NCBI GenBank assembly: GCA_947630745.1
Contig: CANRIT010000001.1
Location: 30,732-94,731 of the forward strand
Reading direction: 5' to 3'
Source: an uncultured Clostridia bacterium
GTDB lineage: Bacteria; Bacillota; Clostridia; Christensenellales; UBA1242
Length of the DNA stretch: 64,000 nucleotides
A program made the position numbers and the translations under genes. The notes under the pieces were generated by a model. That model was not told the DNA's origin. It did not search any database and saw only the letters and a program-made list of their open reading frames with translations. How positions within the stretch are numbered: position 1 is the stretch's first letter; each line of letters starts with the position of its first letter. Below, piece by piece: positions 1 to 64,000 of this stretch.

Positions 1-68
1 ATGGAATATCTTATTTCATATAAACCATCTTTTCTTTTTCTAACATGAACTTCTCTTTTCGATTTCAT
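1..68 (-). CDS. tyrosine recombinase/phage-integrase-like protein, first 22 codons only (gene runs off the window)
   Basis: Reverse complement of 1-68 reads MKSKREVHVRKRKDGLYEIRYS. It is preceded by AAGGTGG (74-80). The basic RKRKDG.YE.RY N-terminus resembles integrase arm-binding domains. The fragment is too short for certainty. Confidence 0.4.
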   Translation of the reverse strand, partial: MKSKREVHVRKRKDGLYEIRYS

Positions 69-272
69 AATAACCACCTTTTAAATTTTTAAAAATTTAG
101 GGTAAAAACGAATTGATTTTTTATTTTCGTTGTGCTATAATAAAATTGTTACACGACTTAGGATACATTCCTATATACTTAATACTATTATATAGGATAT
201 TTTCCTAAATGTCAACTAAAATTTAGGAAATTTTCCAAAATTTTTTAAATTTTTTTGTGAAAAGGGGGTTAT

Positions 273-836
273 ATGGAGTTAAATAATCCAACTGATAAGA
301 TCATTTATCTATTTGAAAATAGTAAGAAAAGTTATAATAGCATACTAAAAGAACTGAAATTGTCACCTACGGCATATAATGAGTGGAAAAAAGGAAAATC
401 TAAACCAACTATTAAAGCAATAAACAAAATTGCAGATTATTTTAATGTAAGCACTGATTATATTTTTGGAAGAACAAATAACCAAAAACCAGATTATCCA
501 AAGATAAAAATTGAAAATAACTCATTTGATATGACTTTTTGGACTAATGAAAAACTAAATCTGGCGTTAGAAAATATAAGTAAATTGATTGATTTTCTAA
601 ACAGCAACACATTACTTAAAGAAAATTTATCAATTTATGTAAATGCAGTGCTAACAAACTTAATAAAACTACAAGCAATGTTTTGCGGAATAAAAAATAA
701 TGACTATTTGAAAGATATTCCACTAATTGAACAAAAAGGATTTATAGGTTATTTAGAATATAAACAAAAACATGGAATTAAAGAAGAAAATATAAATAAT
801 TTAATATATGATGAACAAAAAGATAAAAAGGACTAA
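273..836 (+). CDS. XRE-family helix-turn-helix transcriptional regulator with a C-terminal extension
   Basis: N-terminal HTH_3-like sequence (LKLSPTAYNEWKKGKSKPTIKAINKIADYFNVSTDYIFGR). GGGGG RBS lies before the ATG. Confidence 0.8.
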   Translation: MELNNPTDKIIYLFENSKKSYNSILKELKLSPTAYNEWKKGKSKPTIKAINKIADYFNVSTDYIFGRTNNQKPDYPKIKIENNSFDMTFWTNEKLNLALENISKLIDFLNSNTLLKENLSIYVNAVLTNLIKLQAMFCGIKNNDYLKDIPLIEQKGFIGYLEYKQKHGIKEENINNLIYDEQKDKKD

Positions 837-840
837 ACAC

Positions 841-1095
841 CTATTTCTCATTTTTATTTGTAAATTGACTTTTTAAGTAATCTTTATATTTAATATAACT
901 AATTGTAAAGTTACAATCTAAATCACGATGACTACACCATTTTAAAAAATCATCAATAACTTTTATAATGCCTTCATAAGTATCGAAATTTATTAAGCAA
1001 AAATTATCATAATTTTTTTTCAAATCAAAAAATTTTTTTCTATAATAATTATTATTGTTATTATTCTGCCGATGATTAAATCTTTCAAATAACAT
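841..1095 (-). CDS. hypothetical protein (element-borne)
   Basis: ORF trimmed to the ATG preceded by GGAGG (MLFERFNH...). Start lies 1 nt from the stop of the upstream ORF. No family recognised. Confidence 0.5.
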   Translation of the reverse strand: MLFERFNHRQNNNNNNYYRKKFFDLKKNYDNFCLINFDTYEGIIKVIDDFLKWCSHRDLDCNFTISYIKYKDYLKSQFTNKNEK

Positions 1096-1096
1096 T

Positions 1097-1384
1097 TTAA
1101 TCCTCCAAATCATTAAAAACATCATTTAAAGCGCTATAATCTATTGTTGGTATATCATCTCTAAAATCGACTTTAACCAACCTGGAACTAGCAAAGACGC
1201 CCAATATGTAATCAATATAACGATTATACGCGGACAACAATTCTTTATAATCGTCATCTTTCAATGTTGATTTCAACTTGTAAATGATTTTTTCTAAATC
1301 ACTGCACAAACCACCCTTATACAAATCATAAGAGTTCATAATTTGTTTTAATACACTTAACTTTTTATAAAAAATATCATTCAT
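1097..1384 (-). CDS. hypothetical protein (element-borne)
   Basis: ORF trimmed to the ATG preceded by AAGGAG (MNDIFYKK...). No family recognised. Confidence 0.5.
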   Translation of the reverse strand: MNDIFYKKLSVLKQIMNSYDLYKGGLCSDLEKIIYKLKSTLKDDDYKELLSAYNRYIDYILGVFASSRLVKVDFRDDIPTIDYSALNDVFNDLED

Positions 1385-1397
1385 AGAAAACTCCTTT

Positions 1398-1787
1398 TGC
1401 GACATTAATTTTAATTTTTGCGACACCGTGCGACAATTATAAATCATCAAAAATAATCTATTTTATAGTGGTGCGCGACGATGCGACGCAGTTAAGGGGT
1501 AACAATTTTTCTTATATGTTACAGCAATGTTACACTTTTGTACCCCCAAAAAACATCTATAAAATAGTGTCATGTTACAATGTTACGCAGTTAAGGGGTA
1601 ATACTACACCCTTAACTGCGAAATTGTGTTTTTATATTTTTAAATTACGGTGTACTAGTGCTGACAAGTTGACCACATTACCACATAAATGTGGAAATGC
1701 TGGACAACTTTTGGATAAGTGGAAAAGTCAAACAAATAAGCAAAACGACTTTACCACTTAACCACAACACTATGGATAAGTGGATAA
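1398..1787 (+). repeat. non-coding iteron block; candidate replication origin or operator region of the element
   Basis: TGCGAC occurs four times (1398, 1419, 1429, 1482) plus CGCGAC at 1474. CGCAGTTAAGGGGTAA occurs twice (1487-1502, 1586-1601), the second forming a 12-bp hairpin with 1608-1620. ATGTTACA repeats at ~1516-1585. Three 8/9 DnaA-box matches in one orientation: 1710-1718, 1771-1779, 1779-1787. Confidence 0.45.
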
Positions 1788-1862
1788 CCCTAAGGGGAAA
1801 AATTAAAGCGGAAGGGTTACCCACTAATCCACACCGGAATAATGTTGGCAATACCAAAAAAA

Positions 1863-2108
1863 TTAAAAACTAGACCAAACCACTTTTAATTGCTGATTTT
1901 TATCTTCAAAAGTGCCAATGCTCTCATAAATTTTGACAATCATATCCTTATATGTAGGATTTAACTTACCATTTGGCAAAGTCAATACAAAAAATGCTTC
2001 ATCAAAACTTTTATGAGCCTCTGGCATAAAAGTGTTTTTAAAAGCAACATAATAAACTTTTTTTACATTGGGTTTAAAATCTTTATTAAATTTAATAACA
2101 TTACACAT
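1863..2108 (-). CDS. hypothetical protein (element-borne)
   Basis: 81-aa ORF with an AAGGAG RBS. No family recognised. Confidence 0.55.
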   Translation of the reverse strand: MCNVIKFNKDFKPNVKKVYYVAFKNTFMPEAHKSFDEAFFVLTLPNGKLNPTYKDMIVKIYESIGTFEDKNQQLKVVWSSF

Positions 2109-2147
2109 AATAACTCCTTATATATTTACTTAAATTTTTGCAAGAAC

Positions 2148-2171
2148 TAGGGTAAAATTTAGGGTAAAATT
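2148..2171 (+). repeat. perfect tandem 12-mer TAGGGTAAAATT x2, next to the tRNA-Ser 3' end
   Basis: Read directly from the sequence. A related TAGGGTAAAAAC lies at 98-109 beside the integrase start. These may be recombinase arm-type sites. Confidence 0.5.
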
Positions 2172-2230
2172 AAAAATAAGACTAACGAAACTCATTCGCT
2201 AATCTTATAAAAACTATGCTAAAAATAGTA

Positions 2231-2318
2231 TGGCGCAGAGAACAGGATTTGAACCTGCGGAGGCTTGCACCTCACACGATTTCCAATCGTGCTCTTTAGA
2301 CCGCTCAGACATCTCTGC
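2231..2318 (-). tRNA. tRNA-Ser (anticodon GGA), long variable arm, CCA encoded
   Basis: Reverse complement is GCAGAGATGTCTGAGCGGTCTAAAGAGCACGATTGGAAATCGTGTGAGGTGCAAGCCTCCGCAGGTTCAAATCCTGTTCTCTGCGCCA. It has a 7-bp acceptor stem, anticodon loop TTGGAAA, a long variable arm and T-loop GTTCAAATC. Confidence 0.9.
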
Positions 2319-2335
2319 ATAATCGCTGACGCTTT

Positions 2336-2364
2336 ATTGTAGCATAAAAATTTTTAAATTGCAA
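2336..2364 (-). promoter_or_regulatory. sigma-A-type promoter of tRNA-Ser
   Basis: On the minus strand: TTGCAA, 17 nt, TACAAT. The -10 element ends 17 nt before the mature tRNA 5' end. Confidence 0.55.
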
Positions 2365-2444
2365 CACTTTGCAAAATTTTGTTGGCAATTATTTTATATT
2401 TGCATTAAAAATGGTTTTTGGTGTATAATTTTTGTGAGGTGGGT

Positions 2445-2855
2445 ATGATTGCAGTGCAAGACAACGATTACACGCTGATGGATGAATTAAAAAATATGTG
2501 CAGCGTTGAAATTTTTGAAAACGGCAACCGCAAAACAATAAACAAAGGCAGCAAAGAATTTTTGTCAATTTACCAAAATTTGAAAGCGGTGTTTTTAAAC
2601 GGCTACTTAACCCCTGCGCTTGGGGTTAGCATTCACACGGAAACAACGCGCGCAATGAAAGAAGGCGATTGGATAAAACTTAATTTTTCGCCCGCACAGC
2701 AAAAAGGCGACCTACCCTTTGACGCGCTGGTTTTTAGATTGGAAAATTGTTACGGTTTCAACCTTATTCGCCAAAACGGCGGTCAACTTAGCGGGCGCTG
2801 TTTGTACTTTAATTTAAATAACGAAACCGATTTAAAAGATATAATTAAATTTTAA
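2445..2855 (+). CDS. hypothetical protein
   Basis: ORF trimmed to the ATG after GAGGTGG. No family recognised. Confidence 0.55.
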   Translation: MIAVQDNDYTLMDELKNMCSVEIFENGNRKTINKGSKEFLSIYQNLKAVFLNGYLTPALGVSIHTETTRAMKEGDWIKLNFSPAQQKGDLPFDALVFRLENCYGFNLIRQNGGQLSGRCLYFNLNNETDLKDIIKF

Positions 2856-2907
2856 CTTTGTTTTTATGTAACAAAATATTGCGTAATAAATTATTAATCG
2901 CAATTTT

Positions 2908-3429
2908 TTATAAATTATTGTTGAAATTTTTATATAGTTTGTTGCTGGAAAATTCTACAAGTTTTGTTTTGTTGTTTATTAAGTCGGTTTTTGATTGCAA
3001 AATATCCAAAAATCTATCTTCATTTTCCGTGCGCAGTTGGGCATAAAAATTTATGCTGCGAGTTGGATTTTTTATTTCAAAACAACACACATCACTGCCC
3101 GATTCTGCCCAATATGCGCACCCGCACTTTTTTGCGTGAGCCAAAAAGTTTGAAACATTCTGTCCGCAATTTACATCTTTTACTAATGCCAAATTTAAGA
3201 TATACTCCTTGTCGTCTGGGCAAAATTTTAGCACAATCTGCTTGCCTTTAAACTGGTGGAACTCAAGGTAAAAATCTTGGTTAAACAGCTTAAAATCCAC
3301 CAAATCTTTTGTGTATTTTAAGCACGCGGGCGGGATTGATTTGCACATTTTGTTATAGTATTTTAAAAAATCTTGGTTGTTGACGCACAGCAAGTTTGTT
3401 AAACTATTAAATTCTTTGTTAAAAATCAT
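2908..3429 (-). CDS. hypothetical protein
   Basis: ~173-aa ORF. No clear SD sequence and no family recognised. Overlapping plus-strand ORFs look spurious. Confidence 0.5.
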   Translation of the reverse strand: MIFNKEFNSLTNLLCVNNQDFLKYYNKMCKSIPPACLKYTKDLVDFKLFNQDFYLEFHQFKGKQIVLKFCPDDKEYILNLALVKDVNCGQNVSNFLAHAKKCGCAYWAESGSDVCCFEIKNPTRSINFYAQLRTENEDRFLDILQSKTDLINNKTKLVEFSSNKLYKNFNNNL

Positions 3430-3512
3430 CAATAATATTTATGCCAAAACTTAAATTTTGTTTATTTAACAAGTTTGGCGGATTTGGATTATATAAGTTT
3501 TAAGGAGAATTT

Positions 3513-3806
3513 ATGCGAAAAACCATCACCATTTGTGACAACAACAATGTTGCAAACAAATTTTTAACTGTTCAAAACTGCCGTGAAGACATCATCGGCG
3601 AACTGGATGCAATTATTCAGTACGAAAACCACTATTACGCCACAGACGACCCGTCCGCAAAGGCCACAATTTTGGACATTGTAAACGAAGAAAAACTGCA
3701 TGTCGGGCAACTTTTTGGGCTGCTTTTTAAACTTGACCCAACCAGCCAAACCCAGTTTGAAGCCGGCCTTAACGAATTCTACAAAAACGACCAGCGCCCA
3801 AACTAA
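3513..3806 (+). CDS. small ferritin-like protein (EncFtn / rubrerythrin-like four-helix family)
   Basis: 97 aa with an AAGGAGA RBS. Pattern GELDAI.QYE.H....DP.....L.DI..EEK.HVGQL..LL..LDP matches the E...ExxH di-iron half-site layout of encapsulated-ferritin-like proteins. Confidence 0.55.
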   Translation: MRKTITICDNNNVANKFLTVQNCREDIIGELDAIIQYENHYYATDDPSAKATILDIVNEEKLHVGQLFGLLFKLDPTSQTQFEAGLNEFYKNDQRPN

Positions 3807-4089
3807 AACATAAAATAAATAAAAATAATTCAAAAAATCAATAAAAAATATAAAAATATTGGTAAATTTAATTAAAAAACATAAAAAATTTAATAAAAAA
3901 TAAATATAAAGTAATTTTCTTTTATTTAAAATAGGCTTTAAAATAGATTTTTTGATGATTTATTAAAAATTATTAGTTTTTTCGTGCAAATTTTAATAAA
4001 AATAAAAAAATTTATTAAAAATTATATAAAAACCAATAAAAAATGCCACAAAAATGGCAAAATTTAATTATTTTTTATTATTTTTTAAT

Positions 4090-5106
4090 TTACAAACTTA
4101 AACTTGGGTTAGGTTGTAAGGTCATGTCGGCAAGTGGGATGCCACCAATATATGAATAATAGGCTGCCGAACCAATCATCGCGGCGTTATCTGTGCAGTA
4201 ACTAAGGTTTGGCAGATAGCATTCAATGTTTTGTGCCTTGGCCGTGGATGAAAGTTGTTCGCGCAACTGCTGATTTGCGCTTACTCCGCCCGCGAGCACA
4301 ATTTTGTTTATTCCATATTGTTTGCATGCCTTAATGGATTTTTCCACAAGCTCATCCACCACCAATTTTTCAAAACTTGCGCAAATGTCGGCAGTTGGGA
4401 TTTGCTCGCCGCGCTGTTCAAGTGTGTGAATGTAGTTAATAATTGCAGTTTTTTTGCCGCTGAAGCTGAAATTATAGCCCAAATTGTCATTTTGCTTATA
4501 AAAAGTTAAATTATCCTTGCCAATTTTTGCAAGTTTATCAACCTTTGGTCCACCCGGGTAGCCAAGCCCAAGCACGCGCGCAACCTTATCAAAACTTTCA
4601 CCCACCGCATCGTCAAGTGTGGTGCCAATAATTTGGTGGTGATTGTAGTCGTTAACCTTAATAATTGCCGTATGCCCGCCGCTGACCAGCAAGCAAATGA
4701 AAGGTGGTTTTAAATCGGGATAGGTAAGGTAGTTGCTTGCAATATGCCCATAAATGTGATTTACCGCAATAAGTGGCTTTTGTGTAGCATAGGCGAGCGC
4801 TTTGCAATAGCTTACCCCGACCAGCAGCGAACCAATCAGCCCCGCGCCGTATGTAACCGCAATGGCATCAATATCGTCAAGCGTTAAATTTGCCACTTGC
4901 AACGCCTGCTTAACCACATTGTCAATTGCAGTGATATGGTTTCTGCTTGCTACTTCGGGCACAACCCCGCCAAACCGAGTGTGGATATCAATTTGGCTTG
5001 AAACAATATTGGATAGACAAACTCTGCCGTCAACCACAACGGCACAACTTGTTTCGTCACAACTGCTTTCCACAGCCAAAATTTTAAATCCGCTTTTAAC
5101 TTCCAT
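4090..5106 (-). CDS. tsaD: tRNA N6-adenosine threonylcarbamoyltransferase
   Basis: 338 aa. Kae1/TsaD hallmarks: ILAVESSCDETSCAVV, IAVNHIYGHI, LLVSGGHT, YCTDNAAMIG. Confidence 0.95.
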   Translation of the reverse strand: MEVKSGFKILAVESSCDETSCAVVVDGRVCLSNIVSSQIDIHTRFGGVVPEVASRNHITAIDNVVKQALQVANLTLDDIDAIAVTYGAGLIGSLLVGVSYCKALAYATQKPLIAVNHIYGHIASNYLTYPDLKPPFICLLVSGGHTAIIKVNDYNHHQIIGTTLDDAVGESFDKVARVLGLGYPGGPKVDKLAKIGKDNLTFYKQNDNLGYNFSFSGKKTAIINYIHTLEQRGEQIPTADICASFEKLVVDELVEKSIKACKQYGINKIVLAGGVSANQQLREQLSSTAKAQNIECYLPNLSYCTDNAAMIGSAAYYSYIGGIPLADMTLQPNPSLSL

Positions 5107-5206
5107 ACTGCACCATTATATATCATTTCAAACAAAAAGGCAAATATATTCGTTTTAATTTTTATTAAGATATTTTTCGCCTCTTCCATCTACATTATGA
5201 TAAAAA

Positions 5207-5346
5207 CAGGCAAATTGCCCGCGCTGGTGTGCCCAAAGGGGGAATAGCGTTAAGAAACAACAACTGCTTGTTGTTTTAGCGTAATTCCGGGAGCGCTTTA
5301 GCGCGGTCCGCCCGACAGATGGTTGAACCCCGGGGTTCAAATCGCT
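5207..5346 (-). other. tRNA-Arg trailer: 106-nt insert of T-arm-derived palindromes, a second copy of the tRNA 3' end, then an intrinsic terminator
   Basis: TGGTGTGCCCAAAGGG at 5225-5240 exactly repeats 5347-5362. 18-nt perfect palindrome TTGAACCCCGGGGTTCAA at 5323-5340. Hairpins GCGCTAAAGCGC and AACAACAAGCAGTTGTTGTT. On the minus strand, terminator CGGGCAATTTGCCTG plus TTTTT follows the second CACCA. Confidence 0.6.
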
Positions 5347-5423
5347 TGGTGTGCCCAAAGGGATTTGAACCCCCAACCTTTGGCTCCGGAAACCAACGCT
5401 CTATCCAGTTGAGCTATGAGCAC
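5347..5423 (-). tRNA. tRNA-Arg (anticodon CCG), CCA encoded
   Basis: Reverse complement is GTGCTCATAGCTCAACTGGATAGAGCGTTGGTTTCCGGAGCCAAAGGTTGGGGGTTCAAATCCCTTTGGGCACACCA. Cloverleaf folds with anticodon loop TTCCGGA. Confidence 0.9.
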
Positions 5424-5433
5424 ATACAATCTA

Positions 5434-5462
5434 ATTATATCCATTAAATAAAAAATTGTCAA
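5434..5462 (-). promoter_or_regulatory. consensus sigma-A promoter of tRNA-Arg
   Basis: On the minus strand: TTGACA, 17 nt, TATAAT. The -10 element ends 10 nt before the tRNA 5' end. Confidence 0.6.
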
Positions 5463-5521
5463 TAACAAGTGGTGGCAAATTTAAAAAATCGCACAATAGC
5501 GATTTATATCTGTTTTATTTA

Positions 5522-6067
5522 TTAATTTTTATATAAATTAATTATTTGTTTGTGTTTTTGTTTGGCATATTTGTATGCCAACGCTGTGCCGCTTTTTGGT
5601 TGATAAAAAACAGCATCGTGTTTACTAAACTTGCGCATTGGCGGAAGATAGTTTTTGTTATAGTAAAACACGCAAACATCGCAAAAATCAATCATTGCTT
5701 GGTTGCGTTCAACATAACTTGCTCTACCCGCACAATATTTATTCTTAAACTCATTCTCTTGCTCGAACGCCTGCAAAGAAATGTCTTTTTTGAAAACTTT
5801 ACGGAATGTTTCTTCCGTTTTTTCTTTTTCACTTTCCAAGCAAAATCCTTCATATGCGCAAGTAAAATTCACCCGCACAATTTTTGTATATTTTTCTTTC
5901 AACTCGGACACAATCTCATAACACAAATCATTAAAATCACTTTTGCTACCAAACGCAAAAACATCAACCCCACTAATGATTAATTTTTCAATCGTATCTC
6001 TTAACCTTTCCTTAACCGCATCCAACCCATCAATCTTTCTATGTCCAATAAAACAACATTTTTTCAT
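5522..6067 (-). CDS. SLOG-superfamily protein (DUF1273/YpsA-YoqJ-like Rossmannoid)
   Basis: ORF trimmed to the ATG after GGAG (MKKCCFIGHRK...). CFIGHRK followed by an ISG..VFAFGS.SDFD-type pattern resembles the GHR motif family. The assignment is from memory only. Confidence 0.45.
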   Translation of the reverse strand: MKKCCFIGHRKIDGLDAVKERLRDTIEKLIISGVDVFAFGSKSDFNDLCYEIVSELKEKYTKIVRVNFTCAYEGFCLESEKEKTEETFRKVFKKDISLQAFEQENEFKNKYCAGRASYVERNQAMIDFCDVCVFYYNKNYLPPMRKFSKHDAVFYQPKSGTALAYKYAKQKHKQIINLYKN

Positions 6068-6194
6068 AAACGCTCCACAACCACCCATTTCTGGGATATA
6101 TCCTTTATTATACTCGTATGAAAACAAAAGTCAAGGATATATCCCCGAGAATTTAAATGACACAATGATAAAATTCATATAAAGGATATATCGT

Positions 6195-6431
6195 ATGAAA
6201 GTTGTAAGTGTAATAACAAAAAGAATTTTAGAATTGTGTAACGAACGCGGAATCACTCCAAACAAATTGGGTACAATTTCTGGTGTTGAGCCAAGCACAA
6301 TTACCAGTATATTTTATGGCAAAAGTAAAAATCCTGGGATTGTAACAATTAAGGCGTTGTGCGATGGACTAGGCATCTCGCTTTATGAATTTTTCAACAC
6401 GCCAGAATTTAAAATGATGCTAGAAGATTAA
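6195..6431 (+). CDS. XRE-family HTH transcriptional regulator
   Basis: 78 aa, HTH_3-like (RILELCNERGITPNKLGTISGVEPSTITSI), with an AAAGGA RBS. Confidence 0.8.
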   Translation: MKVVSVITKRILELCNERGITPNKLGTISGVEPSTITSIFYGKSKNPGIVTIKALCDGLGISLYEFFNTPEFKMMLED

Positions 6432-6655
6432 TTGATTAAATAAAACTTTTGCTTTGCTTTTGTTTATTTTTATCTAAAACGAGAATAAATTTTAAAAAAA
6501 TAGGCAATAAATTAAATATTGCTTATTTTTTTATGATTTTTTTAGTATTTTTACATGTTTTTTATTAATTTTTACAAATTATTTATTATTTTATGATTTT
6601 ATTAATTAAACACAATACAATTTTTGTAAAGATAATTGAAACTAGCAAATAGGTA

Positions 6656-6862
6656 TTAGTTTTCTAACCCTATTAGATAATCGGATGAAACTTTAAAATA
6701 GAGCGCGATATTGTAAAGTTGGTCGATGGTTGGGGTCATTTTGCCGTTTTCCCAGCGTGAAATTGTTGCATGCGTAACTTTTAATATTTCAGCCAATTTT
6801 GTTGTGGATAATCCATTTTCCGTCCTTAATTCTTTTAATCTTTCACAAAATAATTTTATCAT
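6656..6862 (-). CDS. XRE-family HTH transcriptional regulator
   Basis: 68 aa. Classic Cro/C1 pattern: LKELRTENGLSTTKLAEILKVTHATISRWENGKMTPTIDQLYNIALYFKVSSDYLIG. Confidence 0.85.
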   Translation of the reverse strand: MIKLFCERLKELRTENGLSTTKLAEILKVTHATISRWENGKMTPTIDQLYNIALYFKVSSDYLIGLEN

Positions 6863-7019
6863 AAACTTTCCTTAAATTTTTAATATTATATAAAAAGTCA
6901 ATAGAAAAATCAATTATTTTAATATTTTGTTTTGTTTTTACTTAAAAAATAGATGATTTTAAATGTTTTCGCTCATTTTTGTTAGATTTTTGTTGTTTTT
7001 TCAATCATTTTATCTTTGT

Positions 7020-7060
7020 CTTGGATTTTTGTTACTTTTTATCCCATAAAAAGTAAAAAT
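7020..7060 (-). repeat. AT-hairpin motif copy 1 (sense: TTACTTTTTAT-GGG-ATAAAAAGTAA CAAAAA.CCAAG), 60 nt 3' of spoIIE
   Basis: 11-bp perfect all-A/T stem with a GGG loop at 7032-7056. The flanks are shared with copies at 9531-9571 and 20507-20543. Confidence 0.8.
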
Positions 7061-7115
7061 TGACCCCCAAAAAAACAAAACAAAGAAAAAGTAAAAACAA
7101 AAATAAAAAGCAAAT

Positions 7116-9410
7116 TTACTTTTTATCTTTAACATTTTTTAGGTAGGTGCGGGCGACAAGTACGGTCATGTCATCGCGGGCAGACATGTTGTTTAGGCGG
7201 AGGGCTTCGTTTAGAATGCTTTCGGCAAGCGTTTGAGGATTGTTGCTGGCAAGTTTGGATACATATTCAATAAAATTTTCTTGGCTGACAAAAGCATCGG
7301 TCACTCCATCGGTCGCCATAATCACAATATCCTTTGTTGAAATGGTGGTTTTATAGGTTGACGGGTTTATGCTATCCAGCGCACCAATTGGCAACGCGCC
7401 GCCTTCAACCAGCTCAATATTTGTGTCGCGTTTTATCACCCCATAAGGCGAACCAACCTTAATTATGTCAGCAATCTGCCTATTTAAATCCAGCAAGCAA
7501 ATATCGAGTGTGGAATAATTTTCTTGATTGTTTATGGCAAGCAGTTTGTTAACGCTTTCAAGCACAATATCGTTATCAAACCCCACTTTGTAAAAATTTT
7601 CTATCAAACTAAGGGTAACCGCACTCATATTATGCGCCGTTTTGCCACTACCCATGCCATCACACAGCGCAAGCAAAAACCTATCCTTGCTAAGGCGAAT
7701 TATGCTGTGGCAATCGCCGCACTCTTCGTTGCCCGCCTTGTTACAACTGGCAAGCCCAAAAACACAGTCATACTTGTTGCATTTTTTAAGGGTAATCGAA
7801 ACCAGCCCGCCTTCTTCCATAGGCGTAATTGCATCCACTTGCATTGGCAAGCGCAATATGTTGCTAACCGCTTTTTCAATCTGCGTGTAGTCGCCAACCT
7901 GACCTTTTAAAATCAGCACCACACGCGTGTCTTGCTGCTCGTTGTAAAGCAACACCTCAGTGCATTCAACGTTTATGCTTAACAGTTTTGATATAATTTG
8001 ATTTTCTTTGGCAAGGTCAAACGAAACATTTTTATCCACTTCTTCGCCCACGTCAAGCAGCAGGCGCGATACCGCACCCATCTGGTCGGCAAGCAAAAGT
8101 TTGACATTGTTAACTTCGCTAACCATGCCCTTATACTGCTTGTATTCGTCGCTAAGGCGGTTGATTAAACTTATAAGTTGGTTCACCTTTGCACAGCGAT
8201 TTGTAAGCCCGCTTGGTATGTCAAGCAAGGTTATTTTGCCTTTTGTAACCGCAATTTCGATAAGGTGAGTAAGGTTTGATTCGCTGTCCGACATAAGCGA
8301 GCGCGTGCAACGATTTTTATCCAAACAATCCTTGCAGCAACTTGACATAACTTCGCGCGTTAACATGGCAATAATTTGCTCTTTTGTAAGCTGTTTTTTA
8401 ACCAATTTTAGGTGGATTTGCTTCATGTCCGCAAAAATATTTGATAGTTCGCTAAGCCTGCGCCTTATGCTTTTGCGCGTGGTGTTTATAAGATTGCGGC
8501 TTGTAAGTTCGTTGCGCTTGACATAAACAAAATCCGCCACGCCGTTGATAGCCCTACGGGGTATAAGCACAAACACGATTGCCGCCAGCACGATTGGAAT
8601 TATTTGATAAAGCAAATTAAATCCCGTGCCAAAAAAATAGAACTGCAAAAACAAATCAACTGCCACTGCCATAAGGCTTATGCGGTATTTTTGCGGCATA
8701 CTGAAAACGCAACCTAAAAGCGCAAGCAAGGCAAATTCGGCAACCGGGATAATGGAAAAATTGCTAAGCGCGACACCTAAACTGAACGACAGCGTTATGG
8801 AAAATGTAAGCGCATGGCTGCCAATTGCAATGCAGACAAAAATGGCAAGCATAAGCACAAAGCGGTAAATTTCCACATTAAAAATTTGCACGCCACTTAG
8901 CCCCACTCCCATAAGCGCAACAGTAAACAAAAAGCAAAGCGTTTCGTCAAGGGTAAGTTTAAAGCAGTTTTTTCTAAGCGCCAGCACTTGCATAACCACA
9001 ATAAACACAAACAGACAGACGCTGCCCAGCAAAACATAGTATATTAAATGCTGCCAATTGGCGCGATTGTAAAAAATGTATGTGATAAGCGACAACAAAT
9101 AGCACGCAAACAACACCCACAAATTTATGCGCTTTTTAATTATTTTGCAAAAATAAAACAACACCAATCCAACAGCTACCACAGTAAGCGTGGAATAAAA
9201 TGATTGCAGACTTAAATCCACCACAACTGCACTACCAAGCACAAAAATGGCAAGCAATTTTTCGTTAAATCCAACAAATAAACATGCAAAATAAAACGCG
9301 TACAAAAACGGACTTAAATTATCAATCTGCCCATTGGCGAGCAGCAAGCAAAACAAAAAAATTGCCAAATATTTTAATATGAATTTAAAATTAATTTTAG
9401 ATTTAACCAT
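7116..9410 (-). CDS. spoIIE: stage II sporulation protein E (membrane PP2C phosphatase)
   Basis: 764 aa. About 10 N-terminal TM helices, a central domain and a C-terminal PP2C domain (LALCDGMGSGKTAH ... MATDGVTDAF ... DDMTVLVA). Confidence 0.9.
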   Translation of the reverse strand: MVKSKINFKFILKYLAIFLFCLLLANGQIDNLSPFLYAFYFACLFVGFNEKLLAIFVLGSAVVVDLSLQSFYSTLTVVAVGLVLFYFCKIIKKRINLWVLFACYLLSLITYIFYNRANWQHLIYYVLLGSVCLFVFIVVMQVLALRKNCFKLTLDETLCFLFTVALMGVGLSGVQIFNVEIYRFVLMLAIFVCIAIGSHALTFSITLSFSLGVALSNFSIIPVAEFALLALLGCVFSMPQKYRISLMAVAVDLFLQFYFFGTGFNLLYQIIPIVLAAIVFVLIPRRAINGVADFVYVKRNELTSRNLINTTRKSIRRRLSELSNIFADMKQIHLKLVKKQLTKEQIIAMLTREVMSSCCKDCLDKNRCTRSLMSDSESNLTHLIEIAVTKGKITLLDIPSGLTNRCAKVNQLISLINRLSDEYKQYKGMVSEVNNVKLLLADQMGAVSRLLLDVGEEVDKNVSFDLAKENQIISKLLSINVECTEVLLYNEQQDTRVVLILKGQVGDYTQIEKAVSNILRLPMQVDAITPMEEGGLVSITLKKCNKYDCVFGLASCNKAGNEECGDCHSIIRLSKDRFLLALCDGMGSGKTAHNMSAVTLSLIENFYKVGFDNDIVLESVNKLLAINNQENYSTLDICLLDLNRQIADIIKVGSPYGVIKRDTNIELVEGGALPIGALDSINPSTYKTTISTKDIVIMATDGVTDAFVSQENFIEYVSKLASNNPQTLAESILNEALRLNNMSARDDMTVLVARTYLKNVKDKK

Positions 9411-9530
9411 ATTGCAACTTTAACACACTTTACGCGCATAAAACCGCAAAAAATATGGAAAAATGAAAAACAATTGCACTAATTTTATAAAATTTAAACT
9501 TTTTTTGTTGTTTTTAATATTTCGTTTTGA

Positions 9531-9571
9531 CTTGGCTTTTTGTTACTTTTTATCCCATAAAAAGTAAAAAT
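9531..9571 (-). repeat. AT-hairpin motif copy 2, 46 nt 3' of pheT and ~120 nt 5' of spoIIE
   Basis: CTTGGCTTTTTGTTACTTTTTATCCCATAAAAAGTAAAAAT. The hairpin at 9543-9567 is identical to copy 1. Confidence 0.8.
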
Positions 9572-9612
9572 AAACCCACAAAAGTAAAGAAAAAACTGGA
9601 TTTTAACCCAGT

Positions 9613-11985
9613 TTATCTTAATTTTGCATTGAATTCGCGGATTTCAGCGTTAAGCACTTTTTCAATAATTGGAGCAATTTCATTTTCGGCAAGTGGCTTT
9701 TCGCCTTGGCGGATAGATAAGGTCAACGCCACGCTCTTTTTATGCTCCCCTAGGGTATCTGAAATGTACACGTCAAACACCTTGCAATCGGCAATTGCTT
9801 GCTTATCCGCTTTTAATGCCACTTCAATAATGCGATTTGCTGACACATCTTGATCAAGCACAATCGCCAAATCGCGCGTAATGTGAGGCAATTTTTCTGG
9901 TGCTGCGCCGTTGTGTCTATCATTAAGGCGGACAATTGCATTAGACAAGTCAATTTCGGCAACATACACCTTTTGATTAATGTCAAAATTCTTTAAAATG
10001 TTAGGGTGAACTTCGCCAATAACGCCAATTTTTCTATTGTACAAAATCACATCCGCACATATACCCGAGTGGAGCATATTGTCCGTGCTTTGCTTATAGG
10101 TTAAAGGCACGCCAATGCTGGACATAATTAGGTTAAGGTCGTTTTTAAGTTTGTAAAAGTCGCCCGCATCGGTAGTTGCCAAACATAGGTTGCTGTGTTC
10201 GTTTGGAAGTTCGGTTATCGGCAACTGCTTTGAAACAAACACGCGCGCCAATTCAAACAATTTAAGTTGTTTGTTGCCCATGTTTATGTTTTGCGCCACG
10301 GTTTGCAACATTGCTGGCAACAAACTACGCCTTACAATGCTGTAATCTTGCCCAATTGGATTTAAAATTTTGATATGCTCATCCACATTTAATCCAGCAG
10401 ACGCAACAAGTTTTGGACTGCCAAATTGCCAATTTAACACTTCGTAAAAGCCGTTTAAGCTTGCCGCAAGTTTTATGCGGTTAATATTTTTTTGCTCAAT
10501 TGTAAGCTCGCCCACGGTGGAAAAATCGGTGTCTTCTGTGCTATCCAAGCCAATTTTATCCAACCCATAAATTCTGCCCACTTCTTCGCAAATGTCGCAT
10601 TCGCGTTCAATATCGGTGCGCTCAGGCGGAATTTTTGAAGTTATAACTCCATTTTTTAGAGTGGAAATAATGTTTAGGCGATTTAAAATGTCAACCATAG
10701 TGTTGCCGTCAATTTTTAGACCAAGGCGTGCACAAATTCCGTCAACCTTGCTTTCAACAATGCGCGGTTCTGGTAAAGATTGTTTGCAATCCACAATCAC
10801 ACTGGATATACTCCCCACCCCCATACTATCAATAAGGTTAAGTGCGCGTTTAAGACCAATGTCTGTGTTTTCTACATTTACCCCTTTGGCGTATCTTATA
10901 CTACTATCACTGGATAGCCCCAACTGGTATGAACTGTGGCGAATGTTTACAAAATTAAAGTTTGCACTTTCCAGCATAACATTATGGGTGTCGGGGTATG
11001 TTCCGCTTTCAAGTCCGCCCATAATGCCAGCAATAACCATAGGCTTGTTTGCATTTGCAATAACCAAATTGTTCTCATTTAAAGTGTACTCTTTATTATC
11101 AAGCGCAACCAATTTTTCGCCCGCGTTGGCACGGCGCACAACAATTTTTTCGCCTTCAATTTTGCTTAGGTCAAACGCGTGCATAGGCTGACCAACTTCA
11201 AGCAAAACATAGTTGGTTATATCCACAAAAAGTGAGTGTGGGGTGTGGTCTAAAAGCGTAAGTCTGCGCTTGATAAAGTCTGGACTGTCGCCATTTTTAA
11301 CATTTTCCACCACGCACGCTTCATATCTAGGACAAAGCGAAAAATCTTGCACTTCAACCGCAATCTTGCGCGTACTTTTTGCCGTATAACTTAAATTAAG
11401 CGGTTTTAATTCAAGCCCAAAAATTGCACTTATTTCGCGTGCAATACCATAAATTGAATTGCAATCTGCTCGGTTTGGCAGCACATTTACATCTAACACC
11501 ACTTCATCCATTTTAAGCACTTTGCTTATAGGAGTACCGGGTATAAGATTTTTATCCAAAATAAGCAAGCCGTCAACTTCCGCCCCGGGATAGATATCGT
11601 CAGTTATGCCAAGTTCTTCGCCCGCGCAAAACATACCGTTGGATGGTATCCCGCGCAAATTTCCGTTTTTAATTTCTGCACCATTAGGAAGACGCGCCCC
11701 GTCAAGCGCAAGTGGCACATTGTCGCCTTCTTTCATATTATTTGCATGCGTTACAATTTGTGTTTTGCCGTAGCCGTAATCCGCTTGACAAATAACCAAT
11801 TTGTCCGCATTTGGGTGCGGTTCAATTTTGGTAATTCGGCTTACAACAACCTTATCAAGCCCCTTAGACTTGTCGATAATCTCTTCCACTTCAAAGCCAG
11901 CATCGGTAAGCCCCTTTGCAATGGTTTTTGCGTCCAGCGCGCTTATATCCACATAATCGTTTATCCAAGATAATAAAACTTTCAT
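9613..11985 (-). CDS. pheT: phenylalanine--tRNA ligase beta subunit
   Basis: 790 aa with a full PheT domain series (tRNA-binding, B3/B4, B5, FDX-ACB). The start codon overlaps the upstream stop (ATGA). Confidence 0.97.
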   Translation of the reverse strand: MKVLLSWINDYVDISALDAKTIAKGLTDAGFEVEEIIDKSKGLDKVVVSRITKIEPHPNADKLVICQADYGYGKTQIVTHANNMKEGDNVPLALDGARLPNGAEIKNGNLRGIPSNGMFCAGEELGITDDIYPGAEVDGLLILDKNLIPGTPISKVLKMDEVVLDVNVLPNRADCNSIYGIAREISAIFGLELKPLNLSYTAKSTRKIAVEVQDFSLCPRYEACVVENVKNGDSPDFIKRRLTLLDHTPHSLFVDITNYVLLEVGQPMHAFDLSKIEGEKIVVRRANAGEKLVALDNKEYTLNENNLVIANANKPMVIAGIMGGLESGTYPDTHNVMLESANFNFVNIRHSSYQLGLSSDSSIRYAKGVNVENTDIGLKRALNLIDSMGVGSISSVIVDCKQSLPEPRIVESKVDGICARLGLKIDGNTMVDILNRLNIISTLKNGVITSKIPPERTDIERECDICEEVGRIYGLDKIGLDSTEDTDFSTVGELTIEQKNINRIKLAASLNGFYEVLNWQFGSPKLVASAGLNVDEHIKILNPIGQDYSIVRRSLLPAMLQTVAQNINMGNKQLKLFELARVFVSKQLPITELPNEHSNLCLATTDAGDFYKLKNDLNLIMSSIGVPLTYKQSTDNMLHSGICADVILYNRKIGVIGEVHPNILKNFDINQKVYVAEIDLSNAIVRLNDRHNGAAPEKLPHITRDLAIVLDQDVSANRIIEVALKADKQAIADCKVFDVYISDTLGEHKKSVALTLSIRQGEKPLAENEIAPIIEKVLNAEIREFNAKLR

Positions 11986-12536
11986 TTTCTCTCCTTATAT
12001 ATTACTTTATCCAATGCTTTAAATATTTTTTGATAATTTTTATCCCAAATTATACCAATTGACTTATCACTTTTTTGTGCAAGTTGCTTAACATACTCAT
12101 AGTCCAGATATTTAACTTCGCTTAATTCTTCTTTTTGAATTTTAATTTTTTCAAGCGGAATTTTTGCAAAAACATAAAAATAACTTGCAAAATTATGATT
12201 TTTGGGCTCTACCACCTTAATTTCGGTTAAAAATTGCGGTTCGTACTCGTTTAAATCCACACCAATTTCTTCGCTACACTCTTTATATAATGTATCCAAA
12301 ATGCTATCTTCGCCAACCACATGTCCAGCCACAATCGCCCATATGTTAGGGTTAATCTTTTTGTACTTGCTGCGCTTTTGCATAAGCACTTTGTTATTTG
12401 TTGGGTCAATTATCCACAGCGCAATTTCGTTGTGCCATAATTCTAAATCATGCACCACACTGCGCTTTTCCATTTTAATAAAGTTATGATTTTCATCATA
12501 AACTTTTAGTATTTCTTCTTTATCTGCTGGTTTCAT
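11982..12536 (-). CDS. Nudix hydrolase (IDI-like subgroup), paralogue 2, lying between pheS and pheT
   Basis: 184 aa. Nudix-box-like GHVVGEDSILDTLYKECSEEIGV. About 50% identical by eye to 13576-14133. AGGAG RBS. Stop overlaps the pheT start. Confidence 0.85.
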   Translation of the reverse strand: MKPADKEEILKVYDENHNFIKMEKRSVVHDLELWHNEIALWIIDPTNNKVLMQKRSKYKKINPNIWAIVAGHVVGEDSILDTLYKECSEEIGVDLNEYEPQFLTEIKVVEPKNHNFASYFYVFAKIPLEKIKIQKEELSEVKYLDYEYVKQLAQKSDKSIGIIWDKNYQKIFKALDKVIYKERK

Positions 12537-12544
12537 TTAATCTC

Positions 12545-13567
12545 CTATTTAAATTGCTTTATAAAGCGCACATCGTTTGAAAACATAACTTTGGCGTTAG
12601 GTATTTTGTAGCGAATTTTTGGAAAGCGGTCAAACCCAAAGCCAAACGCGTATCCGCTAAATTCATTTGGGTCAATGCCATTAAGTTCAAGCACATGCGG
12701 ATGAATCATACCCGCCCCCAGTATCTCGTACTGACCATTTCCGTTGCACGCCGCGCAGCCTTTACCTTTGCAGACATTGCACTCGGCATCAACTTCCACA
12801 CTTGGTTCGGTAAACGGAAAATAACTTGCCCTAAACTTAATTTTTGTTGCATCACCCAAATATTTTTTAAGTATCAAGCTTAAATCGTGTTTAAGTGTGG
12901 CAAGGCTAACTTTTTTGTCAATGTAAATGCCTTCCAACTGATGAAACGCTGGGGTGTGGGTGGCATCCAAATCGTCCTTTCTAAACACGCGCCCAAAACT
13001 AAACACCTTAAATGGCGGCTTAATCTTTTCCATAGCGCGCGGCTGGGTGTTGGAAGTTTGCGTGCGCAACAAAATGTCGTTGGTTATATACAAACTGTCC
13101 TGCATGTCGCGGCTTGGATGGTCTTTTGGCACGTTTACAAGTTCAAAATTATACTTATCAAGCTCAATTTCCGGCCCGTCAATTTGGCTAAATCCCATGC
13201 CAGTTAAAATGTCACACATGCGCATAAAATCAAGCGTAACTGGATGAAGCGCGCCAATTTCTTCCGCATTTAAATCAAGCGTAACATCAATTTTTTCGCT
13301 CATCAATTTTTGTTGCAATTCGGCCGCTGCAAGCGAGGTTTCCTTTTCCGCAATTATGCTTTCCGCTGCCTGTTTTGCGCCGTTTAATAACTGCCCAACC
13401 GCACCCTTTTGCTCGGCTGGCACATCTTTCATCAGCTTAAACAATTCGGTCAGCTTGCCCGATTTGCCAAGCACTTCCACTCTAACCGCTTGGCAATCCG
13501 CACTTGTTTTTACTTCCGCCATTTTGCCTTTTACATAATTTAAAATTTCGTCAATTTTTTGTTGCAT
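12545..13567 (-). CDS. pheS: phenylalanine--tRNA ligase alpha subunit
   Basis: 340 aa with class II motifs (FRKDDLDATHTPAFHQLEG; GAGMIHP; GFGFDR). GGAGG RBS. Confidence 0.97.
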   Translation of the reverse strand: MQQKIDEILNYVKGKMAEVKTSADCQAVRVEVLGKSGKLTELFKLMKDVPAEQKGAVGQLLNGAKQAAESIIAEKETSLAAAELQQKLMSEKIDVTLDLNAEEIGALHPVTLDFMRMCDILTGMGFSQIDGPEIELDKYNFELVNVPKDHPSRDMQDSLYITNDILLRTQTSNTQPRAMEKIKPPFKVFSFGRVFRKDDLDATHTPAFHQLEGIYIDKKVSLATLKHDLSLILKKYLGDATKIKFRASYFPFTEPSVEVDAECNVCKGKGCAACNGNGQYEILGAGMIHPHVLELNGIDPNEFSGYAFGFGFDRFPKIRYKIPNAKVMFSNDVRFIKQFK

Positions 13568-13575
13568 AAATCCTC

Positions 13576-14133
13576 CTAAATCAATTTGTTTTTGCCGTAC
13601 ATAACTTTGTCTAACTCGCCAAAAACTGTTTTAAAAATGTTGTCCCATTTAAAAGTGTATTTTTCATCACCCGCTTGCAAATCTACTTTTAACTTTTCGT
13701 AATCAAAATAGTTAACTTCGCTTAATTCTTCCTTTTGAATTTTGAATTTTTCAAGCGGAATATTTGCAATGATGTAATAATAATGCGTCCAATAATTCCT
13801 TGGCGCGGGCCGTTTGATTGTAAACAATTTGTTCAATTTATATTGGTTTAAATCTATGCCAATTTCTTCTTTGGCTTCGTTTACAACCGCTTGCTCAATC
13901 GTTTCATCCGCAGTTACATGCCCAGCCACAATCCCCCATTTGTTGGGGTTAAATAATTTATTTGCACTGCGCTTTTGCAATAACACTCTGCCGTTTTCAA
14001 TATCGATAACCCAAAGCCCAATTTCGTCATGAAACAAATGTTTTTCACTGACCACACTGCGCTTTTCCTTGCCTAGATAATTATGATTTTCATCGTAAAT
14101 ATTTAGCAATTCTTCCTTGTCCGCCACCTTCAT
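13576..14133 (-). CDS. Nudix hydrolase (IDI-like subgroup), paralogue 1
   Basis: 185 aa. Nudix-box-like GHVTADETIEQAVVNEAKEEIGI. AAGGAG RBS lies inside the end of the upstream gene. Confidence 0.85.
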   Translation of the reverse strand: MKVADKEELLNIYDENHNYLGKEKRSVVSEKHLFHDEIGLWVIDIENGRVLLQKRSANKLFNPNKWGIVAGHVTADETIEQAVVNEAKEEIGIDLNQYKLNKLFTIKRPAPRNYWTHYYYIIANIPLEKFKIQKEELSEVNYFDYEKLKVDLQAGDEKYTFKWDNIFKTVFGELDKVMYGKNKLI

Positions 14134-14136
14134 GTC

Positions 14137-14700
14137 CTATTTTTTCTCCTTTAAATAATCGTCTTTTATAAGCCCAAAATTATACACATCAATAAATTTG
14201 CCATTTAAAATGCGCGCTTGGCGGGCGACCCCTTCCAAAACAAAGCCCAATTTTTCTGTTAGCCGCTTGCTTGCCTCGTTGCCTTGCCAAACAAAAGCTT
14301 CAATCCTATTTATGTCGCACTTATTAAACAGCCAATCAATAATTTTTTTGCACGCCTCATACGCAATGCCTTGCTGCTGAAATTCTGGGCGAATAGTCCA
14401 ACCCATGCTGCACATTTTTATTTGGTTATTGTATCTCTCAATCCCCACAATGCCCACAATCGTTTTATTAAATTCAATTGCAAACTTTTTAGAGCCTCTT
14501 GGCAGATTATAACATTCTATAAATCTATTTAAATCTTCAACATAGCCTTCGCGCTCTTTTGGAGATATTCCGCCTTGATACACATACAATCTTTCATCTG
14601 CGCGAATTTTTATAAAGTCTTCAATGTCGGTTTTTTTAAATTTGCGCAAAATCAGCCGCTCGGTTTTTAGTGTTGGTATTTTTAAAATTTGCTGTTCCAT
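14137..14700 (-). CDS. GNAT family N-acetyltransferase (RimJ/RimL-like)
   Basis: ORF trimmed to the ATG after GGAGGAGC. TERLILRKF ... GWTIRPEFQQQGIAYEA ... ASKRLTEKLGF is typical of Acetyltransf_3. Confidence 0.85.
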   Translation of the reverse strand: MEQQILKIPTLKTERLILRKFKKTDIEDFIKIRADERLYVYQGGISPKEREGYVEDLNRFIECYNLPRGSKKFAIEFNKTIVGIVGIERYNNQIKMCSMGWTIRPEFQQQGIAYEACKKIIDWLFNKCDINRIEAFVWQGNEASKRLTEKLGFVLEGVARQARILNGKFIDVYNFGLIKDDYLKEKK

Positions 14701-14711
14701 GCTCCTCCAAA

Positions 14712-14952
14712 ATAAAAAACGCCCCATAATAGGACGAGTTAAATCGTGGTACCACCTATCTTCGCTTGCAACTGCTTTTACATTTTGAATTGTAAGTTTG
14801 TTGCAAACCTTATTACATTTTTACAGTTTTGTCTGTCGCCAAACGGCGCAACTCGGATGCTGAAATTCGCGTTAAGCCTGAACATAGGCACTTCCCTTCC
14901 ACGAGTGCCCTCTCACAATGAAAGCCTAACCCTACTGCACACATCGTCACAG
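14712..14952 (-). promoter_or_regulatory. T-box leader RNA, Phe specifier
   Basis: On the minus strand: GACGATG K-turn region; AGTA S-turn; Stem I GTTAGGCTT/AGGCTTAAC; GTGAGAG AG-bulge; distal stem GGCACT/AGTGCC; specifier loop GAATTTCA (TTT or TTC, both Phe; plus-strand 14861-14868). T-box GGTGGTACCACG at plus-strand 14745-14756. Terminator CGTCC..GGGGCG plus TTTTTT, then the RBS. Confidence 0.85.
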
Positions 14953-14965
14953 TATTTATAATTTA

Positions 14966-14994
14966 ATTATACCCCAAACCGCACCAATTGTCAA
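14966..14994 (-). promoter_or_regulatory. consensus sigma-A promoter of the T-box/pheST operon
   Basis: On the minus strand: TTGACA, 17 nt, TATAAT, just upstream of the leader. Confidence 0.6.
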
Positions 14995-15013
14995 CCAAAA
15001 ACACCAAAAAGTT

Positions 15014-15041
15014 TTGCAATATGCAAAATTTGTGTTACAAT
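15014..15041 (+). promoter_or_regulatory. sigma-A-type promoter (extended -10)
   Basis: TTGCAA, 16 nt, TGtTACAAT, about 35 nt before the 15077 start. Confidence 0.4.
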
Positions 15042-15076
15042 ATTGTGAATTGGCGAACATGAATTAAGGATTATTT

Positions 15077-15544
15077 ATGAAAGACAAAACGATTTATGAT
15101 AAAATATTTGACGGACCTTGTGAGGTTTGCTGCAAAACAATTAAAAAAGATTGCTATGGGCAAGGTAAATGCCCGTATTGCGGTTGGAGAAATTGTTACT
15201 TGAACGAAGAAAATCCAGATAAAGTTATCCACCCAAACCTTGTGTCATTAAATAAAGCAAAACATTTACACGCGCAAGGTAAACAAATCGAGCCTGATTT
15301 AGACGACTTTATTGGCGCGTTGCACGCATATAGCGAAGTGCAATTTTGCTATCACGGCATTTGTTATGCGGTGGAATTAATTGGTTTTGAAGCTGGCAAT
15401 ATTAAAATACAACTTTACAATACAAAAACAAAAGAAGAATTTGTTTATAATAACGATGATGCTTTTAAAAACAATGCCATAGTCGAAGGCAAACTACTAA
15501 AAGAAATTTGGGACGAAACCACAGATAGAAATTGGCTGCAATAA
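15077..15544 (+). CDS. cysteine-rich zinc-ribbon protein (CPCC-like N-terminus), function unknown
   Basis: 155 aa. CEVCC...C..QGKCPYCGWRNC cysteine cluster. AAGGA RBS. Confidence 0.55.
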   Translation: MKDKTIYDKIFDGPCEVCCKTIKKDCYGQGKCPYCGWRNCYLNEENPDKVIHPNLVSLNKAKHLHAQGKQIEPDLDDFIGALHAYSEVQFCYHGICYAVELIGFEAGNIKIQLYNTKTKEEFVYNNDDAFKNNAIVEGKLLKEIWDETTDRNWLQ

Positions 15545-15582
15545 ATTTAAAAAATTTGCTGTAAAATAAAATAGCAAAAAAC

Positions 15583-15598
15583 GGGAGTGCGCGCTCCC
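15583..15598. terminator. bidirectional intrinsic terminator
   Basis: GGGAG-TGCGCG-CTCCC flanked by an A-run and a T-run, between convergent genes. Confidence 0.6.
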
Positions 15599-15602
15599 CT
15601 TT

Positions 15603-16847
15603 TTAAAACTCGCTTTTTATTAGTGTGGTGATGTGAAGGTCGATGTCATTTAAGAAGTTGTCTTTACCCGTTTGCTGTATGTATTTTTTCCACTTCTTGT
15701 AGGCGAAGGCGTTAAAGTGTTTGTAAACGCCAATCACATCAATTTTGTTTTGTTTGCAATAGTCAAGTGCCTCGTGCATGTCAGATTCAATCTTTTCTTT
15801 AATTTTTTTAACCAATTCTGGTGTTAAAAACTCTTGGTTGCGGCGCAAAATTTTTTGGGTTGGATTTTCTTCGTCCACTTCTTCCACCATTACGCTTATA
15901 TGAACGCTTACATCCAAATTTGGCTTGCCGTCTTTAAATGACACAAAGGTGAAAACTTTTTTGTTTGCCATGTTTACTACCACGCGCGCGTTATTGTATA
16001 GATAGTCGTTAACGCCCTCAACCGTTATGCTGCCCGTTTGGTTTTTATCCACAAAATAGTTTAATTTATCCACCATGGTTGGGATTATTGTGTTTACGGT
16101 TTTGCCAAATTTAAACACGCTCATTGTGCCGTCATAAAACAGATATTTTGGTGGCTTACTTTGGCTTTGTCCGCCACCCGAACCCGAGCCGCCCGCGCCC
16201 GCCGATTCGCCGCCTGATTGGCCAGCCTCCACCGAGTTTTTGTACGGCTTGTCAAGCAAACTTATTTTTGGAATAATTCCAATACCAGTGTCGCCAAAAT
16301 ATCCCATGTAAAACAATTCGATATTGCTGTTTTTGGCAAGAATAAAGCGTTTGTCAAAATTAATTATCTCTTCCAAACTTAAATTTTTGCTTGTGTTGAC
16401 ATCGGCGGTGGCTTGTGCAAATTCGTCAATTTTGCCCGAAAAATTTATAAGCCCAGCATTTCTACCCACCTTTTTTGTGCGGGTCATATAGTCCAAAACA
16501 TTAATTACCCCGTCCTTGCAAATGTTGTCACCCAGCCCCATAATTTGGCACTGCGCAAACCCCATATCTTTGCCAAGCGAAAGCGAAACGCTGTCCACCG
16601 CAGCGGAAAGAGTTTCCCCTTCGCCGTTGTACACTTGCTGGTTTTTGGTGCGGTCTTGCCCGGGCGCAAGCACAACCGCCGACACCTTGATTGTGTCTTG
16701 CTCTTTATCCACAAACATCATGGTGACAATTGCCTCTGTTTGGCTCATCGCCTTGGCATTAAGTTGCGGCAAGGTAAAAACCAAAAGCACAATACACAGC
16801 CAAAGCACAAGTTTGCGCGGGCTGAAAATGGTTTTTAATTTTTTCAT
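15603..16847 (-). CDS. spore germinant receptor, GerA-family C subunit (Ger(x)C)
   Basis: 414 aa with an N-terminal signal. Third gene of an A-B-C operon with overlapping junctions. Typical GerAC length and layout, with a Gly/Ser-rich insert. Confidence 0.8.
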   Translation of the reverse strand: MKKLKTIFSPRKLVLWLCIVLLVFTLPQLNAKAMSQTEAIVTMMFVDKEQDTIKVSAVVLAPGQDRTKNQQVYNGEGETLSAAVDSVSLSLGKDMGFAQCQIMGLGDNICKDGVINVLDYMTRTKKVGRNAGLINFSGKIDEFAQATADVNTSKNLSLEEIINFDKRFILAKNSNIELFYMGYFGDTGIGIIPKISLLDKPYKNSVEAGQSGGESAGAGGSGSGGGQSQSKPPKYLFYDGTMSVFKFGKTVNTIIPTMVDKLNYFVDKNQTGSITVEGVNDYLYNNARVVVNMANKKVFTFVSFKDGKPNLDVSVHISVMVEEVDEENPTQKILRRNQEFLTPELVKKIKEKIESDMHEALDYCKQNKIDVIGVYKHFNAFAYKKWKKYIQQTGKDNFLNDIDLHITTLIKSEF

Positions 16848-18043
16848 ACCGCCCCCTTTTTGCCGTCTTGCTTTTTGGTTTCCGATTGCGAATCGTCTTG
16901 CTTAAAAGTGTGCTCGGTGACCACATCGTCCGCTCGCTGCTGATTATCGTCCTTGTTTTTGTTGCGCGGCTTTTTGTTTTTGTATTTAATTTTACCCGCA
17001 ATAAATATTACAAGCGGAATAACATACTGGGTACAAATGGTTATAACCGACACGGCGGGAGACAAAAAGATTTGTTCAAGCCCAATTATTAAATCGCCAA
17101 TCAAACTTAGTACAAACACATAAAGCATAACTACAATGGTTGGAAAAACATTGTTTTTTATGTTAAAAATGTATTTAATCGCTTGCTGAAAACAATATCC
17201 ATAAAGCGCCAACTGCACCGCCTGCGCCACAATCCAAAGCGCAACAACCAGCCAAGACAACTCTTCAATTGAAGTGTGTAAACTAGAAAATTGACTTAAA
17301 TCGCTTAGGCAAAAATTGTGCGTTGGGCTGGTCACTTGAAACACGCCATAAAACACATAGTACACAAACTGCACCAAAACAATTGCCAGCAGTAGATAGC
17401 GGACTAGTTGCCCCGTCTTTTTTTTGGAGAAATCGATTTTGCCAAACAGCAGCAGCAAAAAGGTTGACGAGCCGAACCACGAACTATATTTAAACGCGCT
17501 TTCAAAAAGTGGAGATAATCCGTCCTTAAACAACGGCAAAAAACTTTCCGCTTCCGCGCCCGAAAACGACTTTGCTGTGATAAAAATTATACCAACAAGC
17601 ACAAACCAGCAGACAATTTCGCCCACGCGGGCAATGTTGCGTATGCCCTTGTAAATCATGTAGCCAATAAGCGCGGCAAGCGGCAAAATGTAGGCAAACC
17701 AACTCAATTCGTTGTATAGATTGTCCGCCACAAAAAATTCTAGTCCCTTAGAAATGTTTGCCATGCTAAGCGCAAATTTAACAAGTAACAACACCAAAAA
17801 AATTTTTGTAACCACCGTGCCTAAACACGATTTCATAAACTCGTAAATATTTTTTTCGCCGCTGTTTTCCGCCAAATTTAGGATTAAAAAGGCATAAATT
17901 CCGTCAATCACCATAAGAAAGAGCGCAACAAAAATGCTGTTGCTTTCGCTTTTTGTGTAAAGCAGGCTTGGAAGTGCCAAAAATTTAAGCGCGATTTGGC
18001 TTAAAAATATTAAAATGCAGGTTTGTCTGTAATTTATTTTCAT
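16844..18043 (-). CDS. spore germinant receptor, GerA-family B subunit (APC-like permease)
   Basis: 399 aa, ~10 TM helices, between the A and C subunits. Charged C-terminal tail. Confidence 0.85.
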   Translation of the reverse strand: MKINYRQTCILIFLSQIALKFLALPSLLYTKSESNSIFVALFLMVIDGIYAFLILNLAENSGEKNIYEFMKSCLGTVVTKIFLVLLLVKFALSMANISKGLEFFVADNLYNELSWFAYILPLAALIGYMIYKGIRNIARVGEIVCWFVLVGIIFITAKSFSGAEAESFLPLFKDGLSPLFESAFKYSSWFGSSTFLLLLFGKIDFSKKKTGQLVRYLLLAIVLVQFVYYVFYGVFQVTSPTHNFCLSDLSQFSSLHTSIEELSWLVVALWIVAQAVQLALYGYCFQQAIKYIFNIKNNVFPTIVVMLYVFVLSLIGDLIIGLEQIFLSPAVSVITICTQYVIPLVIFIAGKIKYKNKKPRNKNKDDNQQRADDVVTEHTFKQDDSQSETKKQDGKKGAV

Positions 18044-19518
18044 TTGCCCCTCCTGCGCAGGTTGTTGCGATTGTTTGCAATTGAACGCGGACGATTTTTC
18101 ATCTCGTTAATGGTTGCCCGCATCATAAAGTCTTTTTGGTCGCTTGCAATATATGGCGCGGTTGGCGCAAGGTAGGCAGAATTGTAGCTGTCAAAACTGG
18201 ACAAATACGCAAGCACATACACGCAAAACAACAATATCCCATATATGCCCAAACATGCCCCCACCAGGCATGCAACCGCGCGCAACACGCTAAACTGCCC
18301 CGCTTGGCTTGGAATTATGTAAAAGGTGATGCCGCTAAGCGCAACAATCATAACGGTTGGCGGGCTTACAAGCCCTGCATTTACCGCAGTTTCACCCAAA
18401 ATAAGCGCACCAACAATGCTGGTTGCAATGCCTAAATATTGCGGCATCCTAAGGTTGGCTTCGTACAGAATTTCAAACAGCAGAATAACAAAGATAACTT
18501 CCACAAACGGGCTGAATGGTATACCCTGGGTGGTATTCATAATTGTGACCAAAAACGACAGCGGAATAATTTTGTAATGATAAATTTCAAGCGCTATGTA
18601 TATACCCGGTAGGAGTACCGCAATAACCACACCCACCAAGCGCAAAATTCTAACAAGTGTAACATGGATTGGCTGACCATAATAATCATCGCTGTTTTGC
18701 AAATCTTCAATTATAATAAACGGCAAGGTTAGTGCAATTGGTGTGCCGTCAACCAAAATGCCCACCCGACCTTCCAGCATTTTGCCAAGCAAAATATCTG
18801 GCTTTTCCGTGTCGCCAATCTGTTTAAAAAGCGAATGCGGATTTTTTTGCAGATAACTTATTAAATAATGGCTGTCAACCACACCATCAATGTCAATTTT
18901 TTTAAGTTTGTCAACTATTTCACTAACAATTTTTTTGTCCGCCACCGAACTAAAATACAGCACGCTTATTTGAGTTTTGGTAAGCTTGCCCAACTCCAAA
19001 TTTTGCACCACCAAATCATCCGTTTTAACTCGCCGCCTTATAAGTGCCAAATTGTATTTTAAACTCTCGTTAAACCCCTCACGCGGACCCTTGATAACCA
19101 AATTGTTTGGTGGCTCGGCAATGGCACGCACAGTTATCTTTTCCATATCCGCGGTTAATATTTTTGGTGCGCCGTCCATAAGCACAAGCGTGTGTGCATG
19201 CAAAAGTTTGTCAGTCGCTTCGTCAACATCCAGCTCGTTTAATTCAATGCTAGATAGCACCTTATCTCGCAGCGCGGCATACTTGTCGCCCGTAATAGTT
19301 TTGCTGTAACTTGTAATTGGATAAATAACTGTGTCGTTTAAAAGTTTATTGTCCGTAATTTCAGCAATATACATAATAATAACATTGCAATTAAAAAATT
19401 TAACCGCACGCGATTTTATGTCGCTGCTAAAATGCAACCTCTCTTTAATTCTCTCTTCCACCTTTTGGGCATCAATCTTCATACAACTAGTTTGTTTAAT
19501 AAAATAATTTTTATACAA
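18040..19518 (-). CDS. spore germinant receptor, GerA-family A subunit
   Basis: 492 aa. GerA-type soluble N-domain plus C-terminal TM block (IKGPREGFNESL..N..LIRRR; LEGRVGILVDGTP). The start may be the internal Met at 19482. Confidence 0.9.
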   Translation of the reverse strand: MYKNYFIKQTSCMKIDAQKVEERIKERLHFSSDIKSRAVKFFNCNVIIMYIAEITDNKLLNDTVIYPITSYSKTITGDKYAALRDKVLSSIELNELDVDEATDKLLHAHTLVLMDGAPKILTADMEKITVRAIAEPPNNLVIKGPREGFNESLKYNLALIRRRVKTDDLVVQNLELGKLTKTQISVLYFSSVADKKIVSEIVDKLKKIDIDGVVDSHYLISYLQKNPHSLFKQIGDTEKPDILLGKMLEGRVGILVDGTPIALTLPFIIIEDLQNSDDYYGQPIHVTLVRILRLVGVVIAVLLPGIYIALEIYHYKIIPLSFLVTIMNTTQGIPFSPFVEVIFVILLFEILYEANLRMPQYLGIATSIVGALILGETAVNAGLVSPPTVMIVALSGITFYIIPSQAGQFSVLRAVACLVGACLGIYGILLFCVYVLAYLSSFDSYNSAYLAPTAPYIASDQKDFMMRATINEMKNRPRSIANNRNNLRRRGK

Positions 19519-19743
19519 GATAATCTTTTGCAGATTTTTAATATAAATTTGTTAAAAAACTCAGCAAAAATCTTAAAAAACCATAAAAAACCGCAAATTT
19601 TTTAAAAATTTAATCAAATTTTATTTAAACGCCAAATTTTGTTTCGGCAAAAATTTTGGTTTTTTTGCATTTTGTGTTAATTTTTGCGCGCGGTTTTTCT
19701 TCTATTTAGTGCGTAGCGGCATAAATTATATTAGAGGTAAATT

Positions 19744-20472
19744 ATGTACTATTGTAATGAATTAAATGGTTTGGCGGTTTTGTCGTTATACGAGGGCGAA
19801 CTTTTGGGCAAGGTGGACAAGCTTTACTTTGACAAAAAGTTAAAGCGGCTTATGGAAGTTGAACTTATTGGCGAAAACGACACCCGCTTTTTGTTGCCAA
19901 CAAAAAACATATATCACATTGGCAAAAACGCAATCACGGTAAAAAACAATCAAGCGGTAAGCTTAAAGGTGGAAGAAAATCCGCTTAGTGTTGCGCCAAT
20001 AAACAGCAAGGCGTATTCAATTACTGGCACATATTTGGGTGTGGTTAAAGAGCTGACCCTTAACGAGAAATTTTTAACCGAAAAATTTTCGCTTGACAAC
20101 AATTCTACCCTAGACATAAACCAACTTGCATCAAGTGGCAAAAACACCATAATTTTTTATGACGAATTGCAACACATCAATCTTAGCAAATTCACCCCAA
20201 AGCAAACGCCAAAATCTTTTAAATCCAAGCAAGCCCAAACCGCACAAATTTTGCCCGTAAACTCAGTTTCTGCCGATGCCGTTTTGGTTGAAGAAAAGCC
20301 CGCCACCAACATACAAAACGCCGACTTTTTGATTGGTAGAGTTTGCACTAAGGACATATTTAATTTCAACAACGAAATTTTGATTAAAGCCCATTGCCTT
20401 GTAAACAAAAAGAACCTTAAAGAAATCAACCGCTTTGGCAAACTCCGCGAACTTATGCTTTACACAAAATAA
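19744..20472 (+). CDS. PRC-barrel domain protein (YlmC/YmxH-like, extended)
   Basis: 242 aa. The N-terminus (L.GLAVLSLYEGELLGKVDKLYFD) and C-terminus (FLIGRV...I.N.NNEILIKAH) look like PRC-barrel repeats. Moderate certainty. Confidence 0.5.
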   Translation: MYYCNELNGLAVLSLYEGELLGKVDKLYFDKKLKRLMEVELIGENDTRFLLPTKNIYHIGKNAITVKNNQAVSLKVEENPLSVAPINSKAYSITGTYLGVVKELTLNEKFLTEKFSLDNNSTLDINQLASSGKNTIIFYDELQHINLSKFTPKQTPKSFKSKQAQTAQILPVNSVSADAVLVEEKPATNIQNADFLIGRVCTKDIFNFNNEILIKAHCLVNKKNLKEINRFGKLRELMLYTK

Positions 20473-20506
20473 TTTTGTTAGATTTTTAAATTTTTACGAT
20501 TTTATT

Positions 20507-20543
20507 TTACTTTTTATGGGATAAAAAGTAACAAAAAACCAAG
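20507..20543 (+). repeat. AT-hairpin motif copy 3, 35 nt 3' of the PRC-barrel gene
   Basis: TTACTTTTTATGGGATAAAAAGTAACAAAAAACCAAG. Same orientation relative to its gene as copies 1 and 2. Confidence 0.8.
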
Positions 20544-20602
20544 TAAAAAAACTTAACAACCTTAAATAATTAGCAACAAAACTTTATTAATTCCACTAAT
20601 TT

Positions 20603-20977
20603 TTAAAGCAAAAAATTCACCTTACAAAAAAATAAGGTGTTTTTTATGTAATCGTAAGGGATTTTGTTTTTCTTTTCACCAAGCAAGTTTAAAATGTAGC
20701 CACCTTCCACTTTGCACCACCATTTTGGATTGTTTAGCGGCAGTTCTTCCAAAATTTGCTTATCTGTTGCCCCGCCGTCTTCAACTAATTGCAAATCTTC
20801 AATTTTTATTACCACAAACTCATCCTCTTTAACAAAATTTGGGTCGGTAAACACAACAAAAAAATTATTATCCCTAATCTCTGGCTGAATTATTGTTCCC
20901 TCATCGTTTAGTTTAACTCCGTGTTCCACGTATTCATCCCGCATGTGTATAACCTTAACTCTATCGTAAATTTTCAT
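20603..20977 (-). CDS. DUF4926-like small protein, tandem paralogue A
   Basis: 124 aa. The C-terminal ~45 aa (ATDKQILE.LPLNNPKWWCKVE.GYILNLLGEKKNKIPYDY) are nearly identical to 21027-21356. No clear SD sequence. Confidence 0.45.
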   Translation of the reverse strand: MKIYDRVKVIHMRDEYVEHGVKLNDEGTIIQPEIRDNNFFVVFTDPNFVKEDEFVVIKIEDLQLVEDGGATDKQILEELPLNNPKWWCKVEGGYILNLLGEKKNKIPYDYIKNTLFFCKVNFLL

Positions 20978-21026
20978 ATAAGTATTATATCATATTTTAA
21001 AAAGCAAAACAACACAAAATTAAAAA

Positions 21027-21356
21027 CTAAGAATTGTAATCATATGGAATTTTGTTTTTCTTTTCTCCAAGCAAGTTCAAAATATATCCGCTTTCCACCT
21101 TGCACCACCACTTTGGATTGTTTAGCGGAAGCCCTTCCAGAATCTGCTTATCTGTTGCTTTTCCGTCTTCAACAACTTGCAAATCTTCAATTTTAACAAC
21201 GGCGTATTTATACCAATCGTAGATGTTGTGATTGTCAAAAATTACATTAAAACAATTATCCCTTATTTCCGCATCAAAAATTGTTCCAATTTCGCCTTTT
21301 TTAACATTGCTGTTTAAATAATCTTTTAGCACCCTAACCTTATCCATAAATTTCAT
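21027..21356 (-). CDS. DUF4926-like small protein, tandem paralogue B
   Basis: 109 aa. SH3-like N-terminus (KVRVLKD...KKGEIGTIFD). The 3' half shares roughly 85% DNA identity with paralogue A, by eye. Confidence 0.5.
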   Translation of the reverse strand: MKFMDKVRVLKDYLNSNVKKGEIGTIFDAEIRDNCFNVIFDNHNIYDWYKYAVVKIEDLQVVEDGKATDKQILEGLPLNNPKWWCKVESGYILNLLGEKKNKIPYDYNS

Positions 21357-21491
21357 TTTGCCCTACCTTAAAAAACCTTGTGTTGATTATATATAAGATT
21401 GTATCACATCTAAAACAAAAAAGCACAATAAATTATGCGCTTTTGCTTGCAAAAATTGATTGGTTATGATAAAATTTTGGTGAGGTGAAAT

Positions 21492-22232
21492 ATGAATAAA
21501 GTTGTTATTGTAACTGGCGCGCAGCAAGGGATTGGCAAAACCATTGCGGAAAATTTTGCTGGCTTAGGATATGATGTTGTAGTAAACGATAAGGACGACA
21601 AAAGTAAACTTGAAAAATTAAAGGATGAATTAATACGCAAATACAAAGTTGATGTTATGGTTTGCTTTGGCGATGTGTCAAGCGAGCAGTTTGCAAAACA
21701 AATGTTTAAGCAAGTTACAAAACATTTTAAATATATTAATGCACTTGTAAACAATGCGGCAATTGTGGAAGATATGGAAATTTTAAATAGAAATGTGCAA
21801 ACTTTTAACAAAACGCTTACAAACAATGCCGCCAGCGTTTACATTATGAGCAAACTTTTTGGTCAATACATGTTTGAAAACAAGTCTGGCAAAATCATCA
21901 ACATTTCGTCAACAAATGGCGACAAGACGCTTTATCCAACAAGTATAGATTACGATGCAAGCAAGGCGGCAATCAACAGTTTAACAAAAAACTTTGCAAT
22001 TCAATTTGCGCCTTTCGTAAATGTAAATGCGGTTATGCCCGCTTGGGTTATGACCGAGATGAATATGCAGCTGGATAAGAAATTTTTGGAAAAGGAAAGA
22101 AAGCGCATTTTGTTAAAAAAGTTCCAAACCACGCAAGACATTGCCAATGCGGTTGAATTTTTGGCAAGCGAAAAAGCCGCATCCATTACGGGCGTAATTC
22201 TTCCTGTGGATGGCGGGCTTTCAATAATTTAA
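21492..22232 (+). CDS. SDR-family oxidoreductase (FabG-like)
   Basis: 246 aa. TGAQQGIG, NNAA and Y..SKAA motifs. GAGGTG RBS. Confidence 0.9.
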   Translation: MNKVVIVTGAQQGIGKTIAENFAGLGYDVVVNDKDDKSKLEKLKDELIRKYKVDVMVCFGDVSSEQFAKQMFKQVTKHFKYINALVNNAAIVEDMEILNRNVQTFNKTLTNNAASVYIMSKLFGQYMFENKSGKIINISSTNGDKTLYPTSIDYDASKAAINSLTKNFAIQFAPFVNVNAVMPAWVMTEMNMQLDKKFLEKERKRILLKKFQTTQDIANAVEFLASEKAASITGVILPVDGGLSII

Positions 22233-22238
22233 TCTTTT

Positions 22239-22751
22239 TTACACGGACAAAAATTGCACTGTGGTTAAAATTTGTTTAAAGGCGGAAAGCAGTTTGTTGT
22301 CGTCTTCCATAATGCGATTTAAAAGCGCTTGCAGTTGCTGATTTTTTGTAATTTTGCACGCGTTGCTAATGTTGTCAATAACCGCAGTTTGCAAGCGGAT
22401 GTTGGCGTTTAACATATCTTTTAATTTGGTGGCATAGTTTATGTAAGAAGAAGTAAACGGCATTTTTTGTGCGTCTTCAAAAACTGGCACGCCACCAAAA
22501 TCCACAATGGCGTTTGTAAGCAAGGTTAAGTGCGTGTTTTTTAAAATTGATGCCTCTTCAAAAAGTTGTGCCAATTCTTCCATCGATTTGTCCGCAATTG
22601 CCGACTGAAAAAGATATTGCAGTTGGCATGTCAAAACTCCCGCACGCGCCGATATTAAATTTTTTAAAATAAACACACTTGTGGCATCTTGTGTTTGACT
22701 TAATTTTGGGTAAGGCAAATTTGAAGATAATTTTATTTGGCTAAAATCCAT
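22239..22751 (-). CDS. CotJC/manganese-catalase-like ferritin-fold protein with degenerate metal ligands
   Basis: 170 aa, aligns by eye along B. subtilis CotJC (YP.. ; ..L.YL.Q ; PFT.SYI). The EEFAH, AEE and E..VH ligand positions read LKNTH, ANI and EDDNKL. GGAGG RBS. Confidence 0.45.
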   Translation of the reverse strand: MDFSQIKLSSNLPYPKLSQTQDATSVFILKNLISARAGVLTCQLQYLFQSAIADKSMEELAQLFEEASILKNTHLTLLTNAIVDFGGVPVFEDAQKMPFTSSYINYATKLKDMLNANIRLQTAVIDNISNACKITKNQQLQALLNRIMEDDNKLLSAFKQILTTVQFLSV

Positions 22752-22870
22752 ATTCCTCCTAACTTCTTTTTATATATGTCAAACAAAAAATTATTGTTAA
22801 AATGCGCCAAATTTACTTTAATTATTTGTTTAAAAACTTTTTATGTGTTAAAATAATTGTAAGGATTGTT

Positions 22871-25294
22871 ATGACAAAGAAAAAAGTTGAAAATTCAAAG
22901 CCAACGCGCTACAACCCAAAGCCAAGCGAAGGGCTAAGCGAAAAGCAAGTTAAGGCGCGTAATGAAGAAAATTTAGTTAATGTGTCCACAATAAAAACTT
23001 CCAAAAGTGTGGGTGGAATTTTTGCAAAAAACATTTTTACATTTTTTAACATGACCTGCTTTGCGGTCGCGCTTGCACTTATTATTGTTGGGGCGTATTC
23101 CGACTTGCTGTTTATGGTGATTGTAACTTGCAATGTTGTTATTGGCATTGTGCAAGAAATCCGCGCCAAGATGACCATGGATAAATTGTCGCTAACAAAC
23201 AGCAATTTCACCAAAGTGGTGCGCGATGGTGATGAGCAAGAGATTTACAAAACCGAAGTGGTGTTGGATGATGTGCTTGTGTTGTCGCCCGGCACGCAGA
23301 TTGCTTGTGACAGCATTGTTTTGGAAGGCAGCATTGAAGCCAACGAAAGTATGCTTACTGGCGAAAGTCAGCCCATAAAAAAAGAAAAGGGAGACAGCCT
23401 TTTGGGTGGCAGTTTTGTAAGCAGTGGCAGTTGCAAAGCCAAGGTTAACAAGGTGGGCAACGACAATTACATTGCCAAACTTAGCGAAAAGGCAAAACAA
23501 TTTAAACAAAGCAAAAGTGAACTGTTAACAAGTTTGCGCGCGCTTATTAAAGTTATTGCCATAATTATGATACCTATTGCAATTTTAATTTGCTACAACA
23601 ACTACCAATTTTACACAGCCAATCCGCTTGAAGCGGGGCGATTTAGTTTGGCGTATATGGTGGTTACAAAAACGGCTGGCTGTATTGTTGCCATGATACC
23701 TGCGGGAATGTTTTTGTTGACCTCGGTTGCACTGTATGTAAGTGTTATCCGCCTTGCAAAAAAGCACACGCTGGTGCAAGAATTGTATTGTATTGAAATG
23801 TTGGCGCGCACAAATGTGTTGTGCCTTGACAAAACTGGCACACTGACCAACGGCAGCATGAGTGTTAAAAATGTGGTTATGGTGGCAAACAACAAAACGG
23901 AAAAAGATGTGGATAAAATTGTTGCAAGTATGGTGTACGCCTTCCACGATGCAAACCACACGGCAATTGCCTTAAAAAGCTATTTTGGCAAGCCTGTGTA
24001 CACAGCGGAAAAAAGCATGCCATTTTCAAGCGAACGCAAGTTTATGGGTTGCAAATTTAAAAACACGGCGGCGTACAAACTTGGCGCGTACGAATATGTT
24101 ATGGATAACCCGCCCGACCTAGTTAAAAAATTGGCGGAAGAGTATGCGGTTAACGGGTATCGCGTGCTGCTGCTTGCTGAGTGTGACAAAAATTTCAGCA
24201 GCAAAGGGTGTGAGCCAATTGCCCTAATTTTGCTCCAAGACAACATCCGCAAAGATGCGCCAAAAACGATTGAATGGTTTAAGCAAAACGGAGTGGATAT
24301 AAAGATTATTTCGGGCGACAACCCTATTACCGTAAGCGAAGTTGCCCACCGCTGCGGAGTTAATAATTACGACAAATATATAAGCCTGCATGGCATGACA
24401 GAAAACGAGGTTATTGAGTGTGCCAACAAGTTTACAATATTTGGTCGCGTTAGCCCAGAGCAGAAAGCAATTTTGGTTAAAACGCTTAAAAACCAAGGCA
24501 AAACGGTTGCTATGACGGGGGACGGCGTAAACGACATTTTGGCACTTAAAGAGGCGGATTGTTCAATTGCCATTGCTGCGGGTAGCGATGCGGCGCGTTC
24601 GGTCAGCCAACTTGTGTTGCTTGACAGCAATTTCAGTTCGATGCCAAGCGTGGTGGCAGAAGGGCGGCGAGTGGTAAACAACATACAAAAATCTTCCTCG
24701 CTTTTCCTTATGAAAACCATATTTGCAATTTTGATTTCCATCTTTGTGCTGCTGCCTTTGCCAAACATAAGCCACACCTACCCATTCAGCCCTATTCAAT
24801 TTATTTTGCTTGAAATGCTGGTTATTGGCATACCATCGTTCTGCTTGGCGTTGCAACCAAACACCAAACCAATTAAAGGTAGATTTATTTTCAACCTGCT
24901 TAAAAACGCCGCGCCCGCTGGGCTTACAATGGTGGCGGCAACAATAAGCATGTATATCTATCAAATCTGCACTGGCATTTCAACCGAAATTTTGGTGACA
25001 TTAAGTTCGCTGGCGATACTGGCGGTTGGGTTTATTGCGCTGTTTAACATGTGCCGACCATTCAACTGGTTTAAAAGCATTATGTATGTAAGCTTTTTGT
25101 CTCTATCTGTTGCGGCAATTGCGCTTATTTTCACCATGCCACAATTTACAAACATGTTTAAATATGTTCACTTTGGCAATGTAAACTTGATGTTCTTAAT
25201 AATTGTGTGCGAAACTTCGTTCTTCCTATACTATGTGCTGGACAAAGTTATGCACAAAAAACCAAAGTCTGTGGTTGGTGAGCAAGAAGAATAA
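22871..25294 (+). CDS. cation-transporting P-type ATPase (HAD-IC, P2-like)
   Basis: ORF trimmed to the ATG after AAGGA. TGES, CLDKTGTLT and MTGDGVNDILALKEADCSIA motifs. About 10 TM helices. Confidence 0.92.
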   Translation: MTKKKVENSKPTRYNPKPSEGLSEKQVKARNEENLVNVSTIKTSKSVGGIFAKNIFTFFNMTCFAVALALIIVGAYSDLLFMVIVTCNVVIGIVQEIRAKMTMDKLSLTNSNFTKVVRDGDEQEIYKTEVVLDDVLVLSPGTQIACDSIVLEGSIEANESMLTGESQPIKKEKGDSLLGGSFVSSGSCKAKVNKVGNDNYIAKLSEKAKQFKQSKSELLTSLRALIKVIAIIMIPIAILICYNNYQFYTANPLEAGRFSLAYMVVTKTAGCIVAMIPAGMFLLTSVALYVSVIRLAKKHTLVQELYCIEMLARTNVLCLDKTGTLTNGSMSVKNVVMVANNKTEKDVDKIVASMVYAFHDANHTAIALKSYFGKPVYTAEKSMPFSSERKFMGCKFKNTAAYKLGAYEYVMDNPPDLVKKLAEEYAVNGYRVLLLAECDKNFSSKGCEPIALILLQDNIRKDAPKTIEWFKQNGVDIKIISGDNPITVSEVAHRCGVNNYDKYISLHGMTENEVIECANKFTIFGRVSPEQKAILVKTLKNQGKTVAMTGDGVNDILALKEADCSIAIAAGSDAARSVSQLVLLDSNFSSMPSVVAEGRRVVNNIQKSSSLFLMKTIFAILISIFVLLPLPNISHTYPFSPIQFILLEMLVIGIPSFCLALQPNTKPIKGRFIFNLLKNAAPAGLTMVAATISMYIYQICTGISTEILVTLSSLAILAVGFIALFNMCRPFNWFKSIMYVSFLSLSVAAIALIFTMPQFTNMFKYVHFGNVNLMFLIIVCETSFFLYYVLDKVMHKKPKSVVGEQEE

Positions 25295-25296
25295 TT

Positions 25297-25321
25297 AAAC
25301 TGCTTATATGGCAGTTTTTTT
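25297..25321. terminator. intrinsic terminator between convergent genes
   Basis: AAACTGC-TTATATG-GCAGTTT followed by a T-run. Confidence 0.6.
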
Positions 25322-26153
25322 ATTCAATTATTATGTTGGTTATTTTGTCCGCGCATTCAAATTTAACTTTGGCAACTAGCGCGCGGTTTTTTATAAGTGC
25401 CATTTCGCAAAAATTAAACGGAAAGTAAAAATCAAATTCGGGCAAGAACGAAGAAAGTGCGCGCGCGTTTTGTTGATGCAGTTCGTTAGACAAAAGGTTG
25501 TTGCAATATTTATAGTTGCCCGCCAAATACAAATCCAAAAATATTAGCGGCATAAATTTGGGCTGCAAATTTATTTCCAAATTATCCAAATACACTAAAA
25601 AACTTTTAAACTTGCCCGCCTTTATGCACGCCACCTTTCCATGATTTATATTGTCGTTAAGCCGCTTTAAAAGATACAATTCCTTACCCGTATTAATTTC
25701 GTCATAATAGTCCGCCCAAAGCAGTTTTTTGTCTTTTATAATCACAACAAAATTGCGCGCGCCTTCAAAATAAATTACGATGTGCTTATCAAAATTTTCA
25801 TAACCCAAATAGCTTATGCCTTCAACCTCGCCTTCAAAAATTTTCTGCCCATCAACCGACACAATCAGCCTATCGTTTAGCGACACATTTATTAAACTAT
25901 TTTGGCAAGAAAATTGATTGAAACTTTCCACATTTTTGTCGCGCAAAGTTAACAGATAGTAATTATTTCCCGCATGCGCAAGCGAAATCACATCCGCGTT
26001 CGCCTCGTCCAGATTTAGCAAGGCGGGCGGGTTGTTTTTGTAAAAAATTAAGGCGGGCGAAAAGTTTAAAATTTGATAGACCGCGTTTTTTGCTAGTTTA
26101 ATTGGTTTGTCCTTAAACAAGGTGCAGTTTTTGTTTGCAACCAAAAAATCCAT
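25320..26153 (-). CDS. hypothetical protein
   Basis: 277-aa ORF. No family recognised and no clear SD sequence. Confidence 0.5.
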   Translation of the reverse strand: MDFLVANKNCTLFKDKPIKLAKNAVYQILNFSPALIFYKNNPPALLNLDEANADVISLAHAGNNYYLLTLRDKNVESFNQFSCQNSLINVSLNDRLIVSVDGQKIFEGEVEGISYLGYENFDKHIVIYFEGARNFVVIIKDKKLLWADYYDEINTGKELYLLKRLNDNINHGKVACIKAGKFKSFLVYLDNLEINLQPKFMPLIFLDLYLAGNYKYCNNLLSNELHQQNARALSSFLPEFDFYFPFNFCEMALIKNRALVAKVKFECADKITNIIIE

Positions 26154-26261
26154 TTACATTTTATATGAGCAAAAAAAATTTAATGTCAAATTACGGCAAA
26201 AGTGTAATTTTTTAGATATAATTTGCAAAATATTTTGCGTTTTTGCGTACAAAATAATATT

Positions 26262-26513
26262 ATGGAAAACAAAGATTGTAATTTACACATTATGCCAAGC
26301 CCAATTTCGGACGAGGATATAACTGCGCTTTTTAATGGCATTTTAAAAGTTATTCGCAAAAAGAGCGAACTGGATAGCCGCGCGCAGATGTTAAACCTTA
26401 ACCTTGACAACGAGCGGCTTATTAAAGCCCTTAACGCAAAACAAGCGGAATGCAATCGGCTTAAAAATGAAATTATATTTTTAAAGTCGCAACTTAGCGA
26501 ATACAAAAACTGA
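26262..26513 (+). CDS. hypothetical coiled-coil protein
   Basis: 83-aa ORF with heptad-like sequence (LNLNLDNERLIKALNAKQAECNRLKNEIIFLKSQL). Start uncertain. The antisense ORF 26186-26518 is the alternative reading. Confidence 0.35.
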   Translation: MENKDCNLHIMPSPISDEDITALFNGILKVIRKKSELDSRAQMLNLNLDNERLIKALNAKQAECNRLKNEIIFLKSQLSEYKN

Positions 26514-26611
26514 TGCAAAAATTAAATTCCATTTAAAATTACAAATAAATGCGGTTTTTTGTTAAAAAATTAAAGTTTTTTAAAAAATTTTTAACAAATT
26601 GGTTAAAATAA

Positions 26612-27733
26612 TTGCTAAAAAATTTAAAAATTGATATATTGATGTTAATGGATGAAATTTTATTTTTTGACAACGCCAAACAAAGCATAACAAACTTTTT
26701 TGAACGGGAATTTAGTGGATTTCCGCCACTTATTCTGTCAAATTTTTTATCCAAATTTAATGACCTGTTAAATTATTCGGAAGAGGGCAACGTAATCCGC
26801 CCAAAAATTGTGTTTACTGACAACATTGATGCTGTGCTTAAAGTGCTGCCAAAAGTTAATGTGCTTACCGTTTTTGAAGATAATGACGGCGCAAACTTTT
26901 TAAATCGACTTAAATCGCTTTTGGCAATTGCAAAGCGCAACTGGTTTATTTATGTTGAATTTAAAGATGGGGTTATCCGCTACGGCTTGGTGATAAGCTT
27001 CACTTCAATTAAAGATAAAAGCGCGCTTAATGTTTTGCTGGAAACCAACGCGCTTAAAGACAAGCCAGTAAGTTGCGTTATTGTGCGTGCGCTTAACCTT
27101 TACACCATGAGCATAAATTCCACCAAAGGCAACAATTTGCTGGTTAACCTGTCGGTTGACAAGGCAAAAACCAACACTTTCAACACCGAGGTTAAAGAGT
27201 TTGTTGACGCAACCTTTTCTAAACTGCGCACCACCCAGCACAAGTTGCAGGATATGAAAAACATGTACATCAACATTTTTACCAATGTTATGAACGATGT
27301 AAACGGCACAATTTGCGTGATTGTGGATAAGGATTATAACTATAACGAAAACGGCATTTTTGCTGACGGAATTTGGCTTAAAGAACCAATTAGTTTTAGC
27401 AAACTTTTTACACAAAGCAAGTCGTATGATGAAGAAAAGTTGCAAGCCTATGCCGATTTGCTGTTTAATATGATAAACTTTGACGGCATAACAATTTTGG
27501 ACAACAAGGGCAGACTACGCGCATACAATGTTTTTGTAGAATTTAATTCAAAACGAGTAAACTACATTGTTGGCGGGGCAAGAAAGCGCGCCGCCTACTA
27601 CATACTTGGCAGCAAGCGAAAGGGTTTGGTTGGGGTGTACTTCCAAAGCCATGAAGGTGAAGTTTTCTACCGCGCAATAAACAACCCACCAGCCAAAAAG
27701 CAAGAAGAAAGCCAAATCACATTAAAACTATAA
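26612..27733 (+). CDS. protein with a divergent DAC (DisA_N / diadenylate-cyclase)-like C-terminal domain and an uncharacterised ~280-aa N-terminal domain
   Basis: C-terminal FDGITILDNKGRLRAYNVFV...VGGARKRAAYYILG...GLVGVYFQSHEGEVFY parallels the DAC layout HDGAvII..g.i.aA...LPL...GTRHRAA...vivVSEEtG.iS. DGA reads DGI and RHR reads RKR. Start codon uncertain. Confidence 0.4.
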   Translation: MLKNLKIDILMLMDEILFFDNAKQSITNFFEREFSGFPPLILSNFLSKFNDLLNYSEEGNVIRPKIVFTDNIDAVLKVLPKVNVLTVFEDNDGANFLNRLKSLLAIAKRNWFIYVEFKDGVIRYGLVISFTSIKDKSALNVLLETNALKDKPVSCVIVRALNLYTMSINSTKGNNLLVNLSVDKAKTNTFNTEVKEFVDATFSKLRTTQHKLQDMKNMYINIFTNVMNDVNGTICVIVDKDYNYNENGIFADGIWLKEPISFSKLFTQSKSYDEEKLQAYADLLFNMINFDGITILDNKGRLRAYNVFVEFNSKRVNYIVGGARKRAAYYILGSKRKGLVGVYFQSHEGEVFYRAINNPPAKKQEESQITLKL

Positions 27734-27760
27734 CTTTTTGAAAAAAGTAACAAAAAAGCA
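27732..27760 (+). repeat. AT-hairpin motif copy 4 (degenerate), overlapping the stop codon of the DAC-like gene
   Basis: AACTTTTTGAAAAAAGTAACAAAAAAGCA: ACTTTTT/AAAAAGT stem followed by the same AACAAAAAA tail as copies 1-3. Confidence 0.55.
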
Positions 27761-27853
27761 TGCAAAAAGTAAGAATAAACCAAATCACATTTAAATTGAA
27801 ACTAAATAAAAAATCATCAAAAATCAATAAAATTTTCACTAAAAAAGCAAAAA

Positions 27854-27872
27854 ATGGGATAAATTATCCCAT
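27854..27872. terminator. bidirectional intrinsic terminator
   Basis: ATGGGATA-AAT-TATCCCAT flanked by an A-run and a T-run. Confidence 0.6.
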
Positions 27873-27876
27873 TTTT

Positions 27877-28611
27877 TTATAATTTTTTAAATTTTGCTAC
27901 GGCACGGAAAATGGTTTTGTCTTCAATTTTGCCTTCGATGTAATAAAGGTTTTTGTACTTGCGCTTGTAAATTTTTATGTTGTCGCCTTCGTGACTTTCA
28001 TTTACAAAATACACTTCCCATTCCTTTATTTCCATTGCGCTAAACTCTTCAACTGAAAAAGCGTTTTCCGCCATAAAGTTGTACTTTGTGTTGTTGGTGT
28101 GATGATTTAGGTCAATGTCGGTTGAGCGCACGGTGTAGGTGTAAACATAATCCTTTTCGTCCACATCAAGTTTTAGGTTGGTGTAGTCCGCCTTAATATT
28201 TTGCGTGCATACCATTTCCAAATTTGGATAGCCAATGCTGGACGCCTTGCGAATGCGGTGGTTCTCCATATCTAGGCAGCACCATTCAGTTGTGGATTTA
28301 ACCTTAACTTGGCTACCCGCCTTAATTTGCCCATCGCGTTTAAAGCGCACCATTTCGGGTGGTTGCGTCCAAGTGGATAAAGTAAGCTTTTCCCCCACCT
28401 TAATTGGATTTATAAATTTCAACTTCATTTTGGTGACCACCCAAAAGGCGTTGTCGCGCTCTTCCATGGTTTTGTGGTCAAGCCCAATAAGGTTGGCGTG
28501 ATTGAATGCCACGCGTTCAACAATGCGAACAATGTCGTGTATTGCCACCTTGTTGGTAAAATCCAAATAGGTGTCATCAACCGAAAATTTTTCTTTATAA
28601 TAATTTTTCAT
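27877..28611 (-). CDS. acyl-ACP thioesterase
   Basis: 244 aa, double hot-dog Acyl-ACP_TE pattern (D....V....I....E.VAFNHAN..GL ... WVV.K...). Lies 9 nt downstream of the giant gene. Confidence 0.8.
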   Translation of the reverse strand: MKNYYKEKFSVDDTYLDFTNKVAIHDIVRIVERVAFNHANLIGLDHKTMEERDNAFWVVTKMKLKFINPIKVGEKLTLSTWTQPPEMVRFKRDGQIKAGSQVKVKSTTEWCCLDMENHRIRKASSIGYPNLEMVCTQNIKADYTNLKLDVDEKDYVYTYTVRSTDIDLNHHTNNTKYNFMAENAFSVEEFSAMEIKEWEVYFVNESHEGDNIKIYKRKYKNLYYIEGKIEDKTIFRAVAKFKKL

Positions 28612-28619
28612 TTTAGCCC

Positions 28620-31600
28620 CTATCTAATACGCATCTTGGTCCTTAACAAGATGATTGTAACCACAACAGCAATCACAATTATGCTAACCACCACAATTAC
28701 TATAATTGCCCATGTGTTAAGCGGTTGAGTGATTTTTACCCCGTAAGAAGAGATAATTCTGCCCGAACTAGTTTTTAACACGATATAGTAGTTGCCGTCA
28801 CTTTCTGTGCCAGCGCGTGCAATGCGCGAAGACGACATGCCGTGACCCGAACTGCTGGTTGCGTCAACTTTAAGCACAACTGCGTTGTCGTTGTTAATTC
28901 TATCTTTATAAACATAAATTGAACTGCTGCCAATCTGTTTATATATTTCGCCCAAATTGTAGCTTATTGTAAACCCTTTTGTGCTGCCCTCGCCCGCTTT
29001 AAGTGAGCAATCGATGTTAAGTTGAGGCTGGTTAAGCGAAAGGGTGAATGTTACCTGTCTTGCTGGGTAAATCCCCTCGTCAACAAGGTAGGTTATGTTA
29101 AATATCTGCCTATCTCTGCCATAAGGATTGGCGATGAAGAGTCGGCTTGCATATTCTGGCGACACCACTAAGTTATAATCAAGCACATAGTCGTTTTGTT
29201 TAAGCAACTCTTTAAACGCGGTGGTAAGCGCGCTTATGTCTTGCGCGGTCATATTGGTTTGATTTGTAACTTCAACAATCTGCTCGGTACGCTCTGCACC
29301 AAAACTGAATGCGGTGTACGCTTCGCTTGGCTCGACAATTGTAAATTCCAAGTTAGACACCAAACTATCCCCAGTTTGGCGTGGGCAAACAATTTGCACA
29401 CTGTACCATCCCGGTTGCGAGAAGCTGTAACTAAATCTGCGTGAAGACAAGTCGCTTATGGTCTGCTCAGCTGATGATGGGCTGTTGTAGCGATAGTTGT
29501 AAACAATATTGTTTCTGTCCGCGCCATATGCGGCAAGCGATTGAACAGCCACTGTCACTTCGCCATTATAGAACGCTTTGTTGATTGGCGCTTGACCATT
29601 TACAAGCACAGCAACTGCATTGTTTAAAATGGTAAGGCGAAGTTGTCTGGTTTCTATTTGATTGCCAACATTGCTTGTATCCCCGCTGAAACTGAACATA
29701 TTTGTGTTGCCTGCAAGGTCGGTAAATTGAATGGTATATTCGCCATTGCCTTTGATTGTAATTGCCGCCTTGCCGCTGTTTTCAAATTCAACAGCTTTGG
29801 TTGATACAAATTGATTGTAAAAGTACATGCTTACAAAATTGGTGTTTTTGTTTTTGATTTTTGCATTTGCGTTATACCCGCTGCCAACAAACGAAATTTC
29901 AAACTGCTCGCCTATCCATGTCTGTTGATGAATGTATGTTCCGCCATTAACCAAAATGTCGTTTCCAATAAAGTTGCTCATAACTGGCACAACAAGGGTG
30001 GCTGTGTAATATTCTTGCCCGTCCTTAACCAAACGATACAAGGTTAAAGTGTAATCGTCTTGGGTATCAGTGTAGTTGCCAAACGCGTCACTTTCGCCAT
30101 ATGGGTGAACGGTCATTTCGCGGTTGCTTATAAACAACTTGATGTTTTCATCATTATTTGGAAGATGCACATCTTCTTGTTGCGTTAAAACTTTACCACT
30201 AGATTCGTCCACGCCCAAATTTGAACTGGTAACAATTGCTTGAATAATAGTTTCCCTTGTTTTATTGCCAAAATTTGCATCGGTTAAAATTTCATTGATT
30301 GTAACAAGGCTGTTTGCTTCCATTTGCTCGCCGTCAATTTCAACAATAAATGGAGTGAACACGCTTGTGTCTTGTTGCAAAATAAAGGTGTAAACCACAT
30401 TGCCTAAACTGATTGCCTCGCCAGTTTGCGCATTTAAAATGCTTGCGGTTATAACAAACCTATAAATGCCCGTGTTGTCGCCAGTTGGAGCAAGGTGGAA
30501 GCGGTCGTTTTCCATTGAGATTTCGGTTAGCGCGCCGTTGTTTTCTTCCACAAACATTTGATATCTATACTGATAACTTACTTGCTCGCCCGACCTATCA
30601 ACTGGGCGGAAGAGTACAAATCTTTCCCCAACACCTATGCTTGCATAGTTGGTGCTTGAAATGTCGTCCACATTGCTGTCAAACGCCATAATGTTGCTAT
30701 CGTCACCCGCTGCGGTTAAGTTTTCCACATTCGCGGTGCGCGTGTCAATAATGATGTGATAAGTGTTTGGATTAGCCTCGTACTGCGAATCGTCAAGATA
30801 ACTAAGCGCGCAAATTATTTCAAGTTTTGCGCCCGCCTTGTTGGCAAAGAATGGATGAATATCAATTCTGCCGTCTGCAACATCGATTATGCGATAGTTT
30901 GCGCCTTGATAGTTGTAGTTTTCGTTTTCATAAATGGTTTTAAATTCGCCACCAAAAATGGCATATTGTATATCCACGCTGTAAAAGGTTGTGTTGTAGA
31001 ATATTGTTGTGTCGTTAAAGGTGTAATAAATGTCGCGCGCTTGGTCGTGATAACTTGCCCCTTCAAACGCAACTCGGTCAAATTCGGTGATTGAAGTGGT
31101 GTCAAACATATGCGCCAACTTGCTGCCAAATGTGGTTACCACAAGCAGATATGTACCATTTAAATTGCTAATTTTGTCAGTTGGCGCGGTTGCCATTCTG
31201 TCATCAAAAACGCCATCGTTGTTATCGTCAAACCATTCAAAGAACAAGTTTGGCTCGTGGAATTTAAACACGCGTGTTATGTTGTCATTGCCGCCTTTAA
31301 GCATAATTTCGCTGGCGTGATACATTACCCCGTCTGCTTGATTTATTGCCTTGGTTAAATCAACTTCGTTGTTAACAACCAAACTGGCTGGCAAAATTTT
31401 TAAATCCGTTGTGCTGTAAAAGTTTATGTAGAAAACTTTTGTAGCGCTGCGGGTAAATAAGGTTAATCTGTAATTGCCATAAACAAATCTGCCACCTTCG
31501 CTAAACAAATTAACAATTTGACTAGCCAATCCATTGTTGTTAAATTGGCTGCTTAAATTGGTGTTGATATAATTTGGCGATGTGCCTTGCGCGACATTTC

Positions 31601-34600
31601 CGTTTTGGTCAAGGCGTGCCAATTCAAACATGTAGAATCTATCAAACATAGAGATGTCGTTTTGATAGTTAAACGCGTTTTGGCTTGGCAATGTAATGCT
31701 TTCAAACACTTCAACCGACTGATTGTTTGTGTTGAAAGTGAAAGGCTGAGTTTGCTCTGACATGTTTTTAAGTTGCAAGGTTAAAGTTAAATTGTCGTAT
31801 TCTTGCCCATCATCGTAGAACACCACATACTGGGTAAGGTTGCCCGCCAAATCTTGTTCAACAATTTCGTAATACCCCGCATGCGTAAACAACTCACCAA
31901 ATGTAGTAGGAAGTTGCGTTACATGGCTGTATCCGCCAAAGTTTGCATACTCCAAACTGCCAAGCGTAATGCTGTTGCCATTGTTCCAATCTTTGATGTG
32001 TATGGTTGCAACATCTTCGGCTGAATATGGGGTGGTGTTGGTAACACTAAATGCATAGATGTTGTTTATCTGCCCCGCGCCATTATGCCAGCCAGTATAC
32101 ACTTTTATATGATTGCCACCAATTGTTGCATCTTCAAAAATTTGCTTGCTTGCTGGGTTTACTGCGTTTTGCAAAAGTCGGTCGTTATCTTGCAAATAGG
32201 TTATGTTGTTAGAAGGCGCTTGCCTATCCACAACAATGGTGTAAGTTTTTTCAAAATAATAAGTTGGGTCGGTTTTGCCCGGTTCAAAATAGTAATAGCA
32301 ATTTGCAAACGCCGCGCGGTTTGAGCCTATTGTGTCACTTTCCCACCTTAGCGTTATTGTGTAGGTGGTTGTTTGATTTAGTGCCGCGGTGTTGCTGATT
32401 GTAATCACCATATTTTCGCCGTCCGCCACGCTTGCAAACCTATCCCCACTTTGCGCGCCATATCTATAACTGAAACGATAGGTTTGTGGGTTTGCCACAT
32501 TTGGTTCGGAAATGGTTTGAATTATATCAAAATATGCTGGATCGGTCTGGGCAAGAATTTCGTCTGTGTTTTTATCAATTATGTTTGCTTTTGGAATGGT
32601 GATTGTTATTGTGTCTTTGTTGGTTGACCAACGCAAATCTTCAAAATTGGCATTTTGGGTGTAGTCGTCCGTGCTTGCAGTTATGCTTGCTTTTGCGCCC
32701 GACAAGGCGTTTGGCAAACCAATTCTAAACCCAAGCAGTTGCCTATTTAAACTTGCGCTTGATTTTATCGCATCGCTAATAACTACAACATAGTCGCCCG
32801 GCAATGTTAGCCAATCGTTCTGCCCGTCTGTGGTCATAAATCTGCTTATTAGCGTGTTGCCCAAAATGTCCGCTTGTTGCGACAGATTAATTTTAAAATA
32901 TCCGTTGCTTATATACGCGCTGTTTTGAGTGTTTTTGTTGTATTCAAACAATTTTATAGTCTTGTTGCTGTTTGCTGGCAACTGGCTGAACACATCGTTA
33001 AACCACACGCTTATGTAAAGCGAATTTGCCAAATAATCCGCATCCACACCTTGTTTGTAATATTTTTGAGTTGGCACATTTATTGTTGCTGGCAAGCGCA
33101 AGGTGTTGTCCGTGTTTAAATACACTGGATAGCGCAAATCTTCGTACTTCTGGTTAAGCCCTTCACCTTCGCGATAAGTGAATTGTTCGGTTTGGGCGGT
33201 GGTGGCAAAATTGTTGTATTTTACCTTGTTGTTAAACAATCCAAAATTTATGCCCACGCCAATGCCGTTTGACAAAATGCCGTTGCGGTCAATTATAAAA
33301 TAGTATTTAAGCACTTTGCTGTCAGTATTTGTGCCGTCTTTTTTGTATGTTCTGGTAACTTCATACAACCCGTCTACGCTGCTGCCCACACGATAGCCAA
33401 TAAGCACATATCCGCGCTGATTATCGTACTTGCCTGCATTTGTTGAGTATGTTCCGTCTTTGTAAACTTCAACAGATGTGCCAATTGTGTTGTAGAAATA
33501 TGTATTTTCTAAATCCACATTATCTTTATTTAAATCCAACTCATAACGCTGATAAGAAATCGATTCAACCTCGGTTTCGCTGCCCGTTGCGCCGTTGTTC
33601 CAAACAAAGTAGACATAGTTGTCTTTGGTTGCCTCAGCTGCGGTTATATCTTTGCCAGTAATAAGGCGGTTTGTCTGTTGCTTGTCCGCAAACAAATCGT
33701 TGTAACTAGAACTTTCACCTATTGTAAGTTGAGTGTTGAAATAGTACACTTCCCCGCGTGAATTATCGCGGTTAATTTCAAGCACCACATAACTGCTGCT
33801 AGATAGCGCACCAACATTTTTGTTGTTTTCGCCGAGCAAGTAGAACGAACGAATCATGCTGGTGGATTTTTCTTGCTCGCTATACGACATGGTTTTGCTT
33901 GTTGAATTGCTTTGTTCGCTGTAAGAATTGTTAAAATAGCTTTGGTCCATGTTAAGGCTGGTATCCATAACATTTGTAACATAATTGTACGCGGTTAGCG
34001 AATAGTTTTTAACTGCCAAATATCTTTCGTTTTGCGAATTGCCAAACAGACTGGTTAGCTTTTCTAAATTTGTGCTTGAATTAAAGTATTCACCGCTATA
34101 ACTTCCCGCCACCAACTGCCTAAATGCCAACTCTTCCCCGTTACCAGAAAGCGTGTTGTTAACAATTTTTATTGCCTTATGTGTGCCAGTGGTGATAGTG
34201 ATGTCCCCGCTGTATGTGTGCATTTCGCGCGTTAAGTAACTGCTTTCTTTCGCATTCACTTCTTGCACTTTAAAATATGCCTCGCTGTTATCTATAACAT
34301 ACATGTAGCGCGTGCTGTTGCCCGCTTGGTCGGTTATAACAAACAGATAGATGCCTTGTTTTTCCACCAACCTTAATCCGTCACTAAACACATGGTGTTC
34401 AATTTTGGACAAATCCGCTTGCATTTTGTTTGTTATCCAAAGTTGATTTATGCCTTGCGTGCCCAAAACTTGCATTTCTTTTATATCTTCTGCTGTTGTG
34501 GTAAATGGAACAAACAGATATTCTGCCGTCACGCTTGCCCCGCTTGGTTTTGCATCCCAGTCGATTGCAAAGCGTTGATTTGTTATTGCAAAACTGTTTA

Positions 34601-36911
34601 TGTCAAGCTTAACTTTGCTGCCGTTTAAATATCTATACTGATAAACTGGGCGATTAAATTGGTTGGTTGTAAGTTCGGTTTCGTACAGCGCAACATTGTT
34701 TATTGGGCTGCGGTCGATAGTGAAGGTGTATGGCTCGCTTGAAATGTATGGGCAATCCACCACCACTTTGTAGTGCATGTAGTCGTTTTGAACATCGTCA
34801 CCAAGTTCCGCGCCATTGGTTAATGGTTGGGCTGTGCCGTAGTTATAATCTTGGTCTGATGCTGGGTCATGCGAAGTGGCATAGGTAACCGACACTTCTT
34901 GTTCAAACACACCTGCCTCTTGCCAAGTTACTTTTACATTTTCCTTAGTGTAGCCGTCCGCCATTATGGTTTGTTCGCTGCCCACAGTGGTTATGTTTGC
35001 CTTGATTAGCGATTGGTTGTAGCGGTAAGCAAACATATAATATCTTCCGTTGTCTGCAACCGTTGCGCTGTTATTTTCCAAAACATTTAAAAACACTATG
35101 TAATAGCCTGGTGTGTTTAAGAATGTGGTTTCGTCATATCTAGTTTTTCCAGCAAGTGCGTTTTGTTCGCTGTTTAAATTGAGTTGTGCTTGTGTGTTGT
35201 CCACAAAAATTTCGCCAACAAAATTGCGGTCATCTGCGCGGAAGAAGAAACTTTTGTTAAAATTGATGCGATAGTCGGACAAAAATTGCACCGAACCCAA
35301 ATTTGTGGTTAAATGGTCGTAATCAATTGCGCCTATAAACTTTTTGATGTCTTCCACATTTGTTGTGTTGTTGCTTTGTGTGTCAAAAATTTTTGCCCAG
35401 TCATCAACCGATTTAGATTGGAAGGTCTGCCCCAAATTTGTATCAAAACTGCTTGTGGTAATTGTGTTGCCCACGCGCGTTTTTGCATCTTGCTCACCAA
35501 GGTCGGTTGAGTAGTGAATTTTGCCGTCTTCTGGTTGCGACTTGTTTGTGTAGCCAGATGGAACGATTAAATCCACCATGTTGCTGTTTGCCGCAAACTT
35601 TATGTATTTAAATTGCACATTTGCACCAAAGCGCGCGTACTGATTTTGCACGCCCACAATGTCAAGTTGAAAACCGTTTATTGTAAGGTTTTCCATTTGC
35701 GGTGCGTTGTTGCGATTGTAGCCAGTGTAAATGTAGGCAAATGAGAAGTTGTAACTACCATAATCGGTAAGCACAATTGTTGCCAAATGCTGGCTGTCTG
35801 TGTGCGCAAGAGCGAACGATTTGCTGGAAACCGCCGCGCCATTTGTGTCCGTTATATTTAAATCCAATGTTCGACTTGCCGCGTTGTAAGTGTAAGTGTA
35901 ATTTGATGTGCGCTCGTTGGCAAAATAGCGATAGCTAAGACTGTAACGCGTGTAGTCGTAGGTTATGGTTGGATAGTTTGCACCGCTACCTAAAATGTAA
36001 GTATATTGGTTGTTTTGTAAACTTAATGCGCCACCTTCGCCATTGTTACTACGCCCACAACTTAGGGTTGGTTTTGCTGTGTAAATATTTTTGTTTGACT
36101 CGTCATCGCCATATTCGGTGTAGGTTTTTGTGTACGAACTTTCGCGCACAAGATAAAAACTAAACCTTGCCCCGTCCCCACCATAGTCGGTGATGTTGCC
36201 GTACGAATAGTTTAATTGAATGGTGTAATAACCTTCTGGCGCATCCTTTGGCAGAACATAGGCAAAATCCCAATGTTCGCCATCATATTGTCTGGTGTAC
36301 CAATTATTAAACTCATCACTTTCTTTTGTAACCGTTTCACCATTGATTGTTATAACTGAGTCGGTAACAAGCCCAATGCCCACACCAGTGTTGGACTCCT
36401 GTTCGTTGTAATCTTTGTTAAGCGCAGTTTTAACTTCGCCACTTTCAAAATAATATTGCCCAAACGAAATAACAATTGTTTCGTCCAATTTTTTTGTTTC
36501 GCCTGATGATTGAACTTGCTGCCCGCTGTCGTTGTTAAGCATAACAAATTCGTTATCCCTAACCGCGTATCTAATGTTGCTACCATTTCCCGGGATTGAT
36601 TTGTAATAAATCTGCTTATCGTCTTCTTCTTCATATCCGCCGCCCGCCAAAACAGACGCTTCATCAAAAGGTTGAGTTTTTTTGCCGTCCTCATCCCACA
36701 GCACGCCCACCTTTTCTATATTAAAAACAAGCCCGTTGTTATCCACACCAGTAAAGCCGTTTGTTTCGTCCCTATTAAAGCCGGGGTTGGTAACCGCGTT
36801 TGCGCTTGGTTGCCTAATAAAATTTATGCAAAACGCAGACATAACAACTGCAAAACACAATGCAATTGCACCCCATAAAATTTTTAAATTTATTTTATGT
36901 TTAGTTTTCAT
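28620..36911 (-). CDS. giant (2,763-aa) surface protein with an N-terminal signal/anchor and a C-terminal TM anchor; many divergent Ig-like beta-sandwich modules
   Basis: ORF trimmed to the ATG after AAGGGG (MKTKHKINLKILWGAIALCFAVVMSAF...). C-terminus WAIIVIVVVSIIVIAVVVTIILLRTKMRIR. Recurring module ends of the form G.Y.[IFV].[IV].D.AGN (GIYLFVITDQAGNS, GYYEIVEQDLAGNL, GEYTIQFTDLAGNT). Rich in N, T, Y and S. No LPXTG. Confidence 0.8.
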   Translation of the reverse strand: MKTKHKINLKILWGAIALCFAVVMSAFCINFIRQPSANAVTNPGFNRDETNGFTGVDNNGLVFNIEKVGVLWDEDGKKTQPFDEASVLAGGGYEEEDDKQIYYKSIPGNGSNIRYAVRDNEFVMLNNDSGQQVQSSGETKKLDETIVISFGQYYFESGEVKTALNKDYNEQESNTGVGIGLVTDSVITINGETVTKESDEFNNWYTRQYDGEHWDFAYVLPKDAPEGYYTIQLNYSYGNITDYGGDGARFSFYLVRESSYTKTYTEYGDDESNKNIYTAKPTLSCGRSNNGEGGALSLQNNQYTYILGSGANYPTITYDYTRYSLSYRYFANERTSNYTYTYNAASRTLDLNITDTNGAAVSSKSFALAHTDSQHLATIVLTDYGSYNFSFAYIYTGYNRNNAPQMENLTINGFQLDIVGVQNQYARFGANVQFKYIKFAANSNMVDLIVPSGYTNKSQPEDGKIHYSTDLGEQDAKTRVGNTITTSSFDTNLGQTFQSKSVDDWAKIFDTQSNNTTNVEDIKKFIGAIDYDHLTTNLGSVQFLSDYRINFNKSFFFRADDRNFVGEIFVDNTQAQLNLNSEQNALAGKTRYDETTFLNTPGYYIVFLNVLENNSATVADNGRYYMFAYRYNQSLIKANITTVGSEQTIMADGYTKENVKVTWQEAGVFEQEVSVTYATSHDPASDQDYNYGTAQPLTNGAELGDDVQNDYMHYKVVVDCPYISSEPYTFTIDRSPINNVALYETELTTNQFNRPVYQYRYLNGSKVKLDINSFAITNQRFAIDWDAKPSGASVTAEYLFVPFTTTAEDIKEMQVLGTQGINQLWITNKMQADLSKIEHHVFSDGLRLVEKQGIYLFVITDQAGNSTRYMYVIDNSEAYFKVQEVNAKESSYLTREMHTYSGDITITTGTHKAIKIVNNTLSGNGEELAFRQLVAGSYSGEYFNSSTNLEKLTSLFGNSQNERYLAVKNYSLTAYNYVTNVMDTSLNMDQSYFNNSYSEQSNSTSKTMSYSEQEKSTSMIRSFYLLGENNKNVGALSSSSYVVLEINRDNSRGEVYYFNTQLTIGESSSYNDLFADKQQTNRLITGKDITAAEATKDNYVYFVWNNGATGSETEVESISYQRYELDLNKDNVDLENTYFYNTIGTSVEVYKDGTYSTNAGKYDNQRGYVLIGYRVGSSVDGLYEVTRTYKKDGTNTDSKVLKYYFIIDRNGILSNGIGVGINFGLFNNKVKYNNFATTAQTEQFTYREGEGLNQKYEDLRYPVYLNTDNTLRLPATINVPTQKYYKQGVDADYLANSLYISVWFNDVFSQLPANSNKTIKLFEYNKNTQNSAYISNGYFKINLSQQADILGNTLISRFMTTDGQNDWLTLPGDYVVVISDAIKSSASLNRQLLGFRIGLPNALSGAKASITASTDDYTQNANFEDLRWSTNKDTITITIPKANIIDKNTDEILAQTDPAYFDIIQTISEPNVANPQTYRFSYRYGAQSGDRFASVADGENMVITISNTAALNQTTTYTITLRWESDTIGSNRAAFANCYYYFEPGKTDPTYYFEKTYTIVVDRQAPSNNITYLQDNDRLLQNAVNPASKQIFEDATIGGNHIKVYTGWHNGAGQINNIYAFSVTNTTPYSAEDVATIHIKDWNNGNSITLGSLEYANFGGYSHVTQLPTTFGELFTHAGYYEIVEQDLAGNLTQYVVFYDDGQEYDNLTLTLQLKNMSEQTQPFTFNTNNQSVEVFESITLPSQNAFNYQNDISMFDRFYMFELARLDQNGNVAQGTSPNYINTNLSSQFNNNGLASQIVNLFSEGGRFVYGNYRLTLFTRSATKVFYINFYSTTDLKILPASLVVNNEVDLTKAINQADGVMYHASEIMLKGGNDNITRVFKFHEPNLFFEWFDDNNDGVFDDRMATAPTDKISNLNGTYLLVVTTFGSKLAHMFDTTSITEFDRVAFEGASYHDQARDIYYTFNDTTIFYNTTFYSVDIQYAIFGGEFKTIYENENYNYQGANYRIIDVADGRIDIHPFFANKAGAKLEIICALSYLDDSQYEANPNTYHIIIDTRTANVENLTAAGDDSNIMAFDSNVDDISSTNYASIGVGERFVLFRPVDRSGEQVSYQYRYQMFVEENNGALTEISMENDRFHLAPTGDNTGIYRFVITASILNAQTGEAISLGNVVYTFILQQDTSVFTPFIVEIDGEQMEANSLVTINEILTDANFGNKTRETIIQAIVTSSNLGVDESSGKVLTQQEDVHLPNNDENIKLFISNREMTVHPYGESDAFGNYTDTQDDYTLTLYRLVKDGQEYYTATLVVPVMSNFIGNDILVNGGTYIHQQTWIGEQFEISFVGSGYNANAKIKNKNTNFVSMYFYNQFVSTKAVEFENSGKAAITIKGNGEYTIQFTDLAGNTNMFSFSGDTSNVGNQIETRQLRLTILNNAVAVLVNGQAPINKAFYNGEVTVAVQSLAAYGADRNNIVYNYRYNSPSSAEQTISDLSSRRFSYSFSQPGWYSVQIVCPRQTGDSLVSNLEFTIVEPSEAYTAFSFGAERTEQIVEVTNQTNMTAQDISALTTAFKELLKQNDYVLDYNLVVSPEYASRLFIANPYGRDRQIFNITYLVDEGIYPARQVTFTLSLNQPQLNIDCSLKAGEGSTKGFTISYNLGEIYKQIGSSSIYVYKDRINNDNAVVLKVDATSSSGHGMSSSRIARAGTESDGNYYIVLKTSSGRIISSYGVKITQPLNTWAIIVIVVVSIIVIAVVVTIILLRTKMRIR

Positions 36912-37277
36912 TTTACCCCTTAATTTATTTTCCCAAATAAAGCGCAAATTATTTATTTATAAATAATTTTGTGGAATTATAGGGAATTATTTAATTTAAT
37001 TATATCACATCAAAAATAAATATCCAAATGAAATAAATAATTTTAAAAAAATTATAATAAAAATATTTTTATTATTTTTACGCCTTTTATTTCCCAAATT
37101 TTCTGGCTGCGTTTGTTGATTTAATATATATAAAAAAGTTAAATATAAAGGTTAAAATTTAAAATTTTTTATAATTTTTTTCATTTTTGCACATTTTTTA
37201 ATGATTTTTATTGATTTTTTAAGGGATTTTTAAGAATTTTTTATTTTTTAATATTTTTTATCAACAATTTAAAGCAT

Positions 37278-37300
37278 AAAAAAAACAGGCACAAAGCCTG
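37278..37300 (-). terminator. intrinsic terminator of ypeB
   Basis: On the minus strand: CAGGC-TTTGT-GCCTG followed by TTTTTTTT, directly after the TAG stop. Confidence 0.6.
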
Positions 37301-38716
37301 CTAAATTAATTTATTCACCCCTTTTATGCTTACAAGTTTCATGGTCTTGGCAATCTGGTTTGAGTTGGCGTCAATGTAGTAGAAATACATGCCGTCAATT
37401 CGGTCAAGCATAAATTCGTAGGCAGAAATCTCTTTGCCGCTATCTAGGCGGATAACTGTTTTGCTGGTCTTTAAAATCTCGTAGTCAAAGCCAAGCAATT
37501 TTTCCGCATCTTCAACTGGCACATTGAATTCCGGCTCGCGTTCAACATGGTTAAGGGCATAGTTAACCGCTTCCAAGCCAATAATGTCTTGCGCGGTTAA
37601 ATCCACCTTAACTTTCACAAGGTCGGGGTAGTAAATAACATCATTTTTAACTGGTGCAAGGTTGACATACGCTACATTTTCGTGCACTTCAAGCCAAACG
37701 GGTTGCATGCTGTCAAAGCCGATGTTGTTGGCATAAGTTTTTGCCATTTCGCTTGCTTGTTCGCTTTTCATAATCGGGTCGCCCGACACCGCATATCCAG
37801 ACAAGGTTATAAGCAGCCCGCCACGCTTGCTAACTTGTGCGGTAAACCTTTTTTCTGTGGTGGAAATGGTGAAGTCGTAGGTCGCGATGTCGCCGCCCGT
37901 TTCCTTTTCAAATTCTATTTTTACTTTGCGATTTTTAAACACTTTGTCGGACAAATACTTTGCCGCATCATCTTTTGAAATCTCGTTTTCAGGCAGTCCT
38001 TTAACTTGCTTGGTTTCTAGCGCGGTGGAAAAAGGTCCATCAAAAATCATGGCGGGATATTCTATGTTTGCACTGGTCATATCTCCCATGCTTGCAGAAA
38101 GTTCGTTCATGCCAGTTTTATCAAAAATGCCCGCATCAACAAAGTTAAAATTTGTGTCGTACATGCCATAGTTTTGCGTGTTTAAATTCGCCTTAATTCT
38201 TCCCACAACAAGCGCGATTTTGTCAAACAAAAGCTCTTGCTCTTGCGTCAAATTTTCACCCTTGTAAAGCGCCGCGCTGTACGCCTCACACACGCCATTC
38301 ACTTGATTAAAAAATTTAGTGGCAGCCACCACATTTTCTTGGTTTATTGGCAGCACACTAAGCCCGCCCAAAATGTAGTTGCAATCCACCATCATGTCTT
38401 GCATAGTGTTTAACTTGGCTTGCGTGGTGCTAAGGTTTGGATACTTTGCCAAATCCACCGCCAAGTTGTTGACATTATCCACCATTGAATAATAACTTGA
38501 AGTGTAAACACCTTCCAAAATGTTGGCATTTTGCTTGTTTGATTTGTTAACTTGATAATACGCAACCAAAACACAGCCCAAAATTACCACCAACGATACA
38601 ATTGCCACAATCAAAATTGGCACCGCCTTTTGCGCATTGGTTTTCTTTTTGGTGTCTTTTTGCTGATTTACATTGCTTTTACTTTCCATGTTTTCCGAAA
38701 CAATTTTCTGCTTCAT
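37301..38716 (-). CDS. ypeB: germination protein YpeB (PepSY-domain partner of SleB)
   Basis: 471 aa with an N-terminal TM helix. Length and architecture match YpeB, and it lies downstream of sleB. GGGGGAAAGG RBS. Confidence 0.75.
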   Translation of the reverse strand: MKQKIVSENMESKSNVNQQKDTKKKTNAQKAVPILIVAIVSLVVILGCVLVAYYQVNKSNKQNANILEGVYTSSYYSMVDNVNNLAVDLAKYPNLSTTQAKLNTMQDMMVDCNYILGGLSVLPINQENVVAATKFFNQVNGVCEAYSAALYKGENLTQEQELLFDKIALVVGRIKANLNTQNYGMYDTNFNFVDAGIFDKTGMNELSASMGDMTSANIEYPAMIFDGPFSTALETKQVKGLPENEISKDDAAKYLSDKVFKNRKVKIEFEKETGGDIATYDFTISTTEKRFTAQVSKRGGLLITLSGYAVSGDPIMKSEQASEMAKTYANNIGFDSMQPVWLEVHENVAYVNLAPVKNDVIYYPDLVKVKVDLTAQDIIGLEAVNYALNHVEREPEFNVPVEDAEKLLGFDYEILKTSKTVIRLDSGKEISAYEFMLDRIDGMYFYYIDANSNQIAKTMKLVSIKGVNKLI

Positions 38717-39105
38717 CCTTTCCCCCTTTAACTAATATTATTTTTTATAATTTTGTTAAATTTATTTACATTTTTTAATATTTTTTGCATTTTTTATTAA
38801 TTTTTATAAAATTTTCCTTAATTTTTTAATAATTTTTATTTTTTATCAACTTTTATTGGTCTTAATATTTTTTAAATTCAAATTAAATTTTAAAAAATCC
38901 TATTTTTAAGTATTTTTAAACTTTTAAATAATTTTAATTTACTAATTACTTATCAAACAATTTTTGATTTTTTATAAAAATTATTAATTTTTTTATTAAT
39001 TTTCATATATTTTTGATAATTTAATAACTATTTTATAATTTTTTTCACATTTTCACGATTTTCAACCTTTCTTTATAGGCCCAAAATACTCCACCCCAAA
39101 AACCT

Positions 39106-39649
39106 GGAGCGGCATTTGATTAAAGTACGTTAGCTTTTGGGATGCAATGGATTGCGGGTGAACGACTTTCCTCTTAATCTTTCTAGTTCGACCCTTACCC
39201 TAGGAGCGGCATTTGATTAAAGTATGTTAGCAATTGAGGATAAAAGTGTTATGCACGAACGACTTTTAATTTATCCTTATGAGACTTACTCGCCTTACCC
39301 CAGAGCCTGGAGCGGCATTTGATTGGGTTATTGTGCCTTTGTGCGTTGGGTGTTGTACACTCACGACTTTGCTTTTAAATTGTCCTTATAAGACCCGATT
39401 ATTTTACCCGCACCACTGGAGCGGCCTTTGATTAAAGTATGTTAGCTTTTGGGATGCAATGGATTGCGGGTGAACGACTTTCCTCTTAAATCTTTCTCGT
39501 TCAACCCTTACCCCAGGAGCGGCATTTGATTAAAGTATGTTAGCTTTTGAGGATAAAAGTGTTATGCGTGAACGACTTTGCCGTAGGCACCTTAGTGAGC
39601 GCATAATACTTTTGTCCTCACCCGTAACTAATTTAACTAACAAGCGACT
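39106..39649 (+). repeat. array of five head-to-tail modular structured repeat units (97-134 nt) between sleB and ypeB
   Basis: Units start at 39106, 39203, 39309, 39418 and 39516. Each begins GGAGCGGCATTTGATT(AAAGTATGTTAGC) and carries (GA)ACGACTTT. The variable arms are of three types. The last unit has a 22-bp stem and the tail CCCGTAACTAATTTAACTAACAAGCGA ending at the sleB stop codon. Confidence 0.9.
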
Positions 39650-40351
39650 TTAAACAGCGAACACATGATTCCCAATTGTCGTCACATATTTAGTTGTGCG
39701 AATCCAACTGCTTGTTGCGGTTTTTGGATTGTAATAGTAAACCGAGCCATAAGTTGGGTCCCAACCATTAAGCGCATCGTCCGCCGCTTGATATGCGGTT
39801 GGATTTGGCTCTAAGTTTATTTGCCCGTCATTAACCGCAGTAAACGCCCATGGCTGATAAACCACGCCAGCCACCGTGTTAGGAAATCTGCTGTCCCGCA
39901 CGCGATTAAGCACCACCGCGCCAATTGCCACCTGCCCGGTATAGCTTTCGCCACGCGCCTCGGCGTAAATAACTTTTGCCAGCAAATATCTGTCGTTGCT
40001 GTTGTAGGTTGAACTGCTTGTCGCTTTTGACACGCTCAGCCCCATTTTTGCTGCAGTAAGTGGCCCAACAATTCCGTCCGCAGTCAATCCATATTTGCGC
40101 TGAAAAGCCTTTACCGCAGCAATGGTTTTTGGTCCATTAATTCCGTCCACGCTGCCCGTGTAATATCCCCATTTTTTAAGCCGCGTTTGAACATCTTTTG
40201 TGTTCGCCACCGCCGCGTCTACAATTTCAGTTGACACCGCCTTCGCCTCGGCCACCCGTGATTTTTTACTGTTTTTAACAAGCGCCCCGCCAGCGAATAT
40301 GCCCGCAACTGCAAAAACCACAAGCATGCAAAATATAAAAATCTTTTTCAC
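39650..40351 (-). CDS. sleB: spore cortex-lytic enzyme SleB (PG_binding_1 + Hydrolase_2)
   Basis: GTG start after GGAGG (VKKIFIFCML...). PG-binding repeat (LKKWGYYTGSVDGINGPKTIAAVKAFQRKYGLTADGIVG). SleB catalytic domain (AKVIYAEARGESYTGQVAIGAVVLNRV...FPNTVAGVVYQPWAF). Confidence 0.9.
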   Translation of the reverse strand: MKKIFIFCMLVVFAVAGIFAGGALVKNSKKSRVAEAKAVSTEIVDAAVANTKDVQTRLKKWGYYTGSVDGINGPKTIAAVKAFQRKYGLTADGIVGPLTAAKMGLSVSKATSSSTYNSNDRYLLAKVIYAEARGESYTGQVAIGAVVLNRVRDSRFPNTVAGVVYQPWAFTAVNDGQINLEPNPTAYQAADDALNGWDPTYGSVYYYNPKTATSSWIRTTKYVTTIGNHVFAV

Positions 40352-40576
40352 TTTTTCCTCCGTTTCCCCTATTTTGCAACCCGCCCGCAAAATTATGCAA
40401 AAATTTCCAAATTTTTAAAAAATAACGGTTTAATTTATAGAAAAATGTTCATAAAGTTTTTATGCGAATATGAAAAAGAAAAAGCACAAGCATGTTTTGT
40501 TACAACAAGACTTGCGCTAGTATATTTATTTACTTAAAAATTTTGAGATTTGGCATTTTAAATTCATCAAAAAGTT

Positions 40577-41098
40577 TTAATTAAAAATCTTTTTAAACCA
40601 CTCGGCGATTTTGGATTTGAATGTGATGGATGTGCTGCCATTGTTTTCGCCCACAAAGCAAAGCGGCGGATACATAACGCACCACCAGTTGTCGCCCGAT
40701 GCGCTACCAAGTTCAACAATCACCGCATCATAATAACCAGATTCAAGCGTAGTGTTGTTGTAAGTGCGGGTGGGGAAATATTCGTTGTTAATTTTTACAT
40801 GCACGTTATAGTTAAAGCCGTTTTTGCTAAGCGTTTTTTGGCAAAGGCTTTCAAGCGCTGACATATTTTTTTCAACAATTTTTATTGCGTCCGCCTTGGT
40901 TGGAACATTGCAAAGTTTTGGGGTTAAGAATTTTACCACTTCGTCCTTAACCAGATATTTAACATTTTGGTCAACCGCCAAATTGCTGTTGGCGCGGATA
41001 TGTATGCGCAAATAGTCGTAATCCTTTTCTTTTGGCAAAAACACCGCCACCACCCCAACAACAATCATCAATAAAACTGCAAACACAAATTTTTTCAT
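40577..41098 (-). CDS. spoIIR: stage II sporulation protein R
   Basis: 173 aa. Signal/TM, LRIHIRANSN and the hallmark DNWWCVMYPPLCF. Confidence 0.9.
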   Translation of the reverse strand: MKKFVFAVLLMIVVGVVAVFLPKEKDYDYLRIHIRANSNLAVDQNVKYLVKDEVVKFLTPKLCNVPTKADAIKIVEKNMSALESLCQKTLSKNGFNYNVHVKINNEYFPTRTYNNTTLESGYYDAVIVELGSASGDNWWCVMYPPLCFVGENNGSTSITFKSKIAEWFKKIFN

Positions 41099-41318
41099 AC
41101 TTCAATTTTTGCCCGTCCGCCGCACAAAAAACAAAAAAATTAGATAGATTGTAAAACAATTTCAACTTTTTTGTAGAATTTTTCTTGTTGCTTGCACGTT
41201 TTAATTATTTTTCAAATTTTGGTAATAATATATTATAGGTAAACTTTTTTATAAAAAACTATTCACAAATTTATAAAAATGTTATAGCCCTAACCCATTA
41301 AAGCAAGGATTAAAAAAG

Positions 41319-41339
41319 AAGTGGGATTTATTCCCACTT
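41319..41339. terminator. intrinsic terminator downstream of the amidase gene
   Basis: AAGTGGGA-TTTAT-TCCCACTT flanked by A- and T-runs. Confidence 0.6.
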
Positions 41340-41373
41340 TTTTAATTAAGGATTATATTTATTTTTATATTCT

Positions 41374-42429
41374 TTACGGCTGCGGGCGGCCGGAAGATGA
41401 AAGCAGGGCGCGCCAAGTGTTTGGTCCAACTATGCCGTCTGGGGTAAGGTTGTTTTCAGTTTGAAAGGCTTGCACTGCGCGTTCGGTTTCCGCGCCAAAA
41501 ATGCCATCCAAGTCCATAATTGGATAAAGATAACTTAAAAGCAGCCTTTGCAGATACAGCACCGCGCTTTTTCTGCTGCCGCGCCTTAGCGTGTAGGCGG
41601 ACGGATTTAAATTTAAAAGCTCACTCCATGTGTTTGCGCCCACAATTCCGTCTTGGGCTAGGTTGTTGTTTTGCTGAAAAGATAGCACTGCGCGATATGT
41701 GTTTCCGCCAAAAATGCCGTCAGTGGAAATGTCGTAACCATATTCGCGCAACAAATATTGTAGCATCTCAACACGATTTCCACGGCTATTTTGCCTTAAA
41801 GTTGGATAGTTTTGAATTTCACGCGCAACAAACGGCACATCTAAAAACTGGCAAATCGCTTGGCAACACGCCTCGCCCACGGCAAGTGTAAAATTTGGAT
41901 TTAGCATAAGTTTTGCCTCACCAAAATTTGTCATAAATCCCGCCTCAATCAAACTTGAAACGCAGTTTACATTTGATAGCACGCCCACAGACAAACTGCC
42001 CACAAATCTCCCCGGTCTGCCCGTGTTGGCAACCACTTGATTGAAAATAAGTTCGCTTAAGCGTCTACTTTCGCTGGCGCGCGGATTAAACGGGCTGTAA
42101 TACACTTCCACCCCTTGCGCTGCACTAAAATTGTTGCCGTCGCCCGCCGCATTGTATGCAAAGGTTACAAGCGCATTCAATCCAGCCGCATTTATCCGCC
42201 TAACCCGTGTGGAAATGCTGACATCTTGGACCTCGGGGTGTACATCAAAAATGTTAAAATTACACCTTAAAAGTGCCAAAATAAATTGCAATTTTGCTTG
42301 CCTATTAAATTCGTTTTCGTAAAAACTTCGATTGATATAACTTATCCTTGGGGTGCGCTTGCCCGCAGTGGGTGGATTTAATCCATGCTCGTCGTTTGCC
42401 CCAATCAAAAAACTAATCGCTTCCGCCAT
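41374..42429 (-). CDS. N-acetylmuramoyl-L-alanine amidase (Amidase_3) with two C-terminal PG_binding_1 repeats
   Basis: LIEAGFMTN Amidase_3 signature. Two repeats of Q..L...GY....DGIFG..T..AV..FQ..N.L..DGIVG..TW. A GTG at 42435 is an alternative start. Confidence 0.8.
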   Translation of the reverse strand: MAEAISFLIGANDEHGLNPPTAGKRTPRISYINRSFYENEFNRQAKLQFILALLRCNFNIFDVHPEVQDVSISTRVRRINAAGLNALVTFAYNAAGDGNNFSAAQGVEVYYSPFNPRASESRRLSELIFNQVVANTGRPGRFVGSLSVGVLSNVNCVSSLIEAGFMTNFGEAKLMLNPNFTLAVGEACCQAICQFLDVPFVAREIQNYPTLRQNSRGNRVEMLQYLLREYGYDISTDGIFGGNTYRAVLSFQQNNNLAQDGIVGANTWSELLNLNPSAYTLRRGSRKSAVLYLQRLLLSYLYPIMDLDGIFGAETERAVQAFQTENNLTPDGIVGPNTWRALLSSSGRPQP

Positions 42430-42500
42430 ATTCACCTCACAAATTTTTATGAGGCAAAAGATAATTTTGTTAATTTTTGTGGCAAAAATAAAAAACCAAT

Positions 42501-43808
42501 CTATTTTTTAGATTGGTAAGTGGTATGTAGATATTTTTTTGCCGTGTCCGAAAGCGGCTTGTTTAAAAATTCTTTATACAATTTGTTTATTTGCGGATTT
42601 AAATAACTTGCGCGAACCTGCATTTTTTCGTCCGCCGAGTACAGCCCATTTGCGCGCGCCTCCACAGTAGAAAAGGTGTTGTTGCATTTTGGTTGCCCGC
42701 CCCCGCCAACGCAGCCATTTGGGCAGGTCATAACTTCTATAAAATCGTATTTTTTGGTTTTTAATTTATCCAAAACCGAGCGCGCCGCCGCCGTGCCAAA
42801 AATTACGCAAAGTTTAATTTCTTTATTAAGCAGTTTTATTTTTGCCGTTTTTATATTTGTTGTGCCGCGCACTGCGGAAAAATTTAACAAATTGGTTGGT
42901 GGATTTTCGCCCGTGGTTAGATAGTAGGCAGTGCGCACAGCCGCTTCCATAACGCCGCCGCTTGCACCAAAAATTACGCCCGCGCCGCTGCCGGTTGGAT
43001 AGGCGGAATCAAACTGCTCATCTTTAAGCGTTTTGAAGTTGATTTTTTGGCTTTTTAAAAGTTTGCCCAACTCGCGCACGGTTATAACAAGGTTACAATT
43101 TTGTCCATATTCGCCAACAAGTTCTGGGCGCTTTGCCTCGTATTTTTTTGCAACGCATGGGGTGACCGCAACAACATAAAGATTGGTTGGGTCAATTCCG
43201 TTTTGTTTCGCAAAATGATGCTTTAAAATGCTGGCTTGCATGCCAATTGGGCTGCGGCAACTGGATAGATTGTTAATATATTGCGGATAAAATGTTTCCA
43301 CAAACTTCACCCACGCTGGGCAGCAACTTGTAAACTGCGGAAGGTTGTTGCCGGATTTTATGCGTTCAATAAGCTCGCTTGCCTCTTCCATAATTGTTAA
43401 ATCCGCACCAAAAGTGGTGTCAAAAACATATTCCGCACCCAATTTTTTTAATGCCGCCACCATTTTGCCCGTAACCAACTCGCCCGCTGGCATATTAAAC
43501 ATCTCGCCAAGCGAAACGCGCACGCTTGGGCTTACAATAATCGCCACCTTTTTGCCCGAATTTATGGCTTGCATAAAGGTTGATGTGTCGTCTTGCTCTT
43601 CAATGCTGTCAACTGGGCAGACATTTGCGCATTGTCCACAATTTATGCACACAATGTCGTTGCCGTCATATTTCCAATACCCCGCCACCCCTATCTGTTT
43701 TGCGCAGACATCTTTACATTTTCCACACAACACACAGCGGCTTTCTTTACGCCTAATTGATGGATTGTCGTGCGCAATTGGCACGCGAATTTCACTGTAT
43801 TTTTCCAT
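42501..43808 (-). CDS. [FeFe]-hydrogenase catalytic subunit (short form with N-terminal 2x[4Fe-4S] domain)
   Basis: 435 aa. Ferredoxin-type C..C..C...C clusters. H-cluster motifs FTSCCPAWV, TPCVAKKYE and EVMTCPNGCVGGGGQP. Confidence 0.85.
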   Translation of the reverse strand: MEKYSEIRVPIAHDNPSIRRKESRCVLCGKCKDVCAKQIGVAGYWKYDGNDIVCINCGQCANVCPVDSIEEQDDTSTFMQAINSGKKVAIIVSPSVRVSLGEMFNMPAGELVTGKMVAALKKLGAEYVFDTTFGADLTIMEEASELIERIKSGNNLPQFTSCCPAWVKFVETFYPQYINNLSSCRSPIGMQASILKHHFAKQNGIDPTNLYVVAVTPCVAKKYEAKRPELVGEYGQNCNLVITVRELGKLLKSQKINFKTLKDEQFDSAYPTGSGAGVIFGASGGVMEAAVRTAYYLTTGENPPTNLLNFSAVRGTTNIKTAKIKLLNKEIKLCVIFGTAAARSVLDKLKTKKYDFIEVMTCPNGCVGGGGQPKCNNTFSTVEARANGLYSADEKMQVRASYLNPQINKLYKEFLNKPLSDTAKKYLHTTYQSKK

Positions 43809-43856
43809 ATTTCTCCTTTGTAAATATATGCGGTTAGGTTTATCAAAAGAAGTTGT

Positions 43857-45107
43857 TTATTTGCTAAGTTGTTTTGGCGGCTTGTTTTGGTCAACATCCG
43901 CAAAACTTGTTACAAAATCTGCCACTTCGCCAATTTTATCATAGAAATTTTTTAAGTTTTTGGGCTTTAAATATAGCGCAACATTGTAGTTTTGTTTTAA
44001 TTTTTCCTTAATTTTAAACACCTCAACAATGTTGTCTTGCTCTTCGTACAAAAGTGCCAAATTGGGTTTTAAATTAAAGGTTGTGCCGCGTTCGCGTATA
44101 AGCATGCACACTGGCTCATACCCAATTGACATACCCACTGCGGGTATATCCACACCGGCAAATTTTTTAATCATTCCGTCATACCTACCACCCGCACCAA
44201 TTGCACCCGAAAAGCCTTCGGTATATACTTCGTAAATTGTGCCAGTGTAATACCCCTGCCCCCTTACAATTGAAATATCAAACTGAATGTTGTGTTTATG
44301 CCCGGTAAGGGTATTTAGCGTATCGATTAAATATTGTAGATTTTTTACAATCGCATTTTCCACGCCATAGTTGGTCACGCACATAAGCCCATGCGCTTGT
44401 ATGTCCGACAGACTATCAACAAGGCGGTTGATTTTATCAGTATCAAAGCCCTTTTCAATAAGTTCCATCATCACGCCGTTAAGCGAAATTTTGTCAATTT
44501 TATCCAAACTTACGCACACCGAATTTATATCCGCCTCATCAAATCCCGCATTCAGCACAATTGCGTTTAAAATCTGCCTGCTGTTTACCTTTATTGTAAG
44601 CGCATTAAAGCCAAGTTTTTCGTACGTGTCGATGGCGGTTTTAATAAGTTCCAACTCAGCATTTACGCTTTTATCCCCAAAAACATCAATATCGCACTGC
44701 ACAAACTGCCTATTTCGCCCGCGCTGTGGCCGCTCCGCCCTAAACGCGTAATCCAACTGTACTGCCTTAAATGGCGTAGGCAATTTATCCTTATTGTTGC
44801 AATAAAAACGCGCAAGCGGCACGGTTAAATCGTAGCGCAAACCCTCTTCCACAATGTCCGCCTCGGTTAAATTTGGCTTGGATAAGTCAAGTTTGTCGCC
44901 GCGCTTTATTGTTTTAAACATAAGGCGCAGATTTTCGCCCCCTTCGCTTGAATTTAAAAAATTTAACCCTTCCAAAACGGGGGTGGAAATAAGGTTGTAT
45001 CCGTTTGATGTGTAACTATCCAAAATAATTTGGCGCACTTGTTCGCGTATTTTTGCCTCGGCTGGCAAATAATCGTACGTTCCGCGCACTGGGTTAAAAG
45101 ATTGCAT
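43857..45107 (-). CDS. hisS: histidine--tRNA ligase
   Basis: RGTYDYLP, FRAERPQRGRNRQF.QCD.DVFG and GAGGRYD motifs. The start taken is the ATG after GGAGG; an upstream ATG at 45119 is possible. Confidence 0.92.
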   Translation of the reverse strand: MQSFNPVRGTYDYLPAEAKIREQVRQIILDSYTSNGYNLISTPVLEGLNFLNSSEGGENLRLMFKTIKRGDKLDLSKPNLTEADIVEEGLRYDLTVPLARFYCNNKDKLPTPFKAVQLDYAFRAERPQRGRNRQFVQCDIDVFGDKSVNAELELIKTAIDTYEKLGFNALTIKVNSRQILNAIVLNAGFDEADINSVCVSLDKIDKISLNGVMMELIEKGFDTDKINRLVDSLSDIQAHGLMCVTNYGVENAIVKNLQYLIDTLNTLTGHKHNIQFDISIVRGQGYYTGTIYEVYTEGFSGAIGAGGRYDGMIKKFAGVDIPAVGMSIGYEPVCMLIRERGTTFNLKPNLALLYEEQDNIVEVFKIKEKLKQNYNVALYLKPKNLKNFYDKIGEVADFVTSFADVDQNKPPKQLSK

Positions 45108-45218
45108 TGCTGCCTCCATTTATCCAATTTTAGCATAACAGCAATTTTGTTGTCAAACTTTTTTAAAGTTGAAATGTTTTCACTTGCAAAATTTTTACTT
45201 AGCCCCGTCAATCAAAAC

Positions 45219-45244
45219 AAAAAAAACCGCCACAAATTTGGCGG
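45219..45244 (-). terminator. intrinsic terminator of veg
   Basis: On the minus strand: CCGCCAAATTTGTGGCGG followed by TTTTTTTT. Confidence 0.65.
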
Positions 45245-45260
45245 CATGCGGAAAAAGGTG

Positions 45261-45500
45261 TTAATCGTTGGAAATTTTTACTTCCCCACACAAGATGTCG
45301 TTGTACGAATAGGTGTAAATGTTGTTTAAATTTAATCCGCACGACTTAACAGTAAACACACTTGGGTAAACATCTTCTATGCGGGCACGATAGCTGCTGA
45401 CCTTTCGCCTTCCGCGATTGATATACAAATTAACTTCCTTACCTTTAAGTGCCAAAATGTTGGCTTTAATATTTTCCACAGTATTGGGCATCCTTTTCAT
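45261..45500 (-). CDS. veg: Veg (DUF1021) protein
   Basis: ORF trimmed to the ATG after GGGGA (MKRMPNTVENIKANILALKGKEVNLYINRGRRKVSSYRARIEDVYPSVFTV...). Colinear with B. subtilis Veg. Confidence 0.85.
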   Translation of the reverse strand: MKRMPNTVENIKANILALKGKEVNLYINRGRRKVSSYRARIEDVYPSVFTVKSCGLNLNNIYTYSYNDILCGEVKISND

Positions 45501-45769
45501 ACTTTCCCCCATAATATTGTGGATAATTTTAAGGTTTTTAATCAAATTTTACAAATTTTTACAATTTTTGCGCACGCAAGCGACCCTTAACAAAATATAC
45601 TTAGCCGCATATTATATTTTAAGCCGCATAATATTTTTGATTTGGTTATATTTTGCTTGCAACAGTGTATTATATTTATGCAATAAAAAATTTTAAAAAA
45701 GTTGTTTAAATTAGTAGACAAAATAAATTTTACTAATTATAATATAGTTAGCATTTTTAGGAGGGATTT

Positions 45770-46324
45770 ATGCCAAAAGGAAAATCTACAAAACCAGTTT
45801 GGGTGCTTTGCCCTAGGTGTGAACTTAACTATATAAAAAAATCTGACCAGTATTGTGATGTTTGCAAAAAAGAAATGAAACTTATCGCGCCAAGCGAGGA
45901 TGATATTGGCGATTTGGAACTTTGCCCAATTTGCAAAATTAATTTTGTGCAAAGCGACCAAGAAATTTGCGACAGCTGCCGTCAAGAAATGGGGATTAAC
46001 CCAGACGAAGAGGCGGAAGATAAAGAGATTGCGGACTGGCATAAATACATTGACGATGACGACAACGGCGATGACGATGACGAAGATGAAGACGATGAAG
46101 ACCGCGACAAGTATGACGACTATTCAACGGACGAAGACACTTCTGGCATAGATGACGACTTTGACTTTGGCGACATTGGTGCCGATGGTGACGACTTGGA
46201 TGAGGATGAAGAGTTTGACCCGGGTGAAGAGTTTGACGACCTTGACGACATTGATGATGAAGAAGATGAGGACGAAGAAGACGAAGACGAGGACGATGAT
46301 GACGATGATGATGACGATTTTTAA
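45770..46324 (+). CDS. double zinc-ribbon protein with a ~110-aa poly-Asp/Glu tail
   Basis: 184 aa with a GGAGGG RBS. CPRC..(12)..CDVC and CPIC..(12)..CDSC. From residue ~70 the sequence is mostly D/E and ends DEDDDDDDDDDF. Confidence 0.7.
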   Translation: MPKGKSTKPVWVLCPRCELNYIKKSDQYCDVCKKEMKLIAPSEDDIGDLELCPICKINFVQSDQEICDSCRQEMGINPDEEAEDKEIADWHKYIDDDDNGDDDDEDEDDEDRDKYDDYSTDEDTSGIDDDFDFGDIGADGDDLDEDEEFDPGEEFDDLDDIDDEEDEDEEDEDEDDDDDDDDDF

Positions 46325-46383
46325 TAGTGGGCTTTAATGGTCTATTTAAATAATTTTATCATCAAATTTTAGGTTTATATTAA

Positions 46384-46404
46384 AGCGGGATATCCGCTTT
46401 TTTG
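46384..46404 (+). terminator. intrinsic terminator
   Basis: AGCGG-GATAT-CCGCT followed by TTTTTT. Confidence 0.6.
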
Positions 46405-46490
46405 TTTGCAGTATTAAAAAAGCGTAAAAAAAATTGCAAATTTACTTTGCAAAAAATTTTAAGCTAAAAAGCAAAAAAGAAGCAAAAAAG

Positions 46491-47240
46491 TTATGCTCCT
46501 TCAATCAACATTTTGTCCGCGACAAGCGCAATAAATTCGCCATTGGTTGGCTTTTCGTTGCTGGAATAAACCTTTATGCCAAACAGATTGTTTATGTTTT
46601 CAATTTTGCCCCTGTTCCATGCCACTTCAATTGCGTGACGAATGGCGCGCTCAACTTTGGATGCGCTGGTGTCGTATTTTTCAGCAATGGTTGGGTAAAG
46701 TTTTTTGGTGATGCTGTTGATAATCTCAGGGTTGGCAATGGCAAGTTTAATGGCTTCACGCAAAAATTGGTAACCTTTTATGTGCGCTGGAATGCCCACA
46801 GTTATAAAGATATTAGAAATTTTTTCTTCCAAATGATTGGTGGTTTTTGCGTTGAAAAATTGTTTGCCCTGTGTGTCCGCGATCGACACAATATCGTCAA
46901 TGCGCTCTTTTAAAATTGCCACATCAAACGGCTTGATGCAATAGTATTTTGCGCCCATGGAAATTGCTTTGTTAATAAATCCGTCAATGGACAACGCCGA
47001 CTGGATGATGACATTGGTTTTGGTTAGGTCGATTGTTTCCAACACCTTAAACCCATCGCAGCCAGAAAGCACAATATCCATAACAACCACGCTTGGATTG
47101 TGTTTTTTAACAAGCTCAATCAGCTCGTCCCCGCTTGAAGTGGTTGCCACAATTTCGTATTTGTCGTCAGTAAAATTTTTGACCATATCGTTAATAATAT
47201 TTTGGTCCTCGTCTGCAAGTATAAGTGTAATTTTTTTCAT
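46491..47240 (-). CDS. spo0A: sporulation master regulator Spo0A
   Basis: 249 aa. Receiver domain (ILADED...VVMDIVL) plus Spo0A_C (GIPAHIKGYQFLREAI ... SKVERAIRHAIEVAW). Confidence 0.95.
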   Translation of the reverse strand: MKKITLILADEDQNIINDMVKNFTDDKYEIVATTSSGDELIELVKKHNPSVVVMDIVLSGCDGFKVLETIDLTKTNVIIQSALSIDGFINKAISMGAKYYCIKPFDVAILKERIDDIVSIADTQGKQFFNAKTTNHLEEKISNIFITVGIPAHIKGYQFLREAIKLAIANPEIINSITKKLYPTIAEKYDTSASKVERAIRHAIEVAWNRGKIENINNLFGIKVYSSNEKPTNGEFIALVADKMLIEGA

Positions 47241-47368
47241 AATTTTCCCCTTTTAAATGTTTTAAATTTTACACAAGGATATAATAGCAAAAATGTTAAA
47301 AAAATAAGAAAAAAATTATATACATTTTTGTGTAAGAATAGATTTTTATCCATAAATTTCTATTTTAA

Positions 47369-47375
47369 TGTCGAA
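47369..47375 (+). promoter_or_regulatory. perfect 0A-box (TGTCGAA) ~130 bp upstream of spo0A
   Basis: Exact 7-mer in the 606-bp AT-rich divergent intergenic region. A single 7-mer is weak evidence on its own. Confidence 0.3.
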
Positions 47376-47846
47376 AATAGAATATCAAAAAATCAATTTT
47401 TATATAATTATTTTTGGTTTTTTAAAATTTGATATATTTTAAACCTTTAATTTACAAAATTTTAAACTTAAAAATAGAAAAACAAATATATTTATTTAAA
47501 TTTTAAATAATTTGTCAACATAATGTTTTTTATTTTTATAATATTAATATAATCAAATATAACTATAATTAAGGAAGTTTTTAAAACGAAAATTAAAAGT
47601 CACTCAAATAAAAGAAAATTAAAATAATTTATTTAAATTAAACTTAAAAATAATTAAATTTTTCGCAAAAATTTCAAAAATAATAAAAATAGTTACAAAT
47701 TTTTATATTTTTTTAAATATTTTTTGATATTTTTTAAAATTATTCATATTTTTAATATTTAAATAATATATAACTATATAAGTTTTTTATTTTTTGGCAT
47801 ATTTTAATTTTTGTTGTTATACATTATGTAAGACGGAGGAGTTTTT

Positions 47847-49358
47847 ATGGAAGAAAATAATTCAACTTTAATTAGTTACGCAAAAAATTTGGGCAAACTT
47901 AATTTCACTTCGGTTATTTCGGTAAGCGTGGATGCAAACGCAAATATCAAAACTGTGCTGGATGCGGAAAGTTATCTGTTTGACACTTCGGTTGAATGCG
48001 TGTCGGGCAAAATGGTGGTTTCGGGCAAAATTGGAGTGCGCGTGCTGTACATTGACACAGACAACATTTCCAACACGGTTAGCGACAGCCAATCGTTTAG
48101 CGAAACATTGACCGACAGCAGCATAACCGCGGACAGCATAATTAACATTTGCAATCAAACCGCAAACTGCAACCTTGTTCAAACCGAGGGCGGAATTAAA
48201 ATAAATTGCGATGTTACCATAATGCCAATTATGTACATAAATTTGGGGCTAAATAACAACCTTACAAGTTTTGAAAACATCATTGTTAAAAAGAGCGAAA
48301 TTTCCACATGCACAATCGACAGCCATATTGACACCAATTTTGACTACACCATCAACCTTGAAAGCAAAGACAATGTGGCAAAAATTTTGATTTACAACGC
48401 CCACTTCACCCCAACTTCAATTAAGCCAGCCGAAAATTTGGTGATAGTAGAAGGCAAAATTTTAAGCCGCCTTGTTTACGAAACTATGAATGACGGCGAA
48501 AGCGAAATTAAAGAACTTTGCAATAACTTTACCATAAAAACCGATGTGCCAGCAAACAACATCACAAGCGAAAGTATGCTTGACTTGTCCTTTGTGCTTG
48601 ACCGCGCAAAAACCAGCATAGACACCGAAATTGATGACGGCAACAATGTGGTGGTTATTAAGCATAATGTAAAAATGTGTGGGGTAAGTTATAGGACAAT
48701 TTCGATTGATTTGGTTGACGATATGTATTCGATTGAAAACGAACTTGAACTTAGTGTGGGCAGCCGCGATTTTAGCCATGCAACCGAATGCGCAAATGTG
48801 GAAGAAACCGTGTCGGGCGAAATTTCAATTGAAGATGACGAGCCAGCCATTGAAGCGATTGTTTCCAACATAAACATTCTGCCCGAGATTACAAACAGCT
48901 ATTTAAAAGATGGCGAGTTGATTGTTGAAGGGATAATTTCCAGCCAATTAATTTATTTGGACGAAAACAAAGAGTACAAAAACAAATCCACCCAGTTGCC
49001 GTTTATTATCAACACAAAAATTAAACTTGAAAAACTTGATTGCCTACACAGCTCAATTTCAATTGAAGACTGCAAGGCGAAAGCAAAGCGCGGCACAATT
49101 GTTGAACTGGATTATGATGTGGAAATTTGCGTGTGCGCGTATGTGTGCGAAACCAAGCAGATGATTGACAATTTCACCCTTTTAAAGCCGCTGGATTTTG
49201 GCGAATATGACTATCAAATTTTTGTTGCCAAGTCAGGCGAAACCATGTGGGATGTTTGCAAGCGAATAAAAATCTCGCTTGACGACATCTGCAAATATAA
49301 TAAAGATTTGCCACAACTTTTTGAAGGCGGCGAAAAGATAATTGTCAAGCGCGGATAA
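47847..49358 (+). CDS. DUF3794 (SPOCS)-type repeat protein with a C-terminal LysM domain (SpoVID-like)
   Basis: 503 aa with a GGAGG RBS. Repeated beta-rich modules. C-terminal LysM (YQIFVAKSGETMWDVCKRIKISLDDICKYNKDL). Confidence 0.5.
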   Translation: MEENNSTLISYAKNLGKLNFTSVISVSVDANANIKTVLDAESYLFDTSVECVSGKMVVSGKIGVRVLYIDTDNISNTVSDSQSFSETLTDSSITADSIINICNQTANCNLVQTEGGIKINCDVTIMPIMYINLGLNNNLTSFENIIVKKSEISTCTIDSHIDTNFDYTINLESKDNVAKILIYNAHFTPTSIKPAENLVIVEGKILSRLVYETMNDGESEIKELCNNFTIKTDVPANNITSESMLDLSFVLDRAKTSIDTEIDDGNNVVVIKHNVKMCGVSYRTISIDLVDDMYSIENELELSVGSRDFSHATECANVEETVSGEISIEDDEPAIEAIVSNINILPEITNSYLKDGELIVEGIISSQLIYLDENKEYKNKSTQLPFIINTKIKLEKLDCLHSSISIEDCKAKAKRGTIVELDYDVEICVCAYVCETKQMIDNFTLLKPLDFGEYDYQIFVAKSGETMWDVCKRIKISLDDICKYNKDLPQLFEGGEKIIVKRG

Positions 49359-49426
49359 ACATTAAATTTAAAAAATAAACTTAATAAAATAAGCCGCAAA
49401 CACACACAAATCCAATAATTAAAAAA

Positions 49427-49449
49427 CACCTTTATAAAGTTTAAAGGTG
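49427..49449. terminator. bidirectional intrinsic terminator
   Basis: CACCTTTA-TAAAGTT-TAAAGGTG flanked by AAAAAA and TTTTTTT. Confidence 0.65.
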
Positions 49450-49461
49450 TTTTTTTGTAAT

Positions 49462-50058
49462 TTAATTTTCTTCGCGCGGCTCGTCAAGGAAAGATGCTTC
49501 TAGGTCGGAAACAAAAGTAAGCACGGCAATTGGAAATTTTTGAAAGGCATCATCTAAATCCGAACTGTATTGCGCGCGCGGGTCATATGGCCCCATATGC
49601 CAATTTATAGCCATTGCCTCTTCCCGTGTTAGGCGCATATAGGCAGACACAACATACACGCTTTTTTCGCCATGACCGTACGGAAGTGGATTGTTGTAAG
49701 CAAAATATGGCACTTGAATCCACTGCCCGTTTTCTTTTTTGTTGCGCAAATCTTTGGTGTAGGTGTTCACCTTGCAGATATCGTGCAGCAAACCAATTAT
49801 TGCAATGCTTTCGTCCGAAATTTTGCTTGAATAATCCTGCCCGTACTCGCTAATTATATTTTGTTTAAGCCGCTTGTAAACATTAAGCGCGTGAAAGCAC
49901 AATCCCCCTTCAAACGCCGAATGCCGTCTACCCGATGCGGGTGCGGTAAAAAAGTCGGTGCTGTTGGTTATGTATTCAAGCAGTTTGTCCGCGCCTTCAC
50001 GCTTGATAGTGGAATAGATTTGCAAAAATTCTTGCTTATTTTCTTCAATCGATTGCAT
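49462..50058 (-). CDS. HD-domain phosphohydrolase
   Basis: 198 aa. H...LLHDICK and HGEKS motifs. GGAGG RBS. Confidence 0.8.
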   Translation of the reverse strand: MQSIEENKQEFLQIYSTIKREGADKLLEYITNSTDFFTAPASGRRHSAFEGGLCFHALNVYKRLKQNIISEYGQDYSSKISDESIAIIGLLHDICKVNTYTKDLRNKKENGQWIQVPYFAYNNPLPYGHGEKSVYVVSAYMRLTREEAMAINWHMGPYDPRAQYSSDLDDAFQKFPIAVLTFVSDLEASFLDEPREEN

Positions 50059-50171
50059 TTTTCCTCCTTTGAATTTCTATTTGGTTTGGCTTTCAAATCG
50101 CTTCGAAGCTTGGGCTTGTATGCGCCAAATCACTTTCCCGCCAATAGAAAGGGATTTGGCGTGTTGTCCCG

Positions 50172-51197
50172 CTAAGCTGATTTCAACACCAAACTTATAG
50201 TTTTAAAAAGCTCTTCTGCCGCTTTATTTAGTTTAATTTTTCCTATCAACACATTTTGTAATGTGGCTGCAATTGGCATAAAAAGTTTTTGCTGGTCGCT
50301 AACTTGTTGATTGTATTTATCCCTAAGTTTTAACAACGCCTCGCAAGTTTTATATCCTTCTGGCTGGGTGGATGAAATGTATTTTTTAAGCACCTTTTCA
50401 TCCAATGTGTTATGTTTAATTATGCTTTTGCCAAAGGTTAAATTTTTGCTGTTGTCGTCAAACATGGTGGCTTGATAATCGCCAAGCAAAGCAAGCCCGT
50501 GCGCGCTTTCCCGCTTTCCGCCAAGCGCATCAATAAGCCCAGACATTTCAATCACACTTGCCACCATAAGCCCGCCAATGCAGTGCTTATATTTTTCACT
50601 CTCACTTAAAATTCCCGCCGCAATGCCATAAACATTTTTTGCTGCCGCACCCAACTCAGTACCCACAATATCTGCTGAAGTGGACAAATCAATTTTGTCG
50701 CTGCTAAACGCCTTTGCAATTGTTTTGGCAAGTTTGTCGCTATATGCACTTATAAGCATGTTTGCTTTCCCGCCCGCCGAAATTGATTGCACATGCCCGG
50801 GACCTACCCAAACCGCAATGTTTTCGCGCGGAATACCGGCATCTTTTAAAACTTCACTAAGTCGCCTACCCGTGCTTGCCTCAATGCCCTTCATTGCAAT
50901 GCAATAGCACTTTTTGTTGTAGCCACTTATCTCACGCAATTGCTCGGTAAGCTGTTGCAAATTTTGGCTAAGGATAGAAATAATAACCAAATCTGCCCCT
51001 TTAAGCGCGTCCGCCAAATTGTGCGTGTACTTCACCTTTTTGGAAAGGGTTACATACTGGTTTTTGCCCGTGGTGAAAAGCGGACTTTCCACACTTCCCA
51101 CCCGTTGCCACATGGTTACATTATACTTTAATTCATCCAACTGACAGGCAATGCAACTCGCCCACCTGCCCGTACCTAAAATGGAAATATTTTTCAT
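50172..51197 (-). CDS. gpsA: NAD(P)H-dependent glycerol-3-phosphate dehydrogenase
   Basis: ISILGTGRWAS Rossmann N-terminus. GTELGAAAKNVYGIAAG matches the GpsA signature. AAAGGA RBS, 10 nt after lysS. Confidence 0.8.
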   Translation of the reverse strand: MKNISILGTGRWASCIACQLDELKYNVTMWQRVGSVESPLFTTGKNQYVTLSKKVKYTHNLADALKGADLVIISILSQNLQQLTEQLREISGYNKKCYCIAMKGIEASTGRRLSEVLKDAGIPRENIAVWVGPGHVQSISAGGKANMLISAYSDKLAKTIAKAFSSDKIDLSTSADIVGTELGAAAKNVYGIAAGILSESEKYKHCIGGLMVASVIEMSGLIDALGGKRESAHGLALLGDYQATMFDDNSKNLTFGKSIIKHNTLDEKVLKKYISSTQPEGYKTCEALLKLRDKYNQQVSDQQKLFMPIAATLQNVLIGKIKLNKAAEELFKTISLVLKSA

Positions 51198-51207
51198 AAA
51201 CAATCCT

Positions 51208-52743
51208 TTAATTGTTTGCGTCTGGTTTGGTTATTGGGAACAAAATGGTTTCGCGGATGTTTTCCAAATCAAGCAAGTGGTAAATAAATATATCAATGCC
51301 AAACCCAATGCCCGAAATTGGTGGGAAGCCGTGTTCCATCGCCAAAATATATTCTTTATCGTAATCCATCGCCTCAGCATCGCCACGCTGTTTTGCTTTT
51401 GCTTGCTCTTCAAAATTGCGCTTTTGCTGGATTGGGTTAACCAACTCGCTGTAACCTTTAACCATCTCTTGCCCATCAATAACAAGTTGGAACATTTCAA
51501 TAATGCGGTCGTCGTCATCGCTGTACCTTGCAAGCGGAACAACATTTGGATAGTTGTATAAGATTGTAGGCTCAACAATGTTGCTGCGGATTTTGCGCTT
51601 GTAAACAAGGTCAATAAGCCCGCCCACAGTAAATTGGTCTTTCATGTCCGCCTCGTCAAGCAAATTCTTTTTGCGGATTAAATCTTTAAATTTGTCCGCA
51701 TCGGTAATGTCAAGCACGTTTACCCCAACAATCTCGTTAACCTTTGCTAAGAAATCCATGCGCGGAAATTTTTCTGGCAACTTAATAACTCTGCCTTGCG
51801 AACTAAATTCGTACTTGCCAAAAACAAACTTGCACACTTCGCGGAAAAGTTCGGTGTAAAAGTTTATGCTGTCTTCAAAGTCCCAATATGCGGCGTAACT
51901 TTCAAGCATGGTAAACTCTTGCAACTTGTCCACACAAATACCTTCGTTGCGGAAGTCTTTTGCAAATTCAAAAATTTTGTCAAAGCCGCTGGCAATAACG
52001 CGTTTGTGGAAAGTTTCGGGCGAAATGCGCAAATTCATGTCCAAGTCAAGCGCGTTATGGTGGGTGCGGAAAGGTTTTGCCAATGCGCCGCTAACCGCGT
52101 TTTGAAGGATTGGAGTTTCCACTTCCAAAAAGCCATGTTTGTTGTAAAATTCGCGGATAAATTGCATAACTTTAAACCTTATTAAAACCGCTTGTCTGCT
52201 CTTCTCGTTCATAATAAGGTCAAGGTAACGCTGGCGATAGCGGCTTTCTGTGTCGGTAAGCCCATGAAATTTTTCTGGCAGTGTTCTAAGTGCTTTTGTA
52301 AGCAACACAAACTTTTCCACCTGCACGGTTAGCTCGCCCGTTTGGGTGCGGATAAGTTCACCTTCCGCGCCAACAAAATCGCCCACATCGCAAAAGTCTT
52401 TAAAATATTTAAGCCTGTCTTCACCCACAATGTTTTGGCTTAAACTAATCTGCACACTTGTGCGGATTGGTGCGGTGAAGTCGGCATCAAAATTGTCGCC
52501 AATCGCATAAAGGCGCGCAAAAATAAGTTTGCCAAAAGTGCGTTTAAAAATCATGCGGCCAGCAATGCTAACATGTGTGCCTAATTCAACATTTTCAAGC
52601 GCGTGGATTTCGTGTGTTTTGTTATATTTTGCCTTGTACGCCTTTTCCCCACTTGCTTCCAATTTTTTAACTTTTTCAACCTTAATTTCAAACTCGTTTA
52701 AGTCGTTTAACTGATTGTTGTTTTGATTGTTTTGGTTTTGCAT
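51208..52743 (-). CDS. lysS: lysine--tRNA ligase (class II)
   Basis: 511 aa. OB-fold N-domain plus class II core (RYRQRYLDLI, FRNEG, GGIGFGIDI-type motif). Confidence 0.97.
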   Translation of the reverse strand: MQNQNNQNNNQLNDLNEFEIKVEKVKKLEASGEKAYKAKYNKTHEIHALENVELGTHVSIAGRMIFKRTFGKLIFARLYAIGDNFDADFTAPIRTSVQISLSQNIVGEDRLKYFKDFCDVGDFVGAEGELIRTQTGELTVQVEKFVLLTKALRTLPEKFHGLTDTESRYRQRYLDLIMNEKSRQAVLIRFKVMQFIREFYNKHGFLEVETPILQNAVSGALAKPFRTHHNALDLDMNLRISPETFHKRVIASGFDKIFEFAKDFRNEGICVDKLQEFTMLESYAAYWDFEDSINFYTELFREVCKFVFGKYEFSSQGRVIKLPEKFPRMDFLAKVNEIVGVNVLDITDADKFKDLIRKKNLLDEADMKDQFTVGGLIDLVYKRKIRSNIVEPTILYNYPNVVPLARYSDDDDRIIEMFQLVIDGQEMVKGYSELVNPIQQKRNFEEQAKAKQRGDAEAMDYDKEYILAMEHGFPPISGIGFGIDIFIYHLLDLENIRETILFPITKPDANN

Positions 52744-52874
52744 AAATTCTCCTTTAAAATAAAAAAATGTTTAATTGCTAGTAAATTATATCAAACCACA
52801 AATTAAAAGTCAAACATACAAACCAAACTTGCGCAAATTGGTGTTTTTGCAACAAAAAAAATGGGTGTTGCCCA

Positions 52875-53567
52875 TTAAATTTTTGAAATTTCATCAATGT
52901 CGCATTTTTTAATTTGATTGCTGATTCTGCTTTTTTCTTCTTGCAAAAGTTTGTTTTCTTTGGCTAGGTGGCTTATTTCGCCCTTAATGTATTCCGCATC
53001 GTTAAGCAGATTTTTTTTGCTTTCGTTTTCCTTAATCCTTTTTTCCAAAAGCGAAATACGGGTTTGTTTGCTTTGCTTAATTTTTGTTTCAATCAACTTC
53101 CACATAACCTTTTTAACTTCGGGGAAATCCATAACAAGGCGCACCCAATCTGGATGCTCACCCGCGGTTAGGCTATCCAGCGGCAAAACAAAATCGTATT
53201 TAGACAGCGTTTCGCTAAACACACTTTCGTTATAACTTATATCGTACTCATAACTTTGCGCGCGCTTTGCGTTTAGTGAAAATAAGGTTAAGCTTACATT
53301 CATTTCAATGGGAAAATAGTCATCAATTTCAATTTTTACATCATAACCTTTTTTTAACATGGCGTCTTTAAGGGCATCTTCAAAATCTTTCAACCTAACA
53401 GCAAAAATTAGTTGGCGTTGTTTGTCAGTATAGCCAAGCTTGCTAAACTTTTCGTCAACCAAAAAATTTACTGCGTATTCTTTTGCCTTGTCAAAGTTGT
53501 TGTTATATGTAAGACTTTTTAATGCAACAATTTCTTCAACCTTTTTTCTAAAAAGATTTAGATTCAT
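52875..53567 (-). CDS. hypothetical protein with a C-terminal coiled coil
   Basis: 230-aa ORF with a G-rich RBS. No family recognised. Confidence 0.55.
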   Translation of the reverse strand: MNLNLFRKKVEEIVALKSLTYNNNFDKAKEYAVNFLVDEKFSKLGYTDKQRQLIFAVRLKDFEDALKDAMLKKGYDVKIEIDDYFPIEMNVSLTLFSLNAKRAQSYEYDISYNESVFSETLSKYDFVLPLDSLTAGEHPDWVRLVMDFPEVKKVMWKLIETKIKQSKQTRISLLEKRIKENESKKNLLNDAEYIKGEISHLAKENKLLQEEKSRISNQIKKCDIDEISKI

Positions 53568-53736
53568 AAAAAAGACCCCCCATATTACTAAATATATTAA
53601 TACAAAAATTAAAAATTGTCAAATTAAATAACAAAAAGGAACAGTTTTTTAACTTTTTTTTCAAAATTTTGGCAAAATTAAAAATATTTTCGACAAATAA
53701 AAAATCTTATCCGCCACCCGCGCACAATTTTGAAAC

Positions 53737-53756
53737 AAAAAAAGTGGCAATGCCAC
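53737..53756 (-). terminator. intrinsic terminator of jag
   Basis: On the minus strand: GTGGCA-T-TGCCAC followed by TTTTTTT, directly after the stop codon. Confidence 0.55.
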
Positions 53757-54479
53757 CTATTTTTTAAAGATTGGTTTAACCACTACATGGCGTTTTTCAC
53801 CTTCGCCTGTGCTTTCCGTTGTAACATCATCCCTGCCTTGAAGTGTGGTGTGGATAATTCTGCGGTCGTACGCGCTCATTGGGTCAAGGTGAATGTTGTG
53901 CCCAATGTTGATTGCTTGCTCAGCCGTTTTGTTTGCCAAATCAACAAGCGATTGCCCGCGACTTGCCTTATAGCCGTCAATATCAAGATAGATGCGGATT
54001 GCACCTTCGTTTTTGCGCTTTAACCCAGACAACAAAAACTGTATCGCCTTTAAGTTGTCGCCATGAAAACCAATAAACTTGCCCAAATTTTCACCTTTAA
54101 CTGCAAAGGATAATTCGTTTTCACCCTCGCTGCATTCAATAGTGGCATTTGGGTCAACAAAATGCACCAACCCAGTTAAAAATTGGCTGCACGCTTCTTT
54201 TAAACGCGAACTATCCACCACGCGTTTTGGTTTTGGTTGGGCGGTTTCAACCACTTCTTCCGCTTGTTCAACTTGTTCTTGTTGGCTTACGGGTTCTGCT
54301 GCAACTTCTTCTTGCTTGGTCTCAGTTTGCTCGCCCCAACTAAGCTGAACTTTTGCCTTTTTAAAAAGTCCGCCTTGTTCAAGCACTTTAACTTCCACTT
54401 GGTCGCGAGTTAACCCGCACTCTAAAAGCCCATTTTGAATTGCTATTTCAACATTTTTTCCAGTTGCTGTAATTTGCAT
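53757..54479 (-). CDS. jag: Jag/KhpB RNA-binding protein (Jag_N-KH-R3H)
   Basis: 240 aa. R3H end (DPMSAYDRRIIHTTLQ). Lies downstream of yidC. Confidence 0.9.
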   Translation of the reverse strand: MQITATGKNVEIAIQNGLLECGLTRDQVEVKVLEQGGLFKKAKVQLSWGEQTETKQEEVAAEPVSQQEQVEQAEEVVETAQPKPKRVVDSSRLKEACSQFLTGLVHFVDPNATIECSEGENELSFAVKGENLGKFIGFHGDNLKAIQFLLSGLKRKNEGAIRIYLDIDGYKASRGQSLVDLANKTAEQAINIGHNIHLDPMSAYDRRIIHTTLQGRDDVTTESTGEGEKRHVVVKPIFKK

Positions 54480-54503
54480 ATTTCCTCCTAAATAAAGTGC
54501 AAT

Positions 54504-55559
54504 TTACTTTTTGCCTTTTTTGTTTTGTGCGTTGTAATTTCTGCTGTATTCAACCACTGGCACTTTTGGTTTGATAAGTTCTTCCAACGATTTTTTGCTG
54601 TTTATTTTGCGCATTATAAGCGAAATTATTGTTGAGATAATTGCCGACATAATGCTGTTGGTTAAGATGTACAAAGTAAACACCACGTTGGATGTCCATG
54701 CAAACAAAATCATGGAAAGTGGCAAAACTATCATCATAATTATGTTCATCATGCTAAGTTTTTGCCCTTTTGGTGCAAGCAGTTTCATGGATAAGAATTG
54801 TGTTAAAAAGTTTACAATTGCGCAAAGGAAAATCAGCACAAAATAACCATTGTTGTCCTTGCCTTCACCCACAATTGATGAGGTGATAGCATTGTATCTT
54901 TCCCGCGCTTGCTCACGCTGCTCGCCCGACAAATTTTGCTGATTGGCAAAGCTGTCAAACGATATAAATTGGCTTACATTTCTGTCCGCTTTCCAAACGT
55001 TTTTAACCCAAAGCCAACTGTTGCGCTTTTCAAGCTGCTGATACTTTTCTTTTGCCATGTCAATTGCATAACTTTTTGCATCGGCATACACATCCACGCT
55101 TATAACATCTTCATCAAGTTTTTGCTGATACTCGCTTTCCGCGGTGACATATGCGCTATCGATTTGACTGTAACTTTCATATAACTTGCTTGTGCCGTAA
55201 CTGCGTATGCTGCCATACAAGGTGAAGAACACCACTGCTGTAACAACAAACGACAACAACATAGTCAAGCAAATTCCACCCATGCCAGTGTTGTATTTTT
55301 TATAGATTTTTTGAGTTTCTGCATTTATGCGCTCTTTATTGTCGCCATACTTCTTTTTTATGGCATCCAATTCAGGCTGCATGTATGCGGTGACGCGCGA
55401 CTGCTTTTGGGTTGCCACACGCTGCATGATGTCAAGTGGAGTAAGCACAAGTTTAAGCACCACGGTAAACACCACAATTGCCCAACCATAGTTTACAATC
55501 CATTTGGCAAACAAGTCAATGATGTGTGTCCAAAGGTCGGCTAATAACATTCCATTCAT
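54504..55559 (-). CDS. yidC: membrane protein insertase YidC/SpoIIIJ
   Basis: 351 aa, five TM helices, basic C-tail. Conserved position after rnpA-yidD. Confidence 0.9.
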   Translation of the reverse strand: MNGMLLADLWTHIIDLFAKWIVNYGWAIVVFTVVLKLVLTPLDIMQRVATQKQSRVTAYMQPELDAIKKKYGDNKERINAETQKIYKKYNTGMGGICLTMLLSFVVTAVVFFTLYGSIRSYGTSKLYESYSQIDSAYVTAESEYQQKLDEDVISVDVYADAKSYAIDMAKEKYQQLEKRNSWLWVKNVWKADRNVSQFISFDSFANQQNLSGEQREQARERYNAITSSIVGEGKDNNGYFVLIFLCAIVNFLTQFLSMKLLAPKGQKLSMMNIIMMIVLPLSMILFAWTSNVVFTLYILTNSIMSAIISTIISLIMRKINSKKSLEELIKPKVPVVEYSRNYNAQNKKGKK

Positions 55560-55574
55560 AATAAATCCTTTTAG

Positions 55575-55844
55575 TTAACATTTCCACTTAAAATCGCCAC
55601 AAAGGTTTGGCGGAACAAAGTCGTATTCGCCCTTAATTTTATGGCAACGCAAAATCCGCCTTGCTGCCAAAATTCCGCCCAAAATTGCGCCATACTGCTT
55701 AACTGCATAAAGCCCAAAACTGCTGCAAGTTGGCATGCTGTTGCACCATCGCCCAAGCTTGCTTATTGTAAGTTTGTATAGCCAAATAAGCCCAATGCAA
55801 ACAAGCGTAAGCGGATAGGTTAAAATGTAATAAATTTTAAACAT
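55575..55844 (-). CDS. yidD: membrane protein insertion efficiency factor YidD
   Basis: MPTCSSFGLYAVKQYG ... RRILRCH matches the YidD C..PTCS.Y pattern. Overlaps the end of rnpA. Confidence 0.85.
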   Translation of the reverse strand: MFKIYYILTYPLTLVCIGLIWLYKLTISKLGRWCNSMPTCSSFGLYAVKQYGAILGGILAARRILRCHKIKGEYDFVPPNLCGDFKWKC

Positions 55845-56277
55845 TATCGCCCTCGTTTTTGTTTTGGCTGTTTTGGTTGGCGTTTTTTATGCTGTTGTCT
55901 TTTGCCTTAAAAACCTTGTGTACAATTTGCGCGCTTTGCTCTTCCCTATAGAGATGATTTTTTTTAAGCAAAAACATAAGTTCGCTTTCAATATCTTGCA
56001 TCTTTTTATCTTTGGCGGAAGGCTTTGCGGTTATAACATAATTTTTAACTGCAAACTTGTTTATGTTAAGGCGGCAGGCTTCACTTATTATGCGCTTAAC
56101 ACGGCTGCGCACCACGCTGTTGCCCACCTGTTTTGACACCGCCACCCCAATTTGTGCGTATGGGCGGGTTGGCTTGACATAATGAACAAAAAGGTCGGGT
56201 GCGTGCGCGATTGTACCTTTGCGATAAATAAAATTAAACTCTTTGCGCTTTTTTAAGCGATTTTGTTTTTTTAGCAT
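55837..56277 (-). CDS. rnpA: ribonuclease P protein component
   Basis: LKKRKEFNFIYRKG ... VGNSVVRSRVKRIISE. Extended C-terminal tail. Confidence 0.9.
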   Translation of the reverse strand: MLKKQNRLKKRKEFNFIYRKGTIAHAPDLFVHYVKPTRPYAQIGVAVSKQVGNSVVRSRVKRIISEACRLNINKFAVKNYVITAKPSAKDKKMQDIESELMFLLKKNHLYREEQSAQIVHKVFKAKDNSIKNANQNSQNKNEGDNV

Positions 56278-56283
56278 AATCCC

Positions 56284-56418
56284 CTACACTGTCAATTGTT
56301 TTTTGCCTTTGTTTCTGCGCCTTTTTAAAACTTTTCTGCCAGATAAAGTTTTCATCCTAGCCCTAAAACCATGCACTTTGTTGCGCTGTTTCTTTTTAGG
56401 TTGATAAGTTCTTTTCAT
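56284..56418 (-). CDS. rpmH: 50S ribosomal protein L34
   Basis: Absent from the ORF track (44 aa). The reverse complement translates to [53 protein letters not shown]. Confidence 0.95.
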
Positions 56419-56819
56419 AAAAACCTCCTTTTGTTTTTGCCAATTGCGGCTTAAAAATAGATTTGGAATTTAAAATTAAAAACCAAACAAAATATATCAA
56501 ACGATATATTATATTGATAGGCACTATAAAATAAAAATTTTATTATTTGACGGGTGGTGCATAACGCACAATAACAGAAAATCTGTTGGGAAAAAGCAAA
56601 TATGTACCCACTTACCCTTGCGGATAAAACAATACATTATAATTGTAACAAAATTTTGTTTGTTTGTCAACCTTAATTTGTTAAATTGTAAATATTTTAT
56701 TTTGCGCGCTTGATATTTACGGATTTTTGTTGCAAATTTATTAAAATTTGACATTTTTGTTAAATTAGTTGCATTTTTTTTGATTTTTTAATATAATTTG
56801 ATTGTTTAAAGGAGAATTT

Positions 56820-57071
56820 ATGATTCAGTATAGATACGACACCCAACTTTTAATTGAGGGTAAAAATTTGGATGAAGATGTCATCCACGACTATTTTATG
56901 AAAAATTTTAAAGGCGACTGCCTTATTGCCGTTGGCGACCCAGAACTTATTAAAATCCACTTCCACACAAATGAGCCATGGGATGTTTTAAAATACTGCT
57001 CCACCCTTGGCGAAATCTACGACATTGTTGTTGAAGATATGGATAGACAGTCGAGAGGGTTAAAAGGTTAA
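56820..57071 (+). CDS. stand-alone fragment-sized homologue of the YloV (DAK2-fusion) Dak1_2 domain
   Basis: 83 aa after AAAGGAGA. YRYDTQLLIEG...GDCLIAVGDPELIKIHFHTNEPWDVLKYCSTLGEIYDIVVEDMDRQ matches the GDSlvvvgd..kvHvHTn.P..vl...G.l..i.i.NM..Q core of ~550-aa YloV proteins. Confidence 0.5.
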   Translation: MIQYRYDTQLLIEGKNLDEDVIHDYFMKNFKGDCLIAVGDPELIKIHFHTNEPWDVLKYCSTLGEIYDIVVEDMDRQSRGLKG

Positions 57072-57248
57072 CAATCGCTTGTTAGTTAAATTAGTTACGG
57101 GTGGGCTGCAATGGGTTGTGGGTTCACCTAAGTGCTTCGCAAAGTCGTTCACCCGCAATCCATTGCATCCCAAAAGCTAACATACTTTAATCAAAGGCCG
57201 CTCTAGGGTCTAGGGCAAGGCAAGCGGGTTATAAAAGGATAAATTAAA
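57072..57248 (-). repeat. second locus of the modular structured repeat (terminal module with alpha arms plus a partial upstream unit), inverted relative to the 39-kb array
   Basis: The reverse complement contains GAGCGGCCTTTGATTAAAGTATGTTAGCTTTTGGGATGCAATGGATTGCGGGTGAACGACTTTGC...ACCCACAACCCATTGCAGCCCACCCGTAACTAATTTAACTAACAAGCGA. It starts 1 nt after the TAA stop at 57069-57071. Confidence 0.85.
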
Positions 57249-57336
57249 AAATTTACTAATATTAAACAACTTTCTGGTTTGGAAGTTGTTTTTGTTGGTA
57301 AAATTTTGTAATAGTTCTTATCTTTAGGAGGTTGTA

Positions 57337-57765
57337 ATGGGTAAAAATCTCAAAACTAATTGGATGTATAAAAATATAAACACTTTTGTTATGTTTTGTC
57401 TTAGTATATTTGTGCTTTTAATGATTAGTGTAACAATGCTGTTTTTTAGAGAAATTTATCTAGTTGGTATTGTTTTGATAATAGTAGAGATTATTTTATT
57501 TTTTATCGTCATGCTATTTGTTGAAAACATTTCTATATTATATAAAATAGAATATAACGAAGAGGGTTTTTCTATTACTAAATTTTCAAAAGTTAAAAAA
57601 ACTATAAAGTGGGGGGATATAGTTTCAGTAAGTTTGATTGATAAATTTAAAATGGGGAAATTTATCCAGGTTATGACACATAGTGATAAAATATTAATTG
57701 AGTATAGACAAAAAATAAAAATATTATTTGATAGTTATCGTCCCGATTTGGAAATAAAAAAATAA
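57337..57765 (+). CDS. hypothetical membrane protein (2-3 TM helices plus a small soluble domain)
   Basis: 142 aa with a GGAGG RBS. Very AT-rich codons. Confidence 0.65.
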   Translation: MGKNLKTNWMYKNINTFVMFCLSIFVLLMISVTMLFFREIYLVGIVLIIVEIILFFIVMLFVENISILYKIEYNEEGFSITKFSKVKKTIKWGDIVSVSLIDKFKMGKFIQVMTHSDKILIEYRQKIKILFDSYRPDLEIKK

Positions 57766-57944
57766 GAATAATTAGAGAGGATTTTAACATCCACTTATAA
57801 CTGAAAGTATTTACGATATTATTGCAAATTGGGTTAGTAAAAAGAAATTTAACCTTCGATTTTCATAAATATAAAGGATGTAATAATGAATAATCGCATC
57901 TTAAAAAACGTTTGGTTACCATTAACTATTATTAAGGAGTCGAA

Positions 57945-58133
57945 ATGTTTATATTAAACTTTTTATGGTATTGTATTAAATGTTTATTTGTGAGTACTTT
58001 AGCATTAACAGGAAACTTGCCGAAGGACTTTACATGGAAAGATGGTTTGACTGCTTTTGTTACTTTTTTAGTTATTGTTTTGATTATTACAATTATAATC
58101 ATTTTGATAAAGAAAAAGACTTCTAAACGATAG
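57945..58133 (+). CDS. hypothetical small membrane protein
   Basis: 62 aa with an AAGGAG RBS and two hydrophobic helices. Confidence 0.5.
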   Translation: MFILNFLWYCIKCLFVSTLALTGNLPKDFTWKDGLTAFVTFLVIVLIITIIIILIKKKTSKR

Positions 58134-58159
58134 TTGTTTTTTTGGGTAAAAGGTGATTT

Positions 58160-58543
58160 ATGAAACATATTGCAATATTACGGCAACCATTTTATGATAT
58201 GGTTTTAAGTGGAGAAAAGACAATTGAAAGCCGATGGTCTATGCACAAAGTTGCGCCTTACAACAAGGTTAGCAAGGGCGATACTATCCTGATTAAAGAA
58301 ACTGGAAAAGATGTTACTGCAACAGCAAAGGTGCAAGAAGTTAGATATTATGAACTCACTCCCAAAAAGGTTGAAGAGATAAGGCAAGAATATGGTCGGC
58401 AAATAGGAACGGATAAATTTGAAGATTGGGAAACTACCCTACAAAAGAAATTTTGCACTTTAATTTGGCTTGAAGATGTGCAAAAAGTTGAACCAATAAA
58501 AGTGCCAAGAAGTAATGGTGAGGGCTGGATATGCTTAAAATAA
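58160..58543 (+). CDS. ASCH (PUA-like) domain protein
   Basis: 127 aa. MKHIAILRQPFYDMVLSGEKTIESRW is a typical ASCH N-terminus. AAAGGTGA RBS. Confidence 0.7.
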   Translation: MKHIAILRQPFYDMVLSGEKTIESRWSMHKVAPYNKVSKGDTILIKETGKDVTATAKVQEVRYYELTPKKVEEIRQEYGRQIGTDKFEDWETTLQKKFCTLIWLEDVQKVEPIKVPRSNGEGWICLK

Positions 58544-58606
58544 AATATGATAAGAATTATAAAGCCATATTAAATTAATTAAATGAAAATAAAGGATATA
58601 AAAAAA

Positions 58607-58629
58607 ATAGGCTGATGCCTATTTTTTTG
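58607..58629. terminator. bidirectional intrinsic terminator
   Basis: ATAGGC-TGAT-GCCTAT flanked by AAAAAAA and TTTTTTT. Confidence 0.65.
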
Positions 58630-58634
58630 CTTAA

Positions 58635-59165
58635 CTAAGCTTTTTTGCTTTTTAAGAATGTTGGTACAACTGCCAATGCAGATGCAATGATTGGGCACAA
58701 GAACATGAATACAGCGCCAACATGTGGTCCAAATGAAGTATTTGGCATGTCTCCGTAGATTTTGTCTGTACCAACTGATAACAAGATAATAAACAGTAAT
58801 GCGCAAATTACAGTTAAGCCAGCAACTGCCCAAAGAGCATAAGTCAAGAACTTATGGTTCCAGAACAATTGAACAATGGCGATAACAGCAACAATTGCAA
58901 CTAATACTAAGGTGATGATTGCAAAAATACGAGCTGCTTGATATTGAGCAAGACCAGGTACTTTTTGTCCAACTACATCAGCTGCTTCTTGGGCTTTTTC
59001 CATGTTTTTGATGCTGTCGCAGAATTCGCTGAAATTTTTGGTAGCATGCATTTCGCCGCCCATTTTAACAAAGGCAAATTTGAATGCCATACCAATGAAA
59101 GCGAAAACAGCAACAATAGCAGAAGCAATTCTTAGTATTAAATTTGTAAGACCTTGTTTTTTCAT
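58635..59165 (-). CDS. hypothetical membrane protein (4 TM helices)
   Basis: 176 aa with an AAGGAGG RBS. Confidence 0.7.
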   Translation of the reverse strand: MKKQGLTNLILRIASAIVAVFAFIGMAFKFAFVKMGGEMHATKNFSEFCDSIKNMEKAQEAADVVGQKVPGLAQYQAARIFAIITLVLVAIVAVIAIVQLFWNHKFLTYALWAVAGLTVICALLFIILLSVGTDKIYGDMPNTSFGPHVGAVFMFLCPIIASALAVVPTFLKSKKA

Positions 59166-59807
59166 TTTTCCTCCTTTTAATATGATATTATAAGTTTAAG
59201 AAAATTAGAATTTTATGTCAAATATAATTTTTAAATTTTTTATTTTTTTAAAAAATTTTGTCAAAACATGAACAAATAATAGACAGGTGTTGATTATTTT
59301 ACTTTTTAATATTCCAAATCTAAATTATGAACTATCAAAACCGCCCCTAACCTAACCAAATCAGATATCTATTTTCACTATTTATCTTTCGTAAGGAAAG
59401 AAATTTTAAAACCGCATTTATGCGATCAACTTCAAACAATAACATTTATAAATAACAATTTATACATTATGATTAGTTTTAATTTTAAACATTCCATTTA
59501 ACTGGCCTATATATATAAATATTTACTTAAATATTATATATAACTATATAGGTAAGGTTTTAATTTTATAAACAAAAAACCTGTGTTTATGTAAAAGGGC
59601 GTAATCTTTAAAATTCTTCCACAATTTCAATTTGTTTCTGTATTTAACATTTGTTAATAAGATAGTTTAAATTAATTTATAACTAGATGTAACTACTCGT
59701 CAGATTTTAATAACCTATAAAAACTCTAATTTTTTATCGCGCTTTTGGGGTTGTTTGGTTGATTAAAAATTTAAAATTTGATATTATGGTCGTGTTAGGG
59801 GTAAATT

Positions 59808-60503
59808 ATGAAAAAATTGGTGTGGGAATTAACCTTAAATTCGTTTGTTGTGGTTATGGTGTTGGTTAGTTTAATTGCACAGTATATTGGCGGATTTTAC
59901 AGCCAACTTTGGTATTTCACGCTGCAAACAAACATTATGGTTATGATTGTTTCAATTGTAATTATTGTTGTGGACGCAATGGGAATTAAGGGCAGAACGG
60001 CAAAATTTGCAAGTTCGCGCTGGTTTAACATGATTAGGCTGATGACCACATTTTTTATAACCATAACTGGCGTGGTGTATTGCTTTGTGCTTGCGCCTAT
60101 GTCGATTGTGGTTAGGCACATAAGCGCGGGGTTAGTGTTTAATTTTACAAATGTGTTTTTGCATATTTGTGTGCCAATAATTTCAATTGTGTGCTTTGTG
60201 TTGTTTGCTCATCACGGGCTAGTTAATTATTTGGATGCTTTTTACTTTTTGATTTATCCGCTTTTTTATCTGCTTATTATAAACATGCGCGTGTGGTTTG
60301 GTGGCGGAAACAATCTGCTTAACAATGACAAATATCCATATTTCTTTATTGACCCAACCTACAACAATCAAGGCTGGGGAATAGTTTGGGTTTATGTTGC
60401 AGTGCTTATACTTCTGTTTTACTTGCTTGCCGACCTATACATATTTATAGATAGACGCTTAGCAAAGCGCAAAAACAAACAAAAATTGAAAGGCCAAATT
60501 TAA
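59808..60503 (+). CDS. polytopic membrane protein (possibly Pr6Pr family)
   Basis: 231 aa, ~6 TM helices. The WYFTLQTNIMV motif resembles Pr6Pr proteins. Low certainty on the family. Confidence 0.5.
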   Translation: MKKLVWELTLNSFVVVMVLVSLIAQYIGGFYSQLWYFTLQTNIMVMIVSIVIIVVDAMGIKGRTAKFASSRWFNMIRLMTTFFITITGVVYCFVLAPMSIVVRHISAGLVFNFTNVFLHICVPIISIVCFVLFAHHGLVNYLDAFYFLIYPLFYLLIINMRVWFGGGNNLLNNDKYPYFFIDPTYNNQGWGIVWVYVAVLILLFYLLADLYIFIDRRLAKRKNKQKLKGQI

Positions 60504-60700
60504 AAATTTTAAATATAAATCCTAAAAATATCAAAAAAAATAACAAAACAATGTATTTATAAAGGCAGTATAAAATATTTATAAATTAAATTATTAATAA
60601 CTTAATTTAATAAACTATACAGAAAATAAATTATAAAAATCAAAAATATATAATTTAAATCAAAAAGCAAAAAACATTTAAAAATTAAAAATAAAAAAAG

Positions 60701-60721
60701 CGAGAGCAATCTCGTTTTTTT
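60701..60721. terminator. bidirectional intrinsic terminator
   Basis: CGAGA-GCAA-TCTCG flanked by AAAAAAA and TTTTTTT. It abuts the Rrf2 stop codon. Confidence 0.55.
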
Positions 60722-61112
60722 ACTTTATTAAGTCGTCAAGCGTGATTGTATTTAAATAATTGTTAATTAGGTTAGATAGTTTAAACCACACTTTCATGGT
60801 ATCGCACTTGTCTTGATGAGCACACTTGTCCCCGGTTGTACAAGTGGCAATTTTTGTGCCTTCACCCACCGCCTCCAAAATTTCCAAAACTGAATATTTG
60901 TTGGCTGGGCGGCTTAGTTTATATCCCCCACTTGCCCCGCGCATGGAAACAACCAACTGCTTTTTTGCAAGCATGCCCATAATCTTTTCTAGATACTTAA
61001 TTGTTATGCCTTGGCGGGTGGCTATTTCGTTAGTTGAAACATATTCCGCGTTGTTGCGCGCCAAATCGGTCATAATTCTAACCGCGTGCCTACCTTTTGT
61101 TGAAATTTGCAT
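60720..61112 (-). CDS. Rrf2-family transcriptional regulator (Cys-cluster type)
   Basis: 130 aa. MQISTKGRHAVRIMTDLA ... wHTH ... C..GDKC....KC cluster. Confidence 0.9.
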   Translation of the reverse strand: MQISTKGRHAVRIMTDLARNNAEYVSTNEIATRQGITIKYLEKIMGMLAKKQLVVSMRGASGGYKLSRPANKYSVLEILEAVGEGTKIATCTTGDKCAHQDKCDTMKVWFKLSNLINNYLNTITLDDLIK

Positions 61113-61214
61113 ACAAACCTCTAATTATATTTTATCACAAATTTAAATTTTTTGCAAATTTTTAATTATTGAATAATTTTGTGCTTGTTTTGGAAACATT
61201 TTTGTGGGGAAAAT

Positions 61215-62738
61215 ATGTCAAATTTAAAAGAATACAACAAAAAGCGCGATTTTAGCAAGACAAGCGAGCCAAAAGGGAGTAAAGGACAAAAAACCAAAAC
61301 ATCCAAAACAAACACAGGCGAAGGTGGAGTTTTTGTTGTTCAATATCACTCAGCAAGCAGAGTGCATTTTGATTTAAGGTTGGAAATGGATGGGGTGCTT
61401 GCTAGTTGGGCTGTGCCTAAGGGGTTAAGTTATTTTGCACAAGATAAACGCTTGGCTGTGCGGGTGGAAGACCATCCAAAAGAGTATGCAAATTTTGAAG
61501 GGGTTATACCAAAAGGCGAATATGGCGCGGGCGAAGTGCTGATATGGGATACTGGGGTATGGCATCCAGCAAAGGAAAATAAGGGTTTAAATTCGGGTGT
61601 GTTAAAATTTACATTAAAGGGAAAGCGGCTTAAAGGGGATTGGGCGCTTATTAACATTTCTAAAACCAAAGATGAAAACAATTGGATTATAATTAAAGAG
61701 CATGATAAATATTTGAACAGCGATGATTTAACTAAATATAAAACAAGCATTAAAACAGGCAAAACTTTTTTGGATTTAAAAAAGGAAAATAAACCAAAGC
61801 GTAATCCTTTTAAATGTATTAAACCTATGCTTGCAAAACTTGTGGAAAAAATACCAAATGGAAACAATTATTTATACGAAATTAAATATGACGGGTATAG
61901 GATTTTAGCCTACACAGAAGCAAACAACACCACTCTTTATACTCGCAATGGTGTGGATTTTACCGCTAAATTTGCTGGTATTGCTAGCGTTTTAAGCGAG
62001 TTTGCGGGCAATAACTCGTTTGTTTTGGATGGCGAAATGGTGGTGTTTGATAAAAATGGAAAAACAGATTTTCAAACCTTGCAAAACAGCATAAGAAAAA
62101 AGCAAACAAATATGGTAAGTTATGTGGTTTTTGACTTGCTTGCCTTAAACGGAAAAGATATGCGAGCGCTTCCTATTATTGAGCGAAAAGCAGAACTTGA
62201 AAAGTTGTTAAAAAATGCCCCGGCGGGTATAGTGTATAGTAGCCATACAATTGGTAAAGGTAAACAGTGTTTTAACTTAGCAAAGCGTATGGGGTTGGAG
62301 GGTATTATTGGTAAAGAAAAGAATTCCAAATATCTATCTACCCGTAGCGGCGATTGGATAAAAATAAAGTGCTATAAGCGGCAAGAATTTGTTATTGCTG
62401 GCTACACAAAAAGCGATAAAACAGCGGGCGGAATTGGTGCAATTTTGCTTGGATATTATTTTAATAAATACCTTATATATTGTGGCAGAGCAGGCACTGG
62501 ATTTGATGCAGAAGAGAGCAAAATTTTAAAGTCTAAATTTAGCAAACTTAAAACAACAAAATGCCCGTTTAAAAATCCACCAAAAACCAAAGACGATGTG
62601 GTTTGGTTAAGCCCTAAACTTGTGGCAGAAATTCAGTTTGCTGAGTTTACAAATGAAAAACAACTTAGACAAGCTAGTTACAAGGGTTTGCGTGTTGATA
62701 AAAACCCACAAGATGTGGTTAATGAATATTTAAATTAA
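61215..62738 (+). CDS. ligD: LigD 3'-phosphoesterase + ATP-dependent DNA ligase domains
   Basis: ORF trimmed to the ATG after GGGGA. PE domain (FVVQYHSASRVHFDLRLE..GVLASWAVPKG). Ligase motif I EIKYDGYR. Confidence 0.9.
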   Translation: MSNLKEYNKKRDFSKTSEPKGSKGQKTKTSKTNTGEGGVFVVQYHSASRVHFDLRLEMDGVLASWAVPKGLSYFAQDKRLAVRVEDHPKEYANFEGVIPKGEYGAGEVLIWDTGVWHPAKENKGLNSGVLKFTLKGKRLKGDWALINISKTKDENNWIIIKEHDKYLNSDDLTKYKTSIKTGKTFLDLKKENKPKRNPFKCIKPMLAKLVEKIPNGNNYLYEIKYDGYRILAYTEANNTTLYTRNGVDFTAKFAGIASVLSEFAGNNSFVLDGEMVVFDKNGKTDFQTLQNSIRKKQTNMVSYVVFDLLALNGKDMRALPIIERKAELEKLLKNAPAGIVYSSHTIGKGKQCFNLAKRMGLEGIIGKEKNSKYLSTRSGDWIKIKCYKRQEFVIAGYTKSDKTAGGIGAILLGYYFNKYLIYCGRAGTGFDAEESKILKSKFSKLKTTKCPFKNPPKTKDDVVWLSPKLVAEIQFAEFTNEKQLRQASYKGLRVDKNPQDVVNEYLN

Positions 62739-62747
62739 TGGAAAAGT

Positions 62748-63626
62748 ATGAAAAATAATAAAACAAAAAATGTTAATAATTCGCCTTTAGTTGTTGATAA
62801 AATTAAAATCACACACCCCAACAAAATTGTTTTTGCCGACTGTAACGTAAGCAAAATTCAGCTGATTAAATACTATAAAACCGTGCAAAAACGCATGTTT
62901 AAATTTGTAAATAATCGCTTTTTAAGCGCGGTTAGATGCCATAACGGGCTTAGTTGTTTTTACAAAAAACACCCTACCACAAACTGTGTTGGAGTAAAGT
63001 CAAAACGCGTTGCGGGCAAAACTAATATGGACGAATATTTTTACATTTCTTCGCCCGCGGGCATAATTGCACAAGCGCAGTTAGGTACGGTGGAGTTTCA
63101 CTGTTGGGCAAGTAAAGTTGATAGTCTATCTAAACCCGACATTATGGTTTTTGACCTTGACCCAGACGAAAATGTTTCACTTGAACAATTGCGCGTTGGA
63201 GTTATGGATGTTAAAAAATTGCTGGATAGTTTACACCTAAAATCCTTTTTAAAAACAAGTGGGGGTAAGGGGTATCATATTGTGGTGCCGTTTTTAGAAA
63301 GTGTAAGCTGGCAAAAGTTCACTGATTTTGCAAAAAATGTGGCAATTACGCTAGAACAAAAATACCCCGACCGGTATACTAGCAACATACGCAAGTCAAA
63401 TAGAAAAAACAAAATTTTTATTGACTGGGAACGCAACACACGCGCCCAAACAAGTGTTGCTCCATATTCGTTGCGTGCGCGACCGGGTGCAAAAATAAGC
63501 ATGCCAATTTTTTGGCGCGATTTAAACAAATTTTCACCCAATTATTTTGATATTTTTAATGCGGCAGATTATATAAAAAAGAATCCGTGGGCAAACTTTT
63601 TTAAGGTTAAACAAAAACTAAAATAA
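62748..63626 (+). CDS. ligD: LigD primase-polymerase domain protein
   Basis: 292 aa. THPNKIVF ... MVFDLDP ... KTSGGKGYHIVVP (AEP primase motifs). Confidence 0.88.
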   Translation: MKNNKTKNVNNSPLVVDKIKITHPNKIVFADCNVSKIQLIKYYKTVQKRMFKFVNNRFLSAVRCHNGLSCFYKKHPTTNCVGVKSKRVAGKTNMDEYFYISSPAGIIAQAQLGTVEFHCWASKVDSLSKPDIMVFDLDPDENVSLEQLRVGVMDVKKLLDSLHLKSFLKTSGGKGYHIVVPFLESVSWQKFTDFAKNVAITLEQKYPDRYTSNIRKSNRKNKIFIDWERNTRAQTSVAPYSLRARPGAKISMPIFWRDLNKFSPNYFDIFNAADYIKKNPWANFFKVKQKLK

Positions 63627-63639
63627 AAAAGCACTATTT

Positions 63640-64000
63640 CTAGTACTTTAATAGACGCGATTTTATATCATTAACTAGTGTTTTTGTGTGCGGATTTGTT
63701 TTAAGTTGTTTGCTGATTTTATCGCGCGCGTGCATAATTGTTGTATGGTCTCGCCCGCCAAACATGTCACCAATTGCGGTAAGTGGCATGGATAACATAT
63801 CATTTATAAGGTAAATGCAAAGTTGGCGTGGCTCAACCACCTCTTTATTTTTCTTTTTTCCAACAATATCTTCGCGTGAAATTTTAAAGAAATCACACAC
63901 AGTCGACATAATTTTGTCCGCATTAAGGCTGGTTTTTTCTGGCTCGCCATAATCTTTAAGTGCTTCGTGTGCATCATCCATGGTGGCGTGTGTTTTTCCA
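63640..64000 (-). CDS. dnaA: chromosomal replication initiator DnaA, C-terminal part (gene continues beyond the right edge)
   Basis: Domain IV signature: SREDIVGKKKNKEVVEPRQLCIYLINDMLSMPLTAIGDMFGGRDHTTIMHARDKI. Confidence 0.92.
   Translation of the reverse strand, partial: GKTHATMDDAHEALKDYGEPEKTSLNADKIMSTVCDFFKISREDIVGKKKNKEVVEPRQLCIYLINDMLSMPLTAIGDMFGGRDHTTIMHARDKISKQLKTNPHTKTLVNDIKSRLLKY

Follow-up and report, generated by a model that had tools for sequence, protein, structure and literature searches.

A probable new family of mosaic palindromic repeats placed directly behind stop codons in uncultured rabbit-gut Clostridia

The gap between sleB and ypeB in the stretch of DNA analysed here (64,000 nt, hereafter the window) holds five head-to-tail units at 39106-39649, and one further copy lies in the window at 57073-57204. 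We think that these units probably belong to a new, lineage-restricted family of mosaic palindromic repeats of uncultured rabbit-gut Clostridia, which would be co-transcribed as post-stop hairpins. The intact unit is a non-coding, long imperfect hairpin of ~133 nt whose two arms change together. We place it among the small palindromic intergenic repeats because it occurs at several loci, its copies are nearly identical within a genome, its ends are species-specific, relatives differ in its presence and in unit number, its arrays are decaying mosaics, and its host genes are unrelated. Like MITEs, the units are short, non-coding, multi-copy and insertion-polymorphic between relatives. An earlier reading made from the sequence alone (the sequence-only reading) had proposed a modular, multi-locus repeat family resembling mosaic elements of the BOX type, and our results agree with this description.

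The positions of the sleB and ypeB ORFs put the array immediately 3' of sleB, on the minus strand. In the direction of transcription, the region has the following features.

40577-41098, minus strand: spoIIR
39650-40351, minus strand: sleB, the upstream host gene; 233 aa from a GTG start, Pfam Hydrolase_2 and PG_binding_1
39516-39649, minus strand: unit 5, the only full-length intact hairpin of the array, with beta arms; 134.2 bits with covariance model R1, RNA fold z -3.45; its left end begins at the final base of the sleB stop codon
39418-39515, minus strand: unit 4, short; tail, loop box, alpha 3' arm and right end, without the 5' arm
39309-39417, minus strand: unit 3, gamma; related through GGCACAATAACCCAATCAAA to the 'A-type' units of Lapin-017
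39203-39308, minus strand: unit 2, short, with the beta 3' arm; 93% identity to unit 5 over its 3' 75 nt
39106-39202, minus strand: unit 1, a short alpha unit, duplicate of unit 4
39091-39112, minus strand: hairpin resembling a terminator, from a consensus scan; it has a weak T run and lies where the array ends on the ypeB side
38717-39090, no strand: spacer of extreme AT content that separates the array from the start of ypeB
37301-38716, minus strand: ypeB, the downstream gene; Pfam YPEB_N and YPEB_PepSY1-2

The number of terminator-like hits in the consensus scan, the one at 39091-39112 included, is not above the shuffle expectation. The spacer carries A/T tracts with a period of ~10-11 nt and is missing where sleB and ypeB form a tight operon. 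The C-terminus of SleB is unaltered by the insertion. The open frame of sleB as such extends over 39650-40390 (minus strand).

The motifs listed in the sequence-only reading were found again. The head GGAGCGGCATTTGATT is common to all units on the plus strand (39106, 39203, 39309, 39418 with one mismatch, and 39516), and a sixth head lies inverted, on the minus strand, at 57189-57204; none of 100 shuffles reached the count of 7 matches. Four of the five units continue with AAAGTATGTTAGC, as had been noted, and so does the 57-kb copy, and the ACGACTTT box is seen in all units. The tail CCCGTAACTAATTTAACTAACAAGCGA occurs exactly twice in the window, at 39621-39647 (plus) and 57075-57101 (minus). 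Units 1 and 4, described as nearly the same, are 94.9% identical, and the beta stem of unit 5 was recovered as reported, with 22 bp on the plus strand, a 29-nt loop, and G·T as the only non-Watson-Crick pairs. A covariance model run with filters off over the 64 kb returned nothing beyond the known copies, in line with the statement that the window holds a single copy outside the array. The array is reported by a repeat finder and is missed by TRF, because its units differ by indels. It is real and not an assembly artefact, since an independent metagenome assembly (L025, ENA ERZ27249610) carries an identical 933-nt gap. Over 2370 nt this assembly is 99.87% identical to the window without gaps, its 3 mismatches all fall within ypeB, and the SleB that it encodes is identical to that of the window.

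The description of the array as five structured repeats has to be revised. Unit 5 alone is an intact hairpin. The 5' arm is missing from units 1, 2 and 4, which comprise a tail, the loop box, the 3' arm and the right end, and whose fold z-scores (+0.40, +0.21 and -0.97, respectively) are no better than those of shuffles. In unit 3 only the antisense strand has a notable fold (z -2.5). Units 5-4 and units 2-1 are related by a segmental duplication of 164 nt, with 94% identity at an offset of 313 nt. A more accurate picture of the array is a single intact element with four remnants or duplicates behind it. The ORF listing gives no ORFs between the units. An antisense small ORF at 39279-39431 (plus) was considered and dropped, as it is not conserved and the alpha- and beta-type units carry in-frame stops.

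The copy at 57 kb is the only other unit of the window with both arms, and is accompanied by a tail and a terminator-like hairpin.

57073-57204, plus strand: second intact hairpin, with alpha arms; 136.7 bits with model R1, fold z -5.0
57205-57250, plus strand: tail module (…AGGGCAAGGCAAGCGGGTTATAAAAGGATAAATT) of this copy, read directly from the sequences
57264-57291, plus strand: hairpin with a T run, resembling an intrinsic terminator, downstream of the element

The element begins 1-3 nt past the TAA of a plus-strand gene of 83-89 aa (Pfam FakA-like_M), and the hairpin at 57264-57291 puts it between the stop codon and what would be the gene's own terminator. The alpha-complementary distal partner reported here was recovered. 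The copy is 98.5% identical to unit 4 over 66 nt, and its tail module is similar to the 5' part of unit 2 and to tails of copies in related genomes (L001, L014 and L017, see below). The array behind sleB, read on the minus strand, has the same orientation relative to its host gene. The genes rpmH-rnpA-yidD-yidC-jag lie at 53.7-56.4 kb, the cumulative GC skew has its minimum at 56-57 kb, and DnaA-box-like 9-mers switch strand near this minimum, and the window spans the origin region. Both loci of the window are therefore co-oriented with replication and transcription alike.

Three related genomes provide 9 intact hairpins, 8 of them distinct. In sense order, an intact unit shows a left end, a 5' arm, an apical region, a 3' arm, AAAAGCTAACATACTTTAATCAAA and a tail GCCGCTCC…. 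The left end is conserved ((A)AGCG/TCGCTTGTTAGTT…, with TCGCTTGTTAGTTAAATTAGTTACGGGTG as the sense reading), as is the right end (…GCTAAC…AATCAAA), after which a tail of conserved sequence follows. The apical loop is also conserved (…TAAGTGCTTCGCAAAG…) and forms a mini-hairpin, …TAAGTGC-YWC-GCAA(A)G…, which can also be read as TAAG(G)TGC-triloop-GCAAAGTCGTTCAC. The sequence-only reading had seen no terminal inverted repeats; as the whole unit is a palindrome, it does have such repeats, in imperfect form, at its ends. AAGCGTTGGCTAGTTGGG pairs with the reverse complement of CCCAATCAAACTGCACTT, the ends of the window copies do likewise, and this pairing is the outer helix of the consensus structure. 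The tails of Lapin type gave zero consensus pairs when 9 of them were submitted to RNAalifold as a candidate structured RNA, even though their sequence is conserved.

We then aligned six intact copies with alpha, beta, delta and A-type arms (130-136 nt, 73% column identity, few gaps and none longer than 4 nt). The RNAalifold consensus is one helix of 36 pairs, 20 of which have changed on both sides. Paired cells make up 88.9% of the total, against 34-42% in controls with slid partners, which show 1-7 pairs with two-sided changes. None of 500 shuffles reached the observed covariation score. The pairing constraint is real, as is the reported exchange of arm sequence with preservation of the stem. 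The arm types, which had been called unrelated, align position for position, are of equal length and share 9-12 of 21 positions (43-57% identity); from this alignment they look like diverged homologues rather than unrelated cassettes. Mismatches on the consensus pairs are balanced between G·U (12) and A·C (9), in a small sample of 6-7 copies. Since the two kinds are equally frequent, the palindrome is strand-symmetric and carries no RNA-strand signal: the tolerance of G·U and avoidance of A·C on one strand that marks a structured RNA was not seen among these 6-7 copies. The more stable fold belongs to the antisense strand in 5 of 7 copies and to the sense strand in 1 of 7. Between the 57-kb copy and that of L001, which are close orthologues, there are one-sided transitions and no compensated pairs.

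Related loci were reached via the closest YpeB homologues, and the junction between sleB and ypeB differs strongly among them (percentages are for YpeB).

L001, Logan ERR14656748: 91%; gap of 564 nt with one intact alpha-arm unit directly after the TAA of sleB
L002, GCA_947632645.1 ('uncultured Clostridia bacterium Lapin-017__bin20'): 87%; gap of 1218 nt with three diverged units
L018: 76%; gap of 10 nt, element absent
L004: 75%; gap of 10 nt, element absent

The variation in unit number that the sequence-only reading had proposed to look for is thus present at sleB, with 0 units (L004 and L018), 1 (L001), 3 (L002) and 5 (window). A tight spoIIR-sleB-ypeB operon is the ancestral arrangement, and both the element and an AT-rich spacer of 340-640 nt were inserted in a lineage-specific way. 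A 20-mer from the units of L002 matched only 3 loci in the Lapin-017 genome and led to two more arrays there, behind floA (L014) and behind acpS (L017). In the sample of L001, a homologue of FloA (L026) is followed, directly past its TAG stop, by an intact beta-arm unit and then by a gamma half-unit; model R1, built without this copy, finds it behind floA with 110 bits (E 1.8e-22). The contig of L026 ends inside a unit. The arrays of the window, L002, L014, L017 and L026 share one layout, hairpin, tail, half-unit, tail and so on, in which the first unit is always intact and the later ones mostly lack the 5' arm. The left and right ends are species-specific, even at the shared loci sleB and floA, and copies at different loci of one genome have identical ends, with 100% identity between the two loci of the window. 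The host genes (sleB, fakA_M-like, floA and acpS) are unrelated housekeeping genes without a functional theme.

Some observations count against a family of mobile repeats. Neither the 64-kb window nor the DNA flanking the related loci contains a transposase, a RAYT, a Y1/HUH gene or any other candidate for mobilising the repeats. The flanks showed no consistent target-site duplication, and none could be defined, as there was no empty site close enough for comparison at the level of the base. At the fakA_M site of L002 the element is absent, in a strongly diverged site that carries a different insert, and the window has no orthologues of the Lapin host genes that could serve as empty sites. The copy number also looks low, at 2 loci per 64 kb in the window. 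Finally, the occupation of the same loci in different species fits old, vertically inherited elements kept for a function. Locations of BIMEs can be common to related species with sequences that stay species-specific.

The sequence-only reading had proposed to check whether copies always follow stop codons, and they do so at all loci seen: at 7 of 7 loci the element is in sense orientation, and no more than ±1 nt separates its left end from a TAA or TAG, as shown here with a bar at the left end.

Window, sleB: TA|AAGTCGC
Window, fakA_M: TAAC|AATCGC
L001: TAAG|AAGCACC
L002, L014 and L017: TAA|AAGCGTT
L026: TAG|AAGCACC

The stop is either TAA or TAG, and no upstream motif is common to these sites. 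The base of the hairpin begins ~13 nt after the stop codon. This ±1-nt registration, at 4 genes in 3 genomes, is tighter than target preference combined with purifying selection would obviously predict. Compact 3' regions restrict the permissible sites of insertion. Many REPs, too, are found no more than 15 nt from a stop codon and influence translation, and REPs so placed are reported to stall ribosomes (PMC12306157, citing its ref. 17). It has been proposed that stable structure immediately behind a stop codon, termed 'ribosome termination structure' (RTS), insulates translation (PMC7518266).

In the reading that we favour, a family of palindromic repeats, the array has lodged exactly behind the stop codon of sleB and, together with the AT-rich spacer, has split the ancestrally tight spoIIR-sleB-ypeB operon. 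Units occur singly or as mosaic arrays, in which later units have mostly lost the 5' arm and segmental duplication adds units. They may spread and persist as DNA, through transposition or re-insertion at favoured sites behind stop codons, through gene conversion that uses the conserved ends of the copies, or through both. The hairpin might be kept through recognition of its ends and apical loop by some protein or process. Copies should be co-transcribed, since each one is oriented in sense, follows a stop codon and precedes the next RBS or terminator. The most likely effect on the host would be protection of the 3' end of the upstream mRNA by a strong post-stop hairpin, and the hairpin may also, or instead, insulate or stall the termination of translation, in a way comparable to REPs near stops or to RTS.

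The sequence-only reading had left open whether the units are structured RNAs or a DNA-level module, and the computable evidence leans towards DNA, through the balance of G·U and A·C, the species-specific ends at shared loci, and host genes without a functional theme. An explanation at the RNA level is nevertheless the most serious alternative, although we consider it rather unlikely. The unit would be a cis-acting element selected as RNA, either a post-stop insulator or ribosome-stalling structure, a stabiliser of mRNA 3' ends, or a processing site of the RNase III type, which uncouples sleB from ypeB and floA from its neighbour, and whose copies spread by duplication and were kept for their function. 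Such an element would always be in sense and would abut the stop codon, as the first units do; the base of its helix, ~13 nt past the stop, lies where the footprint of the terminating ribosome ends; and the strong covariation, the conserved apical loop and the occupation of the same loci in different species are what one would expect of it. Functional structures after stop codons also have published precedents (PMC7518266; PMC12306157). However, the mismatches are balanced between the strands, the antisense strand folds better in most copies, which is the opposite of what a sense RNA predicts, and the changes between the 57-kb copy and that of L001 are one-sided and uncompensated. Moreover, the arrays consist mostly of half-units that are unable to form the hairpin, the hosts have no common functional theme, and relatives manage with a sleB-ypeB junction of 10 nt.

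A further reading is a portable, stop-anchored hairpin, a module capable of moving or of gene conversion whose insertion, or whose retention alone, is confined to sense copies exactly at the 3' edge of a TAA or TAG, where it would act as a transferable termination or insulator structure that breaks translational coupling and splits operons such as spoIIR-sleB-ypeB, with an apical loop recognised by a protein. We offer this conjecture tentatively, and think it unlikely.

Another possibility is that the hairpins serve an enzyme acting on single-stranded DNA, a Y1 transposase of the IS200/IS605 type or a protein like RAYT, which mobilises them as folded ssDNA at the replication fork in the manner of REPINs or PATEs. 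This would explain the strict orientation, which could be set by the fork, given that both loci of the window are co-oriented with replication and transcription around the GC-skew minimum. It would also agree with a structure that is kept with free arm sequence and conserved short end and loop motifs, and with a left end that follows a T-rich …TAA or …TAG; IS605 inserts 3' of TTTAA(C). We regard it as quite unlikely, however. Y1 and HUH genes are missing from the window and the related flanks, the ends of IS200/IS605 are two separate subterminal hairpins rather than a single palindrome spanning the element, and REPs are only 20-40 nt long. Furthermore, the strand that is due to fold, the lagging-strand template, corresponds to the sense strand, which is the less stable in 5 of 7 copies, and the Rfam families of IS605-associated RNAs gave no match. 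We also considered DnaA boxes in the arms, with TTATCCTCA in the beta arm and TGTATCCACA in A-type arms. Such 9-mers are enriched throughout the window (65 against 18 expected), and the idea was rejected because this enrichment is an origin-proximal, strand-skewed background.

The conserved motifs at the hairpin base and loop, the variable arms in a preserved structure, the location immediately after ORFs and the fixed orientation also recall the attC recombination sites of integrons, or scars of repeated integration at the 3' ends of genes, and the left end GTTAG/GTTAC and right end GCTAAC resemble attC core sites. The order of the core motifs is inverted, however, with GTTA…TAAC here and RYYYAAC…GTTRRRY in attC, there are no cassette ORFs between the units and no integrase in the window, and the hosts are core housekeeping genes at conserved positions, so that this reading, which we hold to be very improbable, is already largely refuted. 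Equally hard to credit is a set of tandem small-RNA genes, sense or antisense, akin to the multicopy sRNA clusters, an option raised by the sequence-only reading: the units are tandem and ~100 nt long and the antisense strand of several intact copies is the more stable, but they are contiguous, without a promoter-like AT-rich spacer or a terminator of their own, the short units have fold z-scores of ~0, Rfam has no match, and the same module lies behind unrelated genes. A repeat RNA resembling those of type III toxin-antitoxin systems was rejected too, as no toxin gene lies next to the array and the units lack individual promoters and terminators.

The family is previously undescribed, and the Rfam search proposed by the sequence-only reading gave no hit to any RNA family, ribozymes, group II intron domains and CRISPR repeats included: the best matches over 38600-39800 have E-values of 4.8-9.9, far below the threshold in significance, and over the window only two tRNAs reach the gathering threshold. 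A pattern search of genome contigs with ends of the window type gave no match; the GTDB representatives do not include the source species. Exact look-ups of YpeB and of the FloA cluster representative returned no record. A 20-mer scan of JGI metagenomes returned chance matches only, none of which extends, and nothing was found in a viral scan of IMG/VR or in blastn searches against phages and plasmids.

In its features, the family resembles the enterobacterial REP/BIME and ERIC elements or the pneumococcal BOX. Like REPs and BIMEs, it is extragenic and predicted to be transcribed with the upstream gene, and its palindromic units and conserved linker or tail motifs form mosaic arrays with a variable number of units. 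It differs from them in size, with a hairpin of ~133 nt and 36 consensus pairs where REPs have 20-40 nt, in the lack of a head of the GTAG type (GTAG/CGTC tetranucleotide), in its seemingly low copy number, in the lack of a RAYT in the window and related flanks, and in its host, a lineage of Clostridia. Moreover, blastn against 5,426 genomes of E. coli gave no sequence similarity. ERIC, or IRU (~127 bp, in Enterobacteriaceae and Vibrio), has a similar size, is an imperfect palindrome over its entire length and thus has long imperfect TIRs, lies in transcribed intergenic regions and inside operons, and yields variants by internal deletions and insertions. In contrast to our element, it occurs in both orientations, is not anchored to stops and forms no tandem arrays of half-units, and the two have no sequence homology. 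A 10-nt string, CCCCAGGAGC, matches the ERIC core as given by the ERIC primers. Homology to ERIC was rejected, since this match is found at one unit junction only and the blastn search against E. coli was empty.

BOX elements (boxA-boxB(n)-boxC) are also found in Firmicutes, and are modular, non-coding and intergenic, with a variable number of internal modules and a predicted stable secondary structure. Their modules and sequences are different, however, what they repeat is the internal boxB and not a 3' half-unit with its tail, and they are not anchored to a stop codon. The RTS is defined thermodynamically, as a generic property of single genes, and is not a family of repeated sequences (PMC7518266), and the likeness to it that we suggest is by analogy.

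Two features of the family are unusual: a hairpin of ~133 nt whose arms have diverged to ~50% identity yet are complementary, and a first unit registered to ±1 nt with the upstream stop at every locus seen. If this registration reflects a mechanism and not just selection, it bears on the origin of post-stop structures and on the splitting of operons. REP/BIME, ERIC, BOX and Correia repeats are well studied in Proteobacteria and streptococci. To our knowledge, small palindromic intergenic repeats are essentially uncharted in uncultured gut Clostridia. In practice, such arrays break metagenome assemblies, as in the truncated floA contig of L026, and they could serve as strain markers.

The window includes the replication-origin-proximal region (53757-56800), in which rpmH-rnpA-yidD-yidC-jag are found; in the gene neighbourhood within the window, dnaA is absent beside rpmH. 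The cumulative GC-skew minimum of the window falls at 56-57 kb. DnaA-box-like 9-mers (TTATCCACA, at most one mismatch) occur 65 times in the window versus 18 expected, mostly on the + strand to the left of about 56 kb and on the - strand in all five cases to its right. The origin region of this spore-former is adjoined by LigD-type NHEJ genes, and two further ORFs were noted:

56802-57071, + strand, small FakA-like_M gene (83-89 aa, stand-alone FakA-like middle domain only)
61179-63626, + strand, genes for LigD-type NHEJ (one protein combining phosphoesterase and ATP-dependent ligase; one primase-polymerase protein)
28620-36947, - strand, 2775-aa ORF directly downstream of ypeB

The FakA-like_M ORF is a genuine small gene rather than a piece of a pseudogene, and the middle-domain protein is very widespread (7940 database proteins at E ≤ 1e-15, mostly of 83 aa). 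At the fakA_M site of GCA_947632645.1 (L002, 4290-4500, - strand), the final ~35 nt of this gene are duplicated, with synonymous differences between the copies. Between the two 3'-end copies sits an insert of ~170 nt with a hairpin of its own (GGGGCACCC…GGAGTGCCC), which appears to be a 3'-end insertion of another type, at the position occupied in the window by the alpha element, a hairpin repeat with one of the arm types. The 2775-aa ORF is kept in relatives at 2703-2861 aa and has no recorded Pfam domain.

GCA_947632645.1 also carries nine repeats of what we call the Lapin-type tail module, CAAACTGCACTT-N5-CTCCTCGYAAG…GTTTCARG…TTTGAAAGT, at three loci:

L002 (sleB), 8734-9110
L014 (floA), 2540-2930
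L017 (acpS), 5899-6160

The anti-Shine-Dalgarno-like CTCCTCG is invariant in this module. One of the nine has no hairpin before it, and no consensus secondary structure was found among them.

Many genes in the window are preceded by extremely AT-rich spacers, whose A/T tracts recur with a period of ~10-11 nt (also 21-22), which suggests intrinsically curved DNA. Such spacers lie at:

Window, 3804-3916, 6523-6604, 37035-37261, 38736-39064, 47616-47773, 59225-59550 and 60524-60699
L002, 9100-9740

The spacer before ypeB is missing from the relatives that keep a tight 10-nt sleB-ypeB junction. The contig of a related assembly (L020, 1-98) terminates within the AT-rich spacer that immediately precedes ypeB, and another contig (L026, 6173-6249) within a half-unit, a copy of the hairpin repeat without its 5' arm, behind floA. 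Short-read metagenome assemblies appear to be broken by these repeats.
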